From a virus: DNA of 59,321 bases. Shown here in pieces: positions 1 through 59,321 of the stretch (position 1 is the first letter of the stretch; each line of letters begins with the position of its first letter). The stretch is taken from positions 1 to 59,321 of IMG/VR virus record IMGVR_UViG_3300022719_000028; one strand, given 5' to 3'. A program made the position numbers and the translations under genes. The notes beneath the pieces were generated by a model. The model ran no database searches and was not told the origin of the DNA. It saw only the letters and a program-made list of their open reading frames with translations.

Positions 1-2
1 GC

Positions 3-293
3 GGCGGCGGAACCACCACGACCACGACCACGACAACGACAACGACAACCACGACAACAACGACAACGACAACTTCAACTTCAAGCGGCGGCGGAAGCGG
101 AAGCGGAAGCGGCGGCGGAACCACCACGACCACGACCACGACAACGACAAGTTCAACATCGGGCGGCGGCGGAACCACAACAACCACCACAACCACAACA
201 ACAACTTCAACAACATCAGGCGGCGGAAGTTCAAGTTCAAGTTCAACAACGACAAGTTCAACATCAGGCGGCGGATCTCCAACGCTACCATAA
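3..293 (+). CDS. C-terminal end of tail-tip/host-specificity protein (3' part of the ORF that leaves the window at 59321)
   Basis: Frame +3 is open from the first bases (GGG, poly-T, STSS, GGGSGSGSGGG, poly-T ... SPTLP). Stop TAA 291-293. Nt 12-137 are identical to nt 59196-59321 in the same codon phase. Confidence 0.7.
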   Translation, partial: GGGTTTTTTTTTTTTTTTTTTTTTSTSSGGGSGSGSGGGTTTTTTTTTTSSTSGGGGTTTTTTTTTTTSTTSGGGSSSSSSTTTSSTSGGGSPTLP

Positions 294-320
294 AAAGCAA
301 AACTGAAAGGGCGCTATCCG

Positions 321-1823
321 ATGGAGTTTTATTTGAGAGTTACCGGGCAAAAAGGCGATGCAACTTATGTGGGCGAATGCGTTCAAAAGTTTCATGAAAC
401 GAACGGGCTGGAACCGTTGGAAGTTGATGAAGCTTTTTCGAAAGCGATGGACGAATACGGCGAAGTTCGATTGATCATCAGCCGGGAAAGAATCGCGGGC
501 ATGATTACGGTTGCGCATTACGGGCAACCAAAAGAGAACATCGGCCGCATTCGGTTTCTTTGGGTTGATGAAGCGTTTCGCGGTCAAGGCTTGGCGTATA
601 ACGCGATTCTTCACATTATGCGCGGTTATCCCTTCAAAAATTGGGTTGCCGATACGGGGCAAAATGAAGCGGCACGGAACCTATTCAAAAAGCATGGGTT
701 CGAATCGTTTGATGAATCGCCGGATATGATGATTCGGAAGATTGACGAAGATCCGAATTTGACTTGCGTTCATCGCGGCGAACCGGTTGCAAACATCTAT
801 TGCAAACCATGCAAATCGAAAACAGGCCGGGGCCGAATGGTAACGGTTTTCGGTTGCGAACTTCACGAACATTGCACGTTGAACAATGAAATGGTTCGGT
901 ATAACAAAAAGCGTTCAACCGCATGTTCAACTTGCGAAGATCGGCAAGAGGTAAAACGCGATTTTCGTTTAGATATCGGCATGGCTTGTTTCGACGATTA
1001 CGAAGGCGTTTGGTTTACGATTCAGGCGATGCGGCTGGAAGCGCGGGCAAGAAACATTCCGGCCGATATCCGATTCATCATCATTGACAATCATCCGGTT
1101 TCGGCGCATGGGCGGCTTCTGAATGAATTCGCCGATCAATGTGAAGACGTTCGTTATGTGGCTTATACGGATCGGCAAGGAACATCCGGGCCGCGCGATG
1201 AAGTTTTCAAACGGTCGGATGCCGATGCCGTTGTTTGCGTTGATTCGCATATTTTGCTTTGGCCGGGAAGCTTGGCGGCGCTGGTTGAATACTTTGTTGA
1301 AAATCCGGAATCAAAAGATTTGGTTCAAGGCTTATTGCTTTGGGATAATTTGATTCCGGATCATGGCGCAACGCATATGGATCCGGTTTCTTGGGATGCG
1401 AATATGTGGGGGAAGTGGGCGCATGATGAACGCGGGGCGAAGCTTGGCGGCGAACCGTTTGATATTCCGATGCAAGGGTTATGGTTGTTCGGATGCCGGC
1501 GCGAAGCTTGGCTTGGCTTCAACGAATATCAACGCGGCTTCGGAAGTGAAGAAGGATACATTCACGAAAAGTTTCGACAAGCGGGCCGGCGAACTTTGAT
1601 GTTGCCTTCCGTTCGCGGCGTTCATAAATTCGGAAAGCCGGAAGGCGTAAAGTATCCGAACAACTTGCCGGATATTTGCCGGAACTATGTTATCAGTCAT
1701 TACGAACTTGGATTGCCGATGGAACCAATTCAAAAACATTTCGTTGATGAACTGAACTTGCCAATTGATATGTTTGAACTTTTCATTTCGGAAGCCAAAA
1801 GGATCTACAATGCCAAAAGTTAG
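321..1823 (+). CDS. GNAT N-acetyltransferase / Cys-rich linker / GT-A (family 2-like) glycosyltransferase fusion protein
   Basis: N-term RIRFLWVDEAFRGQGLA...LFKKHGF (GNAT motif A). Cys-rich segment CVHR..CKPCKS..CELHEHC..CSTC. C-term IRFIIIDNHP, VVCVDSH (DxH) and GFGSEEGYIHEKFRQAG...P..RGVHKF typical of GT-A enzymes. GAAAGGG RBS upstream. Confidence 0.75.
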   Translation: MEFYLRVTGQKGDATYVGECVQKFHETNGLEPLEVDEAFSKAMDEYGEVRLIISRERIAGMITVAHYGQPKENIGRIRFLWVDEAFRGQGLAYNAILHIMRGYPFKNWVADTGQNEAARNLFKKHGFESFDESPDMMIRKIDEDPNLTCVHRGEPVANIYCKPCKSKTGRGRMVTVFGCELHEHCTLNNEMVRYNKKRSTACSTCEDRQEVKRDFRLDIGMACFDDYEGVWFTIQAMRLEARARNIPADIRFIIIDNHPVSAHGRLLNEFADQCEDVRYVAYTDRQGTSGPRDEVFKRSDADAVVCVDSHILLWPGSLAALVEYFVENPESKDLVQGLLLWDNLIPDHGATHMDPVSWDANMWGKWAHDERGAKLGGEPFDIPMQGLWLFGCRREAWLGFNEYQRGFGSEEGYIHEKFRQAGRRTLMLPSVRGVHKFGKPEGVKYPNNLPDICRNYVISHYELGLPMEPIQKHFVDELNLPIDMFELFISEAKRIYNAKS

Positions 1824-2592
1824 TTGCCTATGCCCAACGTTCAGACGGCCGAAAGCCGTTGCGAATGCGGTTGCCTGTTTTTTGATGCAAGATTTTGAGG
1901 ATTCCGAATTGATCGTTTTCGATGATGAAGGCGATTTCATTCCGGGAGTTATCGCGGGCCGCGTAAAAGTTGTTTCGATTCCGTTTCGGTTTCGTTCGCT
2001 TCCGGAAAAGTTCAATGCGTGCGCCGGGCTGGCAAGCGGCGATTCTGAATTTCTAATCGTTTGGGAAGATGATGATGTGTATCTTCCAACGCATATCAAA
2101 AATCATGTTGACGTTTTGAGTTCAACGGCTGACATTTCAGTTACCGGAAAACTCTACGATGAAAAAGGCGATGCCGGAAACATTCGCGTTCGCGACAATA
2201 CGATTTCGTTTCATTCGGGTTGGGCATACCGGCGCGATTTCTTCGATTTGATTGATGGTTATCGAATCACAAAGGCGCTGAACTTCGATCAACAGACATT
2301 CAACAAATTCATTGAAAACGGCGCGGGGTTGGATTCAACGCCGGAAGCTTCGCATGTTTATACTTGGCTGACTTCCGGTTATACGAACGGATCCGCATTG
2401 CATGGGGAAAAGGCCGATTCGGGCGAATGGTGGGAAGCGGCCGGCCGGCTGGATTACAACGACAAGCCGGAAGGGCCGATCAAACTTGAACCGAAACTTT
2501 CGGAACAATCTGAAACAATCTTTTCCGAGTTGTTCCCGAAACATCTGGAAAAATTTCAGAATAAAAATAAAAAAAGTGAATTCAGTTATTGA
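1810..2592 (+). CDS. family-2 (GT-A) glycosyltransferase
   Basis: VSCLCPTFRRPKAV...SELIVFDDEGD and WEDDDVY (DxD). ATG 1810 is preferred to 1765 because it abuts the end of the upstream gene. Confidence 0.75.
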   Translation: MPKVSCLCPTFRRPKAVANAVACFLMQDFEDSELIVFDDEGDFIPGVIAGRVKVVSIPFRFRSLPEKFNACAGLASGDSEFLIVWEDDDVYLPTHIKNHVDVLSSTADISVTGKLYDEKGDAGNIRVRDNTISFHSGWAYRRDFFDLIDGYRITKALNFDQQTFNKFIENGAGLDSTPEASHVYTWLTSGYTNGSALHGEKADSGEWWEAAGRLDYNDKPEGPIKLEPKLSEQSETIFSELFPKHLEKFQNKNKKSEFSY

Positions 2593-2680
2593 CGGGGCCG
2601 ATTATTGTGATATCATTTAAGCATGAACGGAAGGCAAGGCCGTTCGATATCACTTACTCAATTCTGAAAGGCACGGAACT
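2576..2680 (+). promoter_or_regulatory. early promoter/operator/leader cassette, copy 1
   Basis: Dyad TGAATTCA 2577-2584. -35 TTGACG 2589-2594, 16-nt spacer, TGA-TATCAT extended -10 2608-2616 (contains TGATATCA). Leader hairpin GAACGG/CCGTTC 2625-2645 with loop AAGGCAAGG. GAAAGGCACGGAAC before ATG 2681. Confidence 0.7.
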
Positions 2681-2878
2681 ATGCGTTGGATTATTCAAAG
2701 CGAACCTCACAAAAGCGGAACTCGTTGGGAAGGGAATGTTGTTGTTGTTCGCGGCGGCGGCGACTATCGGATCCCGGTTCAACATTGCGAACTTGTGGAA
2801 ATGAGTTTGCGGCTTCACGGGCGCGTTTTTGGAAGTTACTTGGAAACCGTTCGCGATTTAATGCTTGCGGGATTCTGA
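2681..2878 (+). CDS. hypothetical early protein (65 aa)
   Basis: First ORF after cassette promoter 1. GAAAGG RBS 9 nt upstream. Followed directly by an intrinsic terminator. Confidence 0.6.
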   Translation: MRWIIQSEPHKSGTRWEGNVVVVRGGGDYRIPVQHCELVEMSLRLHGRVFGSYLETVRDLMLAGF

Positions 2879-2884
2879 AACAAC

Positions 2885-2916
2885 GCGGGCCGTCAAACCG
2901 GCGGCCCGTTTTTTTC
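2885..2916 (+). terminator. intrinsic terminator
   Basis: GGGCCG 2887-2892 / CGGCCC 2902-2907, then T7 2909-2915. Part of a ~65-nt module repeated at 4532 and 26966. Confidence 0.75.
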
Positions 2917-2938
2917 TTCAACTGAAAGGCAAGGCAAG

Positions 2939-3955
2939 ATGAAGATCAAACAAAATTCAACCGACATTCCGAACAACATCATTCGCAAGGCGTGCGCGTT
3001 CGTTGCGGGCGAACTGGAAAATTTCAGTTTGAAAGATGTTCGCGTTCTGAAAGTCAAGAACACAAAGCGGCGATTCACCGGTTACGCTTATTATGATGGG
3101 CATGAAGTTGTTATTCGTATCGGGCCGGCAAATCATTTCCCTGTTGAAAGCAAACGACTCGGCGTGAAATTCAGAGTTGAATCGCGCGTTGAAGGATTGG
3201 TTGCAATCATCGCGCATGAATTCGGTCACGTTTGGCAAGGCAAGAAACATCAAACAAGCCGGCGGCCCGGAACTTCGCAAGAGGTTGAACGGCAATGCGA
3301 ACGATTTGAAAAATTGATCCTGAAAGCATTCCGCGAACGCTCGGAAGAATTCCTTGAAGCTTGGGGCATCGGCCCGGATTGCAAACCAAAGGCCGAACCG
3401 GAAGCGCCGGTTTCTGATATCGTTGCCGAACGGGCGGCGAATGTTGAATCAAAGGTTGCCGAATGGGAAGCCGAGATTGTGAAACGCGAACGGGCGTTGA
3501 AGCGGGCAAAGAAAACGTTGACGAAATGGAAAGCGAAACGCCGATACTACCAAAAGAAACTTTCGGAACCGGGCCGGCAACTTGCGGCGAAGGGAAGCAA
3601 ACCGCGAAAACTGAAACCGGAAACGGTTTTGAAAAACAAGATCGCAAAGTTCATTCGGCTTTACCTGCGCGACCGATACGGCATTCAATCCGGAACGCAT
3701 GAACTTTCTTTTTCCGAGTTCATCAACCGGGAAGGCGAACCATGTTTGACGCGGCCCGCGCCGGATGTTGTTGAAGATCCGTTCGTTGATTTCTTTGAAT
3801 GGAAGGATATGAAAAAGCTGGTTGCGCTGGGCGATGTTCTGGAAGTTCACGCATACAATCGACGAACCGGCGAACGCGATGGAATGGGCGAAGATGTTCC
3901 GATCCCTGAAACCGAAGAAAAGCTTGAACAAGAAATTGAAAGGTTTGCGAAATGA
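2939..3955 (+). CDS. SprT-like HExxH zinc-metallopeptidase-like protein with charged coiled-coil C-terminal half
   Basis: RFTGYAYYDGHEVVIRIG ... LVAIIAHEFGHVWQ (HExxH). RBS GAAAGGCAAGGCAAG-ATG. Confidence 0.5.
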   Translation: MKIKQNSTDIPNNIIRKACAFVAGELENFSLKDVRVLKVKNTKRRFTGYAYYDGHEVVIRIGPANHFPVESKRLGVKFRVESRVEGLVAIIAHEFGHVWQGKKHQTSRRPGTSQEVERQCERFEKLILKAFRERSEEFLEAWGIGPDCKPKAEPEAPVSDIVAERAANVESKVAEWEAEIVKRERALKRAKKTLTKWKAKRRYYQKKLSEPGRQLAAKGSKPRKLKPETVLKNKIAKFIRLYLRDRYGIQSGTHELSFSEFINREGEPCLTRPAPDVVEDPFVDFFEWKDMKKLVALGDVLEVHAYNRRTGERDGMGEDVPIPETEEKLEQEIERFAK

Positions 3956-4200
3956 CGAGGCCACCGAAGAAACGATTGGCGGCGGAAAAACTTTTTGAAA
4001 CGTTGGCAACCGGGCCAATATCAATCGACGATATAACAAAAGGCCGTTCGCATTCCGAACCGGAACGGCTTCGCGAGAATTACGATCTTTGGTTTCGTTC
4101 TTGGGTACGCAATCAATTGATTGATTTGATTCCGCAACTATCGAAAGAAGCGGCGGAACGGATCGAAGAAAAACTTTCAGAAAAACAAAAAAAAGAGTGA
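3952..4200 (+). CDS. hypothetical protein (82 aa)
   Basis: ATGA start/stop overlap with the upstream gene. Its stop lies inside the cassette-2 dyad. Confidence 0.5.
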   Translation: MTRPPKKRLAAEKLFETLATGPISIDDITKGRSHSEPERLRENYDLWFRSWVRNQLIDLIPQLSKEAAERIEEKLSEKQKKE

Positions 4201-4298
4201 TATCAGAATTGACCGAACGCCGATAAGTGATATCATATAAACATCGACGGAAGGCAAGGCCGTCAAACATCACTCGAAACTTTGAAAGGCACGGAATT
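4197..4298 (+). promoter_or_regulatory. early promoter/operator/leader cassette, copy 2
   Basis: TGATATCA 4198-4205. -35 TTGACC 4209-4214. TATCAT 4231-4236 (TGATATCA 4228-4235). Hairpin GACGG/CCGTC 4246-4264 with loop AAGGCAAGG. GAAAGGCACGGAAT before ATG 4299. Confidence 0.7.
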
Positions 4299-4535
4299 AT
4301 GACAGTCACAAAAACAGTTGATATCAAAACCGATTTGATTGAAAGCTTGGTTGAGCTTCGCGAGAAGATGGAAGCCGGCAAAACAACGGATGCCGGATAC
4401 ATTCTTTCGGAAGTTCTCGATGCGGTTTCATCATCATCGGTTTCGGTTACTTGCGAACGGGTTGTTCGCGACGATAAGCAACCGGGCGCGTTGCCGGAAG
4501 GCGAAACCAACTACGCGGCATACAACATCGACTGA
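4299..4535 (+). CDS. hypothetical early protein (78 aa)
   Basis: An internal ATG of ORF 4227-4535 is chosen because the upstream part of that ORF is the promoter/leader. Canonical RBS spacing. Terminator follows. Confidence 0.6.
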   Translation: MTVTKTVDIKTDLIESLVELREKMEAGKTTDAGYILSEVLDAVSSSSVSVTCERVVRDDKQPGALPEGETNYAAYNID

Positions 4536-4540
4536 AACAA

Positions 4541-4570
4541 CGCGGGCCGTTTCGGCGGCCCGTTCTTTTC
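4541..4570 (+). terminator. intrinsic terminator
   Basis: GGGCCG 4544-4549 / CGGCCC 4556-4561 followed by a T-rich run. Confidence 0.7.
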
Positions 4571-4593
4571 TCTTATCACTGAAAGGCAAGGCA

Positions 4594-4920
4594 ATGAAGA
4601 ATCAAATCAAGGCATGCGGTTTGGAAGCAATCGAAATGATTTACGAAGGCGATACGGTTGCGGCGCATTCGATGGAATCGGAAAGCCGGGAATGCGAAGG
4701 CCCGCAAGCGAACTATGTTGTTGGGCAAGTTATGAAAACCGTTCAACCGGGCGAAGATCGCTTTTGCAAACATGCGGTTGAATGCTATCAAATCCGAATC
4801 ATGCTGGAAGTTAAAAAAGGCAAAACGAATTTTCGGCGTTCTGGTTTTCTTCATTATGTTCCGGTTAATGGAACAACCAACGTTTTCGGAAAGCCGAACA
4901 ACTTGGTTCATACGATCTGA
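4594..4920 (+). CDS. hypothetical early protein (108 aa)
   Basis: GAAAGGCAAGGCA-ATG RBS. The upstream part of ORF 4339-4920 overlaps the previous gene and a terminator. Confidence 0.6.
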   Translation: MKNQIKACGLEAIEMIYEGDTVAAHSMESESRECEGPQANYVVGQVMKTVQPGEDRFCKHAVECYQIRIMLEVKKGKTNFRRSGFLHYVPVNGTTNVFGKPNNLVHTI

Positions 4921-4927
4921 AACAACG

Positions 4928-4957
4928 CGGCCCGGAAACGGGCCGTTTCCTTTTTTT
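4928..4957 (+). terminator. intrinsic terminator
   Basis: CGGCCCG 4928-4934, GAAA loop, CGGGCCG 4939-4945, then TTTCCTTTTTTT. Confidence 0.75.
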
Positions 4958-4971
4958 GAAAGAACTATTCA

Positions 4972-5325
4972 ATGAATTACGATCCTGAAAAATTTGACTT
5001 TGGCGAACGCACGAATGAAGAAATTGCGGCGGCGGCTTTGGAAGTTGCCGAAGTGATGCGAAATCATTTCGGGCCGGATTGCAAGCCGGAACATATCGTT
5101 GGAATGTTGGCAATGATTGCGCTTCAATATCAAATGAATTGCGGAACGGGCGCGGATTCGCTTCATGCGATTATTCACAACGCCGGCGTTTGTTGGAACG
5201 CAATGTTGGAACATCAGGGTTTCATGGATCCGGACGAATCAACTCCGGGCTTCATGAATCCGGATGATGATGATGATGATGATGAACTTGGCGGCTTTGA
5301 TCGTCACGGATTTTCACAAAACTGA
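4972..5325 (+). CDS. hypothetical acidic protein (117 aa, C-terminal poly-Asp run)
   Basis: ORF with a GAAAGA RBS-like element. No family recognised. Confidence 0.55.
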   Translation: MNYDPEKFDFGERTNEEIAAAALEVAEVMRNHFGPDCKPEHIVGMLAMIALQYQMNCGTGADSLHAIIHNAGVCWNAMLEHQGFMDPDESTPGFMNPDDDDDDDELGGFDRHGFSQN

Positions 5326-5336
5326 AAGGCGGAAAA

Positions 5337-6005
5337 ATGGGAAGGCTAAAAAATGGCGCTTGCCGATGCGGGTTATCCTCAAAGATTCATTGCGTTGATT
5401 GCGGCAAGGGAAAGGCCGAAGCGAAAAAACTTTTCGTTCATCTTGGCGAATCCGGGCCGTTCGCTTCCGGGAAATTCATTGACGAACAAACGGAAGCAAT
5501 CGCGTTCAGCTATCCGAGAGGGCCGGCAACGGGCGCAATCTTTTCCGAATGCCGGAATCATCGGTTCGCGCTTTGGCGGATATGGGACAGACGAAAGCCG
5601 TTCGTTTGTTTCATCGGCTTGAATCCCTCGACGGCTGACGAAACCAAAAACGATAATACGGTTTCGCGTTGCGTTCGCTTCGCCGAAGATTTTGGCGGCG
5701 GCGGATTGGTTATGCTGAATGCGTTTTCATACCGGGCAACCGATCCGGAAGAAATGAAGCGGCAAGCCGTTCCGAATTTGATGGAAAATATCGATTGGAT
5801 TTCGGCGTTCGTTGGCTTGGCGGCGCTATCAGTTGCGGCTTGGGGAACGCATGGAACGTTCGCGAATCAAAGCGATTTCATTGCCTATCGAATGCGGAAG
5901 GATCTGCGAATGCTTCATTGTCTCGGAACGAACAAAGACGGAACGCCGAAACATCCGTTGTATTTGAAAGCCGATACGAAACCGGTTTTATGGTGCGAAC
6001 CGTAG
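5337..6005 (+). CDS. DUF1643-family protein with N-terminal Cys-rich extension
   Basis: NHRFALWRIWD..FVCFIGLNPSTADE..NDNTVSRCVRFA..GGLVMLNAFSYRATDP..WGTHG..LHCLGTNKDGTPKHPLYL matches the DUF1643 signature as I remember it. Confidence 0.7.
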   Translation: MGRLKNGACRCGLSSKIHCVDCGKGKAEAKKLFVHLGESGPFASGKFIDEQTEAIAFSYPRGPATGAIFSECRNHRFALWRIWDRRKPFVCFIGLNPSTADETKNDNTVSRCVRFAEDFGGGGLVMLNAFSYRATDPEEMKRQAVPNLMENIDWISAFVGLAALSVAAWGTHGTFANQSDFIAYRMRKDLRMLHCLGTNKDGTPKHPLYLKADTKPVLWCEP

Positions 6006-6087
6006 GAACGCGAAATTTCGATTCTGACGGCTTCGGGCGGTTCGGCGTAGGTTGAACCGTTTCGGGCCGTCAAAACGGCACGGCGCA

Positions 6088-6120
6088 ACGCTCCGGGATT
6101 TCTCCGGGGCGTTTTTCTTT
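6088..6120 (+). terminator. intrinsic terminator
   Basis: ACGCTCCGG 6088-6096 / CCGGGGCGT 6104-6112 (one G-U pair), then TTTTTCTTT. Confidence 0.65.
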
Positions 6121-6685
6121 GGGCGTTGCCTACAACCGGGCGGGCATCCGAAAAAGTTTATTTCAGTTTTTTATTTCGGCGGATCTATATTTTGTGGATG
6201 ACTCCCGCAAAAAACGGAAATGCACGGAAATTCCGGGAATTCAAACACAAGATATAGGGGTTGCCGGGCGGCCCGAATGGATCTGGTTGCGGTTTTGGGT
6301 ATTGAGGCCGGCGGAATGGATCCGATATCTTCGCAAACGCAACGAACGAAATTGAACCTTTCAGGCTTTCGCCGTATCCTGTTGATAACCGGCAAGCGCC
6401 GATTGGTTCACGTTCGTTGCAGTTCGTTGAATGGATACGCCGTTGCCGGTTTTTTCGTGCGCGGATATTCGTTGCAACGCGGCGTTGGGGCGAATGATTG
6501 CGAACGCCGTTACAAAGGAACCGCGCAATCAACGGCAATCGACCGAATGACGGGAACACGCAAGTTTTCGTTTTGGGGGGTAGGGGGGCTACGGCTTCTC
6601 TCCCTCATTCTGGGATCCGCAAGAGGGGTTTGATTCAAAGTTGAATGATTAAACTTGAAACTGAATTCACAAAAGGATCTAATCA
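6121..6685. other. 565-nt non-coding, highly structured region (candidate long leader/ncRNA or replication origin)
   Basis: Only Arg-rich, low-quality ORFs. Long hairpin 6339-6358/6405-6420. Hairpin 6480-6486/6503-6509. Five GATC sites. Shares 17-mer and 11-mer strings with the 13.5-kb non-coding segment. Confidence 0.55.
6571..6590 (+). promoter_or_regulatory. G-rich box TTTTGGGGGGTAGGGGGGCT upstream of the 6686 operon
   Basis: A near-copy CTTTGGGGGTATGGGGGCGGGTT lies at 32367-32389 upstream of the next long operon. Confidence 0.3.
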
Positions 6686-6892
6686 ATGAACCAACAAAGG
6701 CCGTTTTTGTATGGGAAAGTTAAGCGGGTTGATTGCTTTTGTGGAAAAACAACAATCCGGACAGTTAGAGGAAAAAGAGAAATAGAAATTTGCGACGGTT
6801 GCAAGCGCGACGTTCAACCGCATGAAATTTCGATTGACGATACCGGGCGAATGCTTCGGGAGTTGGACAAAAAAAACAAAGGCGCGGAATGA
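6686..6892 (+). CDS. small zinc-ribbon protein (68 aa)
   Basis: CFCG ... CDGC pairs. AAAGGA RBS. ATGA overlap with the next gene. Confidence 0.5.
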   Translation: MNQQRPFLYGKVKRVDCFCGKTTIRTVRGKREIEICDGCKRDVQPHEISIDDTGRMLRELDKKNKGAE

Positions 6893-7437
6893 ATCATCTG
6901 CCGGGATTGCGGAAAAAGTTCAAAACGATTTATGCGGATCCACCGTGGCAGTTCAACAACCGAACGGGCAAGGTAGCGCCGGAACATTCGCGGCTTCACC
7001 GTTATTCAACAATGACGTTCAACGAAATTTGCGAAATGCCGGTTGCGAATCATGCGGAAGAAAACGCGCATTTGTATCTTTGGATTCCGAACGCATTGTT
7101 GCCGGAAGGCTTGACCGTTCTTGACGAATGGGGATTTCGTTACGTTTCAAATCTTGTTTGGTTGAAGACTCGAAAAGACGGGCAACCGGACGGGCGCGGC
7201 GTTGGTTTTTACTTCCGGAATACAACCGAAATTTTATTGTTTGGAGTTCGCGGGAAATTGCGAACGCTTCAACCGGGGCGTTCTCAAGTCAACGCGATAA
7301 TGAAAGCGAAGCGGGAACATTCGCGCAAGCCGGATGAATTCTATGATTTGATTGAATCATGTTCGCCGGGGCCGTTTCTGGAATTGTTCGCGCGACACAA
7401 ACGGAAAGGCTGGCGGCAATGGGGCAACGAAATTTGA
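6889..7437 (+). CDS. MT-A70-family N6-adenine DNA methyltransferase
   Basis: IYADPPWQF (DPPW at 6937-6948), LYLW, EHSRKPDEFY. Confidence 0.85.
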   Translation: MNHLPGLRKKFKTIYADPPWQFNNRTGKVAPEHSRLHRYSTMTFNEICEMPVANHAEENAHLYLWIPNALLPEGLTVLDEWGFRYVSNLVWLKTRKDGQPDGRGVGFYFRNTTEILLFGVRGKLRTLQPGRSQVNAIMKAKREHSRKPDEFYDLIESCSPGPFLELFARHKRKGWRQWGNEI

Positions 7438-7976
7438 TCTTGCCGGAAGGGTTTGAATACACCGAAGCCGGGCATGTTGTAACGGAAATCGGTTTGCATA
7501 AACTTCAACTTGCGGCGAAAGCCGGCGTTGCAAGGCAAATCGAATCATATGCCAGAAAATCAAAACCGGCATACGGGGCCGATCATTCTTTGAATTGGCA
7601 AATCGCAATTGAAGGCGTTATTGGCGAATGGATTATTTCAAGAATGTTGGGCATCGAATGGCATGGCAAAGGCGTTCTTGGCGGCCCGGATGTTGGCGAA
7701 GATCTGGAAGTGAGAACATCAGCATACAACAACGGCCGTTTGATACTTCACCCGTTCGACGGGAAACGCGGCGATGATCCGAACCGAATCTTTTGGCTTG
7801 TTACAGGATCGCAACAAACATATTTTGTTCGGGGATGGATTCGGGCGGCTGACGGTCAACGTCAAGAATTCTGGACGAATCCAACGGGCAAAAAGGGGCG
7901 CGATGCGTTCTTTGTTCCGCAAAGCGAATTAAACTTGCCGGGAACTTTTGAGAGGGAAAAAGCAAATGCAATATGA
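7419..7976 (+). CDS. PD-(D/E)XK nuclease-like protein
   Basis: GGPDVGEDLEVRTS resembles the D...ExK/R core of restriction-fold/VRR-NUC nucleases. Overlaps the methyltransferase by 19 nt. Start is ambiguous (7359 or 7419). Confidence 0.4.
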   Translation: MGQRNLILPEGFEYTEAGHVVTEIGLHKLQLAAKAGVARQIESYARKSKPAYGADHSLNWQIAIEGVIGEWIISRMLGIEWHGKGVLGGPDVGEDLEVRTSAYNNGRLILHPFDGKRGDDPNRIFWLVTGSQQTYFVRGWIRAADGQRQEFWTNPTGKKGRDAFFVPQSELNLPGTFEREKANAI

Positions 7977-8148
7977 TCCGAATGAACCGTATCCGATGGA
8001 AGTGATTGATGCGGCCGTGAAACTTCGAAATGAAAAAGGTTGGGGCATGAAAAAGATTGCCCGCAAACTCAAAGTTGATGAAAGCAAATTGCGGCATGAT
8101 TATATGGAATTATTGATTCGCCAACGGGCGGCGGTTCAAGAAAAATGA
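7966..8148 (+). CDS. small helix-turn-helix protein
   Basis: GWGMKKIARKLKVDESKLRH resembles a resolvase/Hin-type HTH. Start 7948 or 7966. Confidence 0.45.
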   Translation: MQYDPNEPYPMEVIDAAVKLRNEKGWGMKKIARKLKVDESKLRHDYMELLIRQRAAVQEK

Positions 8149-8174
8149 TTTGAACTTTTTGAAAGGCTGACACA

Positions 8175-9023
8175 ATGGCAAATCCTCTAAAATGGCACGG
8201 CGGCAAAACGTATCTTGCCGGCGAAATCATCAAACGCTTTCCCGCGCATACGCGCTACGTTGAACCTTACTTCGGCGGCGGGGCCGTTCTCTTTGCAAAG
8301 CCGTTCGAAGGCGTTGCCGAGTATGCGAACGATCTGGATCTTGAGTTGATGAATTTTTGGCGCGTTCTGCAAAACGAATTTCTTGGGCCGTTGTTGATTC
8401 GGCGGTTGAACCTTGAACCGTTTTCAAAGCCGGGGTTCACGGTTGCAAATGCAAAATCGCAATATGCGGATCCGAATTCTTCGCCGGTTTTACGGGCGGC
8501 GAATTTCTTTGTTCGATACCGTCAAAGCCGGCAAGGCTTGGGGAAGGATTTCGCAACGCCAACATCGCGAACGCGGCGCGGAATGAACGAACAAGTTTCG
8601 GCATGGCTTTCGGCGGTTGATGGATTACCGGAAGCGGCGGAACGATTGCGACGGGTTGAAGTTCGCAACGAATCCGCGATTGATTGCATTACCGAACTCG
8701 ATTCGCCGGAAGCTTTGTTCTATCTGGATCCGCCATATCTTCCAGAAACTCGGAAAGCAAAAAAGACATACGGCGAATTTGAAGCAACGGTTGAACATCA
8801 TGAATTGCTTTTGAAAACGTTGGCGGGTATCAAAGGCAAATTCATTCTTTCCGGTTATCCTTCAACGATGTATCGAAAAGCGGCGAAGGCGAACAAATGG
8901 AAATGCGACAAAATAGAAATCGACAACAAAGCAAGTTCGGCGAAGAAAAAAGAAATCAAAACCGAATGCCTTTGGTTTAATTTCAGCCGGCGGGAATTCG
9001 GGAAGGGATTGAAAGCGGAATGA
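8175..9023 (+). CDS. Dam-type (D12 class) N6-adenine DNA methyltransferase
   Basis: KWHGGKTYLAGEI..YVEPYFGGGAVLF (SAM pocket) and FYLDPPY (DPPY at 8727-8738). RBS GAAAGGCTGACACA-ATG. Confidence 0.9.
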   Translation: MANPLKWHGGKTYLAGEIIKRFPAHTRYVEPYFGGGAVLFAKPFEGVAEYANDLDLELMNFWRVLQNEFLGPLLIRRLNLEPFSKPGFTVANAKSQYADPNSSPVLRAANFFVRYRQSRQGLGKDFATPTSRTRRGMNEQVSAWLSAVDGLPEAAERLRRVEVRNESAIDCITELDSPEALFYLDPPYLPETRKAKKTYGEFEATVEHHELLLKTLAGIKGKFILSGYPSTMYRKAAKANKWKCDKIEIDNKASSAKKKEIKTECLWFNFSRREFGKGLKAE

Positions 9024-9778
9024 GAATTTTGATAGTCGGCGCGCCGAAAACAGGAACAACGGCATTGATGGATTCAATCGCCGGAAGTTTAGGTTTCAAA
9101 TGGGAGTTCGAAAAAACCGATTGCGGTTCGGATAATCTTGTGAGAAAAATTCTATTTCATCAATTTGCGGATCGGATGATTGATGAATTTGATCGAATCA
9201 TTTTCACTTGCCGGGATCCTCGCGATAGGTTGATTTCGGCGTTTGTTTATTTCTTGGCGTTCGGGCCGGCAAACATGAAGGGGCCGTTCATCGCGCTTGA
9301 TCTTTTGCAGCGGAAAGAATTCGAACGCGAACTTCCGTTTCATATTTTGTTGCGGGAAGCTTCGCGGCATTGCTTTTTTCATTACTCGTTTTCTGAATTT
9401 GTTGATCGGGATTCGCTGGCGATGATTCGCCGGCATCGCGACAATCCGAAAGTTTGCGTTTTTCATTATCACGATTTAATCAAAACAAACTTTGAAACCG
9501 TTTCGGAGTTGATCGGAAAAAAGATCAAACCGTTTTCCGGGCATTGGTCGCCTATTGCATACCGGGCCGGCGGTTGTGAGTATTGGCGGCGATGGTTCAC
9601 GGAATCGGATCTTGATTATTTTACCGATATCGCGAACGATTGGGCGCGAACTTTTGGATTCGGTTTGGATTGGCGGCTTTCGGATGAAGGCGCGAACGCG
9701 GCGGAAGGATCTGAATGGTTCAAGATCGGCGCGAACAAATGGCGAAAGATAAACGGCGTTCCCGAACTGGAATTTTGA
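9020..9778 (+). CDS. sulfotransferase-family protein
   Basis: GAPKTGTTAL (5'-PSB loop, PKxGTT) and FTCRDPRDRLISAF (3'-PB, RDPxDRxxS). Confidence 0.7.
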   Translation: MRILIVGAPKTGTTALMDSIAGSLGFKWEFEKTDCGSDNLVRKILFHQFADRMIDEFDRIIFTCRDPRDRLISAFVYFLAFGPANMKGPFIALDLLQRKEFERELPFHILLREASRHCFFHYSFSEFVDRDSLAMIRRHRDNPKVCVFHYHDLIKTNFETVSELIGKKIKPFSGHWSPIAYRAGGCEYWRRWFTESDLDYFTDIANDWARTFGFGLDWRLSDEGANAAEGSEWFKIGANKWRKINGVPELEF

Positions 9779-9779
9779 A

Positions 9780-10568
9780 ATGAAAAAAGCGGCTTGCGTT
9801 TTCACGATTGTTCAAGATGAAAGTTTTTTCTTGCGGCTTTGGTTTGAACATTATCTTCAACATTTCGACGCAACCGATCTTTTTGTTATCGATCATAATT
9901 CCATCGAACCGGTTCAAGTTCCGGAAGGCGTGAACGTTATTCGGCTGGAATATGAAACATCGTGGGCGCATGATTGGCTTTGCGAGACGGTTGAAAACTT
10001 CAATCGTTTTTTGCTTGGAACTTATGAAACCGTTTTGTTCGCGGAAGCCGATGAATACTATATCGCGAATCCTCTTTTGACTTCGGCCGCAAAGCTTCCG
10101 GAAGTATTGAACGCGGAACATATCGCAAAGAAACCGGTTTTGCGTTCTCAGGGATTTGATATCGTTCAGATGGTCAACGAAGATCCGCCGGTCGATCCTT
10201 CAAAGCCGATGTTGGGGCAACGTCAATTGATGTTCGCTTCCGATGCCTATTGTAAGCCGTGCGCGGTTCGCGTTCCCGTTCGATGGAATTACGGCTTTCA
10301 TACTTTGAGATCTCGCGATATGGTTACGTTCGTTCCCGAATTGGTTCTTTGTCATTTTCATTACTTTGATGAAGACATTTTGAACGAACGGAACGCATTG
10401 CGGCTTGAACGCAAATGGTGCGAAAAAGCTTTATACGATAACCTCGGAAAACAAAACCGAAACAGTTGCACGGAAGTTCGGAAGGAATTTTTGGAATGGA
10501 AAAAAAAGCGAACAATCATGCGGCCGATTCCGGACGAATGGAAATCGTTGATTCCCGCGTTGCGATAG
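9780..10568 (+). CDS. GT-A glycosyltransferase (Glyco_tranf_2_4 / GT92-like)
   Basis: ACVFTIVQDESFFLRLWFEHYLQHFDATDLFVIDHNS and EADEYY motifs. Confidence 0.5.
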   Translation: MKKAACVFTIVQDESFFLRLWFEHYLQHFDATDLFVIDHNSIEPVQVPEGVNVIRLEYETSWAHDWLCETVENFNRFLLGTYETVLFAEADEYYIANPLLTSAAKLPEVLNAEHIAKKPVLRSQGFDIVQMVNEDPPVDPSKPMLGQRQLMFASDAYCKPCAVRVPVRWNYGFHTLRSRDMVTFVPELVLCHFHYFDEDILNERNALRLERKWCEKALYDNLGKQNRNSCTEVRKEFLEWKKKRTIMRPIPDEWKSLIPALR

Positions 10569-11566
10569 TTGTTCCGTCGAATCGCGTTGATGAAATGTGG
10601 AAGTTCAAAAGCGAATGGGAAAGCGAACACGCAACAATCTTTTGCGTTTGGGATAAGGAAACCAAGCCGGGCCGGTTTACAGATTCGAAAACATTCCGTT
10701 CAATTTCGCATCGCGAAATCAAAGAACAATACGGCGAAGTTTCAAAAATCTTTTCAACCAATGACGGCGGGATCCGCATCGCTGGATTCTTGGAAGCGGC
10801 GCGGGCCGGGGCCGAAGTGATTATTGTTTTAGATGATGATACGCGGCCGCATGGTAGCGTTGCCGATTTCATTGAAGGGCATTGCCAAAACTTACGCGGC
10901 GGATTCCCGCGTTGGATTTCGAGCGCTCCGGGAATTCATCAACGCGGCTTGCCGTATCTTCCGGATATAAAAATTCAAAGGCCCGTTCTTTTGTCCGTTG
11001 GATTATGGCAAGGCGTTCCGGATGTTGACACAATCGAAACGTTCGCGGCATTGCGCCGGAAAATATCGCTTCATTACATACCACCAAAGGGAACGCGCAT
11101 CGTTCCGGCCGGGCAACTGGTAACGCTTTCGGGCATGAACTTCGCTTTCCCTGTTGAGTTTCTACCGGCCGCGTTTTGGCCGAAGCAATCGTTGGAAACG
11201 TTTCAAAGATTTGACGACATTTGGGGCGGCTTCTCAATGCAACTAATCATTGAACAGTTCGGCGGAATTGTGACAACGGGCGAACCGTTCGTTTTGCACG
11301 AACGAAGATCCAGCGCATACGCGAACTTGAAAAAAGAAACGCGCGGCATCATTGCGCATGATGAAGTTTCGCAATTGATCGACGGTTTCGAGAGTCAAGA
11401 AACATCGATTGCAAGAACGGCGTTCGCGTTCGTTGAACATCTGAGAAGAAAAGCCGGAATGATGGATTCGGATGTTGCCGAATACGTCAAGCAATGGGCA
11501 ACGGACTTTGAAGCATGGCTTGAACTATGCAAAAAACTTTTCCAAAAACTTTCCAAAAAAGAATGA
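10538..11566 (+). CDS. GT75 / reversibly-glycosylated-polypeptide (RGP)-like protein
   Basis: VAIVVPSNRVDEMWKFKSEWESEH..IFCVWD and IIVLDDDTRP resemble the RGP/UDP-arabinopyranose-mutase family N-terminus and DDD motif. Start 10496 or 10538. Confidence 0.5.
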   Translation: MEIVDSRVAIVVPSNRVDEMWKFKSEWESEHATIFCVWDKETKPGRFTDSKTFRSISHREIKEQYGEVSKIFSTNDGGIRIAGFLEAARAGAEVIIVLDDDTRPHGSVADFIEGHCQNLRGGFPRWISSAPGIHQRGLPYLPDIKIQRPVLLSVGLWQGVPDVDTIETFAALRRKISLHYIPPKGTRIVPAGQLVTLSGMNFAFPVEFLPAAFWPKQSLETFQRFDDIWGGFSMQLIIEQFGGIVTTGEPFVLHERRSSAYANLKKETRGIIAHDEVSQLIDGFESQETSIARTAFAFVEHLRRKAGMMDSDVAEYVKQWATDFEAWLELCKKLFQKLSKKE

Positions 11567-11649
11567 TATCACATTGACGGGCGGCCGATAAGTGATATCA
11601 TACAGTTGTTGAAGGCAAGGCAACAAAACAAAACGAAAGGCACGGAATT
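11563..11649 (+). promoter_or_regulatory. early promoter/operator/leader cassette, copy 3
   Basis: TGATATCA 11564-11571. TTGACG 11574-11579. TATCAT 11596-11601. Hairpin TTGTTG/CAACAA 11606-11626 with the same AAGGCAAGG loop. GAAAGGCACGGAAT before ATG 11650. Confidence 0.7.
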
Positions 11650-11877
11650 ATGTTTTATATGGTTGGCGGCAAAGTTCCCGTTCAGTACGAAACCGGATAC
11701 AAAGGTTTTCAATTCAAAGTTCTTGAAGTTGTTACAACCGAATCGGCTTCACTGGAAGGAATGAAAGCATACGTTGAACTCGGATACAAAGGCGTTTGCC
11801 GACGCATCGCAACCGCAAACGAATTCTTCGAATTCAGCGAAAACGGCGGCGAAAACTTAACTTTCCAAAAAGTTTGA
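11650..11877 (+). CDS. hypothetical early protein (75 aa)
   Basis: Sits between cassette promoters 3 and 4. Canonical RBS. Confidence 0.6.
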   Translation: MFYMVGGKVPVQYETGYKGFQFKVLEVVTTESASLEGMKAYVELGYKGVCRRIATANEFFEFSENGGENLTFQKV

Positions 11878-11883
11878 AAAAAA

Positions 11884-11971
11884 GTGATATCAGGATTGAC
11901 GGCGGGCCGATAAGTGATATCATATAAACATCTGGCAAACGGCAAGGCAAACAAACGAAAGGCACGGAAAG
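11884..11971 (+). promoter_or_regulatory. early promoter/operator/leader cassette, copy 4
   Basis: TGATATCA 11885-11892. TTGACG 11896-11901. TATCAT 11918-11923. The leader contains GGCAAGGCAA 11941-11950 but has no clean hairpin. Confidence 0.65.
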
Positions 11972-12280
11972 ATGAAAACGGCATTCAGCGAAACTCAAGA
12001 GTTCAAAAAAGTTCAGGCGCTCAAAGCGGCAATTGATTTCGTTCGCGACGAAACGAAAGAAATAACTTCGGACGGTTCGGATATGTCGCCGGAACTTTGC
12101 GTTGTTGAATTCAAAGTTTGTTTCGCTGGCGATGCAAATTCATTTTGCGTTGATTGGTTTCAAGGCGCTGTCACAATGGATCGCGGATTTGAAGGCCGGC
12201 CAACGATTCGCATGTTCGTTCAAACGACACGTTCGGGCGGCTTCTCAGTCAAACGCGAACGCATTAAATCAATGGCATGA
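11972..12280 (+). CDS. hypothetical early protein (102 aa)
   Basis: GAAAGGCACGGAAAG-ATG RBS. Confidence 0.6.
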   Translation: MKTAFSETQEFKKVQALKAAIDFVRDETKEITSDGSDMSPELCVVEFKVCFAGDANSFCVDWFQGAVTMDRGFEGRPTIRMFVQTTRSGGFSVKRERIKSMA

Positions 12281-12291
12281 AAGGCGCGGCA

Positions 12292-12585
12292 ATGACGGTT
12301 GAACTCAACAATCTTTTTGAATTTGAACTTCCGGAATCAATCACAATCAAAACAGGCAAGGCAATGAAACTTTCAAAAGAACAATACAAAGAAACGCTTT
12401 CGGGTTTGGGCGATGCGTTGAACTCTTTTCGTTCGGCGCGTGAACATGAACGCGAAGCGGAAGCGAAGCGGGTTCAATTCTGGATTGATGAATTGGAACC
12501 GGCGGAAATGAAACGCAAAGATCAACGTTTGATCGAAGCGGCAACTCGGAAAATCCGGGAAGCGCGAAAAGCAATTTCAAACTGA
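12292..12585 (+). CDS. hypothetical protein (97 aa, charged/helical)
   Basis: GAAAGGCGCGGCA-ATG places the start at 12292 rather than 12277. Confidence 0.55.
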   Translation: MTVELNNLFEFELPESITIKTGKAMKLSKEQYKETLSGLGDALNSFRSAREHEREAEAKRVQFWIDELEPAEMKRKDQRLIEAATRKIREARKAISN

Positions 12586-12598
12586 AAGGCACGGAAAG

Positions 12599-12940
12599 AT
12601 GATTGACAGAAACGCAAGAATCGTTCGGGCGATTGAAAAAAAGATCGTTCGAAACTTACTGGAAACGATGAAGGCCGAACATGGTTATTGGTTTCGGGTT
12701 TATGATCCGGAACCGGCAACAACGGCAACGCAAAACGTTGATGATGCGATGAACGCGATTTTTGCCGTTGACTCAGCAACCGTTCGTTTTACTGACAATC
12801 CCGAAAGCGGGTATCGCGGTTCGGTTTTGTTGGTTCTCGGAAATGACGGTTGGGATGTTATCTGCGATTATTCGGTTCGGCTTGAAGATGAAATGAAGCC
12901 GATCAACGAATTCGCCGACAACATCGAACAACATATTTGA
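12599..12940 (+). CDS. hypothetical protein (113 aa)
   Basis: GAAAGGCACGGAAAG-ATG RBS. Terminator follows. Confidence 0.6.
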   Translation: MIDRNARIVRAIEKKIVRNLLETMKAEHGYWFRVYDPEPATTATQNVDDAMNAIFAVDSATVRFTDNPESGYRGSVLLVLGNDGWDVICDYSVRLEDEMKPINEFADNIEQHI

Positions 12941-12947
12941 ACGAACG

Positions 12948-12975
12948 CGGCCCGGTTCGCCGGGCCGTTCTTTTA
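12948..12975 (+). terminator. intrinsic terminator
   Basis: CGGCCCGG 12948-12955, TTCG loop, CCGGGCCG 12960-12967, then TTCTTTT. Confidence 0.75.
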
Positions 12976-13006
12976 CTCTCGAATTTATTTTGAAAGGCTG
13001 GCAAAG

Positions 13007-13447
13007 ATGGACGGGCAAAACGGAACGCGAAAAACGCCGAACGTTATGACACAAGAAAACGCGATTGCAATGGCGGCGGCGGCGCTGGCGAATCAATCCG
13101 AAATCCGAAATCGCGCTTGGTTGAACGCGGCGGAAATCGGAAACTTCATTGCCGGTAAAGCGGGGATTGAACCGGATGATTTCAGACCGGCGGCGCATCA
13201 TGTTCACAAAATCTTGAAAGGCGTGAACATCGAATTCACGGCGTTAAACGTCAAGCAAACGGGCGGCGTTGAAACTCGCAAGCGAAACGCGGTTGCATCG
13301 GAACATCTGGATCTTCTCGCGGGGATGTTCAAGGCGTTGCCGAAGCAACAAAAAGAACAGGCCGATTTGTATTTTCGCGAACGCAACGGCGGGAAAGGCG
13401 TTGCCGAATTTCTCGGCATTTCTCAAGATACGCTTTTTCCGAATTGA
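13007..13447 (+). CDS. hypothetical protein (146 aa), possible C-terminal HTH
   Basis: GAAAGGCTGGCAAAG-ATG RBS. GKGVAEFLGISQDTLF looks HTH-like. Confidence 0.55.
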   Translation: MDGQNGTRKTPNVMTQENAIAMAAAALANQSEIRNRAWLNAAEIGNFIAGKAGIEPDDFRPAAHHVHKILKGVNIEFTALNVKQTGGVETRKRNAVASEHLDLLAGMFKALPKQQKEQADLYFRERNGGKGVAEFLGISQDTLFPN

Positions 13448-13459
13448 CAAACGGCAAGT

Positions 13460-13593
13460 TGACGGGAAGAATTGAAACCGTCAGCCGGCGGCGCTTGCCT
13501 TGCCAGAATAGCGCCGTTGCCGTTGCCGGAAGGGGGATTGCTTTGGGGATTCTATTTCCTCAACATTCCGTGCCTACCCTTCCGGCTTTTTTT
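13460..13593 (+). ncRNA. candidate anti-leader small RNA
   Basis: Three hairpins, the last a 10-bp stem 13525-13534/13577-13586 plus T7. Loops carry CTTGCCTTGCC (13494-13504) and CATTCCGTGCCT (13564-13575), exact reverse complements of the two conserved RBS leaders. No credible ORF. Confidence 0.45.
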
Positions 13594-13638
13594 CTGCGCT
13601 GGCGAAAAAGTTTATTTCAAAATCTTTTTGGTTTTTAT

Positions 13639-13746
13639 GTGAATTCACATTGACGGGCGGCCGATAAGTGATATCATTGGCGGCGTTGACAACAGGCGCG
13701 GAAGCCGAATTTCTTTATATGAATCTTTTACGAAAGGCGCGATGCA
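13639..13746 (+). promoter_or_regulatory. early promoter/operator cassette, copy 5 (drives the RHH-csrA-recombination operon)
   Basis: TGAATTCA 13640-13647. TTGACG 13650-13655. TATCAT 13672-13677 (TGATATCA 13669-13676). The leader differs from the other copies (GGCGCGGAAGCC). Confidence 0.65.
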
Positions 13747-14001
13747 ATGGCGAAAGGCCGGGACACAACAACGCTTCACACTCCGGAAGGCTATCTTTCG
13801 GCGGTTGATGAAAATCTTTTGATTGAAGGCGAAAGCCGGGGCGCATTCATCCAACGAATCCTTTGGTTGTTACTGACGGAACGGCTGGAAGTTATTCGCG
13901 ACGATGAAGGCGAAATCATCGACATACAAAAAACGGATCGGAAGCGTTTCAAAAATTATCCGGAACCATTAGTTCGGGGCCGGGCGAAAAAAACGAAGTG
14001 A
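13747..14001 (+). CDS. ribbon-helix-helix (CopG/Arc/MetJ-like) DNA-binding protein candidate
   Basis: TTTLHTPEGYLSAVDENLLIEGESRGAFIQRILWLLL fits a strand-helix-helix pattern. First gene behind promoter 5. Confidence 0.45.
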   Translation: MAKGRDTTTLHTPEGYLSAVDENLLIEGESRGAFIQRILWLLLTERLEVIRDDEGEIIDIQKTDRKRFKNYPEPLVRGRAKKTK

Positions 14002-14048
14002 GCGTTTCACTTTGAATTGATGGATTAGTTTTTTTGAAAGGGAATTCA

Positions 14049-14330
14049 ATGTTAGTTTTATCTCGAAAAGCGAATGAACGAATTTTGATCGGCGATGATG
14101 TTGAAATTGTTGTTGTTGAAGTTCGCGGCAAGCGGGTTCGGCTTGGCATCAAAGCGCCGGGCGAAACTCGGATCATTCGCGCAGAATTAAAGGCGGCTGA
14201 CAATGATGGAAACAATGACGAACTCGGAATTCAACCATTTGAAAAAGACGTTGAAGAAAACCGACAACGCGACAAAAACGATCTTCAACATGCGGAAGAT
14301 GATCGAACAGGCGTTGCCGGAAGATCTTGA
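14049..14330 (+). CDS. csrA: CsrA/RsmA-family RNA-binding translational regulator with acidic C-terminal extension
   Basis: MLVLSRKANERILIGDDVEIVVVEVRGKRVRLGIKAPGETRIIRAEL aligns residue by residue with canonical CsrA (E. coli MLILTRRVGETLMIGDEV..VRIGVNAPKEV.VHREEI). Confidence 0.85.
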   Translation: MLVLSRKANERILIGDDVEIVVVEVRGKRVRLGIKAPGETRIIRAELKAADNDGNNDELGIQPFEKDVEENRQRDKNDLQHAEDDRTGVAGRS

Positions 14331-14535
14331 CGAACTACGCGAAGCGGTCAAACATCATCGGATCCCGGTTGAAATCAAAACGGTTTCGCCGGGGCCGTTG
14401 AATCTTCCGTTCTATTACGAAGATCCGGTTTCGCGGGAATGCTTTCGCTTCCGGACGATCAAAGCGGCGGCGATTCATTGCAATCGTTTTTATGATGCCG
14501 TTAATCCGGAAGGGCAAAAGATAGTTGAAATCTGA
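14203..14535 (+). CDS. hypothetical protein (110 aa)
   Basis: AAAGGCGGCTGACA-ATG RBS of the common family. Overlaps the csrA tail by 128 nt in another frame. Confidence 0.5.
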   Translation: MMETMTNSEFNHLKKTLKKTDNATKTIFNMRKMIEQALPEDLDELREAVKHHRIPVEIKTVSPGPLNLPFYYEDPVSRECFRFRTIKAAAIHCNRFYDAVNPEGQKIVEI

Positions 14536-14578
14536 AAACGCAAAAACTTGAAACAAAACTTTTTGAAAGGCTGACACA

Positions 14579-16114
14579 ATGGCGAAGAAAAAGACGGCGC
14601 GGGCAAAAAACAAAAAGCCGGCTGACGGAATCGATGTAGAATCAATCGGCCCGGTTGATCAAATTCATATTCCTATTCCGGAAGGCGGCGGCGTTGTCGC
14701 ATTGAAGGGGCCGAACGGGGCCGGGAAAACGAAAACGCTGGAAGCGGCGGAAGCTTTGGTTTCTGGCAACGCTCGCATTCTCTCGGCTTCTGACGGGGCC
14801 GATGCGGGGCTTGTGGATGGATTCGGCGCTTTGATCCGGGTTGGACGAACAAGCCGGAAGGCGGGCGAACTGGAAGCCGTATCGATCATCGGGAAGTTCT
14901 CAGTTGCCGATTTAGTGGATCCGGGCTTCAAAGATGAAAACGCATGCGATGCGGCGCGGGTGAAAGCATTGATTCAACTTGCCGGGAAAACGGCGGAAGA
15001 ATCCGATTTCAAAGGTTTGTTCAATTCCGATGAACAGTTCAAAGAAATCGTTGGCGATGAACTCAAAGATCTTTCGTCGATGGTCGATATGGCCGGCAAA
15101 GTCAAACGGCAATGCGAAAGCGCGGCCCGGAAGCTTGAAAGCCAAGCCGACAAAAAAGAAACGGAAGGGCAAGGCATCATTGACGCGGCCGAACCGGAAC
15201 TTGAAAACTTGCCGGAAGGATCGCTTGAAGATTCGCAAGCCGAGTTGAACCGGGCGATTCGCGAACAATCGCGGCTTGAAGGCGTTCTTGAATCGCTGGA
15301 ATCCGGAAGGCAACAACGCGAAAGCGCGGCAAAGCAAATTGAAGAATTGCGAAAGAATGCCGGCGATGTTGAAAAGCTTGAAACGCTGGCAGACGCGAAA
15401 GCCGATATCGTTGCCGAAGCGAACGATAAAGTTGAACGGTTGAAAAAAGAGTTGGCCGAAGCCGAAACCGAAGCGAAAGATGCACAACGCGATTATCGGC
15501 AAGCTTGCGAAGCGAAAGATAACGCGATTTCGGCGAATGAAGAAATCGAAAAGCTTGAAAAGATTCTTTCAACTCAAAGAGAGGGTTCGGAAGATGATGT
15601 TCGCGAACAACTGGAAACCGCGAAACAAACGGCCGATGAATTGACCGATAAGGTTTCATCACTCAAAGGCGCGGAACGCATTCGCGAACGTTACGAAAAA
15701 GGGAAGGCGTTGAAAATCGAAGCCGACGATTTGAACGCCGAAGCGGAAGCGCTTCGCGATATCGGGTATTCAACCGATGATGTTCTTTCGGAAGCCGTAA
15801 GCGGCATCACAACGGCCGATCTGAAAATTGAAGGCGGCCGGCTGGTAACGGAAACGAAACGCGGAACAACGCTATTTCATGAACTCTCGCACGGCGAACG
15901 CTGGAAGATCGCGATTCAAGTTGCAATCGATATCGTCAAACAGGCGGCCGAAGAATCCGGAAAACCACCGTTGTTGATTTGCCCGCAAGAGGCATGGGAA
16001 GCTTTGGATCCGATCAACCGGGGCGAAGTCAACGAAGCTTTGAAGGGAACCGGAATCGTTATGCTGACGGCGCTTGCCGATGTTGGCGAACTCCGGGCGG
16101 AAAGCTTAGAATAA
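14579..16114 (+). CDS. SMC/RecN/Rad50-like ABC ATPase with central coiled coil
   Basis: Walker A GPNGAGKT. Long E/K/A-rich coiled coil. LSHGERWK signature-like motif. LLICPQEAWEALD Walker B-like. Confidence 0.7.
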   Translation: MAKKKTARAKNKKPADGIDVESIGPVDQIHIPIPEGGGVVALKGPNGAGKTKTLEAAEALVSGNARILSASDGADAGLVDGFGALIRVGRTSRKAGELEAVSIIGKFSVADLVDPGFKDENACDAARVKALIQLAGKTAEESDFKGLFNSDEQFKEIVGDELKDLSSMVDMAGKVKRQCESAARKLESQADKKETEGQGIIDAAEPELENLPEGSLEDSQAELNRAIREQSRLEGVLESLESGRQQRESAAKQIEELRKNAGDVEKLETLADAKADIVAEANDKVERLKKELAEAETEAKDAQRDYRQACEAKDNAISANEEIEKLEKILSTQREGSEDDVREQLETAKQTADELTDKVSSLKGAERIRERYEKGKALKIEADDLNAEAEALRDIGYSTDDVLSEAVSGITTADLKIEGGRLVTETKRGTTLFHELSHGERWKIAIQVAIDIVKQAAEESGKPPLLICPQEAWEALDPINRGEVNEALKGTGIVMLTALADVGELRAESLE

Positions 16115-16124
16115 ATCTCTCGCG

Positions 16125-16179
16125 CTCGGCATCGGCAAAAATGGATTGAACGGGCGCACGATGCCGGGCGTTTTATTTT
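16125..16179 (+). terminator. probable intrinsic terminator
   Basis: CGGCATCG 16127-16134 / CGATGCCG 16159-16166, then GGCGTTTTATTTT. The loop is long. Confidence 0.45.
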
Positions 16180-16203
16180 CTCGAAACTTTGAAAGGCTGA
16201 CAA

Positions 16204-17211
16204 ATGATTGATTCAAAGATTGCAGTTGAAGGGCCGAAGGCGCATTCTCCCGAATGGTACGATATCCGGTTTTTCGATCCGGATCGGGAAAGGCCGGTTG
16301 TGATAACGGCAAGCGAATCGGCGGCGGCTTGCGGCGCTTCGCCGTATCAAACCGCGCTTGAACTCTACATGACGAAGCGGCGCGAAATGGAAGCTTGGGA
16401 ACCGGACGACGAACAAAAAGAGCGCATGCGATTCGGTCAACGGATGGAATCGGTTGTTATCGACGAATACAAAAATCAAAACGATTGCGAAGTTGAAACC
16501 GATTTGCCGTTGTATCTTTCAAATCGATTTGAATTCTTGGGCGCAACTCCGGATGCGTTCGCGCGGAAAGATGAAGACGTTTGGGAACTGGAAGCCAAAA
16601 ACTCGAATTGGCGAATGTTCGATCAAAGCGGCGAAGATGAAAACAAATACGGCGAAGCCGGAACGGATCAAGTTCCCGCGTATATGATGTTTCAAGCGCA
16701 ACAACAAATGATCGTTCTTGGTTTGAACCGGGTTGATTTTCCCGTTCTGCAAAACGGGAATCGAATGTTGATTTACCGGGTTGAAGCTTATGAAGCTTTG
16801 CAAAATAAAATCATTGAATGCGGGAAAGAACTTGCCGAACGCATCATCAACGGCGAACCGCCGGATCCGGATTACACGCATGACGGAACCGCGAAATTGC
16901 TTCAAGAAATGTACGGCGTTTCGGTCGGAACCGTTATTGAACTCGATGTTGATGCCGAAGAACTTTGGTTTCGTCAAATTGAGATTGCCGAGAAGATCAA
17001 AGAACTTGAAGCGGAAAAAAAGGCAATCAAAAACAAGATGTTGGATATGATGGGCGATGCTGAGATTGCCCGTTTTCCGGGGCGAAATTTCAAATTGAAG
17101 CGAACCGCTATTGATGATTCGTATTGGACGGAACAAGATGTTCAAAAGATTGTGATCGGAGATATAAAGCGGCGCGGACATATCCGCATCACAAAATCAA
17201 AAGACAAATAA
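16204..17211 (+). CDS. YqaJ / lambda-Exo-type recombination exonuclease
   Basis: ITASESAAACGASPYQTALELYMTKR (YqaJ N-terminal signature). GATPDAF ... WELEAKNS (PD-ExK). Confidence 0.8.
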   Translation: MIDSKIAVEGPKAHSPEWYDIRFFDPDRERPVVITASESAAACGASPYQTALELYMTKRREMEAWEPDDEQKERMRFGQRMESVVIDEYKNQNDCEVETDLPLYLSNRFEFLGATPDAFARKDEDVWELEAKNSNWRMFDQSGEDENKYGEAGTDQVPAYMMFQAQQQMIVLGLNRVDFPVLQNGNRMLIYRVEAYEALQNKIIECGKELAERIINGEPPDPDYTHDGTAKLLQEMYGVSVGTVIELDVDAEELWFRQIEIAEKIKELEAEKKAIKNKMLDMMGDAEIARFPGRNFKLKRTAIDDSYWTEQDVQKIVIGDIKRRGHIRITKSKDK

Positions 17212-17220
17212 ACATTTCTT

Positions 17221-17280
17221 CGCGTTGCCCGGTTCGGATTATCGTTTTCCGTCATTGAAGCCGGGCGGCGCGTTTCTTTA
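17221..17280 (+). terminator. probable intrinsic terminator
   Basis: CGCGTTGCCCGG 17221-17232 / CCGGGCGGCGCG 17261-17272 (two G-U pairs), then TTTCTTT. Confidence 0.45.
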
Positions 17281-17302
17281 CTCGAAAGCGAAAGGCTGAC
17301 AA

Positions 17303-18454
17303 ATGGCAAGCGGAAATCAAATGCTGACACAAGATCAAATCGACGCGCAACGCGGAATGAGTTTGCGCAAATGGTTGAACAAGCCGGAAGTTCTTGAAGA
17401 TCTCGAATCTTCATTGACGGGTTGGATTTCAGCCGAACAATTCAAATCGCAAATTTTAGTTGATATCAATTCGGAAACTCTCGCGCGTTGTTCTCCCGAA
17501 TCAAAGTTTGCGGCGGTTCTCAAATGCGCAACGCTTCAACTGTTACCGTCATTGAATCACGTTGCGTTGATTCCTTCCAAAGTTCGCGAAGACGGCGTTG
17601 TTGTCAAAACCGAAGTTCGCGTTACGGTTCAATGGCAAGGCTATCAAGCTTTGATGCTTCGGCATCCGGACGTTAAAGATGTGAACGCTTACTTGGTTCA
17701 CGAATCGGATTCGTACAAATACGATCAATTAAATAAACGAATCGTTGAACATTCTTTTGATCCGTTGGATCCGCAACGAACTTTCAACAACTTCAATGAC
17801 GTTCGCGGCGGGTATGTAGTTGTTGAGTACAAAGATCCGAACCGGGCTGATAAACATCATTTCGTTACATGCGAAACAATCCGCAAGGCGCGGGGATGCG
17901 CAGAAACCGGCACGATTTGGGAAGCATGGTTTTTCGAAATGTGTATGAAAACTCTCTATCGCAACGCATACGCGCGGCGGGTTGTTCCGATGGATCCAAT
18001 GCTTGCGCGACGAATGGAAGAATTGAACCGGCATGAAGACGAACAACTCGGCAACGATCCGAAGCGAATCATTGATTCAACCGCAACCGCGATTGATCGA
18101 AAGCCGGAAAAACAGAAACCGCAAAGCCGGGCCGCGCAATTGGCTTCGGACGATTCGCCGGAATCTTCGCCGGTGGAACCGGAACCGAAAGCAACGGAAC
18201 CGGAACCGATGAACGAACCGGAACCGGAACCGGAACTTCCAGAAACGCCAACGGATGAACCAAGGCGCGAAACATCGGACGAACGCGGGCATTTCCAACG
18301 GCTGAAAGAAAAGGCCGAATGCGCAACAACCGTGAAAGAAATCGATTCGCTGAATGATGAAGCCGGCGAATTGGTTTCAAGCGGGGAACTGACGAACGGC
18401 GAATTCGGAATTCTGGTACAGTTGTTTTCGGAACTTGCAATGAAACTCGATTGA
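17303..18454 (+). CDS. recT: RecT-family single-strand annealing protein with Pro/Glu-rich C-terminal region
   Basis: SPESKFAAVLKCATLQLLPSLNHVALIP ... VQWQGYQALMLRH ... TLYRNAYARR. Adjacent to the YqaJ exonuclease. Confidence 0.8.
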   Translation: MASGNQMLTQDQIDAQRGMSLRKWLNKPEVLEDLESSLTGWISAEQFKSQILVDINSETLARCSPESKFAAVLKCATLQLLPSLNHVALIPSKVREDGVVVKTEVRVTVQWQGYQALMLRHPDVKDVNAYLVHESDSYKYDQLNKRIVEHSFDPLDPQRTFNNFNDVRGGYVVVEYKDPNRADKHHFVTCETIRKARGCAETGTIWEAWFFEMCMKTLYRNAYARRVVPMDPMLARRMEELNRHEDEQLGNDPKRIIDSTATAIDRKPEKQKPQSRAAQLASDDSPESSPVEPEPKATEPEPMNEPEPEPELPETPTDEPRRETSDERGHFQRLKEKAECATTVKEIDSLNDEAGELVSSGELTNGEFGILVQLFSELAMKLD

Positions 18455-18467
18455 AGGGATTCATCAA

Positions 18468-19079
18468 ATGGCGTTAATGATTGACGCGAAGATCTGGTTT
18501 GATATCACAAGCAACGAACCGGCCGGCGTTCGGGGATTGATGATTGATATTTTGGCGGCCGGCGATTTGTTGAACGGTTCGGATATTATTACCGAAGCGA
18601 TGATTCAACAAAAAGTTTCCGATCAACGTTCGGTTGAACTGTATTGGGAACGTGCGATTGAAGCTTTGGAAACGAACGGATTGATCAAAATCGAACGCGG
18701 TTTGATTGATTCGGAAATTGTATTTCCCGATTCGCCGGTTGGCGAACTTCGCGAATGGCTGGAATGGTGGAACCGGTTGCATGATGAAGGCATTGTTCCG
18801 GCATCCTATCGAACGAACAAAGTTTCAACCGGGATTCGCAACGCATGGCGGCGGGTTCAACGTTCATCGGAATTGATGGAACTATTGGCAAGGCGCGATG
18901 AAATAGAAACGCAAATTCGCAATTCGGAATTTTGTCGCGAACGCTGGTTTTGTCTCGAAAAGCTTTTTGGCGGAAAGAACAAAACCGGTTGTTTTATTTT
19001 GGCTGAACTTCTCAGGGGCGCATATGACACAACAAAGGCAAACGGCAAACGAATCGCTTCCGAAAAAGTTTTCGGTTGA
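18468..19079 (+). CDS. hypothetical protein (203 aa), possibly winged-helix
   Basis: ORF with GAAGGGA RBS. No motif recognised with confidence. Confidence 0.5.
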   Translation: MALMIDAKIWFDITSNEPAGVRGLMIDILAAGDLLNGSDIITEAMIQQKVSDQRSVELYWERAIEALETNGLIKIERGLIDSEIVFPDSPVGELREWLEWWNRLHDEGIVPASYRTNKVSTGIRNAWRRVQRSSELMELLARRDEIETQIRNSEFCRERWFCLEKLFGGKNKTGCFILAELLRGAYDTTKANGKRIASEKVFG

Positions 19080-19674
19080 TGATGAACATCGGAAACTTTC
19101 GCATGATGCGTTCAAGGCTGGCATGAAGTTCTTGGCGGAATCGTTGGGGTTGATTGATTCAAACGGCGAAACGGAAATTCCACCGAATCAAATTGCGGCG
19201 TATGAAATCATTCTTCGCGACATTCCGAACGATGCGTTTCGTTGGGCCGTTTACGAACTCGCAAGTTCGCATCGTTATCCGAAGCTTCCAACGGCGGGCG
19301 AAATTCGGGCAAGGGCCGTTGAATACATTATCGGCTTTGAACCGCCGGCTTTGGTTGTCTGGAATGAGGCGTTGCATTATCTGAAAGAACGCCGGAAATT
19401 CTGGAATGAATTCGACGGTTGGAAATCGAAAGAACTTCAACATAAGTTTGAAACGTTTATTTCGGAACAAATGGATCCGGACGTTCGGCGAATTATTGAA
19501 TTGATCGGCTGGAAAGATTTGAAGAAATCCGAAAAACAATTTGTTACTCTATTAGAAGAATCGCGAGAATTGAAACGCGAACGGTTGATGAAGCCGGCCG
19601 GATATTCTCAGGCGCAACAAAAACGTATTTCAAAAAAAGGGAAGGAATTAAGCGATGAATCAAAAGCAACTTGA
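19024..19674 (+). CDS. hypothetical protein, possible replication-organiser/helicase-loader-like
   Basis: The segment PPNQIAAYEIILRDIPNDAFRWAV ... YPKLPTAGEIRARA is reminiscent of phage loader/replisome-organiser N-domains. Start ambiguous (19024 or 19123). Confidence 0.35.
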   Translation: MTQQRQTANESLPKKFSVDDEHRKLSHDAFKAGMKFLAESLGLIDSNGETEIPPNQIAAYEIILRDIPNDAFRWAVYELASSHRYPKLPTAGEIRARAVEYIIGFEPPALVVWNEALHYLKERRKFWNEFDGWKSKELQHKFETFISEQMDPDVRRIIELIGWKDLKKSEKQFVTLLEESRELKRERLMKPAGYSQAQQKRISKKGKELSDESKAT

Positions 19675-20173
19675 AGGGATGGAAGATCCGCCAGTTCCCG
19701 ACGAAGTGAAGCAAGCGGCGGAAGAATATGATGCGGCGCACAAAGCGAAGGGCAAAGCGGCGAAGCGATTCAACAACGCAAAAACGAAGTTGTTGGAAGC
19801 GATGGAAGAACACGGCGTTGAACGGGTCAAGATTCGCAACGGCGAAAAGTTTCTTGAACATGAAGTTACCGACAAGATCAATTACAAGAAACCGGAAGAT
19901 CTGAAACCGAAACTTCGCCGAAGCAACGGCAACAAAGAGGGTTTCACCGATGCCGAAATTGCATCAATCCCGGATGTTGAAATCAAAGAAATCGGTTTGA
20001 CCGATTCGCAAATGAAACCGTTGACCGAAGCCGGAATCAAAACGACTTCCGAACTCGGCGAAAAGATCGATTCCAACAAAACGAATTGGCATGAAGAAAT
20101 TACCGGGTTGAACAAACAACAGGCAACGCGGATTGCGCGCAAGCTTGACTTGTGGCGCGAAGATCAACTTTGA
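19655..20173 (+). CDS. hypothetical protein (172 aa) with helix-hairpin-helix-like C-terminus
   Basis: GLTDSQMKPLTEAGIKTTSELGE and GLNKQQATRIARKL motifs. Confidence 0.45.
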   Translation: MNQKQLEGMEDPPVPDEVKQAAEEYDAAHKAKGKAAKRFNNAKTKLLEAMEEHGVERVKIRNGEKFLEHEVTDKINYKKPEDLKPKLRRSNGNKEGFTDAEIASIPDVEIKEIGLTDSQMKPLTEAGIKTTSELGEKIDSNKTNWHEEITGLNKQQATRIARKLDLWREDQL

Positions 20174-20269
20174 GATTTCGCACGGAAGCGAATTAGGTTG
20201 TTTGCGATAGGCAACCGGGCCGACATGATGCCGGCTTTTTATTTTAGGCTGACAACGAAAGGCGCGGAA

Positions 20270-20806
20270 ATGTTCTTTGGCATCGATCCTTCATTGACTG
20301 GAACGGCAATTTGTTTCGGCAACGATCCGGAACCGGAAAAACATGAAATGAAAGTTTTCGGCAATGAATCACGCGGAAAGTTATTGCCGGGGCGAATTGA
20401 ACGGGTTGTTGATCTGGCGTTGATGGTTCAATCTGAAATCGCGAGAAACGCGGAAGGCGACGATTCGATTTTTATTGAAGCGTATTCCTACGGATCGAAA
20501 AACAACAGTGAGAAGCTTGCCGAGTACGGCGGAATTCTCCGGATGTTGTTGTTGGAAATGACACCGAAAATTTACGAAGTAGCGCCAACAACTCTAAAGA
20601 AATTCGCAACGGGCAAGGGCAAGGGCAAAAAACATTTGGTTGCGGGTTCGGTCGGCAAGCGGTTCGGGCTGGCGTTTGAAACGGACGATGAAACCGATGC
20701 CTTTTGCCTTTGGCGGTTCGGCATGGTTTTCGGCGAAGCCGTTCCGGATGCGCGGGCATACGAAAAAGAAACTGTTGAATCATTCAAGAAAAGGTTGAAT
20801 TCGTGA
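20270..20806 (+). CDS. RuvC-like Holliday-junction resolvase
   Basis: MFFGIDPSLTGTAI (first catalytic Asp), IFIEAYS (Glu), ETDDETDAFCL (C-terminal Asp pair). GAAAGGCGCGGAA-ATG RBS. Confidence 0.75.
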   Translation: MFFGIDPSLTGTAICFGNDPEPEKHEMKVFGNESRGKLLPGRIERVVDLALMVQSEIARNAEGDDSIFIEAYSYGSKNNSEKLAEYGGILRMLLLEMTPKIYEVAPTTLKKFATGKGKGKKHLVAGSVGKRFGLAFETDDETDAFCLWRFGMVFGEAVPDARAYEKETVESFKKRLNS

Positions 20807-21093
20807 TTGGATATGATATTGACGGCGTTTTGACAAAACAAAAACTTCCGGATGATTGCGATGTTGTTATTTCCGGGCGAACGCTTGCCGAATATGATCA
20901 AACATGCCGGAACCTCGCATGCCGCGTTCCGGTTTACATTCGCGGTTCTGGAAATTACGGAAACAGGGAAGCCGCCGGGCGGTTCAAATCAATGATGATC
21001 AATCATTTGGGCGTGAAAGTTTTCTATGAAGATGATCCGGTTCAAATAAAAATCATCCAAGAAAAAACAAATTGCGAAGTAAGGAAAGTTTAG
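20803..21093 (+). CDS. small HAD-like protein (96 aa)
   Basis: N-terminal GYDIDGVLT resembles HAD motif I. GTGA start/stop overlap. Confidence 0.35.
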   Translation: MIGYDIDGVLTKQKLPDDCDVVISGRTLAEYDQTCRNLACRVPVYIRGSGNYGNREAAGRFKSMMINHLGVKVFYEDDPVQIKIIQEKTNCEVRKV

Positions 21094-21737
21094 TGACGGG
21101 TACAATCGATCAAATCATTTTGGGCCGATACTTTCGCGGGTTGGCAGAATCGGAAGCAATGCGGGCAATCGTTCAAGAGGGGTTGAAACCAAGCCGGTTG
21201 CGGGTTGAAGGCGATAGGGTCTTTTATGTTATGCCGGATCAACTCGAAGAAATCGAACTTTGCCGTTGCCGTTCGGCTTATGAAGCGGCAACCGTTGCGA
21301 ACGAAATCAACGATAAGCTTGAACTTCAACAGGCGCTTCAAACGTTGACGGCCGAACTTGCCGGTTTGCTTCGGGCGTATTCGGCGGCCGTTTATTACTT
21401 CGCGCATCACGAAACCGATTTGAGCATTGACGAACAACAACAGTTGAACGCGGTTGCGGATCGCATGGAACTTTGTTGCGAATACGGCGATGATCTTTTC
21501 AACGAAATCGTTTTGCCGTTCTTGCATCAAAACAAATTTTCGGTTGCGAACATCACATTGAACCGCGAAAAGACGCGAACGGTCAAAATGTTGAACGCGG
21601 CCGAAAAACTTTTATACGAATTAAATCTTTCCGTTGCGGCCGGGCAAGAGTTCTCGGAAGGAATCGTTGACGCGGCGGCCGAACTTGAACAATCAATGAA
21701 TCTTTCGGACGAAGGGCAAGCCGATGAAAATGAATGA
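21093..21737 (+). CDS. hypothetical protein (214 aa)
   Basis: GTG 21093 preceded by AAGGAAAG. An alternative ATG at 21072 would overlap the previous gene. Confidence 0.45.
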   Translation: MTGTIDQIILGRYFRGLAESEAMRAIVQEGLKPSRLRVEGDRVFYVMPDQLEEIELCRCRSAYEAATVANEINDKLELQQALQTLTAELAGLLRAYSAAVYYFAHHETDLSIDEQQQLNAVADRMELCCEYGDDLFNEIVLPFLHQNKFSVANITLNREKTRTVKMLNAAEKLLYELNLSVAAGQEFSEGIVDAAAELEQSMNLSDEGQADENE

Positions 21738-21894
21738 ATTCGTTACTATGGTTGCGGATATGTTGGAAACGCAACAACGATATTTCAAAACGCGAAGCCG
21801 GGAAGTTCTGCAAGAGTCGAAGCGAAAAGAAGCCGAAGTTCGCAAGGCAATCAAAGAATATAACGGCGGGCAACAATCGCTTTTTGATGACTGA
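21730..21894 (+). CDS. small hypothetical protein (54 aa), not in the supplied ORF track
   Basis: MNEFVTMVADMLETQQRYFKTRSREVLQESKRKEAEVRKAIKEYNGGQQSLFDD. More protein-like than the overlapping 21734-21949 frame. Start overlaps the upstream stop. Confidence 0.45.
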   Translation: MNEFVTMVADMLETQQRYFKTRSREVLQESKRKEAEVRKAIKEYNGGQQSLFDD

Positions 21895-21993
21895 CGGGAG
21901 AAATCCCCTTTCGCGAAACATTCGAAAAGATTACCTTTCGGAACTATGATTTCGGTAACGGAACCGAAACGTTTTTCCCGAAAGGTTTTTTTC

Positions 21994-22290
21994 ATGGATG
22001 GAATACTTGCACAAGCGGCACAAGCGGCGGAACCGGAAGGCTTCGGATTCGCCGAAATCTCTATGATCATCGGCGCGTTCGCCGGCTTGGTTTCGATTCT
22101 TGGCGTTGGATTGGCTGGCGTTTGGCGGCTGGCAACGATCAACACAAAAATTGAAACGCTCAAATCCGAAGATATACCGTTCATCAAAAGCGAACTTTCA
22201 ACGCTTCGGACGGATCATAAAACGCAAACGAATTTGCTTCACGAAAAGATCAACGAAAACTCGGAACGCATTACGCGGCTTGAAAAATGA
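21994..22290 (+). CDS. membrane protein with coiled-coil tail (holin/spanin-like candidate)
   Basis: One TM segment ISMIIGAFAGLVSILGVGLAGVW. GAAAGG RBS 8 nt before ATG 21994. Confidence 0.5.
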   Translation: MDGILAQAAQAAEPEGFGFAEISMIIGAFAGLVSILGVGLAGVWRLATINTKIETLKSEDIPFIKSELSTLRTDHKTQTNLLHEKINENSERITRLEK

Positions 22291-22904
22291 ACGGCTTGAA
22301 TAATTACATTACGCCGGAAGCGGCGGCCGAAAGAATTCAAAACGGTTGGTTGATTCAATACCGGGGCGCGGCGGGTATCTTTTCAAATGCGATTCGATGG
22401 GCGGCAAGCGGGCAACCGCATACGCATTCCGCAATGGCGCATGTTTTCGAGAACGGTCAAAAGAATATCAACGTTTTGGAAATGCGAGAATTCCGGGGCG
22501 GGCGTTCGCTTCCGTTTGAATATCACGTTGAAAAATACGCCGGGCGAATGGATGTTTTTTCGATCAACGTTGAACGCTTTCCGGAATACAATGCCGAACA
22601 AGCCGTTGCCGAAATGCGGCATCTTGTGACAAAAGAATACGGATATGCGGGCGCGTTCGGTTTGGGGCTTCGGCATTTGCCGTTCATATGGCGATTGTTT
22701 CCGGTCGATGTTACGGACGTTCTAGATCCGGATGAAGCAACAAACGTTCGGCCGTTTTGTTCGCATGCGATAGCGCTGGCGCTTCAACTTGGCGGCATGG
22801 TGGATCCGGTTTTGAGGCTTCCGGCATACTTGGTTGAACCGGCGCATTTGACGAACTCGCATCTTTTTAATTACGAATTCTCAATTCAAAAAAAGAGGAA
22901 ATGA
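22287..22904 (+). CDS. permuted papain-fold (YiiX/C92, NlpC/P60-related) peptidase; endolysin candidate
   Basis: The order His (HTHSAMAH) before Cys (RPFCSHAIALAL) is typical of the permuted family. Lies in the lysis-like neighbourhood. Confidence 0.45.
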   Translation: MNGLNNYITPEAAAERIQNGWLIQYRGAAGIFSNAIRWAASGQPHTHSAMAHVFENGQKNINVLEMREFRGGRSLPFEYHVEKYAGRMDVFSINVERFPEYNAEQAVAEMRHLVTKEYGYAGAFGLGLRHLPFIWRLFPVDVTDVLDPDEATNVRPFCSHAIALALQLGGMVDPVLRLPAYLVEPAHLTNSHLFNYEFSIQKKRK

Positions 22905-22908
22905 AGAA

Positions 22909-23775
22909 ATGGCGCAATCGGATTACGGAAGCAAATTGGAAAAAGAAGCGGTTCGGAATTTTTTGAAGAAATGGGCAAAGCGAATCGGCGTTTTGATTGC
23001 CGGGGCGATTGCGGGCGGCGGGGCCGTTGAAGTGAGTCAAAGCGGTTTTGATCCGGGGCAATACTTCCAAGCGGCCGAAGCCGAAGCCGAACCGGTTGAA
23101 GAATGGGCGCAACCACAAGCGATGATTGCGGGGCCGTCTGAAATTGACGCGGGCCGGTTGTTGACTTTGAGCGCCGAAGATTCAATTGGCGATTCGGTTC
23201 AATGGGATCCGATCAACTTGCCGAATCCAACGGATTTCAAAGTTTGCGGGCGGGAATTGATTTGCGCGATTGATAGGCCGGGAACATACGAATTCAGGCT
23301 TTGGGCGTCGAATTGCAAAGATGGGAAGCCGATCTTTGATAAGGCAACGCATACGGTTCGCGTTGGCGGCAACGAACCGGACGAACCAACGAAACCGGAT
23401 GAACCAACGAAGCCGGAACCGGATGAACCGGACGAACCAACGAAGCCGGAACCGCCGGCCCGCTATGGCTTGGCGGAATACGTTCGCGGGTTGGCTGAAA
23501 CGGTCGATAAAAAAGAACGCGGGCGGGCGGGCGAAGTTGCCGATGTTTTTGAATTGGCGGCCGATGGGAACCATTCGACACCGCAAGCGCTCGTTTCCGC
23601 AACGCTGGAAGGCTTGCGTTCAACTCTCGGAAGCGATGTTGATGAATGGCGGGATTGGTACGCGGCAACGGCGAAGCGATTGGATGAACTGGAAGCGGCC
23701 GGAAAAATGGTTTCAATGAATGACTTCCGGCAAGCTTGGAAAGAAATTGCAAACGGTTTGAATTCTCTTAACTGA
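22909..23775 (+). CDS. membrane-anchored protein with Ig/PKD-like segment and EPDEPTKP repeats
   Basis: TM IGVLIAGAIAGGGAV. The repeat EPDEPTKPDEPTKPEPDEPDEPTKPEPP is encoded around 23380-23460. Confidence 0.5.
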   Translation: MAQSDYGSKLEKEAVRNFLKKWAKRIGVLIAGAIAGGGAVEVSQSGFDPGQYFQAAEAEAEPVEEWAQPQAMIAGPSEIDAGRLLTLSAEDSIGDSVQWDPINLPNPTDFKVCGRELICAIDRPGTYEFRLWASNCKDGKPIFDKATHTVRVGGNEPDEPTKPDEPTKPEPDEPDEPTKPEPPARYGLAEYVRGLAETVDKKERGRAGEVADVFELAADGNHSTPQALVSATLEGLRSTLGSDVDEWRDWYAATAKRLDELEAAGKMVSMNDFRQAWKEIANGLNSLN

Positions 23776-23786
23776 AAGGCGCGATT

Positions 23787-24683
23787 GTGTCAGTTGAGCA
23801 AATCATCAAAGAAACGGATGCCGAAGTTTCGCTTTTTGATATGGTTCGGTTTTTATACCGATATGGATATTTCAACGGAATCATTGACGGTTTGAAAAGC
23901 AAATCGTTTGATGATGTTGTGAAGTTCGTTCGGAAGCAAATGCCCGAATTCAAAGAGGGAATCAAACGCTTTCAATCGTTCTACAATTTGACGGTTGATG
24001 CCGATCCGGGGCCGCAAACGCAACGGGCGATGATGGAACCGCGATGCGGTTGCCCGGATATCATACCGGAAGGCGCGGAAGCGGCGGGCCGTTGCCGTTG
24101 GCCGATTGAAAAGATGCAAGGCGTTTCGTATTCCTGCAACTTTGATGAACTCAATATTTCAACGGCCGAAGCAACCAAGATCTTTCAAGATGCGGCGGAA
24201 GCTTGGAACAAAGTTTGTAACATTCAATTGCGCTACGTCAATCAATACGGAAGCGCGAACATCAATGCGGAAACCGCGCGGATTGATTCACGCGGCGGAA
24301 CGTTGGCTTGGTCATATTTGCCTTGTCAGAACTCGGCAACGCAACGGCTTCAACAACGATATGACACGCGGGAAAATTGGAACTATCGGTTTTTGTTGGC
24401 CGTTGCCATTCACGAACTAGGGCATGCGCTCGGCTGGAATCATGCGAACACGCGGGCAAGTATTCTTTGGCCGTCATATCAAAGCAACATTTGGGAACCG
24501 CAAAAATTTGATATCGCGCGGGCCGAAGATACTTACGGCAAGCCGATCATTCCGGAACCGAAGCCGGATCCGAAACCGGATGATCCGAACGTTCCAAGCG
24601 CGGAAGGCATCATCAACTTTAGAATCAACGGGCGAACGTTCCCGATGAAACTTGTTTCTGTTACTGATAAAGGGAGTCTTTGA
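23787..24683 (+). CDS. matrixin (M10, MMP-like) zinc metalloprotease with PG-binding-like prodomain and cysteine switch
   Basis: GTG start after GAAAGGCGCGATT. PGPQTQRAMMEPRCGCPD (cysteine switch, 24039-24059). HELGHALGWNH (HExxHxxGxxH, 24411-24443). SILWPSY at the Met-turn position. Confidence 0.8.
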   Translation: MSVEQIIKETDAEVSLFDMVRFLYRYGYFNGIIDGLKSKSFDDVVKFVRKQMPEFKEGIKRFQSFYNLTVDADPGPQTQRAMMEPRCGCPDIIPEGAEAAGRCRWPIEKMQGVSYSCNFDELNISTAEATKIFQDAAEAWNKVCNIQLRYVNQYGSANINAETARIDSRGGTLAWSYLPCQNSATQRLQQRYDTRENWNYRFLLAVAIHELGHALGWNHANTRASILWPSYQSNIWEPQKFDIARAEDTYGKPIIPEPKPDPKPDDPNVPSAEGIINFRINGRTFPMKLVSVTDKGSL

Positions 24684-24684
24684 A

Positions 24685-25497
24685 ATGCGATGGTTTTACT
24701 ATCATTCGAAATTTGTTTTGGCGGCATCGATCTTTTTGGTTTGTTCCGTTGCATCGGCAACGAACTTCGGAACGCTTCAAGATGTGGACTTCGGCGAATT
24801 GAGTTCGCCGGCAATGGCGAACGTTGACTTCTCGGAACTTTCGTTTGAAGATCTTTCGGCCGATGCGCAACCGACACCGCATGCGGAAGTTCATCGAATT
24901 CTTTCCGAACTGAGATTGAAGCCGGGCGAAACGTTCGTTGATTACGGATGCGGATACGATGCCCGGTTTTGTATCGCGGCGGCTTCGCTTTATGGCGTTG
25001 ACGCAATCGGCGTTGAAATCGATCCGGGCCGGGCGGAATCGGCAAAGCGGCGGGTTGCGGCGCTTGGCTTGTCCGATAAGGTTACGATCATTGAAGGCGA
25101 TGCAACGGCGGTTGATGTGGATGCCGATGTTGGCGTTGCGTATTTATGGCCGGAAACTTTGAAGGCGTTACGGCCGAAACTCGAAAGGCTGGATCGGTTC
25201 GCTTCGGTCAATCATCGCGTTCCCGGTTTGGAAATGAAACCGAACGGCGATGCGTTCGTTTGGACGAAGCCGGAAGATCCGCCGGAACTGCAAACGGTTT
25301 CGATTCCGTTTCCAGAATACGCAAGTTATTCCGCGCCGGTTTGCAACAAAGCGAATTGTTCGATGTGCAATAAAATCCGGGCGAACAACGCGGCAAGGCA
25401 ACGGGCAACCGAACCGGAAAAACAGAAATCCGGCGGGCGTTGGGTGAACTACTATTGCAACGGCCGCGTTTGCCGGCGGGCTTGGGTGGCAAATTAG
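24685..25497 (+). CDS. class I SAM-dependent methyltransferase with N-terminal signal/anchor and Cys-rich C-terminus
   Basis: MRWFYYHSKFVLAASIFLVCSVASA hydrophobic N-terminus. FVDYGCGYDARF..GVEID..IIEGDA SAM motifs. C-terminal CNKANCSMCNK ... YYCNGRVCRR. Confidence 0.6.
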   Translation: MRWFYYHSKFVLAASIFLVCSVASATNFGTLQDVDFGELSSPAMANVDFSELSFEDLSADAQPTPHAEVHRILSELRLKPGETFVDYGCGYDARFCIAAASLYGVDAIGVEIDPGRAESAKRRVAALGLSDKVTIIEGDATAVDVDADVGVAYLWPETLKALRPKLERLDRFASVNHRVPGLEMKPNGDAFVWTKPEDPPELQTVSIPFPEYASYSAPVCNKANCSMCNKIRANNAARQRATEPEKQKSGGRWVNYYCNGRVCRRAWVAN

Positions 25498-25550
25498 ATA
25501 TTGCGAACTCATTCAAGAAACGTTTGAATGAATCAACCGGAAGTTGAACG

Positions 25551-25578
25551 GGCGGCCCGGAAACGGGCCGTTTTTTAT
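25551..25578 (+). terminator. intrinsic terminator
   Basis: CGGCCCG 25551-25557, GAAA loop, CGGGCCG 25562-25568, then TTTTTTATTT. Confidence 0.75.
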
Positions 25579-25602
25579 TTACCTTTTGAAAGGCGCAAGA
25601 AA

Positions 25603-26040
25603 ATGAACAGGGAATTTGAATTGAACCGATTGGAACTGAAACAAAACTCGAATCCGGTTGTTTCCGAATTCGCGAAACGCATTGATGACAATCTTGCGGC
25701 CGTTGATTACTCCGGGCCGTCAATGTTGTTCGGTCAAGATCTCATTGCGTTGATGATGGAACTTTTGCTTTCGGTTTTGGAAGGCTGCATTTCGCAACGC
25801 TCGAAACCGGAAATGATCGAATCAATGAAAGCGCCTTCAATCTGGCAACGGATGTTGTTACGGCGAAGAATGAAGCGCGAATTGTACGGCGGAAATAAAC
25901 GCTTTGAATCATTGGACGGCGAAGGCGTTTATCAGGCTTTCATGAAGACAACGGCGGAAGCCGAACCGAACGAACTTTCAGAATTGATTGATTACGTTGA
26001 AGGCGAATCAATTCCGGATGTTGATTTTGGTTCGCTTTGA
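25603..26040 (+). CDS. hypothetical protein (145 aa)
   Basis: GAAAGGCGCAAGAAA-ATG. The longer ORF from 25528 would read through the terminator. Confidence 0.55.
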   Translation: MNREFELNRLELKQNSNPVVSEFAKRIDDNLAAVDYSGPSMLFGQDLIALMMELLLSVLEGCISQRSKPEMIESMKAPSIWQRMLLRRRMKRELYGGNKRFESLDGEGVYQAFMKTTAEAEPNELSELIDYVEGESIPDVDFGSL

Positions 26041-26058
26041 TGAACGAAAGGATCCCGG

Positions 26059-26316
26059 ATGAATAGCAAAAACCGCGAATACGTTGTTACGGTTGCAACA
26101 TCAACCGGCGGCCGTGATGAATCGATTGATCATCATTCGCCGAACGGCGCGGCGCATATGGCGCAACGGCTATTTCCGGGATCCGTTATTCTTGACGTTC
26201 GGACGCGATGGAAAGTCATTGGAGATTGCGAGAAATGCGGGGCCGTCATTCTCGACAACGAAAACTTCAAAGAAATTTCAAACGATCTTTTTGAATGTGA
26301 AAGTTGCAAGGCATGA
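26059..26316 (+). CDS. hypothetical protein (85 aa) with C-terminal CxxC...CxxC
   Basis: GAAAGGATCCCGG-ATG. CEKCG ... CESC. Confidence 0.5.
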   Translation: MNSKNREYVVTVATSTGGRDESIDHHSPNGAAHMAQRLFPGSVILDVRTRWKVIGDCEKCGAVILDNENFKEISNDLFECESCKA

Positions 26317-26684
26317 ACGAACCGAATAACGAAATCGGTTTGCCGAACGAAATGCGGGAACGCATCGAAGCGCAAGGCATGGAAGTTCCGGCGGGCGTTG
26401 ATTTGTTTCAACTCGCGCGGAAGATCAACAAAGGCGAAGTTGATCCGGGCAACGCTTGCATCCGTTTTGACGATGAATCGCTTGGTCGGCATTCATACGA
26501 AATAACGGTTCAAGCTTCGCGAAAAGCGCCGGGGCCGGGCGTTCGGCCGGATTACCGATTCCCACCGGGAAGCGCGGCGGAATATATCAATCAAACGAAC
26601 AAACAGTTCGGCGGCGTTCTACCGGGTTCACCCTCGGAAAAAGTGATTTCAGAAAAAACAAAAAAAGTTTGCAGAAAACATTGA
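26304..26684 (+). CDS. hypothetical protein (126 aa)
   Basis: Overlaps the upstream gene by 13 nt. Its stop lies inside the -35 of cassette 6. Confidence 0.5.
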   Translation: MQGMNEPNNEIGLPNEMRERIEAQGMEVPAGVDLFQLARKINKGEVDPGNACIRFDDESLGRHSYEITVQASRKAPGPGVRPDYRFPPGSAAEYINQTNKQFGGVLPGSPSEKVISEKTKKVCRKH

Positions 26685-26768
26685 CGGACGGCCGATAAGT
26701 GATATCATATAAACATCGACGGAAGGCAAGGCCGTCAAGAACGAAACTCAAAACAAAGGCACGGAATC
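26681..26768 (+). promoter_or_regulatory. early promoter/leader cassette, copy 6
   Basis: TTGACG 26681-26686. TATCAT 26703-26708 (TGATATCA 26700-26707). Hairpin GACGG/CCGTC 26718-26736 with loop AAGGCAAGG. The distal dyad is absent. Confidence 0.65.
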
Positions 26769-26969
26769 ATGATCGTTACGGCAAAAGCAAAGAATAAAGC
26801 GGAAACTCGCAAGGTTGTTCAATGGTGCGAAAAGTTCGCGGCGGTTGCATGCGGGCGATTGCATCGCGGATATTGCACGGTTCACTTTTCAAGCGCTCCG
26901 GCGTATGCACGGCAAGAAATGCTTGAAGCATACGAAGCCGATGGAATACCGGTTATTTCAATCGACTGA
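26769..26969 (+). CDS. hypothetical early protein (66 aa)
   Basis: AAAGGCACGGAATC-ATG. Terminator follows. Confidence 0.6.
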   Translation: MIVTAKAKNKAETRKVVQWCEKFAAVACGRLHRGYCTVHFSSAPAYARQEMLEAYEADGIPVISID

Positions 26970-26975
26970 AACAAC

Positions 26976-27009
26976 GCGGGCCGTCAAGCCGGCGGCCCGT
27001 TTTTTTTTC
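26976..27009 (+). terminator. intrinsic terminator
   Basis: GGGCCG 26978-26983 / CGGCCC 26993-26998, then T9. Near-identical to 2885-2916. Confidence 0.75.
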
Positions 27010-27029
27010 TTCAACTGAAAGGCAAGGCA

Positions 27030-27245
27030 ATGATCATTCACAGTGAACAGGCAAGCGGCAAATGCGATTCATGCGGCAAAGGCAACGCAACGCTTGGTTG
27101 CGTAGCGCAAGGCGCAACGGGCCGTTGGTGCGAAGTGATGTGGATTTGCGAAGATTGCGGCCCGGAAGATCCGGCGGCAATCAAAACCGCAAAAGAGGCG
27201 CGGGCGGAAATTGAGGCATCCGGGAACGGTTGGCCGGAATTTTAA
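27030..27245 (+). CDS. Cys-rich small protein (71 aa)
   Basis: CDSCGK ... C ... C ... CEDC. RBS GAAAGGCAAGGCA-ATG. Confidence 0.55.
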   Translation: MIIHSEQASGKCDSCGKGNATLGCVAQGATGRWCEVMWICEDCGPEDPAAIKTAKEARAEIEASGNGWPEF

Positions 27246-27272
27246 TTGATTTCAGATTTTTTTTGAAAATGA

Positions 27273-27378
27273 GTGAATTCACATTGACGGCGGGCCGATA
27301 AGTGATATCATTAAAAATGTAAGGCGAACGGCAAGGCGATTCGCCAACAATCAAAACTTTTTTGAAAGGCACGGAACT
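27273..27378 (+). promoter_or_regulatory. early promoter/operator/leader cassette, copy 7
   Basis: TGAATTCA 27274-27281. TTGACG 27284-27289. TATCAT 27306-27311. Hairpin GGCGAA/TTCGCC 27323-27345 with loop CGGCAAGGCGA. Confidence 0.7.
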
Positions 27379-28272
27379 ATGATTTTTTCTTCAATTGCAA
27401 CTGACACTCGCGAAGCTTTGGAAACGGCTTTCCCTTTTTCGGTTGACAAGTTTCCGGTTTCATTCCCGGAAGGCATCAAAGCGCCGTTTTACGGTTTGCT
27501 TCGATCTGACGGCGTTCCCGTTGGCAAATCATCCGTTGGGGCCGGCTATCATCCGCATACTTTGGAAGATGTTGCGGCGTTGGTCGAATCGGCAAAATCG
27601 GCGTTCGCGGATGTTGAAGGCGAAACGCAATTTGAATTCGAATGCTTTTGGAATGATGGGCATGTTGTGAACTTGCAACCGGGCGCAGAGTATCGCCGGG
27701 AAGTTGCCCGCAACGATTTGATTTATCCGAAGCTTTCGATTTCCGCCGGATATGACGGTTCGCCGTTCGTTGGAACTCTCGGCATGTTCCGGGAAGCTTG
27801 CGAAAATTTGATGTTCCCGAAAATGGTTTCGGGTACAACCGTTCGGATTAAGCATACGAAATCGATGCCCGAACGGCTGGAAGAATTGAACGCGAAGTTC
27901 CGACGCATGCGGGCCGGTTGGGATGGAATCGTTGCCGAAGCCGAAGAAATGGAACAACGCGAAGTTCGCGTTTCTGAAATCCTCCAAGCCGTTTACGGCG
28001 ATATTCCGGAAGGGGCGTCAAAAACGGTTGCGAAAAATCATACCGAACGAACGAAAGAAATCGTTCAACGGATGTTTGAAGAGCGCGACCGATTAGGCCG
28101 GCGGGATATGGGGAAAGATAAGGCAACCGGTTGGGAGTTGTTCAACGCAATTCAAGGTTACGAACAACATGATCGGCGGCGCAACTCGAATCCATCCGAT
28201 TTTGAACGGGCCGTTCTTGCGGCTGGCGAAGATTCGGTTCGCGATGCCGAACGGTTGATTCTGGCAAGCTGA
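27379..28272 (+). CDS. DUF932/DUF945-family protein (phage/plasmid-associated)
   Basis: Size and motifs (GYHPHTLEDV, FECFWNDGHVV, VRIKHTKSM) match my memory of the DUF932 family. Not verified by search. Confidence 0.6.
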   Translation: MIFSSIATDTREALETAFPFSVDKFPVSFPEGIKAPFYGLLRSDGVPVGKSSVGAGYHPHTLEDVAALVESAKSAFADVEGETQFEFECFWNDGHVVNLQPGAEYRREVARNDLIYPKLSISAGYDGSPFVGTLGMFREACENLMFPKMVSGTTVRIKHTKSMPERLEELNAKFRRMRAGWDGIVAEAEEMEQREVRVSEILQAVYGDIPEGASKTVAKNHTERTKEIVQRMFEERDRLGRRDMGKDKATGWELFNAIQGYEQHDRRRNSNPSDFERAVLAAGEDSVRDAERLILAS

Positions 28273-28280
28273 CAACCAAC

Positions 28281-28320
28281 GCGGGCCGGCGATGTTGCCG
28301 GCCCGTTTCTTTTTATTTTT
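28281..28320 (+). terminator. intrinsic terminator
   Basis: GGGCCGGC 28283-28290 / GCCGGCCC 28297-28304, then TTTCTTTTTATTTTTT. Confidence 0.8.
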
Positions 28321-28336
28321 TGCGAAAGGCTGGCAA

Positions 28337-28540
28337 ATGTTTAACGTGAATGCTGACGGGAAAGAAGTTGATTGCGATTTGATTGCCGGGTTGTTGGGTC
28401 AATTGATCGAAGCTTCAAACGAACTTTCCGTTCTCTCGGAAACGATTGAACTGGACGAAGCGGCGAAGCGAACGTTTCAACAAACGGCGAATCTTGTGAT
28501 CGATAACTTGGCAAACGTTGAAGGGAATTTGAACGGATGA
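28337..28540 (+). CDS. hypothetical protein (67 aa)
   Basis: GAAAGGCTGGCAA-ATG. The longer ORF from 28292 includes the terminator T-run. Confidence 0.55.
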   Translation: MFNVNADGKEVDCDLIAGLLGQLIEASNELSVLSETIELDEAAKRTFQQTANLVIDNLANVEGNLNG

Positions 28541-28965
28541 AGTTGATTCAAGAACTCGGAATTCGATTAAAGCGGGTTGCGGGAACGATGGATCCGAATC
28601 ATCCGGGCTGGAACGATTTAACTTCGGCATGGGCGATTTATCAAAAGTTGGCGGATGAATCGCCTTGCCGAATCGATTCAAAAAGGGATCTTGAAATGAA
28701 TACGCGGCTTCGATGTCAATTTGAATGGGTCAAAAGCGAATGCGATGCCGATGAATTCGTGATTCGCGATATTGGCCCGCACAACGTTTTCTTGACGGTC
28801 ACGAATGACGTTGAAGCCGTTGTTCGGTATTTGATCGAACTCGGCGAAATCGGCGATTCAAAGCCGGGCCGGCGTTTGTTCTATTACGATTCGGAAGGGT
28901 ATCGCGACGAAATCAACTTTTCGGGCGATGGGACGTTTTTAGGTTTTACAGTAGGGGAACGATAA
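28537..28965 (+). CDS. hypothetical protein (142 aa)
   Basis: ATGA start/stop overlap. Confidence 0.5.
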   Translation: MKLIQELGIRLKRVAGTMDPNHPGWNDLTSAWAIYQKLADESPCRIDSKRDLEMNTRLRCQFEWVKSECDADEFVIRDIGPHNVFLTVTNDVEAVVRYLIELGEIGDSKPGRRLFYYDSEGYRDEINFSGDGTFLGFTVGER

Positions 28966-28966
28966 G

Positions 28967-29608
28967 ATGAAAAAGATGATCTTGTTTTTTTGTTTGTTGC
29001 CGGCAATTTGTTCGGCTGAATTGAAACCGGATGATTTCGAAAGCCGGGCAACCGGGCGTTCGGTTCGCGAGTATTTGCGGGCGAAGCAAAAAGCGGCGGA
29101 TGATTTTACCGACGCGAAAGATAAGGCGGCCGAATCTTACGAAGCCGAAGTTCAAAAATTGCGGGCCGAACTTTTGGCCGATCTTCGAAAGCATTTGAAA
29201 GCGGCGATTGAAAAAGATGAATTGAAAGAATCGCTTCGGCTTCAAATGGCAATCGCGAAGCTTGAAGAAAACAACGTTGAACCGCCAACGGGGCAAGAGT
29301 TCTTGCAAGGCGTTTGGGAAATCAATTGGTTGAATCATCCGTCAAGTTGTTTTCAATCATTCCAGCAATCCGGGCGGGGCATGTTGATCGAACGCCGGCA
29401 AAGCATGAACGGCGAAACGCTTCAAAAAGGGCCGGCGATAATGGTTCAAGGCAAAGTTGCGTTCAAGTATTTGAAAGGGGCGCGGCTTGACGTTTACACT
29501 CCAACATCTGACGGCCGGCTTTATGTTGAACAATGGGATCTCTCCATCGATAAGGCGGCAACCGGAAAGCCGATGATTCACGGCATCGCGAAAAAGGTAA
29601 AGCAATGA
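28967..29608 (+). CDS. secreted protein (signal peptide) of unknown function
   Basis: MKKMILFFCLLPAICSA-ELK is a signal-peptide-like N-terminus. AGGGGA RBS. Confidence 0.55.
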   Translation: MKKMILFFCLLPAICSAELKPDDFESRATGRSVREYLRAKQKAADDFTDAKDKAAESYEAEVQKLRAELLADLRKHLKAAIEKDELKESLRLQMAIAKLEENNVEPPTGQEFLQGVWEINWLNHPSSCFQSFQQSGRGMLIERRQSMNGETLQKGPAIMVQGKVAFKYLKGARLDVYTPTSDGRLYVEQWDLSIDKAATGKPMIHGIAKKVKQ

Positions 29609-29964
29609 AAAATGTTGACGGCTTCGGCATACAGTTCGGCGGCAAAGTTGTCGATGTTCTGGACGGCGACACAATCGAAATTGAAGTGAAGCGAAAAGTT
29701 CGCGTTCGGCTTCTCGATTGTTGGGCGGCTGAAACAAGAACAACGGATCCGGAAGAAAAGAAACGCGGGATGCAAGCGAAAGATTTCATGAAGGAATTGG
29801 CGCTTGGAAATGATGCGGTTGTTTTCGTTCCGATTGAAGGCGATGCCCGGTTTGGTCAATCGCTTTCGTTCGGGCGGGTTCTCGGATTCGTTGAAGTGAA
29901 CGGCGCGGATTTGTCGGAAGCGATGGTTGCGGCTGGAATGGCAACGGAAGAAAAGCGGGATTGA
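29605..29964 (+). CDS. staphylococcal-nuclease (SNase/thermonuclease)-like nuclease
   Basis: VVDVLDGDTIEIEV...VRVRLLDCWAAE ... FGRVLGFVEVNGADLSEAMVAAGMA follows the SNase pattern DGDT..vRL.gidaPE..ygR.la.v..g.d....lv..G.A. Confidence 0.7.
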   Translation: MKNVDGFGIQFGGKVVDVLDGDTIEIEVKRKVRVRLLDCWAAETRTTDPEEKKRGMQAKDFMKELALGNDAVVFVPIEGDARFGQSLSFGRVLGFVEVNGADLSEAMVAAGMATEEKRD

Positions 29965-30027
29965 TTTGTTTCGCGCGTTGTTGTGCAATCCGAACGCATC
30001 ATTGTTTTACTTGGAGAGATTTTAGAA

Positions 30028-30345
30028 ATGGATTTCAACATGATTTTCGCGCCGATGTTCTGGTTTCTTTGCGGGGCGTTTTTCACGGTTTCGGTTTTGG
30101 GAACAACTTATTTTTTTCGCGTTTGGCAATTACGAAAGCGGGCTGAAACAGTTGAAGGCGTTTCGAGAATCGACGGAACGCGATACTTGAAAATTATTAT
30201 CAATCCGGCGGAACTATCGCACGAAGGCTTGAAAGCGATTGTTCGCGAACTGGAGTTGATCGAACAAAGGGACGGCGCAAAATGTTCGGAAGCGATGCGG
30301 AAAGATACAAACGATTCAGAGAACGAACGGCGTTCAGACGAATGA
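30028..30345 (+). CDS. small membrane protein
   Basis: TM IFAPMFWFLCGAFFTVSVLG. GGAGAG RBS before ATG 30028. An alternative GTG lies at 29983. Confidence 0.5.
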   Translation: MDFNMIFAPMFWFLCGAFFTVSVLGTTYFFRVWQLRKRAETVEGVSRIDGTRYLKIIINPAELSHEGLKAIVRELELIEQRDGAKCSEAMRKDTNDSENERRSDE

Positions 30346-30746
30346 TGATTCATCCGCGATTTGAAATTGACCGTTGGCAAGTTCAATTTGCGTTCGGTTA
30401 TGTTGTGGAAGAATCGAAACGGCACGCGGGCAAATATCCGATCATTCATTTCGACGGCGGCCCGTTGGACGGCACGGAATTCGTTACGCGGGATGATCAT
30501 AATTATTTCACGTTTCTGGTTTGTGAGGATCCGCCGGGCGTTGAATACGAAAGGCCGAATCATCCGCGTTCGATCTTTCCGCCGGGGTTGTTCGCGGTTT
30601 ATGCGCGGGCGTATCCTCGCGACGAACGGCCGCATATCGGGCGCGTTCCGATGTGGTTTCAAGGCTTGTTTCATTCAACGAATCCGATGATCTTTCAAGA
30701 TGTTCGTTCGCCGTATGCGATGAATCCCGAAAAGTATTTTCAATGA
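30342..30746 (+). CDS. hypothetical protein (134 aa)
   Basis: ATGA overlap with the upstream stop. Confidence 0.5.
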   Translation: MMIHPRFEIDRWQVQFAFGYVVEESKRHAGKYPIIHFDGGPLDGTEFVTRDDHNYFTFLVCEDPPGVEYERPNHPRSIFPPGLFAVYARAYPRDERPHIGRVPMWFQGLFHSTNPMIFQDVRSPYAMNPEKYFQ

Positions 30747-30857
30747 CTCACGCGGGTTCGGCTGGCAAAGTGGAGTTCTAGGCGCGGGAATGGATGCAAG
30801 GCAATGGCGGCCCGCGCGGTCGGCCCGTTTTTATTTTTATGATCGAAAGGCAAAAAG

Positions 30858-32297
30858 ATGATTCAGGAATTTTTGGACGATATTGAAGCCGAGATTGCGA
30901 GAATTTCGGCAAATTACCTATTGCGGAACGAAGGGCCGATTCCACCGCATATCGGGTTAGTTCTCGAATTATGGGCAACGATCCGCGATGAAGTATCAAA
31001 TTCGGCCCGGATCTTGGGGCAAGGCGGCGATTCGACGGGCGAAGATGATAAAACGGGCGCAGAAACGCCGGAAGCCGATACGGGCGAATCTGGGGCTTCT
31101 GACGGCGAGTCGCAAAAAGTTGAACGATTGACGTTATACGGGGCATTCATTACGCATTGCCCGAAATGCAAGAAGCGAACGCCGTTTGATGTTCATTTTG
31201 TGGATCTGGAAAGATTCGTGAAATTCTCGATTGATCTTGAATCGTTTCGGATTGTCGCGAGAACAGGCCGGAACGCTGGTTTTCAAGTCATTTCGGCTTA
31301 TCCGGAAGAATACTATTGCGGCGAATGCTGCACGAAATTCGAAATCGACGATTTCAACCGGGCTTACAAATGGGAACTTCCAACGGCGGGAAGCTTGGAA
31401 CGGTCGGAACCGGCGAACGCGATACACTCGGCAAAACACGCAAAGCATTCGATCAAATGCCCGTCATGCGGGAAGAATAAGAAGTTTGAAGCGATATGGG
31501 AAAAGCCGATTGCCGGGGCGGAACGGCTGGAGTTCAATGACGGCGGCATTCCGACATATTACGGCGATGTTTGGCAATACGTTCCGGAAAAGATGAAATG
31601 CCCGCAATGCGAATATCTTGTTTCAACCGAAGCGTTTTGCGCGGGGAAATCCGAACCGGATGATTTCTTTGAAGGAATCAAAAAGCTGGATGAAATCTTG
31701 GCCGAAACCAACGCAACAAACGAAAAGCCGGCGGAAGGCAATGAAGGAACCGGCGAAGCGAAACCGCCGGAAGGCGCTATTTCGCATGAAATCGGGGAAG
31801 GGATACCGGCAAGCGAACCGGGCCGGGCAAGCAAAGGCGCAAAAGGCGACGATGAAGGCGCGGAAATCTTGCCGGCGTATTCAAGCCGATGCCGTCATTG
31901 TGGAAGCGAAAACGCCGATACCGGGAAAAAGATACCTGTTGAAACTTGGAACGGAAAGGAAATGGTTTCCGATGAAGCGATTGCGGTTTTACCGCATTCG
32001 TTTTTGACTTGCATAGAATGCGGGGCGGTTTACAAACAGGAAATTCCAAAACCGGCAACGCTCGAAAGGTTATCGAATAAGATTCAAACAACGAAAACGC
32101 CGGAAGCTATGGCGGTTGTTCTCTCGAAAACTTTTTTCCGATATCTCACGGAACCTTATCAGGGAACAACAACGCGCGAAAGTTCCGATATGTATCAAAG
32201 ATCGGTTTTTCGAGTTTGCCGAATCATCAACGATTTGTTTGATGGGCGGATTGAATTCAAAGTTCCGGAAAGCAAAACACCGGATCGGATCGATTAG
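30858..32297 (+). CDS. protein with three tandem double-CxxC (zinc-ribbon) modules
   Basis: CPKCKK..CGEC, then CPSCGK..CPQC, then CRHCGS..CIEC, each pair about 40-50 residues apart. GAAAGGCAAAAAG-ATG RBS. Confidence 0.6.
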   Translation: MIQEFLDDIEAEIARISANYLLRNEGPIPPHIGLVLELWATIRDEVSNSARILGQGGDSTGEDDKTGAETPEADTGESGASDGESQKVERLTLYGAFITHCPKCKKRTPFDVHFVDLERFVKFSIDLESFRIVARTGRNAGFQVISAYPEEYYCGECCTKFEIDDFNRAYKWELPTAGSLERSEPANAIHSAKHAKHSIKCPSCGKNKKFEAIWEKPIAGAERLEFNDGGIPTYYGDVWQYVPEKMKCPQCEYLVSTEAFCAGKSEPDDFFEGIKKLDEILAETNATNEKPAEGNEGTGEAKPPEGAISHEIGEGIPASEPGRASKGAKGDDEGAEILPAYSSRCRHCGSENADTGKKIPVETWNGKEMVSDEAIAVLPHSFLTCIECGAVYKQEIPKPATLERLSNKIQTTKTPEAMAVVLSKTFFRYLTEPYQGTTTRESSDMYQRSVFRVCRIINDLFDGRIEFKVPESKTPDRID

Positions 32298-32366
32298 AAA
32301 AAGGCTTGAACAACTGAATTCAGTTCAGTAAGAATAAGGGCCGAACATGCCCGTTCGCTTTTACCT

Positions 32367-32389
32367 CTTTGGGGGTATGGGGGCGGGTT
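32367..32389 (+). promoter_or_regulatory. G-rich box CTTTGGGGGTATGGGGGCGGGTT at the head of the 32390-43458 gene string
   Basis: Similar to 6571-6590. Its 3' 11-mer GGGGGCGGGTT recurs at 48184-48194. Confidence 0.3.
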
Positions 32390-32551
32390 ATGTTTTTACG
32401 GCGATATTTGATTGAAACGGCTGACGGCAAACAAAGCGAAATCGTTGCGCGGGATTGGATCGAAGCGGAATTGATAATTGAAATCCGCAACCGGGGCGAA
32501 CGAATCGTTCGGCTTGTCTATCGGCCGGAAGAAATGAAAGGCGCGGAATGA
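32390..32551 (+). CDS. hypothetical protein (53 aa)
   Basis: ATG 32390 within ORF 32369-32551. Confidence 0.4.
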   Translation: MFLRRYLIETADGKQSEIVARDWIEAELIIEIRNRGERIVRLVYRPEEMKGAE

Positions 32552-33231
32552 TGAATGATGCGACTGAAAACAAACGGCTTGAATCTTTGTTGAAGGCCGT
32601 TCGGACGTTGGCGAACTCGATTACCGAAGATCCCGTTTCTGCGCCGGATGGTTGTTATTGCAATCCGGGCGAATGCACGGATGAAGATCCGAGTTGCTTG
32701 GAACGGGCGGCGCGGGTTGCAATTGACGAAATCAAAAAGGCGTTTGAATTTGAAGTTCGATCAACAACGCCGGGGCGGCTTTCAAACTTTCCCGAATTTG
32801 TTTTTGTCGATGAATGGGACAAACAGAACAAGCGGGAACCGGGAATCAATTACGGAATCCGAACGCTTGAATTTCTTGGGGCGATGCAAGGCGAAACGCA
32901 TCGAATCATTACGCAACGCGAAGCCGATATTGCAACGGCCGTTTTGCAATGGCTTGGAACCAATTGCGGCGGGGCGTTTCTGGCAACATGCGAAAGGCGG
33001 ATTCGGGATGCCCGCGATTCTCAGTCAATAACATGGGACGCGCAGCGGCGGCGTTATGTGAGGGAAGGGGCGAACGCAAAGCCGGATCGAATTGCAGTTG
33101 AAGCCGAACGCATCGCGGTTCAGTATATCAATTCTGCGAGTAAAACCGACAAAGGCGCGAACGCATCGTTTCTTTCGCTTGCCGAAGATATTGAAGCGGC
33201 AATGCGGGCCGTCATTGAAAGCGAACGATGA
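32548..33231 (+). CDS. hypothetical protein (227 aa)
   Basis: GAAAGGCGCGGA-ATG RBS. Confidence 0.55.
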   Translation: MMNDATENKRLESLLKAVRTLANSITEDPVSAPDGCYCNPGECTDEDPSCLERAARVAIDEIKKAFEFEVRSTTPGRLSNFPEFVFVDEWDKQNKREPGINYGIRTLEFLGAMQGETHRIITQREADIATAVLQWLGTNCGGAFLATCERRIRDARDSQSITWDAQRRRYVREGANAKPDRIAVEAERIAVQYINSASKTDKGANASFLSLAEDIEAAMRAVIESER

Positions 33232-33401
33232 ACGAAACGACCGAACCAACGGAACCGAAGCTTTCGGTTGAACAGGCGAAGATCCTGCAAGATGCAATGA
33301 AGCGGCTTCGCGATAAACAAGAAAACTTGAAACGAATGAATTCCGGCACGTTGCCGAATTCGCTTGGTAGTTTACTCGGAAAAGGGAAAAAGGCGCAATG
33401 A
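33228..33401 (+). CDS. small hypothetical protein (57 aa), not in the supplied ORF track
   Basis: MNETTEPTEPKLSVEQAKILQDAMKRLRDKQENLKRMNSGTLPNSLGSLLGKGKKAQ. ATGA overlaps at both ends fill the gap exactly. Confidence 0.5.
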   Translation: MNETTEPTEPKLSVEQAKILQDAMKRLRDKQENLKRMNSGTLPNSLGSLLGKGKKAQ

Positions 33402-34039
33402 GTGATTTGGTTACGAAGGCGGCGCAAGATGCCGTTGATTTGCAAGATTTGTTTTGGTTGTTGGTTGATCAACATTCCGACATTCGCGGGCATATGGAAA
33501 CGCTATCGAACGCGGCGGCGAACTCCGGAAACGTTACGGAACTTGGCGTTCGTTACGGCGTTTCAACCGTTTGTTTTCTTCATGGCTTATCATGCCGGGG
33601 CAATGGAACGTTGCGTTCTTACGATGTGAATGATTGGCCGGCGATGGATTTGATCAAACCGTTCATTCCGGCGGGCGTTGATTTCCATTTTGAAAAGGCC
33701 GATTCGCGTGAAATCGAAATCGATCAAACGAATACGTTGTTCATCGATACGCGGCACGATGCGGAAATTGCGATGATCGAACTTCAACGGCATGCGTTCA
33801 AAGTCAATCAAACGATCATCATGCACGATACGGAACCGTTCGGCATCAACGGCGAAACGGAAGGGCCGGGGCATGGCTTGAAATTGGCGGTTGGCGATTT
33901 CCTGTTGAACAATCATATTGAATGGGAGATCTTCAAACATTTGACGAACGATAACGGGCTGACGATTTTCAACCGATGCGATTTCAATCCGGGGCGATTG
34001 TCCGAAAAAGAGTTGCGGGAACGGGCCGGCTTGGAATAG
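33398..34039 (+). CDS. class I SAM-dependent methyltransferase (Methyltransf_24/O-methyltransferase-like)
   Basis: VTELGVRYGVST..., LRSYDVN, LFIDTRHD, IIMHD pattern. Confidence 0.55.
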   Translation: MSDLVTKAAQDAVDLQDLFWLLVDQHSDIRGHMETLSNAAANSGNVTELGVRYGVSTVCFLHGLSCRGNGTLRSYDVNDWPAMDLIKPFIPAGVDFHFEKADSREIEIDQTNTLFIDTRHDAEIAMIELQRHAFKVNQTIIMHDTEPFGINGETEGPGHGLKLAVGDFLLNNHIEWEIFKHLTNDNGLTIFNRCDFNPGRLSEKELRERAGLE

Positions 34040-34071
34040 GCTGACGGCGGGCGGAATTGAAAGGCGAATGA

Positions 34072-34443
34072 ATGCAAGGCTTTATTGTGGAATCGAATGA
34101 CGGCGAACCGGTCAAGATACCGATTCAAAACATCGTCATTCATTTCACGCTTTCAACGCAACCATTGACGGAAGCGATTGAAAAGGCCCGCAAGGCTTTC
34201 GAATCTTTTGCCGTTCAAATATCGGCTTCCGAGTTGGAACGCATCAACGAAGCGATGCGGGCGATTCTCGAAAGGCTGGAAAAGCAACGGGCGATAATTC
34301 AAGAGGATCCCGAATTCCTCGCATACCAACGTTCGCTTTGGATACAACCGCGCGAAGTGAAGCCGGCGCGGCAATGGACGCATCCGCAAGCCGGCGAATA
34401 TCTGAGATTGAAAAAACAAGTTCCGAATCTTGGGAAGCCTTAG
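34072..34443 (+). CDS. hypothetical protein (123 aa)
   Basis: GAAAGGCGAATGA-ATG RBS. Confidence 0.5.
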   Translation: MQGFIVESNDGEPVKIPIQNIVIHFTLSTQPLTEAIEKARKAFESFAVQISASELERINEAMRAILERLEKQRAIIQEDPEFLAYQRSLWIQPREVKPARQWTHPQAGEYLRLKKQVPNLGKP

Positions 34444-34557
34444 CGCCTGCAAGGCCCGGACGCGGGCCGCATGGCGTTTCTTTATTGAAAGGGAAGATAT
34501 GCTGGAAAACTGAAATGGGTTGTTTATGCGGCGTTTGGGGGCGTTGTCGCAATCGCG

Positions 34558-34782
34558 ATGAATGTTGTTGCCGTTCTGGTTTGGAACTTGGCAACCAAGA
34601 TTTCAACCGCGTTGTTCGGCAACATTGACGGCTTCGCATTATTCGCTTCGAATGTAATGGTTGAAGTTGCGATTCTGGCAATGCTTCTCGGCGTATCATT
34701 AACCGGGTTGGTTATGGTGTTGTTCGTTCGCGAGTTCCGAAAAGAATTAAATAAATCAAAGGCGCAAAAATCCGATGAATGA
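34558..34782 (+). CDS. small membrane protein (2 TM)
   Basis: Hydrophobic segments VVAVLVWNL.. and VAILAMLLGVSLTGLVMVLFV. The frame is open and hydrophobic upstream to 34489 without a canonical start. Confidence 0.45.
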   Translation: MNVVAVLVWNLATKISTALFGNIDGFALFASNVMVEVAILAMLLGVSLTGLVMVLFVREFRKELNKSKAQKSDE

Positions 34783-35050
34783 AAAAACTGAAACAAGAGA
34801 ATTGCAACCGGTTCATCTTTGCCGGCATACGAAGTTCCGAAGCAATGCGAATATCAACGTTGCACGCGCTTCGGATGATGGGCCGGCGGAAGCGTTACAA
34901 GCGAACGTTTCCATATGGTGCGTTGATTGCGGGCATTTCTTTGATATCGCTTCGGCTTCGCCTTATACGCGGGGCGTGATGTTGGATCTTGAATTGCCCG
35001 AACAACCGAATTTGAAATTTGAAGGGCCGGAACCTCGCGTTGAACAATGA
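34775..35050 (+). CDS. hypothetical protein (91 aa) with split Cys pairs
   Basis: 8-nt overlap upstream and ATGA overlap downstream. Confidence 0.45.
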   Translation: MNEKTETRELQPVHLCRHTKFRSNANINVARASDDGPAEALQANVSIWCVDCGHFFDIASASPYTRGVMLDLELPEQPNLKFEGPEPRVEQ

Positions 35051-35526
35051 CAAAAAAGAAACAACAAACAGAAACCGAAATCATTGACGTTAAGGGTTCA
35101 CGCGATGCAACGCGGCTTTTGCAAGCCGTATCGGATCCGCGCTTTGAAATGCCCGATGCGTTTTATAAGGAAGGGCCGCGCAAGGTTTGGGAGATTGTGC
35201 AAAAGATGCTTTCGGGCGAATGGAAAGGCCCGAATGATCGGCCCGCAAGCGCTTCGGCGATTCGTCGAATGATGGGCGTATTGCTGGAAATGGATGCCGT
35301 GAACAGGGGCAAACATCGCAACGGCGTTCCATCGATTGATGATGATTCGGAAGCCGTTACGCAAATTCGGGCTGACGTTGATTTGAAAGTTGCTGTATCA
35401 TTGGTTTCTGAATTGCCGGAAACGGAAAGGGAACTTCTATCGAAAGCGGCCGAATTGATGGATCGCTTACAACAACAGGCAATCGAAAACGAAGGGGCGA
35501 ACATCGAACAAAAAACGGAAGGGTAA
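35047..35526 (+). CDS. terminase small subunit candidate
   Basis: Called by position only (immediately upstream of TerL, 159 aa, basic N-terminus). Confidence 0.4.
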   Translation: MTKKKQQTETEIIDVKGSRDATRLLQAVSDPRFEMPDAFYKEGPRKVWEIVQKMLSGEWKGPNDRPASASAIRRMMGVLLEMDAVNRGKHRNGVPSIDDDSEAVTQIRADVDLKVAVSLVSELPETERELLSKAAELMDRLQQQAIENEGANIEQKTEG

Positions 35527-35529
35527 GGC

Positions 35530-37305
35530 ATGGCAACGGATTCGCTTGAAGCTTTACAACAACCGTTTTCGGCTGACATTCTTACGGCGATAAGGTTAGC
35601 GCCGGCAATCCAACAATGCCGGGAAGGAAAGCCGTTGCCGTTGATCCGGGAACTATGGCCGAAGATTCGCTTGGACGATTTTCAAGTTGATGCGATTGAA
35701 TCGCTTTTCAATCCGAAGATTCGCGAAGTTTTCATCAAAGGCAATACGGGTTGCGGGAAAACCGCGATTGCCGGAATTGCCGTTTGTCTTTACTTCCAAG
35801 TTTTTGATGATGCCCGGATTGTTTTGACTCGCGACAAATTCGATACGGCGAAGAAAATTCTTTTCGGCGAATGCGTTTCATGGTGGAAGCGAATGCGTTT
35901 CACGCTGACGGATGCCGTTGTTCTGGCGAATGAAATTTACGATCCGAACAACCGCGAAGGGCATTACGTTTTGATTGCAAATCCGAAAACGCCGGAAGGA
36001 TTTCAAGGCGTTCACTCTCCGCATGTTTTGCACGTTTACGATGAAGCAACGGCCGATGTTCTGCAACCGCGCTACAAACTCAGTTCAACGCAAGCAACTT
36101 CATTCTTGGCTATGGGGAATCCGCGCGTAACAAGCGGCGAATTTTACCGGGCATTTCCAAAGGGCCGGGAGAATGAAACGCATACGTTCAACGGGCCGAA
36201 CGGACGGCGGCGGCTGATTACCGTTGACGGCGAAGATTGCTTGAACGTTCGGAAGAAATGTTTGAAGAAATCGATTGCGCCGATGGGCGGCATTATTATC
36301 GACGGGCGGGAATACAAAGCCGGCGAAGATATCGAACCGGAAGATTTCAAAAAGGCATCGCCGATCATTCCGGGGCAAACTTGTTTTGATGAATATATTG
36401 CTTTGCTGGCGAATCCGGATCCTGATTTCGTTGCCTGTTATGCGCATGGGAAGTTTCCGGAAGCCGATACCGAAGTTCAACTTTTCGTTCGCAAATGGAT
36501 CTCGCATGTTCAACAACAACATTCGCGATTCATGCGGCTTTTGGAACGGGCCGAAAAAGATCATACAAACGTTTTTAATTGGTTGTTGAATAAGCGGTTG
36601 CCTGTTGAGGCGTTCGGGCTGGACGTTGCGGCAAGCGAAGTCAAAGGCGATTGGAGCGTTTTAACGGCCGGCGGCCGGCATGGCGTTCGTAAGCAACATC
36701 GAACGCAAAAGGCGAACGTGATGCGAACAACGGCTTGGACAATCAAAACCATTCGCGACGAATACGGCATTGATATCACGGACGGCAACGAACCGATTTG
36801 CATTGACTACGGCGGCGGATACGGGCGGGGCGTTGGCGATAGGCTGGAAGAATTGGGCGCGTTCGTTATTAAGTTCGTTCCGAATGCGACAAGCGAAATC
36901 AATCCGAAGAAATATAAGAATTTGAGAGTTGAGGCATACGCCGAACTCGCGAACCGGTTGGATCCGGATGCGATTCAAGCCGGCGAAGTTTCGGAAGAAT
37001 TGCTTGAACGGATCGATGCGGAAAAAGATGATTCAAGAATTTTGCGGATGCCTGATTTCCTATTGCCGGAATCAAATCGATTGTTCGAAGATCTTGCCGT
37101 TCTCGAAAAGATCTATGATTCCGATGCCTTTAAGTTTAATCTGACACCGAAGCGAACCGCGCCGGGGCATGAAGAAAAGATTGAATCAATCGAAAAGCGG
37201 CTTGGGCGTTCTCCGGATGACGGGGATTCGGTTTCTTATATGTTTCATGCGTTACCGCATATCAAAGATTCGCTTTCGGAATGGTTGGATGCCGGGGCGT
37301 TTTAA
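35530..37305 (+). CDS. terL: terminase large subunit
   Basis: Walker A IKGNTGCGKTAI. Walker B VLHVYDEAT. Size 591 aa. C-terminal nuclease-like half. Confidence 0.85.
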   Translation: MATDSLEALQQPFSADILTAIRLAPAIQQCREGKPLPLIRELWPKIRLDDFQVDAIESLFNPKIREVFIKGNTGCGKTAIAGIAVCLYFQVFDDARIVLTRDKFDTAKKILFGECVSWWKRMRFTLTDAVVLANEIYDPNNREGHYVLIANPKTPEGFQGVHSPHVLHVYDEATADVLQPRYKLSSTQATSFLAMGNPRVTSGEFYRAFPKGRENETHTFNGPNGRRRLITVDGEDCLNVRKKCLKKSIAPMGGIIIDGREYKAGEDIEPEDFKKASPIIPGQTCFDEYIALLANPDPDFVACYAHGKFPEADTEVQLFVRKWISHVQQQHSRFMRLLERAEKDHTNVFNWLLNKRLPVEAFGLDVAASEVKGDWSVLTAGGRHGVRKQHRTQKANVMRTTAWTIKTIRDEYGIDITDGNEPICIDYGGGYGRGVGDRLEELGAFVIKFVPNATSEINPKKYKNLRVEAYAELANRLDPDAIQAGEVSEELLERIDAEKDDSRILRMPDFLLPESNRLFEDLAVLEKIYDSDAFKFNLTPKRTAPGHEEKIESIEKRLGRSPDDGDSVSYMFHALPHIKDSLSEWLDAGAF

Positions 37306-37316
37306 GGGAAGATCAA

Positions 37317-37601
37317 ATGACGATCAAAGCAAAGTTGACGGATGATGCAAGCGCGGATAACCGGGCCGGCGTTTATCAGTTCTCACAAAATAAAGACGGC
37401 GGCAAAGCCGGGTTGATTTTGCGTTGTCCGGGATGCAAAGAACTTTCGTTTCTTCCGTTTCGTTCTGGCATTCACTCGGAAGAATGGGATTTGTTGAATG
37501 AAGATCCGATTGAAATAACGCCGTCGATCAATCACGATAAAGCGCTTGGCGGTTGCGGCTGGCATGGCTGGTTGAAGAATGGGGAATTCACGCGGGTTTG
37601 A
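37317..37601 (+). CDS. DUF6527-like small Cys/His protein (paralogue of 40990-41325)
   Basis: CPGC ... EWDLLNEDPIEITPSIN ... GCGWHGWLKNGEF. Confidence 0.45.
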   Translation: MTIKAKLTDDASADNRAGVYQFSQNKDGGKAGLILRCPGCKELSFLPFRSGIHSEEWDLLNEDPIEITPSINHDKALGGCGWHGWLKNGEFTRV

Positions 37602-37603
37602 TC

Positions 37604-37873
37604 ATGGGCCGGAATCCACCACCACCACCGAAAAGGGAAAGCATGGGCGCAAGAATTCCACCGATGGAAGGCATCACATTTCAACCGTTGGGAAGGCCGG
37701 CGAATTGTCCGGGTTGCGGCGCGCCGACTCCGGACGCGGGCGGTTGTAAGTATTGCGGCCGTTCAATGATTCAATCGGCCGATATGATCGAAAAGACGAA
37801 ACAGGAATTTTATAAACGATACGGAATCCCGAAACGCTTGGTTGATGGTACAACTTCGGGCGGGCCGGGATAG
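37604..37873 (+). CDS. Pro-rich / zinc-ribbon small protein (89 aa)
   Basis: NPPPPPK, then CPGCG ... CKYCG. Confidence 0.45.
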   Translation: MGRNPPPPPKRESMGARIPPMEGITFQPLGRPANCPGCGAPTPDAGGCKYCGRSMIQSADMIEKTKQEFYKRYGIPKRLVDGTTSGGPG

Positions 37874-37896
37874 CTTCAACAAACGAAAGGCACGGA

Positions 37897-38238
37897 ATGA
37901 AAACCATTATCACGCATCCGAACAACGTTAAGTTTTTGAGGGAACAACTTGAAGGCGGTTCGCTATTTGAAGGGCAACCGTTGTTCGGGATCCCGATTCA
38001 AACAAATCCGTTCATCAAAGAAACTCGTTTGACTGGCAATTACATTTTGCCGAACGGCGATGTTGTTGAACCTTTCAGCGAATGGAAGATTGAAACGCGG
38101 TTCATTGATTACGGGCCGGAAGATCTCGATTATCTTCTGAAAGCTGGTATTGTGAAGCCGGAACGGGTTCGCGAATACTACGTTGCCGATACGAACGGAT
38201 TCGATTTGATCCGTTCGCCATTTATGCAATTGACTTGA
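37897..38238 (+). CDS. hypothetical protein (113 aa)
   Basis: Early-type RBS GAAAGGCACGGA-ATG. Confidence 0.55.
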   Translation: MKTIITHPNNVKFLREQLEGGSLFEGQPLFGIPIQTNPFIKETRLTGNYILPNGDVVEPFSEWKIETRFIDYGPEDLDYLLKAGIVKPERVREYYVADTNGFDLIRSPFMQLT

Positions 38239-38251
38239 AAGGCGCAAAAAG

Positions 38252-38896
38252 ATGAATTCAGAGTTTCCACAAATCACCGCATCAAATCGGGATTGGTTGA
38301 AATTTCAAAAGTATCTTCCGGAAGAAAAGCGGCAGAATCATGTTTATATCGCTTTCAAAAATCCAATGCCCGAACAACTTACCGGGCAATTTCTTCGCGT
38401 TCATATGACGCGGGAACGGCTGGAAGATTCGGAGGAAAATTTCTATAAGCCGGAAATTTTTCAACCGACGCGAACGAAAGAAAAAGTTCTTTGCCCGGAA
38501 TGCGGTCAAGCCGAAGAGCGCGTTGATCCGAACCTTTCGTTTTGTCGAAATCCGAAATGCAAGTTTCAAAATCGCGGGCATGTTGCCGGGCCGGTTCGCG
38601 GCGTTACCGAAGTTCTTACGTTTCCGGATCATGTTGCAACCGTTGCCAAGAAAACGATTGATGTTCCCGTTATCGATAGTCAAACGGCATTCTTCTCGGA
38701 TGTTCTGGAAGGAAAGAAAAGCGTTGACGAAATATCGAAGCGGGCAACCGAATTCCAAAAAGAAACGATTGACGTTCCAATGATGAACGCTTGCGTTTTG
38801 CTTTTGGATCGGCGTTACGATGAAGCGGCGTTGATTGAAATCATTCACACTTGCGGCCTATTGTGTGATGAACTCGGCTATCCGATGAAGAATTGA
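38252..38896 (+). CDS. hypothetical zinc-ribbon protein (214 aa)
   Basis: CPECGQ ... CRNPKC. GAAAGGCGCAAAAAG-ATG RBS. Confidence 0.55.
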   Translation: MNSEFPQITASNRDWLKFQKYLPEEKRQNHVYIAFKNPMPEQLTGQFLRVHMTRERLEDSEENFYKPEIFQPTRTKEKVLCPECGQAEERVDPNLSFCRNPKCKFQNRGHVAGPVRGVTEVLTFPDHVATVAKKTIDVPVIDSQTAFFSDVLEGKKSVDEISKRATEFQKETIDVPMMNACVLLLDRRYDEAALIEIIHTCGLLCDELGYPMKN

Positions 38897-38902
38897 ATCC
38901 GC

Positions 38903-39169
38903 ATGGTTGTTGATTTGAATGATTATGATGTTCCGTATTTCCCGGATCCTGACGAACCGCATCTTGTGGAGTTCGCCGGCGGCCCGCGATGCGGGGAACA
39001 ATGGTGGATTCGCGGATTGCCGATGGTGCTTTATGTCAACGCTTGCAAATGCGTTTCGATGGATGAAGCGGGAACAATGATCAAACCAAAGTTTTCGGTT
39101 CACGTTTACCGGCGGCGCGAAGTTGAATTCAATCGTTTTGTTTATCGATATGAAGGGGAACGGGGCTAA
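38903..39169 (+). CDS. hypothetical protein (88 aa)
   Basis: ORF only. Confidence 0.4.
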   Translation: MVVDLNDYDVPYFPDPDEPHLVEFAGGPRCGEQWWIRGLPMVLYVNACKCVSMDEAGTMIKPKFSVHVYRRREVEFNRFVYRYEGERG

Positions 39170-39170
39170 C

Positions 39171-39470
39171 ATGGCGCGACGGCGAAAGAAGAAAAAGTTC
39201 AGTTTGAAAGAAATGTTGCGGGCATGGATCGAACCGAAAGCGATGTTGCGTTATCGGTTGCGACGGGCCGAAGCCAAGCGGCGGGCGGCTGAAAATGCCT
39301 TGAAACTGAAAGAACAGGAAAACGCCGGGCTGCGAATTCAACTTGAAAGTTTTGTTGATTTCGTCGATGCTTTCGCATGGCGACAACGGGCGGCCGGGGC
39401 CGAAGATAAAACAATTGCCGAATCAATTAAAAAAGCCGGGGAGTTGGAACGCAAACAATCCCCGCAATGA
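39171..39470 (+). CDS. hypothetical basic coiled-coil protein (99 aa)
   Basis: MARRRKKKKF N-terminus. ATG 39171 follows the previous stop directly. Confidence 0.45.
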   Translation: MARRRKKKKFSLKEMLRAWIEPKAMLRYRLRRAEAKRRAAENALKLKEQENAGLRIQLESFVDFVDAFAWRQRAAGAEDKTIAESIKKAGELERKQSPQ

Positions 39471-39484
39471 ACGGGGATGTTTGA

Positions 39485-40993
39485 ATGAGTTGGTTATCTG
39501 AAACGGCCGTTCCGACATTGGAACGGCAAGCCGTATCCGGCAAATCAATCGGGGCAATCGCGGATCTCATTGTTACCGATTCAATGAAGGGGCAACGGGC
39601 CGGCGGCGAAGATCGAACCGCGCGTGAACAAACGAAGTATTTCCGTTATTGGAATTATGTTGCGCTTTCCCGAATCGCAAAGTATTGTTCAAATTTCTTT
39701 CCGAATCTTTCGTATCAACCGGGCGCGGCACGTTCTACGGATAGGGGCGGCAATCAAACGTTCTATCAACGCAATTCGCTTCAATGGCTGAAACGGAACT
39801 ATCGGCAACGTATCACGCAAGGCGCAATCGATGTTCAGGAATTGAAACCGATTCCGGAAGATCATCAAATGATTTCGTTGTTGTCGAATCCGAATGATTA
39901 CGCCGGTTATTCGATGTTGGCGCAAGAGTTCACATACAACAAACGAATGACGGGCCGCGCTTATCTTTGGGTTATTCCGAACCGGATCCGAACTCAGTTT
40001 TCGCCGAACGGGTTGCCGGCTGAATTGCACGTTATCCCAACGCAATGGGTTGAACCGCAATTTGCAGACAATGGAACGCTTGCGCATTACCTCGTTACAC
40101 CGGAAGGCGATACGCGGCGGCAAATGAAGATTCCGCCGGAAGATATCATCAAACAAACCAACGTTCATCCGGTCGATAAGTTGAACGGGCAATCGGAAGT
40201 TCAGGCCGGGGCGCGTTGGATTGAAAACGCGGAAGATATTGAAAAAAGCCGGCGGGCGTCTTTCATCAACGGGCGGAATCCGGATGTTATCGTTTCGCTT
40301 GACGAAGATAAGTTCAAAGGGGCCGAAACGCATCTTTCAAAAGATGAATTGATTTTGCGAATCAAAGAACGATTTCGGCAAAGAACACGCGGCGTTGAAA
40401 GGCATGGGGATCCATTGGTTCAACCGCCGGGCGTTGATATTTCGCCGTGGTCAATGACACCGCAAGAAATGGATTATCCGAGTTCGGCGGATGCGATGCG
40501 CGATAACATTCTCGCATTGTACGGCGTTCATCATATCATTGCCGGGCTGTCAACGGATTATAACCGCGCGACAAGTGAAGCGGCATGGGCCGTCTTCTGC
40601 GAGATTTCAGCGAATCCCGAATTGAACGAATGGGCGGAATCGCTTCAAGAGTTGGCGAACCGATGGGATCCGCGAATTGTTGTTTGGTTTGACGATTGCA
40701 CTCCGGAAAATGCCGAACAGGCATTCAACCGCATGCGGGCCGGCGTTGATACCGGGGCCGTTACGCTCGATGAATTCCGCATGTTCTTGAACCTTGAACC
40801 GATGAAGTTGCCGGAATACGAAACGGCTTATATGCCAAGCGCTCGATTGCCGGTTGCGTTGGCGCTGGAACCGGAACCGTTGGAAGATGAACCGGATCCG
40901 GAAGATGATGAAGTTGATGAAGACGAACCGGACGATTCCGAAGATGATGAAGCCGACGAATCCGACGATGAAGAATCGGAAGATGATGAATGA
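39485..40993 (+). CDS. portal protein
   Basis: 502 aa. Position between terminase and MuF/protease/capsid. Acidic C-terminal tail (EDEPDPEDDEVDEDE...). Confidence 0.75.
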   Translation: MSWLSETAVPTLERQAVSGKSIGAIADLIVTDSMKGQRAGGEDRTAREQTKYFRYWNYVALSRIAKYCSNFFPNLSYQPGAARSTDRGGNQTFYQRNSLQWLKRNYRQRITQGAIDVQELKPIPEDHQMISLLSNPNDYAGYSMLAQEFTYNKRMTGRAYLWVIPNRIRTQFSPNGLPAELHVIPTQWVEPQFADNGTLAHYLVTPEGDTRRQMKIPPEDIIKQTNVHPVDKLNGQSEVQAGARWIENAEDIEKSRRASFINGRNPDVIVSLDEDKFKGAETHLSKDELILRIKERFRQRTRGVERHGDPLVQPPGVDISPWSMTPQEMDYPSSADAMRDNILALYGVHHIIAGLSTDYNRATSEAAWAVFCEISANPELNEWAESLQELANRWDPRIVVWFDDCTPENAEQAFNRMRAGVDTGAVTLDEFRMFLNLEPMKLPEYETAYMPSARLPVALALEPEPLEDEPDPEDDEVDEDEPDDSEDDEADESDDEESEDDE

Positions 40994-41325
40994 TTTGCGA
41001 ACCTTTGAAGCAAACGGAAACCGGGCGTTTTTCATGCGAACCGCAAGAGGCAACGCATTTAAGATTGAAGATCGGGAATCGTTTGGAATCGCAACTTCCA
41101 GTTCAATTGAAGGGAAGCCGGGCCGGAACTGAAAATTGGAGTTGGAACGGCAACGTTGAAAAGCCAACATTGAAGCCAAGTATCCGGGCGGAATACTACG
41201 ATTGGAAAGAAAAAGGAATGCGGGTTTGTCATGTTTGGCTGAATGATGGGATTGTTCAACATCTTTCGGATTGCACTTGCGGCAAAGCCGGAACGAAGGA
41301 ACCGTTGAAAGAACTCGATGAATGA
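40990..41325 (+). CDS. DUF6527-like small Cys/His protein (paralogue of 37317-37601)
   Basis: NWSWNGNVEKPTLKPSIRA ... VCHVWLNDGIVQHLSDCTCGKAG. Confidence 0.45.
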   Translation: MICEPLKQTETGRFSCEPQEATHLRLKIGNRLESQLPVQLKGSRAGTENWSWNGNVEKPTLKPSIRAEYYDWKEKGMRVCHVWLNDGIVQHLSDCTCGKAGTKEPLKELDE

Positions 41326-43225
41326 TTTGCCTTTTGGATTACTCGCGAGAAACCGCCGGGCCGAACAACGTTCAGATTCAAATTTGAACCGAGTTGCGGC
41401 CCGTTGGCGTGCGCTTCATTCGCGACAAGAACGAATCACGTTCAACGGCAATCGGCGTTTCTTTCGCGGCGTTTCAAAATCGATCATGCGGCGTTTCGAA
41501 GAATCACGCGGGAACGCATCGGTTGAAGATCTTTTCAAGCCGGCGGATTGGCGGGATGAATTCAACAGTTTCATGATTCCCGAATGGAACCGAACGATTT
41601 GGACGGGGATCCAATTTGAATTTGATTGGATTGAAGCGGCCGGCGCTGGCGATGATGTTGAACAGGCAATCAATCCGGAAGCCGAACGCATTCTTTTAGA
41701 GGGGGATCCACCACCGTCAATTTATGTTGAACCGGATGAAGTAACAAAGGCGCGGGTTCGATCATGGTTACGCGGCCGGGCCGTTGGCGTTTGGAATTCC
41801 ATTGGAGAAACAACCAAGCGGCGAATTCGGCGTTCGATCAACAAAGGCATCCGGGAAGGCTTGAAGTTTAACGAAATGGCGGATTTGCTTCGCCGGGATC
41901 TGACGAACTACACGCGGGCGCAAGCGCGGCGGGTTGCGAGAACTGAAACAACGGGCGGCATCAATAACGGTCAATATCTTGAACGCAAAGAACTTGGTAT
42001 TGAAAAAAAGATCTGGATTATGCGGCAAGATGTGAAAGTTCGGCAACCGCCAAAATCCGAATTCAATCATTGGAAAGCGCATAGGCAAGTTCAGTTGAAC
42101 GATGAACCGTTTATCGTTTCGCGTGAACGGTTGATGTATCCGGGGGATCCGGCGGGTTCGGCGGGCAACGTTATCAATTGCCGTTGTTCCGGGTTGTCTC
42201 ATTTTGAGGATAAGCCGACGAAACGAACGCCGAAAACGCGGCCCGTTCAAGCGCCGGCAAACTCTCCCGAAAAGTTAGTTCCAAAAAGCGGCCCGGATTT
42301 CTCAACACCGGTTGCCGAACGCATCCGCAAGAACGCGGCGTTGAAAGAAATGCGGGAACAAATTACGGCGAATTATAAATCATTGAATGCCGAAGCGAAC
42401 AAAGCGAAACGCAAAGCCATTGATGAATACTGGGATGCCAAGAAAAAAGAAACGGCAAAGCGCATCGAACGAACCGATCCGGAAGGATTGATTGCGGCCC
42501 GCAACGAAAAGAACGCGGCGTTTGATCGATACGTTGAAGCCGAAAAGGCGGCAAGCGCAGCCGACGAACTTTCATATCAACAAAGCCAAAAGATGTTTTC
42601 CGAATTGGCCGTTCCGCAAAACCGGCGGGGAAATATCGGAATGGATCTTTCGGGCATCAAAAACAAAACCACAATTCGCAAGGCGAACGAAGCCGAAGAT
42701 TTTCTTCGCAAGGTTATCGATCAAAGAAACTTGCCCGATGATCATGTTATGACATTCCGGCAAATCCGGAAGAATCAACGCGCGTATGCAAGCCGGCGGG
42801 GAAGTTCAAAAACTTCCGTGAACTTATCGATTCATGATGATCTTGGAACGTACGCGCACGAAATGGCGCATACGATTGAAATGCGGGATCCGGATGTTCT
42901 TAGATCATGCGTTGAGTTCATCGAATACCGAACGAAAAAAGCGGGAACCGGGAAGGAACGATTGAAAAGCTTGTTTCCGAATCATGGATTCGACGGGGCC
43001 GAATACGGCAACAAAGATGGTTTTCTTGAATTGGTTCGGGCAATGGGGCGTTCGGATTCCTCGGCATACTATATCGGCAAAACATACAAGCGGGGCGGCA
43101 TCATCGATTCAACCGAAGTTCTATCGATGGGCGTTGAATTCCTCTTTTCCGATCCGGTAACATTCGCAAGGGTGGATCCGGAATTCTTTGATTTCATCGT
43201 TGGCGTATTGAGGGGCGTAGTATGA
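41318..43225 (+). CDS. MuF/SPP1-gp7-like head morphogenesis protein fused to a C-terminal HExxH domain
   Basis: The MuF core ends at GNVINCRCSG (NCRC 42176-42187). A 340-aa extension follows, with a coiled coil and YAHEMAHTIE (HEMAH 42857-42871). Confidence 0.7.
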   Translation: MNDLPFGLLARNRRAEQRSDSNLNRVAARWRALHSRQERITFNGNRRFFRGVSKSIMRRFEESRGNASVEDLFKPADWRDEFNSFMIPEWNRTIWTGIQFEFDWIEAAGAGDDVEQAINPEAERILLEGDPPPSIYVEPDEVTKARVRSWLRGRAVGVWNSIGETTKRRIRRSINKGIREGLKFNEMADLLRRDLTNYTRAQARRVARTETTGGINNGQYLERKELGIEKKIWIMRQDVKVRQPPKSEFNHWKAHRQVQLNDEPFIVSRERLMYPGDPAGSAGNVINCRCSGLSHFEDKPTKRTPKTRPVQAPANSPEKLVPKSGPDFSTPVAERIRKNAALKEMREQITANYKSLNAEANKAKRKAIDEYWDAKKKETAKRIERTDPEGLIAARNEKNAAFDRYVEAEKAASAADELSYQQSQKMFSELAVPQNRRGNIGMDLSGIKNKTTIRKANEAEDFLRKVIDQRNLPDDHVMTFRQIRKNQRAYASRRGSSKTSVNLSIHDDLGTYAHEMAHTIEMRDPDVLRSCVEFIEYRTKKAGTGKERLKSLFPNHGFDGAEYGNKDGFLELVRAMGRSDSSAYYIGKTYKRGGIIDSTEVLSMGVEFLFSDPVTFARVDPEFFDFIVGVLRGVV

Positions 43226-43458
43226 TCAGGCTGAAACGGGACGGCGAAACGTTGGCGGCTTTGAACTCGGAATTGGTTTGGAAATCTTCGGATGATGAAC
43301 TTGCCGATTCGCTGAATGAGGCAACGCAAGTATTGCTTCCAGTCAAACCGCAAGACGGGGATCCGGGGTTGTACGTTGCGAATCAATTGGTTGCACGGCT
43401 GGAATTGCCGGCAACCGTTGAAGATTCCCGCAAAAAGATTCCGAGAAAAGTTTTCTAA
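43222..43458 (+). CDS. hypothetical protein (78 aa)
   Basis: ATGA overlap. Confidence 0.45.
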   Translation: MIRLKRDGETLAALNSELVWKSSDDELADSLNEATQVLLPVKPQDGDPGLYVANQLVARLELPATVEDSRKKIPRKVF

Positions 43459-43472
43459 AAATCTGAAAAAAA

Positions 43473-43575
43473 GTGATATCAACTATTTACTTCGCCGATA
43501 AAAGTGATATCATTAAAACATCGACGGAAGGCAAGGCCGTCACAAACAAAACAACATTCTGAAAGGCACGGAATT
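43473..43575 (+). promoter_or_regulatory. early-type promoter/operator/leader cassette, copy 8 (inside the head module)
   Basis: TGATATCA 43474-43481. -35 TTTACT 43486-43491. TATCAT 43508-43513. Hairpin GACGG/CCGTC 43523-43541 with loop AAGGCAAGG. Confidence 0.65.
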
Positions 43576-44013
43576 ATGACTACTCTCGAAATTTTGAATC
43601 CCTGTTGCAAACTGACAACCGAAGCGGAAATCAATCGCGTTCGCGGCGAAATGGAAATTGATGAATTGTTCGCCGATTGGACGGATGAAAAGAAAAACGA
43701 ATTCGCTGCAAATTACGAATCGATTCTTCGGATGCAAGATGCTCTTGAAACGGCCGGCGTTGAAGTCAACGTTGAACATCATCTTGAGAAAATGACGAAC
43801 GTTCAAACGGTTTGGGGCGGGCATTTGAAAGATGCAACTTTGCATTACCGTTGGCGGGTTGTTGTTTCGGGCAATACCTTTCCGATCAAAGATCTTTTGA
43901 AATCGCTTGGTTTCAAATGGGAACGGTTTGAAAAGCAATGGGTTCGCAACGCGAAAAAAGCCGTTGGCAAAGAGGCGAATGAAGTTCGCAAAGCAATCGC
44001 GGCGGCAATCTAA
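43576..44013 (+). CDS. hypothetical moron protein (145 aa)
   Basis: GAAAGGCACGGAATT-ATG. Has its own promoter and terminator. Confidence 0.6.
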   Translation: MTTLEILNPCCKLTTEAEINRVRGEMEIDELFADWTDEKKNEFAANYESILRMQDALETAGVEVNVEHHLEKMTNVQTVWGGHLKDATLHYRWRVVVSGNTFPIKDLLKSLGFKWERFEKQWVRNAKKAVGKEANEVRKAIAAAI

Positions 44014-44019
44014 TCAGGC

Positions 44020-44049
44020 GGGGCCGGTCGAAAGGCCGGCCCGTTTTTC
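44020..44049 (+). terminator. intrinsic terminator
   Basis: GGGCCGG 44021-44027 / CCGGCCC 44036-44042, then TTTTT. Confidence 0.75.
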
Positions 44050-44072
44050 TCTCAACTCGAAAGGCTGACACA

Positions 44073-44438
44073 ATGGAAAATCCAACGATTACACTGGCAG
44101 AAAATTACGTTCAAGAAATCGGCGAAGATGGGCCGTTCACTTCGCAACGTTTCAACGTTGAAGCCGTTTATCCGGACGGCCGGCGTTTCCATCATTTCAA
44201 AGCGTATCGTTCAATTGATGATGCGGCGGCGTTGGCGGGCCGTATCGAACGGGCCGTTTTCAATGGCGAATGCAATCCGGCGGATTCCGAATACTGGAAT
44301 CGCGGCTTTGATGTTTACGGTTCGGAAGCTTATCAACGCAACGGCGGCGAACATGAACTTCAAAAAGCCGATGTTGAAGCCGAGTACGGGCCGGGAACGT
44401 ATCAACCGGGCGGGCCGGGTTATCTTCACCGGGCATAA
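44073..44438 (+). CDS. hypothetical protein (121 aa)
   Basis: GAAAGGCTGACACA-ATG RBS. Confidence 0.55.
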   Translation: MENPTITLAENYVQEIGEDGPFTSQRFNVEAVYPDGRRFHHFKAYRSIDDAAALAGRIERAVFNGECNPADSEYWNRGFDVYGSEAYQRNGGEHELQKADVEAEYGPGTYQPGGPGYLHRA

Positions 44439-44463
44439 TCGAAACGCGATACGGGCGAAATGG

Positions 44464-44490
44464 GCGCTTCTCACGAAGCGCCTTTTTTTA
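44464..44490 (+). terminator. intrinsic terminator
   Basis: GGCGCTTC 44464-44471, TCAC loop, GAAGCGCC 44476-44483, then T7. Confidence 0.8.
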
Positions 44491-44591
44491 TGCGCTGGCG
44501 TTTCGGGTTGCGAAAAATTGCCGAAGCGGCTTACATTGTGGCAAGTCAACAAACTTTGTTTCAACTTTTTAAGAACTGAAAGGCGTTTCAA

Positions 44592-44876
44592 ATGACAAGC
44601 CGAATCAACAAAGTTGCGTTCAAGATCAAAGGCGGCCCAACGCAACTGAAAAACTTTTCTGGCATCGAATCCAATTACGATCCGGATAAAGGGCTTTCGC
44701 ATGCCAACAAAAAAGAGATCCGGAAGATCGTTGCCGAAGAATACGATTGCACGGAATCCGATGTGATGTTTTCGGATGAATTCGAAAAGGCGCGGAAAGA
44801 AGCCGAGAAAAAAGCCGAAAAAGAATCGGATGAAAAAGAATCCGACGAAAACAAAGGCGGCGGCGGAAATTCCTGA
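44592..44876 (+). CDS. hypothetical protein (94 aa), Lys/Glu-rich C-terminus
   Basis: GAAAGGCGTTTCAA-ATG RBS. Possible promoter TTGCGA 44509-44514 / TACATT 44533-44538. Confidence 0.5.
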   Translation: MTSRINKVAFKIKGGPTQLKNFSGIESNYDPDKGLSHANKKEIRKIVAEEYDCTESDVMFSDEFEKARKEAEKKAEKESDEKESDENKGGGGNS

Positions 44877-44932
44877 AACTAAAGTTTCTTGACCGGACAA
44901 ACTTCAACGCAAAGTGAATAAGGATTTCAAAA

Positions 44933-46195
44933 ATGACGAAGCGAAATTTCGATGAAGAATACGAATCGAATGAACCGCTAATCGGTCAAGCGGCGCTTGC
45001 CGAAGTTGCGGAATTGCAACCGGGAATCATTACACCGCGCGGCGAAGTTTGTTCGGTCGAAACTCAGGCCGTCAAACAGGAACAAAACGAATCGGAAGGA
45101 TCCGCATCGTTCGTTGTTGTTACGCGGGGCAAAGAGGAAAACCGGCACGGCAACAAAGTTCAAATCAAACCGAACAAATACGGCGAAGGCTTACGGCTTG
45201 AACAGTACGAACAAAATCCGATTGTTCTTTTCGAGCATGGTCACGTTACGCCGATACCGATGGGCATGGCGCAAAAAGAAAAAGGCGGGAACGTCGAATT
45301 CCGCATGAACTCGAAAAAAGCGATTTCAAAAGTTTATTTCAATCAGGGAATTCAAATCGTTGAAGATGTCGCGAACTTGGTTTTCTCGGATCGGATCCGA
45401 ATGGCATCAATCGGGTTCAACGTTCAAAAGGTTATGAAGCTTCAACGCAAAGCGCCGAACCTACCGGAAGGCGTTGAAGATGTTACGCAATACTTCGGCG
45501 GGTTCGATTTCGTTGAAGCGATGTTGATGGAATGGAGCATTACCGTTCTTGGGGCCGATCCGGGCGCGTTGAAGCAATCGGCAAGCCAACGGAAAGCGAA
45601 CGGGCATAAGCTTTCGGAACGAATGGTTCAATACCTATCGGCGGCGGCCGGGCCGTTGGTCAAACAAAATCAGGCCGGTTTCAATGGATGGTCGGCATTG
45701 TGGGAACCGGGCAAATCGATTCATGAACAATCATCGTATTGGATGCCGGAAGATGATGAACCGGAAGGCGGCGGAACCGTTCAAACGCAAGCGGCGGATC
45801 CGGAAGTTCTGACGTTCACAAAAGAGGAATTCCGGCAAACGATTCGCGAGATTGCGCAAGCCGAAATTCAAAAGTTTATTCCGGGCGGAAGCCGGGAAGG
45901 GGCCGAATCCGGCGAACAACAATCAACGCAATCCGGGGCCGGGGTTGACAATAATCCCGGAAACGCGGAAATTCAGCAAAGCCAAGATGAAGAAATCATT
46001 CCATTTGAAAAATTGGAACAACAATTTTTGCAACGACAACAGGCGGAAACCGAAACGGTTACGCCGGAACAAATCGCGGCGGCCGTTACTCAACAGGTGA
46101 ATGCGGCATTGGAACCGCGATTTGAAAAGCTGGAACAATCGGCGGAACAGTTTGAACAACAATTGCGGCAAACAACCGGGCAACTTCCGGAGTGA
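44933..46195 (+). CDS. HK97-type prohead serine protease (S78) with Gln/Glu-rich scaffold-like C-terminal half
   Basis: NRHGNKV, PIVLFEHGH, RMASIGFNV motifs. Position directly upstream of the capsid gene. Confidence 0.7.
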   Translation: MTKRNFDEEYESNEPLIGQAALAEVAELQPGIITPRGEVCSVETQAVKQEQNESEGSASFVVVTRGKEENRHGNKVQIKPNKYGEGLRLEQYEQNPIVLFEHGHVTPIPMGMAQKEKGGNVEFRMNSKKAISKVYFNQGIQIVEDVANLVFSDRIRMASIGFNVQKVMKLQRKAPNLPEGVEDVTQYFGGFDFVEAMLMEWSITVLGADPGALKQSASQRKANGHKLSERMVQYLSAAAGPLVKQNQAGFNGWSALWEPGKSIHEQSSYWMPEDDEPEGGGTVQTQAADPEVLTFTKEEFRQTIREIAQAEIQKFIPGGSREGAESGEQQSTQSGAGVDNNPGNAEIQQSQDEEIIPFEKLEQQFLQRQQAETETVTPEQIAAAVTQQVNAALEPRFEKLEQSAEQFEQQLRQTTGQLPE

Positions 46196-46362
46196 CTCAA
46201 CAGGAAATTGAAGCCGAAGCGAACAAAGCTTTGGAACAAATAAAAATCAAATTGATCGAACGGCTAAAGGCCGGGCATGGTCAAGTTGAAGCCAACATCA
46301 AAATTCATGAATCGCGGATTGCGATGTTGGACGTAAAAGACGTTTCGCGATTCAAGTTCTAA
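46192..46362 (+). CDS. small hypothetical protein (56 aa, GTG start), not in the supplied ORF track
   Basis: GTGA overlap with the protease stop. (M)TQQEIEAEANKALEQIKIKLIERLKAGHGQVEANIKIHESRIAMLDVKDVSRFKF. Confidence 0.4.
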   Translation: MTQQEIEAEANKALEQIKIKLIERLKAGHGQVEANIKIHESRIAMLDVKDVSRFKF

Positions 46363-46402
46363 AATACGTTTATACCGATATACGGTTATCGGACGAACCG
46401 AA

Positions 46403-46452
46403 GCCGTCAACAAAGATCCTGAAAACGGGGTTTTTGTTGGCGGCTTTTTTTT
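46403..46452 (+). terminator. probable intrinsic terminator/attenuator between protease and capsid genes
   Basis: GCCGTCAACAAA 46403-46414 / TTTGTTGGCGGC 46433-46444 (one G-U pair), then T8. Confidence 0.55.
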
Positions 46453-46473
46453 ATGTTTCGGAGGATCCTAGAA

Positions 46474-48156
46474 ATGAATTTGCAGAGAAAAACGAATCCC
46501 GGTTTCTCCGGGGCGCAACTTATCGGGCTTCGCTTGTTTGGCCTTCCACCGTTGTTCGATGAAGAAAACGGCGAAGGCGCTCCGGCGGGTTCAGCCGGCG
46601 GCGGCGAAGGGGGCGGCGAAGGCGGCGGAACCGCAACGCAAGATCCCCCCAACGGTCAACAACAGAACGCCAACGGCGGCGGGAATGTTCCGGCGGGGAT
46701 GACGCAAACGCAACTTCAAGCGCTCGGCGGAATTGTTGCCGGTCAAGTTCAACAATCGGTCAACAACCGATTGGATCAAATGGAACAACGGCAAAATCAG
46801 TTCAACGAAACGCTGGAAGAATTGCGGAAGCCACAAAATCAAAACGGCTTCGGCGGGTTCTTTGTTCGTCAAGGCGAAGATCCGTTGTCTTCACGCGGTT
46901 ACGAATTTTGGCGTTTGATGTCGATGAAGCAAGGCATCATTGCCGAAGATCAATGCAAAGTTGAAATGGACATTCACAATTCGCTGCATGAGGCGTATGT
47001 GAAACACGGCTTCGAAAAGCACGATGCGAAATCGATTTTGATCCCGATTTCCTCGCAAGCTTTGGGGAACGTGGATCTTGGATTGAAGATGGAAATTCGC
47101 CAACGCATGATTCAAGGCGTTGCCGGTTTCGATCCGGATCATGCGGCTTGGACGTTGCAACGTTCCGGCGGAATGACGCGCCAACAGGCGCTTTCCACCG
47201 TTGACGATACCGGGCTTGGCGTTTTCCTCGGCCCGACGCAAATGGGCGAAATGATTGATTTGCTTCGCGCGAAAGAAGTTTTCAGCCGCGCCGGCGCAAC
47301 TCAAATCACGTTGCCACCGAACGGCCGAATCAAATTCAGCAAGCAAACCGGATCGGTTACGGCTGGATGGATCGGCGAAACCGCCGGCAACGAAACGACT
47401 CCCGCGATGTCGCATTCGGAACCGTCAACGGGTTCTTTGAACATGCAAGCGAAAAAGCTTTATGTTCTGACGAAGTTGCCGAACGAACTGTTGCGGTTCG
47501 GCAATAGTTCCGTTGAAGCGTTCTTGCGAAACGATATGGCGATTTCGGCCGCGTTGAAACTCGATTCGACTTCGCTGGAAGGCATTTCGACGGGCGATGC
47601 GCCTACCGGGTTGATCAATTATTCGGGCGTTCTCACGCGAAACGCCGGAACGTTGGCAACCGATGGGAACACGTTGGAACCGGAAGATCTGCAATTGTTG
47701 ATTTCCGACTTGGAACAACAAAACCACGATCCGGAAGCTGACGGGCTGACGTTCGTTATGCGGCCCGAACTTCACGCGCAAATCATGAATCGGCGCGCAT
47801 CGGTTTACGATGGAAGTTCAACTTCGGAAGTTGGTCAATTCCTTTTCCGAGTGAATCGCGACGATATCAGCCGGGGCATGCCGACGATGATCAACGGCTA
47901 TCCCTCTTTGAAATCAACGCAAATTTCCAAAACGCGAACGAAGGGAAGCGGAACCGATCTGACGTATTTGCTTGCCGGAATCTTCCGTCATTGGATCATT
48001 GCACGTTCGGGCGTTGCGGAATTCGCAACCACCGATTCGGGCGATACCGCATTCACCACCGATCAAACGTGGATGCGAATGATTCAGCATGTGGACGTTG
48101 GGCCGCGTTATGAAAACGCTTTCGTTTACATTGATGATCTTTTGCGTGAAATCTGA
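46474..48156 (+). CDS. major capsid protein, HK97 fold
   Basis: 560 aa. Gly/Gln-rich N-terminal region, then HK97-like core (LPNELLRFGNSSVEAFLRNDMA..., FTTDQTWMR). Follows the protease. Confidence 0.8.
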   Translation: MNLQRKTNPGFSGAQLIGLRLFGLPPLFDEENGEGAPAGSAGGGEGGGEGGGTATQDPPNGQQQNANGGGNVPAGMTQTQLQALGGIVAGQVQQSVNNRLDQMEQRQNQFNETLEELRKPQNQNGFGGFFVRQGEDPLSSRGYEFWRLMSMKQGIIAEDQCKVEMDIHNSLHEAYVKHGFEKHDAKSILIPISSQALGNVDLGLKMEIRQRMIQGVAGFDPDHAAWTLQRSGGMTRQQALSTVDDTGLGVFLGPTQMGEMIDLLRAKEVFSRAGATQITLPPNGRIKFSKQTGSVTAGWIGETAGNETTPAMSHSEPSTGSLNMQAKKLYVLTKLPNELLRFGNSSVEAFLRNDMAISAALKLDSTSLEGISTGDAPTGLINYSGVLTRNAGTLATDGNTLEPEDLQLLISDLEQQNHDPEADGLTFVMRPELHAQIMNRRASVYDGSSTSEVGQFLFRVNRDDISRGMPTMINGYPSLKSTQISKTRTKGSGTDLTYLLAGIFRHWIIARSGVAEFATTDSGDTAFTTDQTWMRMIQHVDVGPRYENAFVYIDDLLREI

Positions 48157-48179
48157 TTAAGGATTTCGCGGATTGACTT

Positions 48180-48240
48180 CGCGGGGGGCGGGTTGTTCCC
48201 GGATAGCGCCTGCAACTCGTTTCCCCGCGTTTTTATTTTT
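48180..48240 (+). terminator. intrinsic terminator after the capsid gene
   Basis: CGCGGGG 48180-48186 / CCCCGCG 48223-48229, then TTTTTATTTTT. Confidence 0.6.
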
Positions 48241-48289
48241 AGTGGCGCATTCAAACCAACAATCAAATTCCAGTTCGGGAGTTATCAAA

Positions 48290-48697
48290 ATGGATTACAA
48301 CGATTTAAGAACAAACATTTCCATCCAACATTCTATTGATCCGGGAACGAATCAATCGGGCGATGGAACCGTGAACGGCGATGCCGTTGACTGTCAAGGA
48401 ATTTCAAACGATCCCGTTGTTCACGCGGCTTGCGATGATGCGCAAGCTTCGGGATCTCCAACATCATTTACGATTGATTGGAAGATCCAAGAATCCGATG
48501 ACGGATCAACCGATTGGACGGATTGCGTTCAGAATCGCGCAACGCAAGTTACGGCCGATCAATCCCCGCAAATCATCCAAGCGCGACGTTCCAAACGATA
48601 CGTTCGGGTTGTTGCAACCGTTGCGTTCGTTGGCGGAACTTCGCCGGCAATCGACTTGGGGGCCGATATCCTGTTGAAGAAACGTTCGGCGGAATGA
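48290..48697 (+). CDS. hypothetical head-associated protein (135 aa; decoration-protein candidate)
   Basis: Called by position after the capsid gene. Start moved to ATG 48290, downstream of the terminator. Confidence 0.4.
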   Translation: MDYNDLRTNISIQHSIDPGTNQSGDGTVNGDAVDCQGISNDPVVHAACDDAQASGSPTSFTIDWKIQESDDGSTDWTDCVQNRATQVTADQSPQIIQARRSKRYVRVVATVAFVGGTSPAIDLGADILLKKRSAE

Positions 48698-48740
48698 TCG
48701 GCGTTTGACTGGTTTTTGATTTTTATTCCGGATCGCTTCA

Positions 48741-49355
48741 ATGGCGCTTTTCACTCTCGCGGAACTGAAAACATATCTCAACATTGACGGAACCGATGAA
48801 GATGAACAACTTCAATTCATCGTTGACGGCGTGAATGCTGCGGTTGTTGAACAGTTGGAACGTGAGATTGAAAGCGCCGAAGCGACGGAATACTACGATG
48901 GTCACGATGAAAAACTTTTGATGTTAAGGCGGCGGCCCGTTACGGCCGTTGCGGGCGTTTGGGTCGATCCCACCGGATACGCCGGGCAAGGATCCAACGC
49001 ATTCGCATCAACAACGGAATGGACGCAAGGCACGGATTTCTTTATTCGCGAAACGGAAGAATCCGAAGACAACGGCGGGATTCTGGAAGCCATTGCGCGG
49101 GCATGGCCGTTCGGTCGGAAGAATATCAAAATCACTTATACGGCGGGTTATGCAACCGTTCCGGATGATCTGAAACTTGCGTTGTTGAAGACGGCGGCGA
49201 TTGCCCGGAAAAAGATCGATATCGTTGGGGATATCACCGGGGAATCAATCGGTTCATATTCTTATTCGGTTGCGCAAAACGTTTCAACCGATCCTTTGTT
49301 GTCAGAGGTTGCGGCGGTTCTTTCACATTACGCGGAAAAAACGATTGGCTTTTGA
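48741..49355 (+). CDS. head-tail connector protein (gp6-like)
   Basis: LAELKTYLNIDGTDEDEQLQFIVDGVNAAV is the typical gp6-like N-terminus. Confidence 0.65.
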   Translation: MALFTLAELKTYLNIDGTDEDEQLQFIVDGVNAAVVEQLEREIESAEATEYYDGHDEKLLMLRRRPVTAVAGVWVDPTGYAGQGSNAFASTTEWTQGTDFFIRETEESEDNGGILEAIARAWPFGRKNIKITYTAGYATVPDDLKLALLKTAAIARKKIDIVGDITGESIGSYSYSVAQNVSTDPLLSEVAAVLSHYAEKTIGF

Positions 49356-49358
49356 TCG

Positions 49359-49718
49359 ATGTCTTTTAATTCGATGCTGAAACACAAATGCACGATCTTT
49401 CGACCGAATGACACCTACGATTCGGGCGAACTTGTGAAGGATACGCCAACGACCGTAAAAACAAATCAAAAATGTTTGCTTCAAGAAAAACCGGGCATGA
49501 TCGTTCATCATGAATCGGGGCAAGAATTGAAGTTTGATGCAACGCTTTTCCTTCCAAAGAACACGGATATCAAACCGCAAACCGGCGATGATGTGAACGA
49601 TTCAATACAAATGACGGGCAACAAATCCGGATATTATGAAGTTGTTTGGGTGGGCGATATTTCCGGGCAAAATCATCATCTTGAAGCAAAGTTGAAACGA
49701 ATTAAAAAGATCGATTGA
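49359..49718 (+). CDS. head-closure / head-tail adaptor protein
   Basis: Size, position, and the LKHKCTIFRPN start typical of SPP1 gp16-like proteins. Confidence 0.55.
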   Translation: MSFNSMLKHKCTIFRPNDTYDSGELVKDTPTTVKTNQKCLLQEKPGMIVHHESGQELKFDATLFLPKNTDIKPQTGDDVNDSIQMTGNKSGYYEVVWVGDISGQNHHLEAKLKRIKKID

Positions 49719-49720
49719 AC

Positions 49721-50218
49721 ATGAAAGCTGAATTCGGAAATCAATTGATTCAGGATACCGAACAACTCGCGTTGCGCTTGGGAACATGGGGAAAGCATAC
49801 GGCGATGAACGCGCAAAAGATCTTGCGAATCATCGGCGTTGATTGGCGGGATAGGGCAAAAGAGCGCGTTCCGGTTTCCAATACCGAAAACACCGGGCGG
49901 CTTGAACGTTCGATCTTTTCCAACGTTTACAAAAGCGGCGTTCACGCGCTGACGTTGGAAGTTGGATCCAATATGGAATACGCGGTTTTTGTTGAGTTCG
50001 GAACGCGATACATTGCCGGCGGCGATGTTATGGCGCTCGGCTTCGGCCCGGAAGTTACCGACGCGGAAGCGGTTGAAGAATGGCAAGCGAAATCGGAAAG
50101 AACGCAAGGCGGTTCGATGTCGAATGATCAGCAAATGCCGTGGCTTCGGCCGGCTTGGTTCGCGATTGAAAAACGGGCGCTTGGGATGCTGGCAGATATT
50201 CACGAACCGCCGGAATAG
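49721..50218 (+). CDS. HK97 gp10-like tail-attachment protein
   Basis: RAKERVPVSNTENTGRLERSI ... EVGSNMEYAVFVEFGT. A TTG alternative start lies at 49715. Confidence 0.6.
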   Translation: MKAEFGNQLIQDTEQLALRLGTWGKHTAMNAQKILRIIGVDWRDRAKERVPVSNTENTGRLERSIFSNVYKSGVHALTLEVGSNMEYAVFVEFGTRYIAGGDVMALGFGPEVTDAEAVEEWQAKSERTQGGSMSNDQQMPWLRPAWFAIEKRALGMLADIHEPPE

Positions 50219-50230
50219 GGGGCGGCATCA

Positions 50231-50680
50231 ATGGCCGATTACGATTTAGATTCAATGCTGAAAGCGATTGTTGACGCATACAATGCGGATGCAACGCTTG
50301 TTTCATTGCTTGGCGGGGCGCAATCCGTTTGGACGGAACAACCGCAAACCGATGTTTCATATCCGATGATTTATATGCGGTTTTCTCAGTTGAGCGCATC
50401 CGATATCACCGTTGGCGGGAAGCTTTACCGGGGCGAAGTTCGGCACGAAATTTTCGCAAAGAAGCCTTCAGCGGCCGTAAAGATCGCAACATACCTTGCA
50501 CAAAAATTCAAAATACCGGAAGCTTTACCGGCGGGAATAAGTTCAAGCGAATTCGACTTGACGATTTTCCGTGAATCAAACTCTTTCGCTATGCCGGGCG
50601 CTGTCAAACCGATATGGGGAAGCGAAAGTTTGAACATGCACATTTCAAACTTTGATTGCCGGATTGTCGGCAAACAGTAA
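50231..50680 (+). CDS. tail completion/terminator protein candidate
   Basis: Called by position and size (149 aa). Confidence 0.45.
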   Translation: MADYDLDSMLKAIVDAYNADATLVSLLGGAQSVWTEQPQTDVSYPMIYMRFSQLSASDITVGGKLYRGEVRHEIFAKKPSAAVKIATYLAQKFKIPEALPAGISSSEFDLTIFRESNSFAMPGAVKPIWGSESLNMHISNFDCRIVGKQ

Positions 50681-50713
50681 ACACGTTCCCGGAAAAATGG
50701 AAGGAATTTAATT

Positions 50714-51223
50714 ATGTCAACTCCCAACGTTGATAATGTTCTTGGCGGGCCGGCAAAAATTCAACTTGCCGATGCGGATGTTGGTCACACTCAAGGCGGA
50801 ATGACGGTCACGATTTCACCGCAAACGCGGCCCGTTATCGTTGACCAATACGGTTCATCCGAAATTCAAATTCGGCATACCGGCGACAATGTGAGAGTTT
50901 CGGCGGCGTTCGCTGAATGGTCGGCCGATACCGTCAAAAACACTTACCACCTCGGAACCGATTCAACTTCGGGTTCGGCTGGCGCATATCTCGGAATCGG
51001 GGCAACCGCCGGCGCGTTGTACGGAACGCAAGATCTCAAAGTCATTCCGTTCTTGACTGCCGACGCGGCAAAGTTGATTCAGATGTTTGCGGCAACTCCT
51101 ATCGGAGAACTCGCAATCAACTTCAACAACGATGATGATCGGTTATTTGAAACCGAATTCGCTTGTTTGCTTGACGAAGCGCAAACAGACGGCGAATGGC
51201 ATGGCAAGATTTTCCTGAACTGA
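50714..51223 (+). CDS. major tail (tube) protein candidate
   Basis: Position upstream of the chaperone pair and tape measure. Strong AAGGAA RBS. Followed by a hairpin. Confidence 0.55.
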   Translation: MSTPNVDNVLGGPAKIQLADADVGHTQGGMTVTISPQTRPVIVDQYGSSEIQIRHTGDNVRVSAAFAEWSADTVKNTYHLGTDSTSGSAGAYLGIGATAGALYGTQDLKVIPFLTADAAKLIQMFAATPIGELAINFNNDDDRLFETEFACLLDEAQTDGEWHGKIFLN

Positions 51224-51257
51224 TTATTCTTTTTCGGGTGTGTGGAAGTTCGGAAAG

Positions 51258-51287
51258 GGAACGGGCCGTTGGCATGCGGCCCGTTCC
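51258..51287 (+). terminator. hairpin after the tail tube gene (weak terminator, no clear U-tract)
   Basis: GGAACGGGCCG 51258-51268 / CGGCCCGTTCC 51277-51287. Confidence 0.35.
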
Positions 51288-51313
51288 TTCATTAGAAAAC
51301 GAAAGGCGATTCA

Positions 51314-51715
51314 ATGGCCGATTCACGATTGCAATCAAGCGAACGTTCGCCGAAGCCGGCGTTTACTCAAAAGAAAAACAAAGCGGCGGAAGAAGCCGAA
51401 AAGCGGGTTGTTCAAACCGCGAAAAAGCTTCGCGATGCCGGGTTGAATATTGGCGATGATCTCGATCCGAAAGCGGTTGCGGAACTGCAAAGGCTTTATG
51501 CCGATTACCTGCGAACGCAACGCGGCAAACTGAAAGATGAACCGCGAATTGCATGGAAGGGATTCTTGCACGGCGTTCAGAACGGCGAAAAAACAAAGGC
51601 GTTGAATTCCCTCGAATCATTCGTTCAACTGATTTCGTTGGATCATAAGCTTGGGGAAGCGGCGAAAGCTTCAACAACGCAATCCACAACGACCGAAAAG
51701 AAGAAAAGCAAATAA
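51314..51715 (+). CDS. hypothetical protein (133 aa)
   Basis: GAAAGGCGATTCA-ATG RBS. Confidence 0.5.
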   Translation: MADSRLQSSERSPKPAFTQKKNKAAEEAEKRVVQTAKKLRDAGLNIGDDLDPKAVAELQRLYADYLRTQRGKLKDEPRIAWKGFLHGVQNGEKTKALNSLESFVQLISLDHKLGEAAKASTTQSTTTEKKKSK

Positions 51716-51764
51716 GCTTTTTTGATCCGGGAACTTTGAATTTTAATTTCTGAAAGGCGCAATC

Positions 51765-52319
51765 ATGGCGGAAGTAAGTAACGAAGTGGAAGAAACCAAA
51801 GAACAGGCACGGCCGCGAACGGTTGTTGTTCGCTTGGAATCGCCGGCGATGGAAGGCCGGGAAGTAACGATTGGCGTTGTCAAATACGGCCGTTGGAATG
51901 AGTTCAAAAAAGTTTTGACCGATCCGATGGTTTCGGCGATTACCGGCATCATGAAAACGATGATGGGCGGTTTCGAAGAAAACGAAAAAGGGCAAGAACT
52001 TTCGGATGCCGAAGTTCAAGAAAAGATTGCCGAAGCGCAGAAAACCGGCGGCGGCGATTTCATCGATATCTTGGATCCGGCTATCGGTTCAACTTTGGAA
52101 TCGCTTGACTCGGCAACTCCCGAAATCGTCAAGATGTGTTTGACGAAAGGGGAACTTCCGGAATCGTTCGATGAACTGGATGCGCTGGACGTTGCCAAGC
52201 TTCGGGAAGCCGTTGACGAAACCAACGATCTTGAAAAGTTGATGAACGCGGAAAAAAAGTTTTTGGCGCACACGTTGGGAACTCTAATCAACGTGATGAA
52301 CTCGATGACGGGGATCTAA
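51765..52319 (+). CDS. tail assembly chaperone (gpG-like)
   Basis: Acidic 184-aa protein upstream of the tape measure. Contains slip site A_AAA_AAG near its 3' end. Confidence 0.6.
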   Translation: MAEVSNEVEETKEQARPRTVVVRLESPAMEGREVTIGVVKYGRWNEFKKVLTDPMVSAITGIMKTMMGGFEENEKGQELSDAEVQEKIAEAQKTGGGDFIDILDPAIGSTLESLDSATPEIVKMCLTKGELPESFDELDALDVAKLREAVDETNDLEKLMNAEKKFLAHTLGTLINVMNSMTGI

Positions 52320-52837
52320 TCAATGAAGCGCCGGAAACTCACGGCATCGCTTTGATTGCCGGCGCTTATCATTGGTCATATTCCGAGATCTTTAATCTTC
52401 CCACCGATCGCGCCTTTGCGTTCGTTTATTGGATAAAAGAAGCCGAACGCGGCGAACAATTGTTTGCGTTGCAAGCGGCGGATTTTCCGTGGATGAAAAA
52501 GGCGGATCGGCGGATGATTCGCAATCGAATCGCTTCCAGCGGCGGCGGCCGCGTGAAAAAATCGGCATACGATTACGCCGATTCAGATGAAGAAATGTTG
52601 CGGATGATCGGCGATGCGCTGAAGACGGGCGGCGATGAATGGGCGCGGAAACATCCGAAACGCATGGCATGGATTCGCCGAAAAGGCTACACTCCGCAAG
52701 ATGCGATTGATGCCGTTGATGAATTCACGCAAGAGCGCTTAGAGATTTTGAAACGGCCGCGTTCGTTCAAAAGCGCAACCGGGAACGTTGGGGAAGTAAG
52801 CCGACAAGATGAAGATTTCGGAGACGCAAACAAATGA
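51765..52837 (+). CDS. gpGT-like -1 frameshift fusion product (slip at 52253-52259)
   Basis: The -1 frame is open from 52259 through the annotated ORF 52352-52837 (VFGAHVGNSNQRDELDDGDLINEAPETHGIA-LIAGAYHW...). Confidence 0.5.
52253..52259 (+). promoter_or_regulatory. -1 programmed ribosomal frameshift heptamer A_AAA_AAG
   Basis: The zero frame reads GAA AAA AAG TTT (E K K F). This is the classic X_XXY_YYZ slippery sequence. Confidence 0.55.
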
Positions 52838-53220
52838 GTTCAACGATCAAATTCGACAACGGCGCGGGAACTGTGATCAATATCACCGGGCCGGCCGGTC
52901 GAACGAATATCAATCATCTGGCGTTGTACGCAACCGGCATCAATGGGAATGGTGATCGTTGGTCATACAAATACAGTTCGCAAAAAAAATACCGATGGAA
53001 CATGACGTTGCCGAATCTGACGGCAACCATGAAAAATCAACTTGAGGATTTTTATTACAACACGGCTGACGGGCCAACAAATACTTTCACTTATACGCAT
53101 ACTGACGGAACCGAATACACTGGCGCAAGATTTGTGAATGATGATCTTCAATTCTCGCGCGTGAACGATAACGAATTTTCCGTTTCGATTGTGATTGAAC
53201 ACGAAACGCAACTAAGTTGA
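52834..53220 (+). CDS. hypothetical structural protein (128 aa)
   Basis: ATGA overlap. Beta-rich composition. Unusual position between the chaperone and tape measure genes. Confidence 0.45.
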   Translation: MSSTIKFDNGAGTVINITGPAGRTNINHLALYATGINGNGDRWSYKYSSQKKYRWNMTLPNLTATMKNQLEDFYYNTADGPTNTFTYTHTDGTEYTGARFVNDDLQFSRVNDNEFSVSIVIEHETQLS

Positions 53221-53292
53221 CCAACGCCGTTTTCCGGGAATGGCTTTGAGGCATAGGCGCAAACGGATCCGAAAAATCCGAAGGCCGAAAAT

Positions 53293-56200
53293 ATGTCTCG
53301 AAAAATTCATGAACTTCGCGGAATCCTTACGCTGAATTCAAAGGGATTCGTGAACGGCGTAAAAAAAGCCGTTGGGGCAACGAAAGAACTTCGGCAAGCT
53401 TGGGGCAAGGCTGGCAAAGATATCGGGCGGGCGGCCGTTCGGATGGGCGCGGCAACGGCTGGATTCGCCGGTTTCGCTGTAAAAGAATTCGCCGATTTTG
53501 AATCGGTTATGGTTCGCGTTCGCGGCGTTACCAATACGCTCGGAGAACAGGGGGCGAAATCTTTTAATCGGTTGGCGAAGCGCGCAAAAGAAATGGGCGC
53601 AACAACTCGATTCACCGCAACCGAAGCGGCGGAAGCGATGGAAAACTTGGGGCTTGCCGGGCTTGAAGTTCAAGAGATTTATGACGCATTACCGGGCGCG
53701 TTGCAATTGGCTTCGGCGGCGCAAGTTGATATTGCGACGGCGGCGGATGTTGCGGCGAAAACAATGCGTTCGTTCGGTCTGGAAGCAACGGATCTCGGAA
53801 GGATCAACGATACATTAGTTGGAACGTTCACGCGGGCGAATACCGATCTTCGGCAATTGGCGGAAGCAATCAAACCGGTTGGGCCGGTTGCGGCTTCTCT
53901 CGGCATCGAACTCGAAACCGTTACGGCTGCGCTCGCGAAACTTTCCGATGCCGGCTTTCAGGGAAGCGAAGCGGGAACCGCATTGCGAAACATTCTTTCG
54001 CGTTTCGCCGGGGCCGTTCCGGAAGTATCGGCGAAGCTTCGCAAGCTTGGCATCGATATCGAATACACCGATTCGGGCGCAATGGATTTCATTGCGACGA
54101 TGCGAAACATGGAAGCGGCCGGGTTGGAAGCCGGCGAAGTTATGGCGTTGTTCGGCATGCGTGGCGGGCCGGGAATGGCCGCATTGCTTCAAGTTGGAAC
54201 CGATGCACTTGCAGAGTTTGAAGCCGGTACGCGGGATCTGGAAGGCATTGCGAAGAAACTGGAACAGGCGCAATTGGATACGATTGCCGGTCAATTCGAT
54301 TTGTTGAAATCCGCAATTTCCGGCGTTGTTCTCGAAATCGGCGAAAGGCTTGCGCCGGTTACTCGAAACATGATGCAAAACTTCATGGAACTTACGCGGG
54401 AACAAGGCCCGCAAATGGCGCAAACGTTTGTTGATGCGGCGGAAGCTTTGGGCAAATTCGGGATGTCAGTTATTACTTGGCTTCGCGACAACAAACAAAT
54501 CGTTCAAGAGTTCGTTGGGGCGTTGTTCGGAATCGTTCGTTGGATCGGCGAATTCTTGGCGCAACATCCGCGATTGATGGTTGCGCTTGCGGCGTTCAAA
54601 ACTACCGGATTGCTTGGCATAAATCAGGCGATTGCTTCAACGCTTACGGCGCTCAAAGTTACCGTTTCGTTCATCTGGACTTCGCTAATTCCGGCGCTTG
54701 GGAAAGGGGCGGCGGCATTCTTCGCGATGGGTACGGCGGCGCAAGCGGCATGGGCGGCGGCAACTCTTGGGATTTCTTTGTTGATCGTTGGAATCATTAA
54801 GTTGATTCAGCATTTCGACAAAGTGAAAGCATACTTCAAAACGGGCGGCGGTTCGAAGATCTTCAAGCCGTTCATTGATGCGGCGATTCGCTTGCGGGAT
54901 ATCGTTGTAAACGCGGCGCAAAAAATCATCGCGGCTTTCACTCCGGTTGCAACAAAAATTTCAACGTTGATCCGAAACGATTTGCTTCCGGTTCTCAAAA
55001 GAATCGGCGCATCGGTTGAAGTCATATGGGGTTGGTTCAAAAAGCTTGGGGAATTGTTCGCCGAACTTGCGGGCGGGGCGTTCGATTTGATGCTGGGCGC
55101 GGCTTCCGAGTTGGCGGAAATCGGCTTTGTTGCGTTGGAAGTTGCGCTTGAAGCTTTGGTTTTGGCGTTGACGGCATTCGCGAAAGGCTTAGAAACCGCA
55201 ATCAACTTATTGCAAAAAGCGGTTGATCTGGCGAAAGAAGCTTTCACGTTGGGACTTGCCGAACCGGAACGAACGCGCGAATTGGATAAGCAAGTTGCGG
55301 CGTTGCAGGAACGATTGAAGGCGCGGGCGGCTGAAAACGCGGAAGCCGAAAAGCTTGCCGAGAACTTGAACAAAGCGGCGGAAGGGCAAGAAAAATTAAA
55401 TCAAAAAACTCAAGAGGGTAAAACGGCGGCGGATGAATTGGCCGCGCAAATTAAGCGGGGCGAAGTTGGCGGCGGAATGCCGGGCGCTGGCGGGGCCGGC
55501 GGCATGGGCGGGGCCGGCGGGGATCCGGCTGCAAATCAGGATCTTGCAAACAAGATTGCGGATGCGATTCAAGCGAAACGCGATATGCGTTTAGATTCCG
55601 AAGTTGCCGGAACAAGCGAATTGACGGGATTCATTCAACAGTTGATTCAGGCGCAAGGAACCGGGGCGCTTTCACCGGATCAAGTTGTTCAAAGCTTGGG
55701 GCAATACACCGCGAACATTCCGGGCGCAACTCCACAAGCTTCGGCGCAATTGGCGGCCGGGTTAAATCAGGCCGGGCAAAATGGAAATCTTACGCCGGAA
55801 CGAATTACGCAATTGGTTCAAACGTTTCTTTCGGGAATCCAAGAAACCGAAACCAAAATGCAAACGGCGAAAGAGGCAACGAAAAACTTGGGGCAACGCT
55901 TCCAAGAACTTCGCCAAAAATTCCCGAACATCGAATTGCAGGAACTCGGCACGAAGTTCGTCAACATCCGCAAAGCATTTATGCAAGGCAAGATTTCAAG
56001 CGAACAATTCGGAAAAGCAATGGAAGGCTTGAAGAAACAAACCGATGAAGCCGTTAAGGCGGCGAAGCGAAAAGAAATGCAAGAACGGCGCGAAATGATG
56101 ATGCGCGTTCTTTCAGGCCGGGCAACGCAAGCGGATCGCGAAGCGGTTGCGAGAATGCGAAACGCGCGTTCGATGGAAATCTTTGATCGTCAACTTGAAA

Positions 56201-56784
56201 ACGCTTTCAATAATTTCATCGGATTGAATCGGCAAGTTGGAAACGTGAACAACAACTTCCAGAATCTTTCGAATCAAATGCAAAACTTCGGGCAAGGTTT
56301 TCAAGGCGGGTTCGGCGGCGGCGCTGGCGGATTCGGCGGGTTCGGCGGGTTCGGCGGCGGCGGCGGGTATGGCGGTTATAACGTAGGAACGGGAAGCGGC
56401 GGCCCGACACAACAACAAATGATGCAAGCTTTGAATTCAACGGCCGGTCAAGTTGCGGCGGCATACGCGGAAATTCAAACGCTTCAAAATGCGTTGTTGT
56501 TCTTGGGGCCGAACTCGGAAAAATCGGAAGATATCGAAGGCCGGATTCAACAGTTGTTGAACCTCATTGCCGAAATCCAAAATCAACCACCGCAATTCGT
56601 TGGGCGTTCGGGCGATATTCCCTTTGAGGATCCCGGACTTGCCGAAGATGGAAGATCCGGGAACAATGGCACGCAAACGGTTACGGTTGAAGCGCCGAAT
56701 CTTACGCGGATGGGAAATCAGGAAGTTCAAGATCTCGCGGCGGCGATTCGCGAACTTGAACGCCGGGAAGGGCAATCGATATGA
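53293..56784 (+). CDS. tail tape measure protein
   Basis: 1163 aa. Ala/Leu-rich helical protein with hydrophobic central segments and a Gly-rich tract (GFGGGAGGFGGFGGFGGGGGYGGY). Canonical position. Confidence 0.85.
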   Translation: MSRKIHELRGILTLNSKGFVNGVKKAVGATKELRQAWGKAGKDIGRAAVRMGAATAGFAGFAVKEFADFESVMVRVRGVTNTLGEQGAKSFNRLAKRAKEMGATTRFTATEAAEAMENLGLAGLEVQEIYDALPGALQLASAAQVDIATAADVAAKTMRSFGLEATDLGRINDTLVGTFTRANTDLRQLAEAIKPVGPVAASLGIELETVTAALAKLSDAGFQGSEAGTALRNILSRFAGAVPEVSAKLRKLGIDIEYTDSGAMDFIATMRNMEAAGLEAGEVMALFGMRGGPGMAALLQVGTDALAEFEAGTRDLEGIAKKLEQAQLDTIAGQFDLLKSAISGVVLEIGERLAPVTRNMMQNFMELTREQGPQMAQTFVDAAEALGKFGMSVITWLRDNKQIVQEFVGALFGIVRWIGEFLAQHPRLMVALAAFKTTGLLGINQAIASTLTALKVTVSFIWTSLIPALGKGAAAFFAMGTAAQAAWAAATLGISLLIVGIIKLIQHFDKVKAYFKTGGGSKIFKPFIDAAIRLRDIVVNAAQKIIAAFTPVATKISTLIRNDLLPVLKRIGASVEVIWGWFKKLGELFAELAGGAFDLMLGAASELAEIGFVALEVALEALVLALTAFAKGLETAINLLQKAVDLAKEAFTLGLAEPERTRELDKQVAALQERLKARAAENAEAEKLAENLNKAAEGQEKLNQKTQEGKTAADELAAQIKRGEVGGGMPGAGGAGGMGGAGGDPAANQDLANKIADAIQAKRDMRLDSEVAGTSELTGFIQQLIQAQGTGALSPDQVVQSLGQYTANIPGATPQASAQLAAGLNQAGQNGNLTPERITQLVQTFLSGIQETETKMQTAKEATKNLGQRFQELRQKFPNIELQELGTKFVNIRKAFMQGKISSEQFGKAMEGLKKQTDEAVKAAKRKEMQERREMMMRVLSGRATQADREAVARMRNARSMEIFDRQLENAFNNFIGLNRQVGNVNNNFQNLSNQMQNFGQGFQGGFGGGAGGFGGFGGFGGGGGYGGYNVGTGSGGPTQQQMMQALNSTAGQVAAAYAEIQTLQNALLFLGPNSEKSEDIEGRIQQLLNLIAEIQNQPPQFVGRSGDIPFEDPGLAEDGRSGNNGTQTVTVEAPNLTRMGNQEVQDLAAAIRELERREGQSI

Positions 56785-59321
56785 CGAGAACAATTTCGGC
56801 GGCATCGCAAACCGAACTCGCAAAACAGAACGGGGCCGAACCGCGATACGTTCTTGAAATCCAATGGGGCGGCGTTACGGGAACGAAGTATTATTCCGAT
56901 GAAGAATTCACGCCAACGGGCGGCGGCTTTACAACCGATGATCGGGTTAATCGTTGGGGCAATCTGAAAGTTCAAGGCAAGCCGGCAAAAGTTGGTTCAA
57001 CAAATTCGTTCAATCTTTCGTTGCGCGATAACGATTTAAGTTTGCGAACGTTGTTCAACTCGAAGCCGGGCGTTCAAGGCAAGATCGCTTACATTCACGT
57101 TTGGTTCAATGGCACGGCTTGGACGGATGCCGTTACCGTTTTCGCCGGGATTATGACTGCGCCGTTTAAGTTCAACGAACGTTCGGTTGATTGGCAAGTT
57201 ACGTTGACGGGCATCGAAAAACATTTTGATCGTTCGATTGGCTTTCCAATTACGCGGCAAGTTTTCCCGGAAGTTGTTTGCGATGATTGCGAAGGAAAAA
57301 TCATTCCTATCGTTTACGGGAATCCGGTCAATCGCGTTCCGGCATGTTTGATCGATAGGCCGGGCAAAGGTTTTTTATCTCAAGTTTTCCGGCATACTGA
57401 CACCGCGCTTTATCTGAGTGATACGGCGGCGAACCTCGGCTTCACTTCCGGAACGTCAATTGATTTGATGATTGGCTATCCGAACAATTATGAAATCGTT
57501 ACCGGAAGCTTTGCCGATGGAAATACAAATGAATTCATCTGGACTTCGCGAAGTAAGATTTTGCAGGCCGGAACATCGGACGGCGATGTAAACGTTGACG
57601 GCTTCACTCATTCGGCCGTTCCGAAAAGCGATTTTTCAAATCCGCATATTTCGCGGGCCGGGCATTTGATTTCTTGGTATCTCGACAACGACAACGGCGG
57701 CGAAGAATGGTTTACGTTTTTCATTACGAAATGGAAAGCGCCGTTCAATATCAACATTGCCGTTCATCCGGAACCGGACATTCCAAGCGGCGGAACCGGG
57801 GCCGGGGATCCTTATCGCGTTTGGGCGGATCCGGGCGTTGTTCCATATTGGCCGGCCGGAACTCCGGTTTTCGAAACAGGCGATTGGAAATACGTTGTCA
57901 ATTTCTTTCCGTCAAAAGAAGTTCAAAAAGTTGAAGCGCGCGGAAGCGAACAAAGCGCAAACGAAAGCGAACAAGTTTATCACGAATACAATTCATCGAC
58001 TTATACCGTCAATTTGAACGATACGGATTACAATACCGATCTTGGACGGGCGGGATCCGATCCGGGAATCACAACGATTTCTGTGAACTCTCCACCGTCA
58101 CAACTCGGATTCAATGAAGAAACGATATGGGTAACACTGGTCGGAACAACCGATGATGAAACCGATACCGGAACGCCGTTGGAAAAAGGCCCGGAAATCA
58201 TCGAACATATTTTAACTTCGGAATGGTTGGGCAACATCGGCGCGGGGTTCATTGATTCGGCGGCATTCGCGGCGGCAACAACGGCCGTTGCCGAAAAAAT
58301 GCAAATGGCAATTTTGGATGAAGTAAACATTCATAAGCTTGCCGGGGATCTCGCGTTTCAAAGTTTCTGTTTATACTTTTGGGATCTTGGTCAAGCTTCG
58401 ATCAAACAAATCAAAAACGATTTGAGCGCGGAAACATCGGAAGCAACTTACACGCAAACCGATAAAACGCACGCAAGCGAATCGCCTTTAGTTCTCTCGC
58501 AACCGTCAATCGAAAACATTTATACCGAACTTCTCGCGACGATGAAGACGGCTATCAGTTCGCCGGAATCGAAATTGTTCCGGCGTTCTCCGGATGCAAT
58601 CGCGGCGTTCGGGAAGCGGCGAAAAACTATTGATCTTTGGGCGTATCAAAACGCCGAATACGTTTCGGATATCGCGGAAGATTGGCTTTCGTATTATCTC
58701 GGATTTCAACAAATGGTTGAATTCACGGCGCGGCTGAATGCGTTGGAACGGCAACCGGGCGACGTTATCACCGCGAACTTTTCCGATGGGAATTCAAACA
58801 ACATCATCAACGAAAAAGTTCGAATCGTTGGCGTTTCTCACACGTTCGGCAAAGCCGGCGAATCAACGGATCGAATCAAACTGGATTGCGAATATGCGCT
58901 TTGGTCATATTCGATTGAAGCCGTTACCTATACGAACGAAGATTGCAACGTTGAAGTTCCGGTTGAAACTTCGGATCCATCAACAACAACAACTTCAAGT
59001 TCAACAGACTCGACAACGACAACGACAACGACAACAACAACAACAACTTCGGAAACCACCGAATCAACAACGACCGAATCAACAACTTCGGGCGAAGAAA
59101 CAACGACCACAACAACGACAACCACCACCACAACAACGACAAGTTCAACATCGGGCGGCGGCGGAACCACAACGACCACAACAACGACAACCACCACCAC
59201 CACGACCACGACCACGACAACGACAACGACAACCACGACAACAACGACAACGACAACTTCAACTTCAAGCGGCGGCGGAAGCGGAAGCGGAAGCGGCGGC
59301 GGAACCACCACGACCACGACC
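56781..59321 (+). CDS. tail-tip / host-specificity protein (gpJ-like), 5' part; continues at 138-293 if the genome is circularised
   Basis: ATGA overlap with the tape measure stop. Open for 847 codons to the last base of the window. N-terminus TELAKQNGAEPRYVLEIQWGG is typical of tail-tip proteins. The C-terminus becomes poly-Thr/Ser/Gly. Confidence 0.7.
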   Translation, partial: MTRTISAASQTELAKQNGAEPRYVLEIQWGGVTGTKYYSDEEFTPTGGGFTTDDRVNRWGNLKVQGKPAKVGSTNSFNLSLRDNDLSLRTLFNSKPGVQGKIAYIHVWFNGTAWTDAVTVFAGIMTAPFKFNERSVDWQVTLTGIEKHFDRSIGFPITRQVFPEVVCDDCEGKIIPIVYGNPVNRVPACLIDRPGKGFLSQVFRHTDTALYLSDTAANLGFTSGTSIDLMIGYPNNYEIVTGSFADGNTNEFIWTSRSKILQAGTSDGDVNVDGFTHSAVPKSDFSNPHISRAGHLISWYLDNDNGGEEWFTFFITKWKAPFNINIAVHPEPDIPSGGTGAGDPYRVWADPGVVPYWPAGTPVFETGDWKYVVNFFPSKEVQKVEARGSEQSANESEQVYHEYNSSTYTVNLNDTDYNTDLGRAGSDPGITTISVNSPPSQLGFNEETIWVTLVGTTDDETDTGTPLEKGPEIIEHILTSEWLGNIGAGFIDSAAFAAATTAVAEKMQMAILDEVNIHKLAGDLAFQSFCLYFWDLGQASIKQIKNDLSAETSEATYTQTDKTHASESPLVLSQPSIENIYTELLATMKTAISSPESKLFRRSPDAIAAFGKRRKTIDLWAYQNAEYVSDIAEDWLSYYLGFQQMVEFTARLNALERQPGDVITANFSDGNSNNIINEKVRIVGVSHTFGKAGESTDRIKLDCEYALWSYSIEAVTYTNEDCNVEVPVETSDPSTTTTSSSTDSTTTTTTTTTTTTSETTESTTTESTTSGEETTTTTTTTTTTTTTSSTSGGGGTTTTTTTTTTTTTTTTTTTTTTTTTTTTTTTSTSSGGGSGSGSGGGTTTTTT
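58978..59321 (+). repeat. low-complexity coding repeat (ACN/TCN/GGN; poly-Thr blocks separated by Ser/Gly linkers), continued at 3-280
   Basis: Runs of ACG ACA ACC ACT codons interrupted by AGC GGC GGC GGA AGC GGA AGC units. Confidence 0.9.
59196..59321. repeat. 126-bp terminal direct repeat (identical to nt 12-137)
   Basis: By-eye alignment of the two window ends. Consistent with a circularised or terminally redundant phage contig broken inside the poly-Thr repeat. Confidence 0.75.

Follow-up and report, generated by a model that had tools for sequence, protein, structure and literature searches.

What is a protein with the zymogen layout of an animal matrix metalloproteinase (MMP) doing in a phage, and is the host cell envelope where it acts? 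The question is raised by one gene of the IMG/VR record IMGVR_UViG_3300022719_000028, analysed here at its full length of 59,321 nucleotides (the window). A preliminary description had read the product as a full eukaryotic-type matrixin, had placed it behind a holin-like protein, a permuted papain-fold peptidase and a membrane-anchored Ig-like protein, and had suggested action on the host envelope, with an endolysin in mind. The open reading frame and all the motifs quoted in that description are present exactly at 23787-24683 (+).

A predicted zymogen of the proMMP type

The reading frame opens with GTG, preceded at 8-12 nt by AAAGG, and its features are as follows.

23787..24683, + strand: gene for a proMMP-like zinc endopeptidase (zymogen, leaderless, 298 aa), from the ORF, Pfam, the proMMP-1 alignment, AF2 and Foldseek
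23823..24038, + strand: helical prodomain, PG_binding_1-like (about residues 13-84), from model helices, Pfam and MMP prodomain alignments
24039..24059, + strand: cysteine switch PRCGCPD, residues 85-91, with Cys87, from coordinates and family conservation
24087..24542, + strand: catalytic matrixin domain (about residues 101-252), from Pfam M10, the 1su3 alignment and column statistics
24411..24443, + strand: catalytic zinc motif HELGHALGWNH (H209, E210, H213, H219), residues 209-219, family-invariant
24459..24479, + strand: Met-turn equivalent SILWPSY, residues 225-231, from the proMMP-1 alignment
24543..24662, + strand: Pro-rich linker (residues 253-271), then C-terminal beta-hairpin tail (274-292), from the model and the family alignment

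The profile search called for in the preliminary description returned both domains above their Pfam cut-offs, namely Peptidase_M10 (PF00413; E=7.4e-15, 55.6 bits against a cut-off of 24) over residues 112-248 and profile positions 6-156 of 159, and PG_binding_1 (PF01471; E=1.7e-7, 31.7 bits against a cut-off of 23) over residues 54-82. Full-length human proMMP-1 (1su3) is the top PDB sequence match (E=8.6e-15), through one continuous alignment from residue 54 to residue 256 in which PRCGCPD falls on PRCGVPD. Residues 61-91, RFQSFYNLTVDADPGPQTQRAMMEPRCGCPD, end in this motif, and since PRCGCPD occupies residues 85-91 the switch cysteine is Cys87, the residue originally named. Judged at the level of sequence, the agreement of motifs, profiles and alignment is far beyond chance.

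Structural modelling, also called for at the outset, gave an AF2 model (pLDDT 86, pTM 0.79) with prodomain helices at 16-25, 41-50, 52-65 and 76-82 and tail strands at 275-280 and 283-288. The best Foldseek matches are all MMP zymogens (proMMP-1, -3, -10, -9 and -7; TM 0.75-0.79 over ~250 columns), and the model superposes on the proMMP-3, -9 and -10 zymogens across both domains with an rmsd of 3.3-4.0 Å. In this superposition the predicted prodomain packs against the catalytic cleft in the style of a proMMP zymogen, and this would bring Cys87 close to the catalytic zinc. The column statistics of 167 aligned family members bear out the architecture of prodomain, switch and zinc site as real and conserved, with C87 kept in 165, R86 and D91 in 160 each, and H209, E210, H213 and H219 of HExxHxxGxxH in all 167. 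The hairpin tail is likewise kept throughout the family alignment, even behind the extra domain of the relative P0018.

Departures from the animal enzymes

At about 20-25% identity, the phage protein has in common with the animal and plant proMMPs (MEROPS M10A; 1SU3, proMMP-3 1SLM, proMMP-9) a three-helix PG_binding_1-like prodomain, PRCGxPD, HExxHxxGxxH, a Met-turn-type loop with Pro and Tyr, and a DxxGGxLA ... D..E motif. Unlike them it has no signal peptide, three of its structural-zinc ligands are replaced, its S-loop is 8 residues shorter, a covarying predicted disulfide is specific to its family, leucine stands at the Met-turn in its clade, and in place of the hemopexin domain there is the Pro-rich linker with the short beta-hairpin tail. 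The description as a full eukaryotic-type matrixin is thus sound for the zymogen architecture and fails for the signal peptide, for three structural-zinc ligands and for the methionine of the Met-turn.

The N-terminus, MSVEQIIKETDAEVSLFDMV, lacks a hydrophobic core (maximum 12-residue Kyte-Doolittle mean of 1.08 in the first ~50 residues), and a hydrophobic N-terminal leader is missing in 142 of the best 150 representatives of the family. The catalytic domain carries C103, C180, DxxGGxLA / D193 / E196, W175 and R191. H168, D170, H183 and H196, which hold the structural zinc in MMP-1 (MMP-1 numbering), correspond to N160, E162, W175 and R191, and so the second zinc site was not recovered, three of its four ligands being replaced and D170 becoming E162. 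Of the 167 members, 148 have Trp where MMP-1 has H183, and 110 have Arg or Lys in place of H196. The residues of the MMP-1 calcium site (D175, G176, G178 ... D198, E201) align with D167, G170, G171, D193 and E196, which are conserved in 144, 91, 136, 144 and 142 of the 167 members, respectively, and DxxGGxLA ... D193 / E196 is a putative calcium site.

SILWPSY had been proposed as the Met-turn counterpart, and the alignment agrees with one refinement, in that the methionine of proMMP-1 aligns with Leu227 and not with Trp228, the Pro and Tyr of the loop being retained. The position is Met in 148 and Leu in 19 of the 167 members. Metzincins with a Met-to-Leu mutation at the Met-turn stay active, and the leucine may bring some loss of stability.

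Two cysteine pairs covary among the 167 relatives: C103 and C180 are both present in 55, both missing in 110 and discordant in 2, and for C109 and C184 the figures are 13, 153 and 1. A disulfide is predicted because of this covariation, and the pairs would imply an extracytoplasmic signature.

A large family in phage genomes

At E<=1e-30 the family comprises 1,913 clusters at 50% identity, with relatives from marine or estuarine samples. Virus-like contigs hold at least 14 of 16 sampled family loci, the evidence being portal, Mu-F, capsid or viral RNA polymerase genes, or a place on IMG/VR contigs; one relative (L014) has cellular genes as its surroundings. The family is thus large, mostly phage-borne in the sampled loci and previously undescribed. 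A tblastn search with the window protein and its distant relatives P0019 and P0015 against 50,697 deposited phage genomes gave zero matches, and so none of the deposited isolated phages is usable as a model. The remark that phage M10 enzymes with a cysteine switch are not described accords with our literature search, which found no description of such an enzyme.

Neighbouring genes and a conserved module

The genes flanking the MMP gene are these.

21946..22290, + strand: TM114, one TM segment, then a coiled-coil-like tail (hydrophobic segment at residues 32-65)
22287..22904, + strand: p205, leaderless permuted papain-fold protein (Peptidase_C92 / YiiX-like, NlpC/P60 superfamily), from AF2 and Foldseek
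22909..23775, + strand: p288, signal-anchored partner directly upstream of the MMP gene, from co-occurrence in loci
24685..25497, + strand: MT270, N-terminal signal/anchor, SAM-methyltransferase-like core and Cys-rich C-terminus, from Pfam CMAS (3.4e-9), Methyltransf_25 and NCBIfam
25528..26040, + strand: p170, the partner that accompanies the MMP gene most widely, with a single invariant Cys, from locus comparison

The stop of TM114 overlaps the start of p205, and TM114 is conserved only among close relatives. Neither TM114 nor p288 has a match in Pfam, PHROG or NCBIfam, and the MMP-like protein and p170 have none in PHROG.

For p205 the permuted papain fold of the preliminary description is upheld by the AF2 model (pLDDT 70), whose sole Foldseek matches with E<1e-3 are 3KW0 (TM 0.66-0.72) and YiiX (2IF6). 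Its invariant residues are H45, H47, S48 ... C158, S159, with the His preceding the Cys as in permuted NlpC/P60 proteins. In the Pfam search the Peptidase_C92 profile itself gives no match to p205; one relative's locus (L012) has a Pfam-positive C92 gene two genes upstream of the MMP gene. A PHROG assignment of p205 to phrog_1128, 'enoyl-CoA hydratase-like', was rejected in favour of the fold result. On the strength of its modelled fold p205 is a candidate wall- or lipid-acting hydrolase.

The membrane anchor ascribed to p288 is there as an N-terminal hydrophobic segment. The middle domain of p288, called Ig-like in the preliminary description, is beta-rich; after it come a Pro-rich linker and, at the C-terminus, a conserved helical domain. 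The p288 family is present in 7/16 MMP loci, lies directly upstream of the MMP gene in 6, and its stop overlaps the MMP start in L004, L009 and L020. BLAST clustering links that would have added L007 and L008 vanished with low-complexity filtering, and they were dropped because the Pro-rich linker had produced them. The p170 family occurs in 8/16 MMP loci, always 0.6-3 kb downstream and in both sub-architectures; its links to L007 and L012 came back at E<=1e-3 with a minimum length of 50, in an alignment that looks genuine. In the window its conserved part begins near an internal Met at 25603, which is preceded by a terminator-like hairpin at 25550-25573. MT270, whose C-terminus is conserved in L001, occupies the slot that in other lineages is the position of an exported CxxC (thioredoxin-like) protein. 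This CxxC protein is found in 6/16 MMP loci and a large exported protein in 5/16.

Profile searches against the PDB found nothing for p205 and p170, and only sub-threshold thioredoxin-fold matches for the CxxC protein. PADLOC gave no match for MMP, p288, p170 or p205, and for MT270 it matches only the generic methyltransferase region of mad2. The partners mostly adjoin the MMP gene, with stop and start codons overlapping in places, most of them carry signal peptides or anchors, and some lineages encode a c-type cytochrome-like protein. The MMP gene belongs to a module of several genes that is conserved and whose partners are exported, Cys-rich or of redox type. Neither this module nor the size of the family figured in the preliminary description.

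Lysis genes and the host

The window is a complete phage genome of ~59.2 kb, because the relative L022 shows the genome closing on itself through one tail gene; that a conventional endolysin lies outside the window was rejected on the same grounds. No recognisable endolysin, holin or spanin family was found in the complete genome. The MMP gene is located mid-genome, with recombination genes on one side and packaging genes or DNA methyltransferases on the other, and outside the late structural genes. The proteins of its cluster, which are one with a single TM segment, one of the C92 papain fold and the exported ones, fit no holin or spanin family. The 'holin-like' label once given to the product of 21946-22290 has no family support and had to be given up, a better holin look-alike being encoded at 34558-34782, 9 kb from the MMP gene cluster. 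Elimination makes this cluster the leading candidate for the envelope-acting genes, an argument that is weak because Pfam and PHROG can overlook divergent endolysins.

As to the host, a genome scan gave only two MAG matches, Emcibacter and Moraxellaceae, relatives have the cluster names 'Alphaproteobacteria' and 'Nitrososphaerota', and the capsid has at most 26% identity to its closest isolates. Assignment from MAG and cluster labels was rejected as the labels are mutually inconsistent, and no host is named here because of that disagreement and because the binning of viral contigs is unreliable.

Relation to known proteases

Karilysin of Tannerella forsythia, the only bacterial MMP to have been characterised in depth, has a prokaryotic matrixin catalytic domain that is found among the sequence and structure matches (2xs3, 2xs4, 4in9), and it retains the structural zinc site. 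As a secreted protein it carries a signal peptide and a C-terminal T9SS domain, and it has only a short profragment with an aspartate switch and no cysteine switch (PMC8259862).

Listeria monocytogenes Mtz, a metzincin of phage or mobile-element origin, cleaves and releases an anchored TIMP-like lipoprotein, Tim; both are required for the sensitisation of the cells to phage lysis, and experiments show that the metzincin alters the cell wall and raises phage-mediated lysis and virion release (PMC8235301). The likeness is that of a metzincin gene beside a membrane-anchored partner on a phage-derived element. Unlike the phage protein, Mtz bears a Sec signal peptide, no cysteine-switch prodomain is reported for it, and the Mtz-Tim locus is a Gram-positive chromosomal remnant under CI/Cro-like control. 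No similarity of Tim to p288, p170 or f3 was detected.

The MMPs of insect dsDNA viruses (granuloviruses, ascoviruses, entomopoxviruses, iridoviruses, nudiviruses) have matrixin catalytic domains and are structural neighbours in BFVD, but they belong to eukaryotic viruses, target animal tissue and are mostly longer proteins. To our knowledge the baculovirus MMPs lack a cysteine switch. Phage proteins with an MMP-like fold in UniProt/BFVD are A0A6J5RTD2 of an uncultured Caudovirales phage (297 aa, full-length alignment, TM 0.64) and the 'Zn-dependent protease' of Lactobacillus phage 3-521, both unannotated and unstudied and with only 15-16% identity to the protein described here.

A latent protease proposed to act on the envelope

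We favour, with moderate confidence, a latent matrixin-type (M10A-like) zinc endopeptidase that acts on the envelope together with its module partners after the membrane has been breached, the host cell envelope being probably the site of action. By elimination and by analogy with the Listeria precedent an envelope-acting, lysis-associated role is plausible, because of the module of exported partners, the endolysin-less complete genome and the C92 neighbour. The original suggestion of envelope action thus keeps its footing in so far as the cluster is the best candidate by elimination, whereas the role of M10 endolysin is unproven.

In the favoured scheme Cys87 would cap the catalytic zinc as in a proMMP, and the protein would therefore be inert while accumulating in the reducing cytoplasm. 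Being leaderless, the protease would reach the envelope or the outside only upon a late membrane breach (holin or lysis). Outside the cytoplasm the Cys103-Cys180 disulfide would form, and the switch would open once its thiol is oxidised or the prodomain is removed. Thus activated, the protease would cut proteins and not peptidoglycan, its candidate targets being host envelope proteins or the membrane-anchored p288, and the proteolysis would weaken the envelope and so aid lysis or virion release. It may work alongside the exported partners p288 and p170 and, elsewhere, the CxxC thioredoxin-like or cytochrome-c-like protein.

Several observations run against the favoured scheme: a leaderless enzyme beside Sec-exported partners is an unexplained mismatch, the MMP gene lies away from the best holin look-alike, the L014 relative is in a cellular context, and the leucine at the Met-turn may lower stability.

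Among the other readings, a dedicated processing protease that cleaves a module partner (in the Pro-rich linker of p288, or another), the fragment being the envelope effector as in the Mtz-Tim scheme, is unlikely. The position of p288 directly upstream in six loci, with the stop/start overlap in three of them, would suit it, as does Mtz, which cleaves and releases Tim with sensitisation needing both (PMC8235301). However, 9/16 loci are without p288 and the MMP persists there with other partners, and p288 shows no detected similarity to TIMP or Tim. That the protein is a true endolysin, with PG_binding_1 binding the wall and the metzincin domain cutting peptidoglycan stems or cross-links, is very unlikely. 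Lysins commonly bind the wall through PG_binding_1, which here exceeds its Pfam cut-off, the protein is leaderless like canonical endolysins, and the complete genome has no other recognisable one; yet the zymogen-like packing on the cleft and the near-invariant Cys87 indicate an inhibitory prodomain, we know of no M10 enzyme that cuts D-amino-acid-containing peptidoglycan, and p205, as a C92 protein of the NlpC/P60 superfamily, is the better endolysin candidate. One relative's viral contig is moreover binned, by a procedure that is unreliable, to Nitrososphaerota, archaea that lack peptidoglycan. The sole catalytic domain of the product is M10, it has no PHROG or lysin-family match, and the endolysin of the preliminary description stands unproven, with peptidoglycan an unlikely substrate.

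The missing signal peptide and the mid-genome location, between recombination genes and DNA methyltransferases and not among late structural genes, would also fit an intracellular protease for host takeover or counter-defence, whose targets during infection would be host proteins of the cytoplasm. This we regard as highly doubtful, since the covarying cysteine pairs imply a disulfide that is unusual in a cytoplasmic enzyme, a thiolate-zinc switch is expected to stay closed in a reducing cytoplasm, the conserved neighbours are exported (including the c-type cytochrome-like protein of some lineages), and no PADLOC or anti-defence link was found. It is also very improbable that the gene is a passenger or auxiliary gene unrelated to lysis, directed at extracellular protein, biofilm matrix, animal-derived substrates or receptors on debris. 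Bacterial MMPs are widespread and in marine metagenomes are tied to animal-derived substrates (PMC12587646), the relatives come from marine or estuarine samples and one member is in a cellular context, but the gene is kept in many unrelated phage lineages with a fixed partner set and tight operons, and a leaderless protein is of no use to a living host cell.

A bolder variant, which we think very unlikely, is a redox-gated proteolytic lysis system with the cysteine switch as compartment sensor. The thiolate-zinc bond would hold the leaderless protease off in the reducing cytoplasm, and a holin breach would expose it to the oxidising periplasm and to phage-encoded exported redox partners (the CxxC thioredoxin-like protein or the c-type cytochrome-like protein, according to lineage), which would oxidise the switch cysteine and form the C103-C180 disulfide. 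The protease would then sever outer-membrane-to-peptidoglycan tethers or the S-layer, and so the spanin or endolysin step would be replaced or complemented in phages without recognisable lysis genes. As a corollary the proMMP latency design would be of ancient date and common among phages, and these would then be a plausible reservoir or vector of the matrixin zymogen design that plants and animals came to use.

Implications

In the usual view, latency through a cysteine switch and a PG-binding-like prodomain marks the MMPs of animals and plants. Here the zymogen design is found complete in a family of ~1,900 clusters that is not matched in deposited isolated phages or PHROGs, and the family bears on the origin of MMPs and of the MMP latency mechanism. 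A 2025 phylogeny reportedly argues for a bacterial origin of MMPs. As far as can be read from its sequence, the protein would be a minimal natural proMMP, with no second zinc and no hemopexin domain, and would suit mechanistic work, and the conserved partner genes make hypotheses about the MMP module directly testable. If the enzyme is a lysis helper, phage lysis would gain a proteolytic step, and the exit route of some phages without recognisable endolysins would be explained.

The proMMP-like gene and its product

The protease gene (23787-24683, + strand) encodes 298 aa from a GTG start with AAAGG 8-12 nt 5' of it, and carries each of the motifs that the preliminary description had picked out by eye:

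Residues 85-91: PRCGCPD, cysteine-switch motif, with Cys87 as the switch cysteine
Residues 209-219: HELGHALGWNH, zinc motif
Residues 225-231: SILWPSY, Met-turn equivalent

The profile search proposed there as a check places both domains well over their Pfam cut-offs, Peptidase_M10 at E=7.4e-15 and 55.6 bits (cut-off 24) and PG_binding_1 at E=1.7e-7 and 31.7 bits (cut-off 23). Among PDB sequences it matches full-length human proMMP-1 best (1su3, E=8.6e-15), in a single alignment that spans residues 54-256 and lays PRCGCPD on PRCGVPD. It is confirmed that this motif set is no chance occurrence, and the product is very probably a cysteine-switch matrixin zymogen.

Structural modelling, also suggested earlier, leads the same way. 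An AlphaFold2 model built with 29 homologs is confident (mean pLDDT 86, pTM 0.79) and runs from four N-terminal helices through the switch segment and an MMP-type alpha/beta catalytic domain to a Pro-rich linker and a C-terminal beta-hairpin. The best Foldseek PDB matches are zymogens throughout (proMMP-1, -3, -10, -9 and -7), with mature catalytic domains including karilysin ranking below them, and since the target-normalised TM of 0.75-0.79 extends over about 250 columns the prodomain and catalytic domain superpose jointly. From this superposition Cys87 is predicted to contact the zinc site. The beta-hairpin (window 24606-24662, + strand, residues 274-292) is conserved across the family, persists even in one representative (P0018) where an additional domain, some 100 residues long, has been inserted before it, and looks like a docking element.

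The preliminary description saw here the full latency mechanism of eukaryotic-type matrixins, which is right as regards prodomain, switch and catalytic zinc site and goes too far for the rest. The structural-zinc ligands H168, D170, H183 and H196 of proMMP-1 align with N160, E162, W175 and R191, so that three have lost their His and the fourth is changed from Asp to Glu, and the phage protein has no signal peptide. Its S-loop is 8 residues shorter than that of proMMP-1, Leu227 stands where MMPs have the Met-turn Met, and the hemopexin domain of animal MMPs is absent, the Pro-rich linker and short conserved hairpin tail standing instead. Retained as in MMP-1 is the DxxGGxLA ... D193 ... E196 motif, whose residues form a calcium site in that enzyme.

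A large family with a conserved switch

A word-indexed search for relatives of the protein returned 29. An exhaustive profile search reached 9,999 cluster representatives at E<=1e-10, 1,913 of them at E<=1e-30. The best 150 span the entire profile, and their median length is 294 aa.

Conservation in an alignment of 167 members, the closest relatives
Cys87 (switch): 165, both exceptions being N-terminally truncated
Arg86: 160
Asp91: 160
Trp105: 163
His209, Glu210, His213, His219: 167 each
Met-turn residue: Met in 148, Leu in 19
Column of MMP His183: Trp in 148
Column of MMP His196: Arg or Lys in 110

By these column counts the cysteine switch and the loss of the second zinc site are defining traits of the family. 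Two pairs of Cys columns each join the post-switch segment to the loop after strand 4: C103/C180 is present as a pair in 55 of the 167 members, wholly missing in 110 and discordant in 2, and C109/C184 is present in 13, missing in 153 and discordant in 1. Such alternative and equivalent pairs read as the signature of a structural disulfide, and this points to a working environment outside the cytoplasm. Despite it, an N-terminal hydrophobic leader is missing in 142 of the best 150 representatives. A minority (P0038, P0046, P0053, P0081, P0162 and P0185) are long, at 500-1,214 aa, with signal-peptide-like N-termini and 2-4 tandem proMMP units each bearing the switch motif, and are probably multi-protease proteins that cells secrete, with kinship to the phage family.

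Phage provenance

All genes of the window, a tailed-phage genome, are on the same (+) strand; they include:

16204-17211: RecE-like
17303-18454: RecT
20198-20806: RuvC
35530-37305: large terminase
39485-40993: portal
41318-43225: Mu-F-like
46453-48156: HK97-type capsid
53293-56784: tape measure

In the relative L022, a single 906-aa gene separates the tape measure from homologs of the genes with which the window begins. The window from 56781 to its end encodes the first 728 residues of that 906-aa protein at 83% identity, and its two ends overlap. By this gene order and overlap the window holds the whole of a phage genome that closes into a circle of about 59.2 kb, with the contig break (1-321 / 56781-59321) inside the ~906-aa tail gene 3' of the tape measure. 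Positions 38-137 repeat the final 100 bases of the window, whose first and last 29 bases are also identical; both observations suggest a short repeat (about 108 nt) inside this tail gene.

At least 14 of the 16 MMP loci compared are on virus-like contigs, four of them from IMG/VR. As hallmarks L004 has portal and Mu-F genes, L006 a giant viral RNA polymerase fusion, and L011, whose contig had been binned 'Nitrososphaerota', an SU10-type capsid; L007 and L012 are on contigs of 118-138 kb. One locus, L014, has cellular-looking neighbours (sulfatase, PQQ and P-type ATPase genes). Among the loci sampled the family is thus shown to be mostly phage-borne. Marine or estuarine samples are the source of the 42 index blocks in which the closest relative, at 77% identity, turns up. 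When three family queries were run against 50,697 deposited phage genomes, no isolated phage matched, and PHROGs has no family for the protease. BFVD contains the insect-virus MMPs already known and, besides them, a single full-length look-alike without annotation, assigned to an 'uncultured Caudovirales phage'.

Other features were seen in these genomes. A sugar/modification gene block (321-11566, +) encodes a GNAT plus GT2 fusion, a GT2, a sulfotransferase and a reversibly-glycosylated-polypeptide-like protein (10466-11566, Pfam RGP 1.6e-20); with DUF1643 and the MT-A70 and D12 DNA methyltransferases also encoded, the set is unusually rich for a 59-kb siphovirus-like genome. The 77%-related phages carry a CsrA homolog (L001:875-1078, Pfam PF02599) upstream of recombination genes.

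Partner genes of the module

Window products beside the protease gene
22287-22904 (+): p205, permuted papain fold
22909-23775 (+): p288, anchored protein
24685-25497 (+): MT270, methyltransferase-like
25528-26040 (+): p170

Families recurring near the MMP gene (all-against-all ORF comparison, 16 loci)
p170: 8 loci, always 0.6-3 kb downstream; one invariant Cys
p288: 7 loci, directly upstream in 6, stop and start codons overlapping in places
f3, exported CxxC protein: 6 loci, directly downstream in 5; signal peptide, then beta-strand and CxxC
Large exported protein, 420-620 aa: 5 loci, directly downstream

The protease is thereby shown to be embedded in a module with exported partners. Proteins of the p288 family have a hydrophobic anchor, a beta-rich middle domain, a Pro-rich linker and a conserved helical domain. 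The f3 family (L004:2608-3462, L009:6863-7684, L020:5780-6568, L021:5713-6297, L010:1936-2499, L019:7448-8203) has no assignment in Pfam or NCBIfam; sub-threshold PDB matches of its profile, nearly all thioredoxin-fold (best E 0.056), faintly hint that it could be thioredoxin-like. That CxxC module occurs in most members and is missing from the shorter L010 protein, and all six share a W..G...H...S..EL..LH...HE domain and a C-terminal 'CP' motif (GCPxGxCP in three). In three of its five loci the large exported protein is followed by a signal-peptide-bearing CxxCH protein, two genes 3' of the protease (L007:10769-11428, L012:11112-11849, L014:7079-7816). These haem-binding-motif proteins match Pfam Cytochrome_CBB3 or Cytochrom_C (for L012, Cytochrome_CBB3 at 8.7e-7), and two of the three loci lie on phage contigs of large size; for a phage to encode a c-type cytochrome-like protein is unusual.

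MT270, in the slot right after the protease in the window, has an N-terminal signal or anchor sequence, a SAM-methyltransferase-like core and a conserved Cys-rich C-terminus (CNKANCSMCNK ... YYCNGRVCRR). SAM is cytoplasmic, and so an exported methyltransferase would be odd. In PADLOC it gives a partial match to mad2 (3e-12), confined to the methyltransferase core.

Between 21734 and 25497 neighbouring genes overlap or leave gaps of at most 11 nt, no promoter-like site lies within this cluster, and strong terminator-like hairpins are at 25550-25573 and 26976-27000. On either side of the latter hairpin, 600 nt apart, are two identical promoter-like sites (26681-26708 and 27284-27311, +; TTGACG, 16 nt, TATCAT, each with a TG extension). 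Judged by blastn against L022, copies of a short stretch at about 26680-26766 are also present near 4170-4300, 11530-11650 and 43445-43570, and these may be repeated phage regulatory elements.

A possible role in lysis

An envelope or lysis role had been read from gene position. Among the matches listed for all window ORFs against Pfam and PHROGs there are no lysozyme, amidase, transglycosylase, CHAP, M15, M23, holin or spanin families, ten low-ranking families of the structural-region PHROG scan lying outside those matches. By elimination the 21.9-26 kb cluster is then the best candidate for envelope-acting functions, a weak argument because divergent lysins escape profiles and the most holin-like protein (34558-34782, +; 74 aa, two TM segments and a charged Lys/Glu-rich C-terminus) is 9 kb off. 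The latter lies just upstream of small ORFs preceding the large terminase, a placement resembling the lambda S-R-Rz-cos layout, and has no endolysin-like gene adjoining it.

The neighbour p205 was correctly called a permuted papain fold: its predicted structure has 3KW0 and E. coli YiiX 2IF6 as sole significant Foldseek matches, and the distant locus L012 has a Pfam-positive Peptidase_C92 gene two genes 5' of the protease. C92 falls within the NlpC/P60 superfamily, which includes wall peptidases; we know of no proof that C92 itself is muralytic. Peptidoglycan is an unlikely substrate of an M10 fold, and p205, on its modelled fold, is the better endolysin candidate.

MMPs are known to occur widely in bacteria and have been proposed to originate there, in an account where phages and prodomains go unmentioned (PMC12587646). 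The characterised bacterial enzyme karilysin has an aspartate switch (PMC8259862), in contrast to the cysteine switch of the phage family. Literature searches combining matrixin, Peptidase_M10 or cysteine switch with phage brought up no account of a matrixin zymogen in a phage, in keeping with the earlier remark that M10 endolysins with such a switch seem undescribed. The closest functional precedent is the Listeria pair Mtz-Tim: the metzincin Mtz, which is secreted and stems from a mobile element, cuts the anchored Tim, and the two sensitise cells to phage lysis and raise virion release (PMC8235301).

The likeliest course of events is that the zymogen stays latent in the reducing cytoplasm, reaches the envelope upon membrane breach and is activated there by oxidation or prodomain loss, whereupon it would cut protein substrates, be they in the host envelope or the enzyme's own anchored partner, and so aid lysis or release. 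This envelope and lysis-associated scenario, taken whole, seems to us about equally likely to be right or wrong. The gene itself encodes a known kind of enzyme in a new variant, and it is the carrier and the scale that are unexpected.
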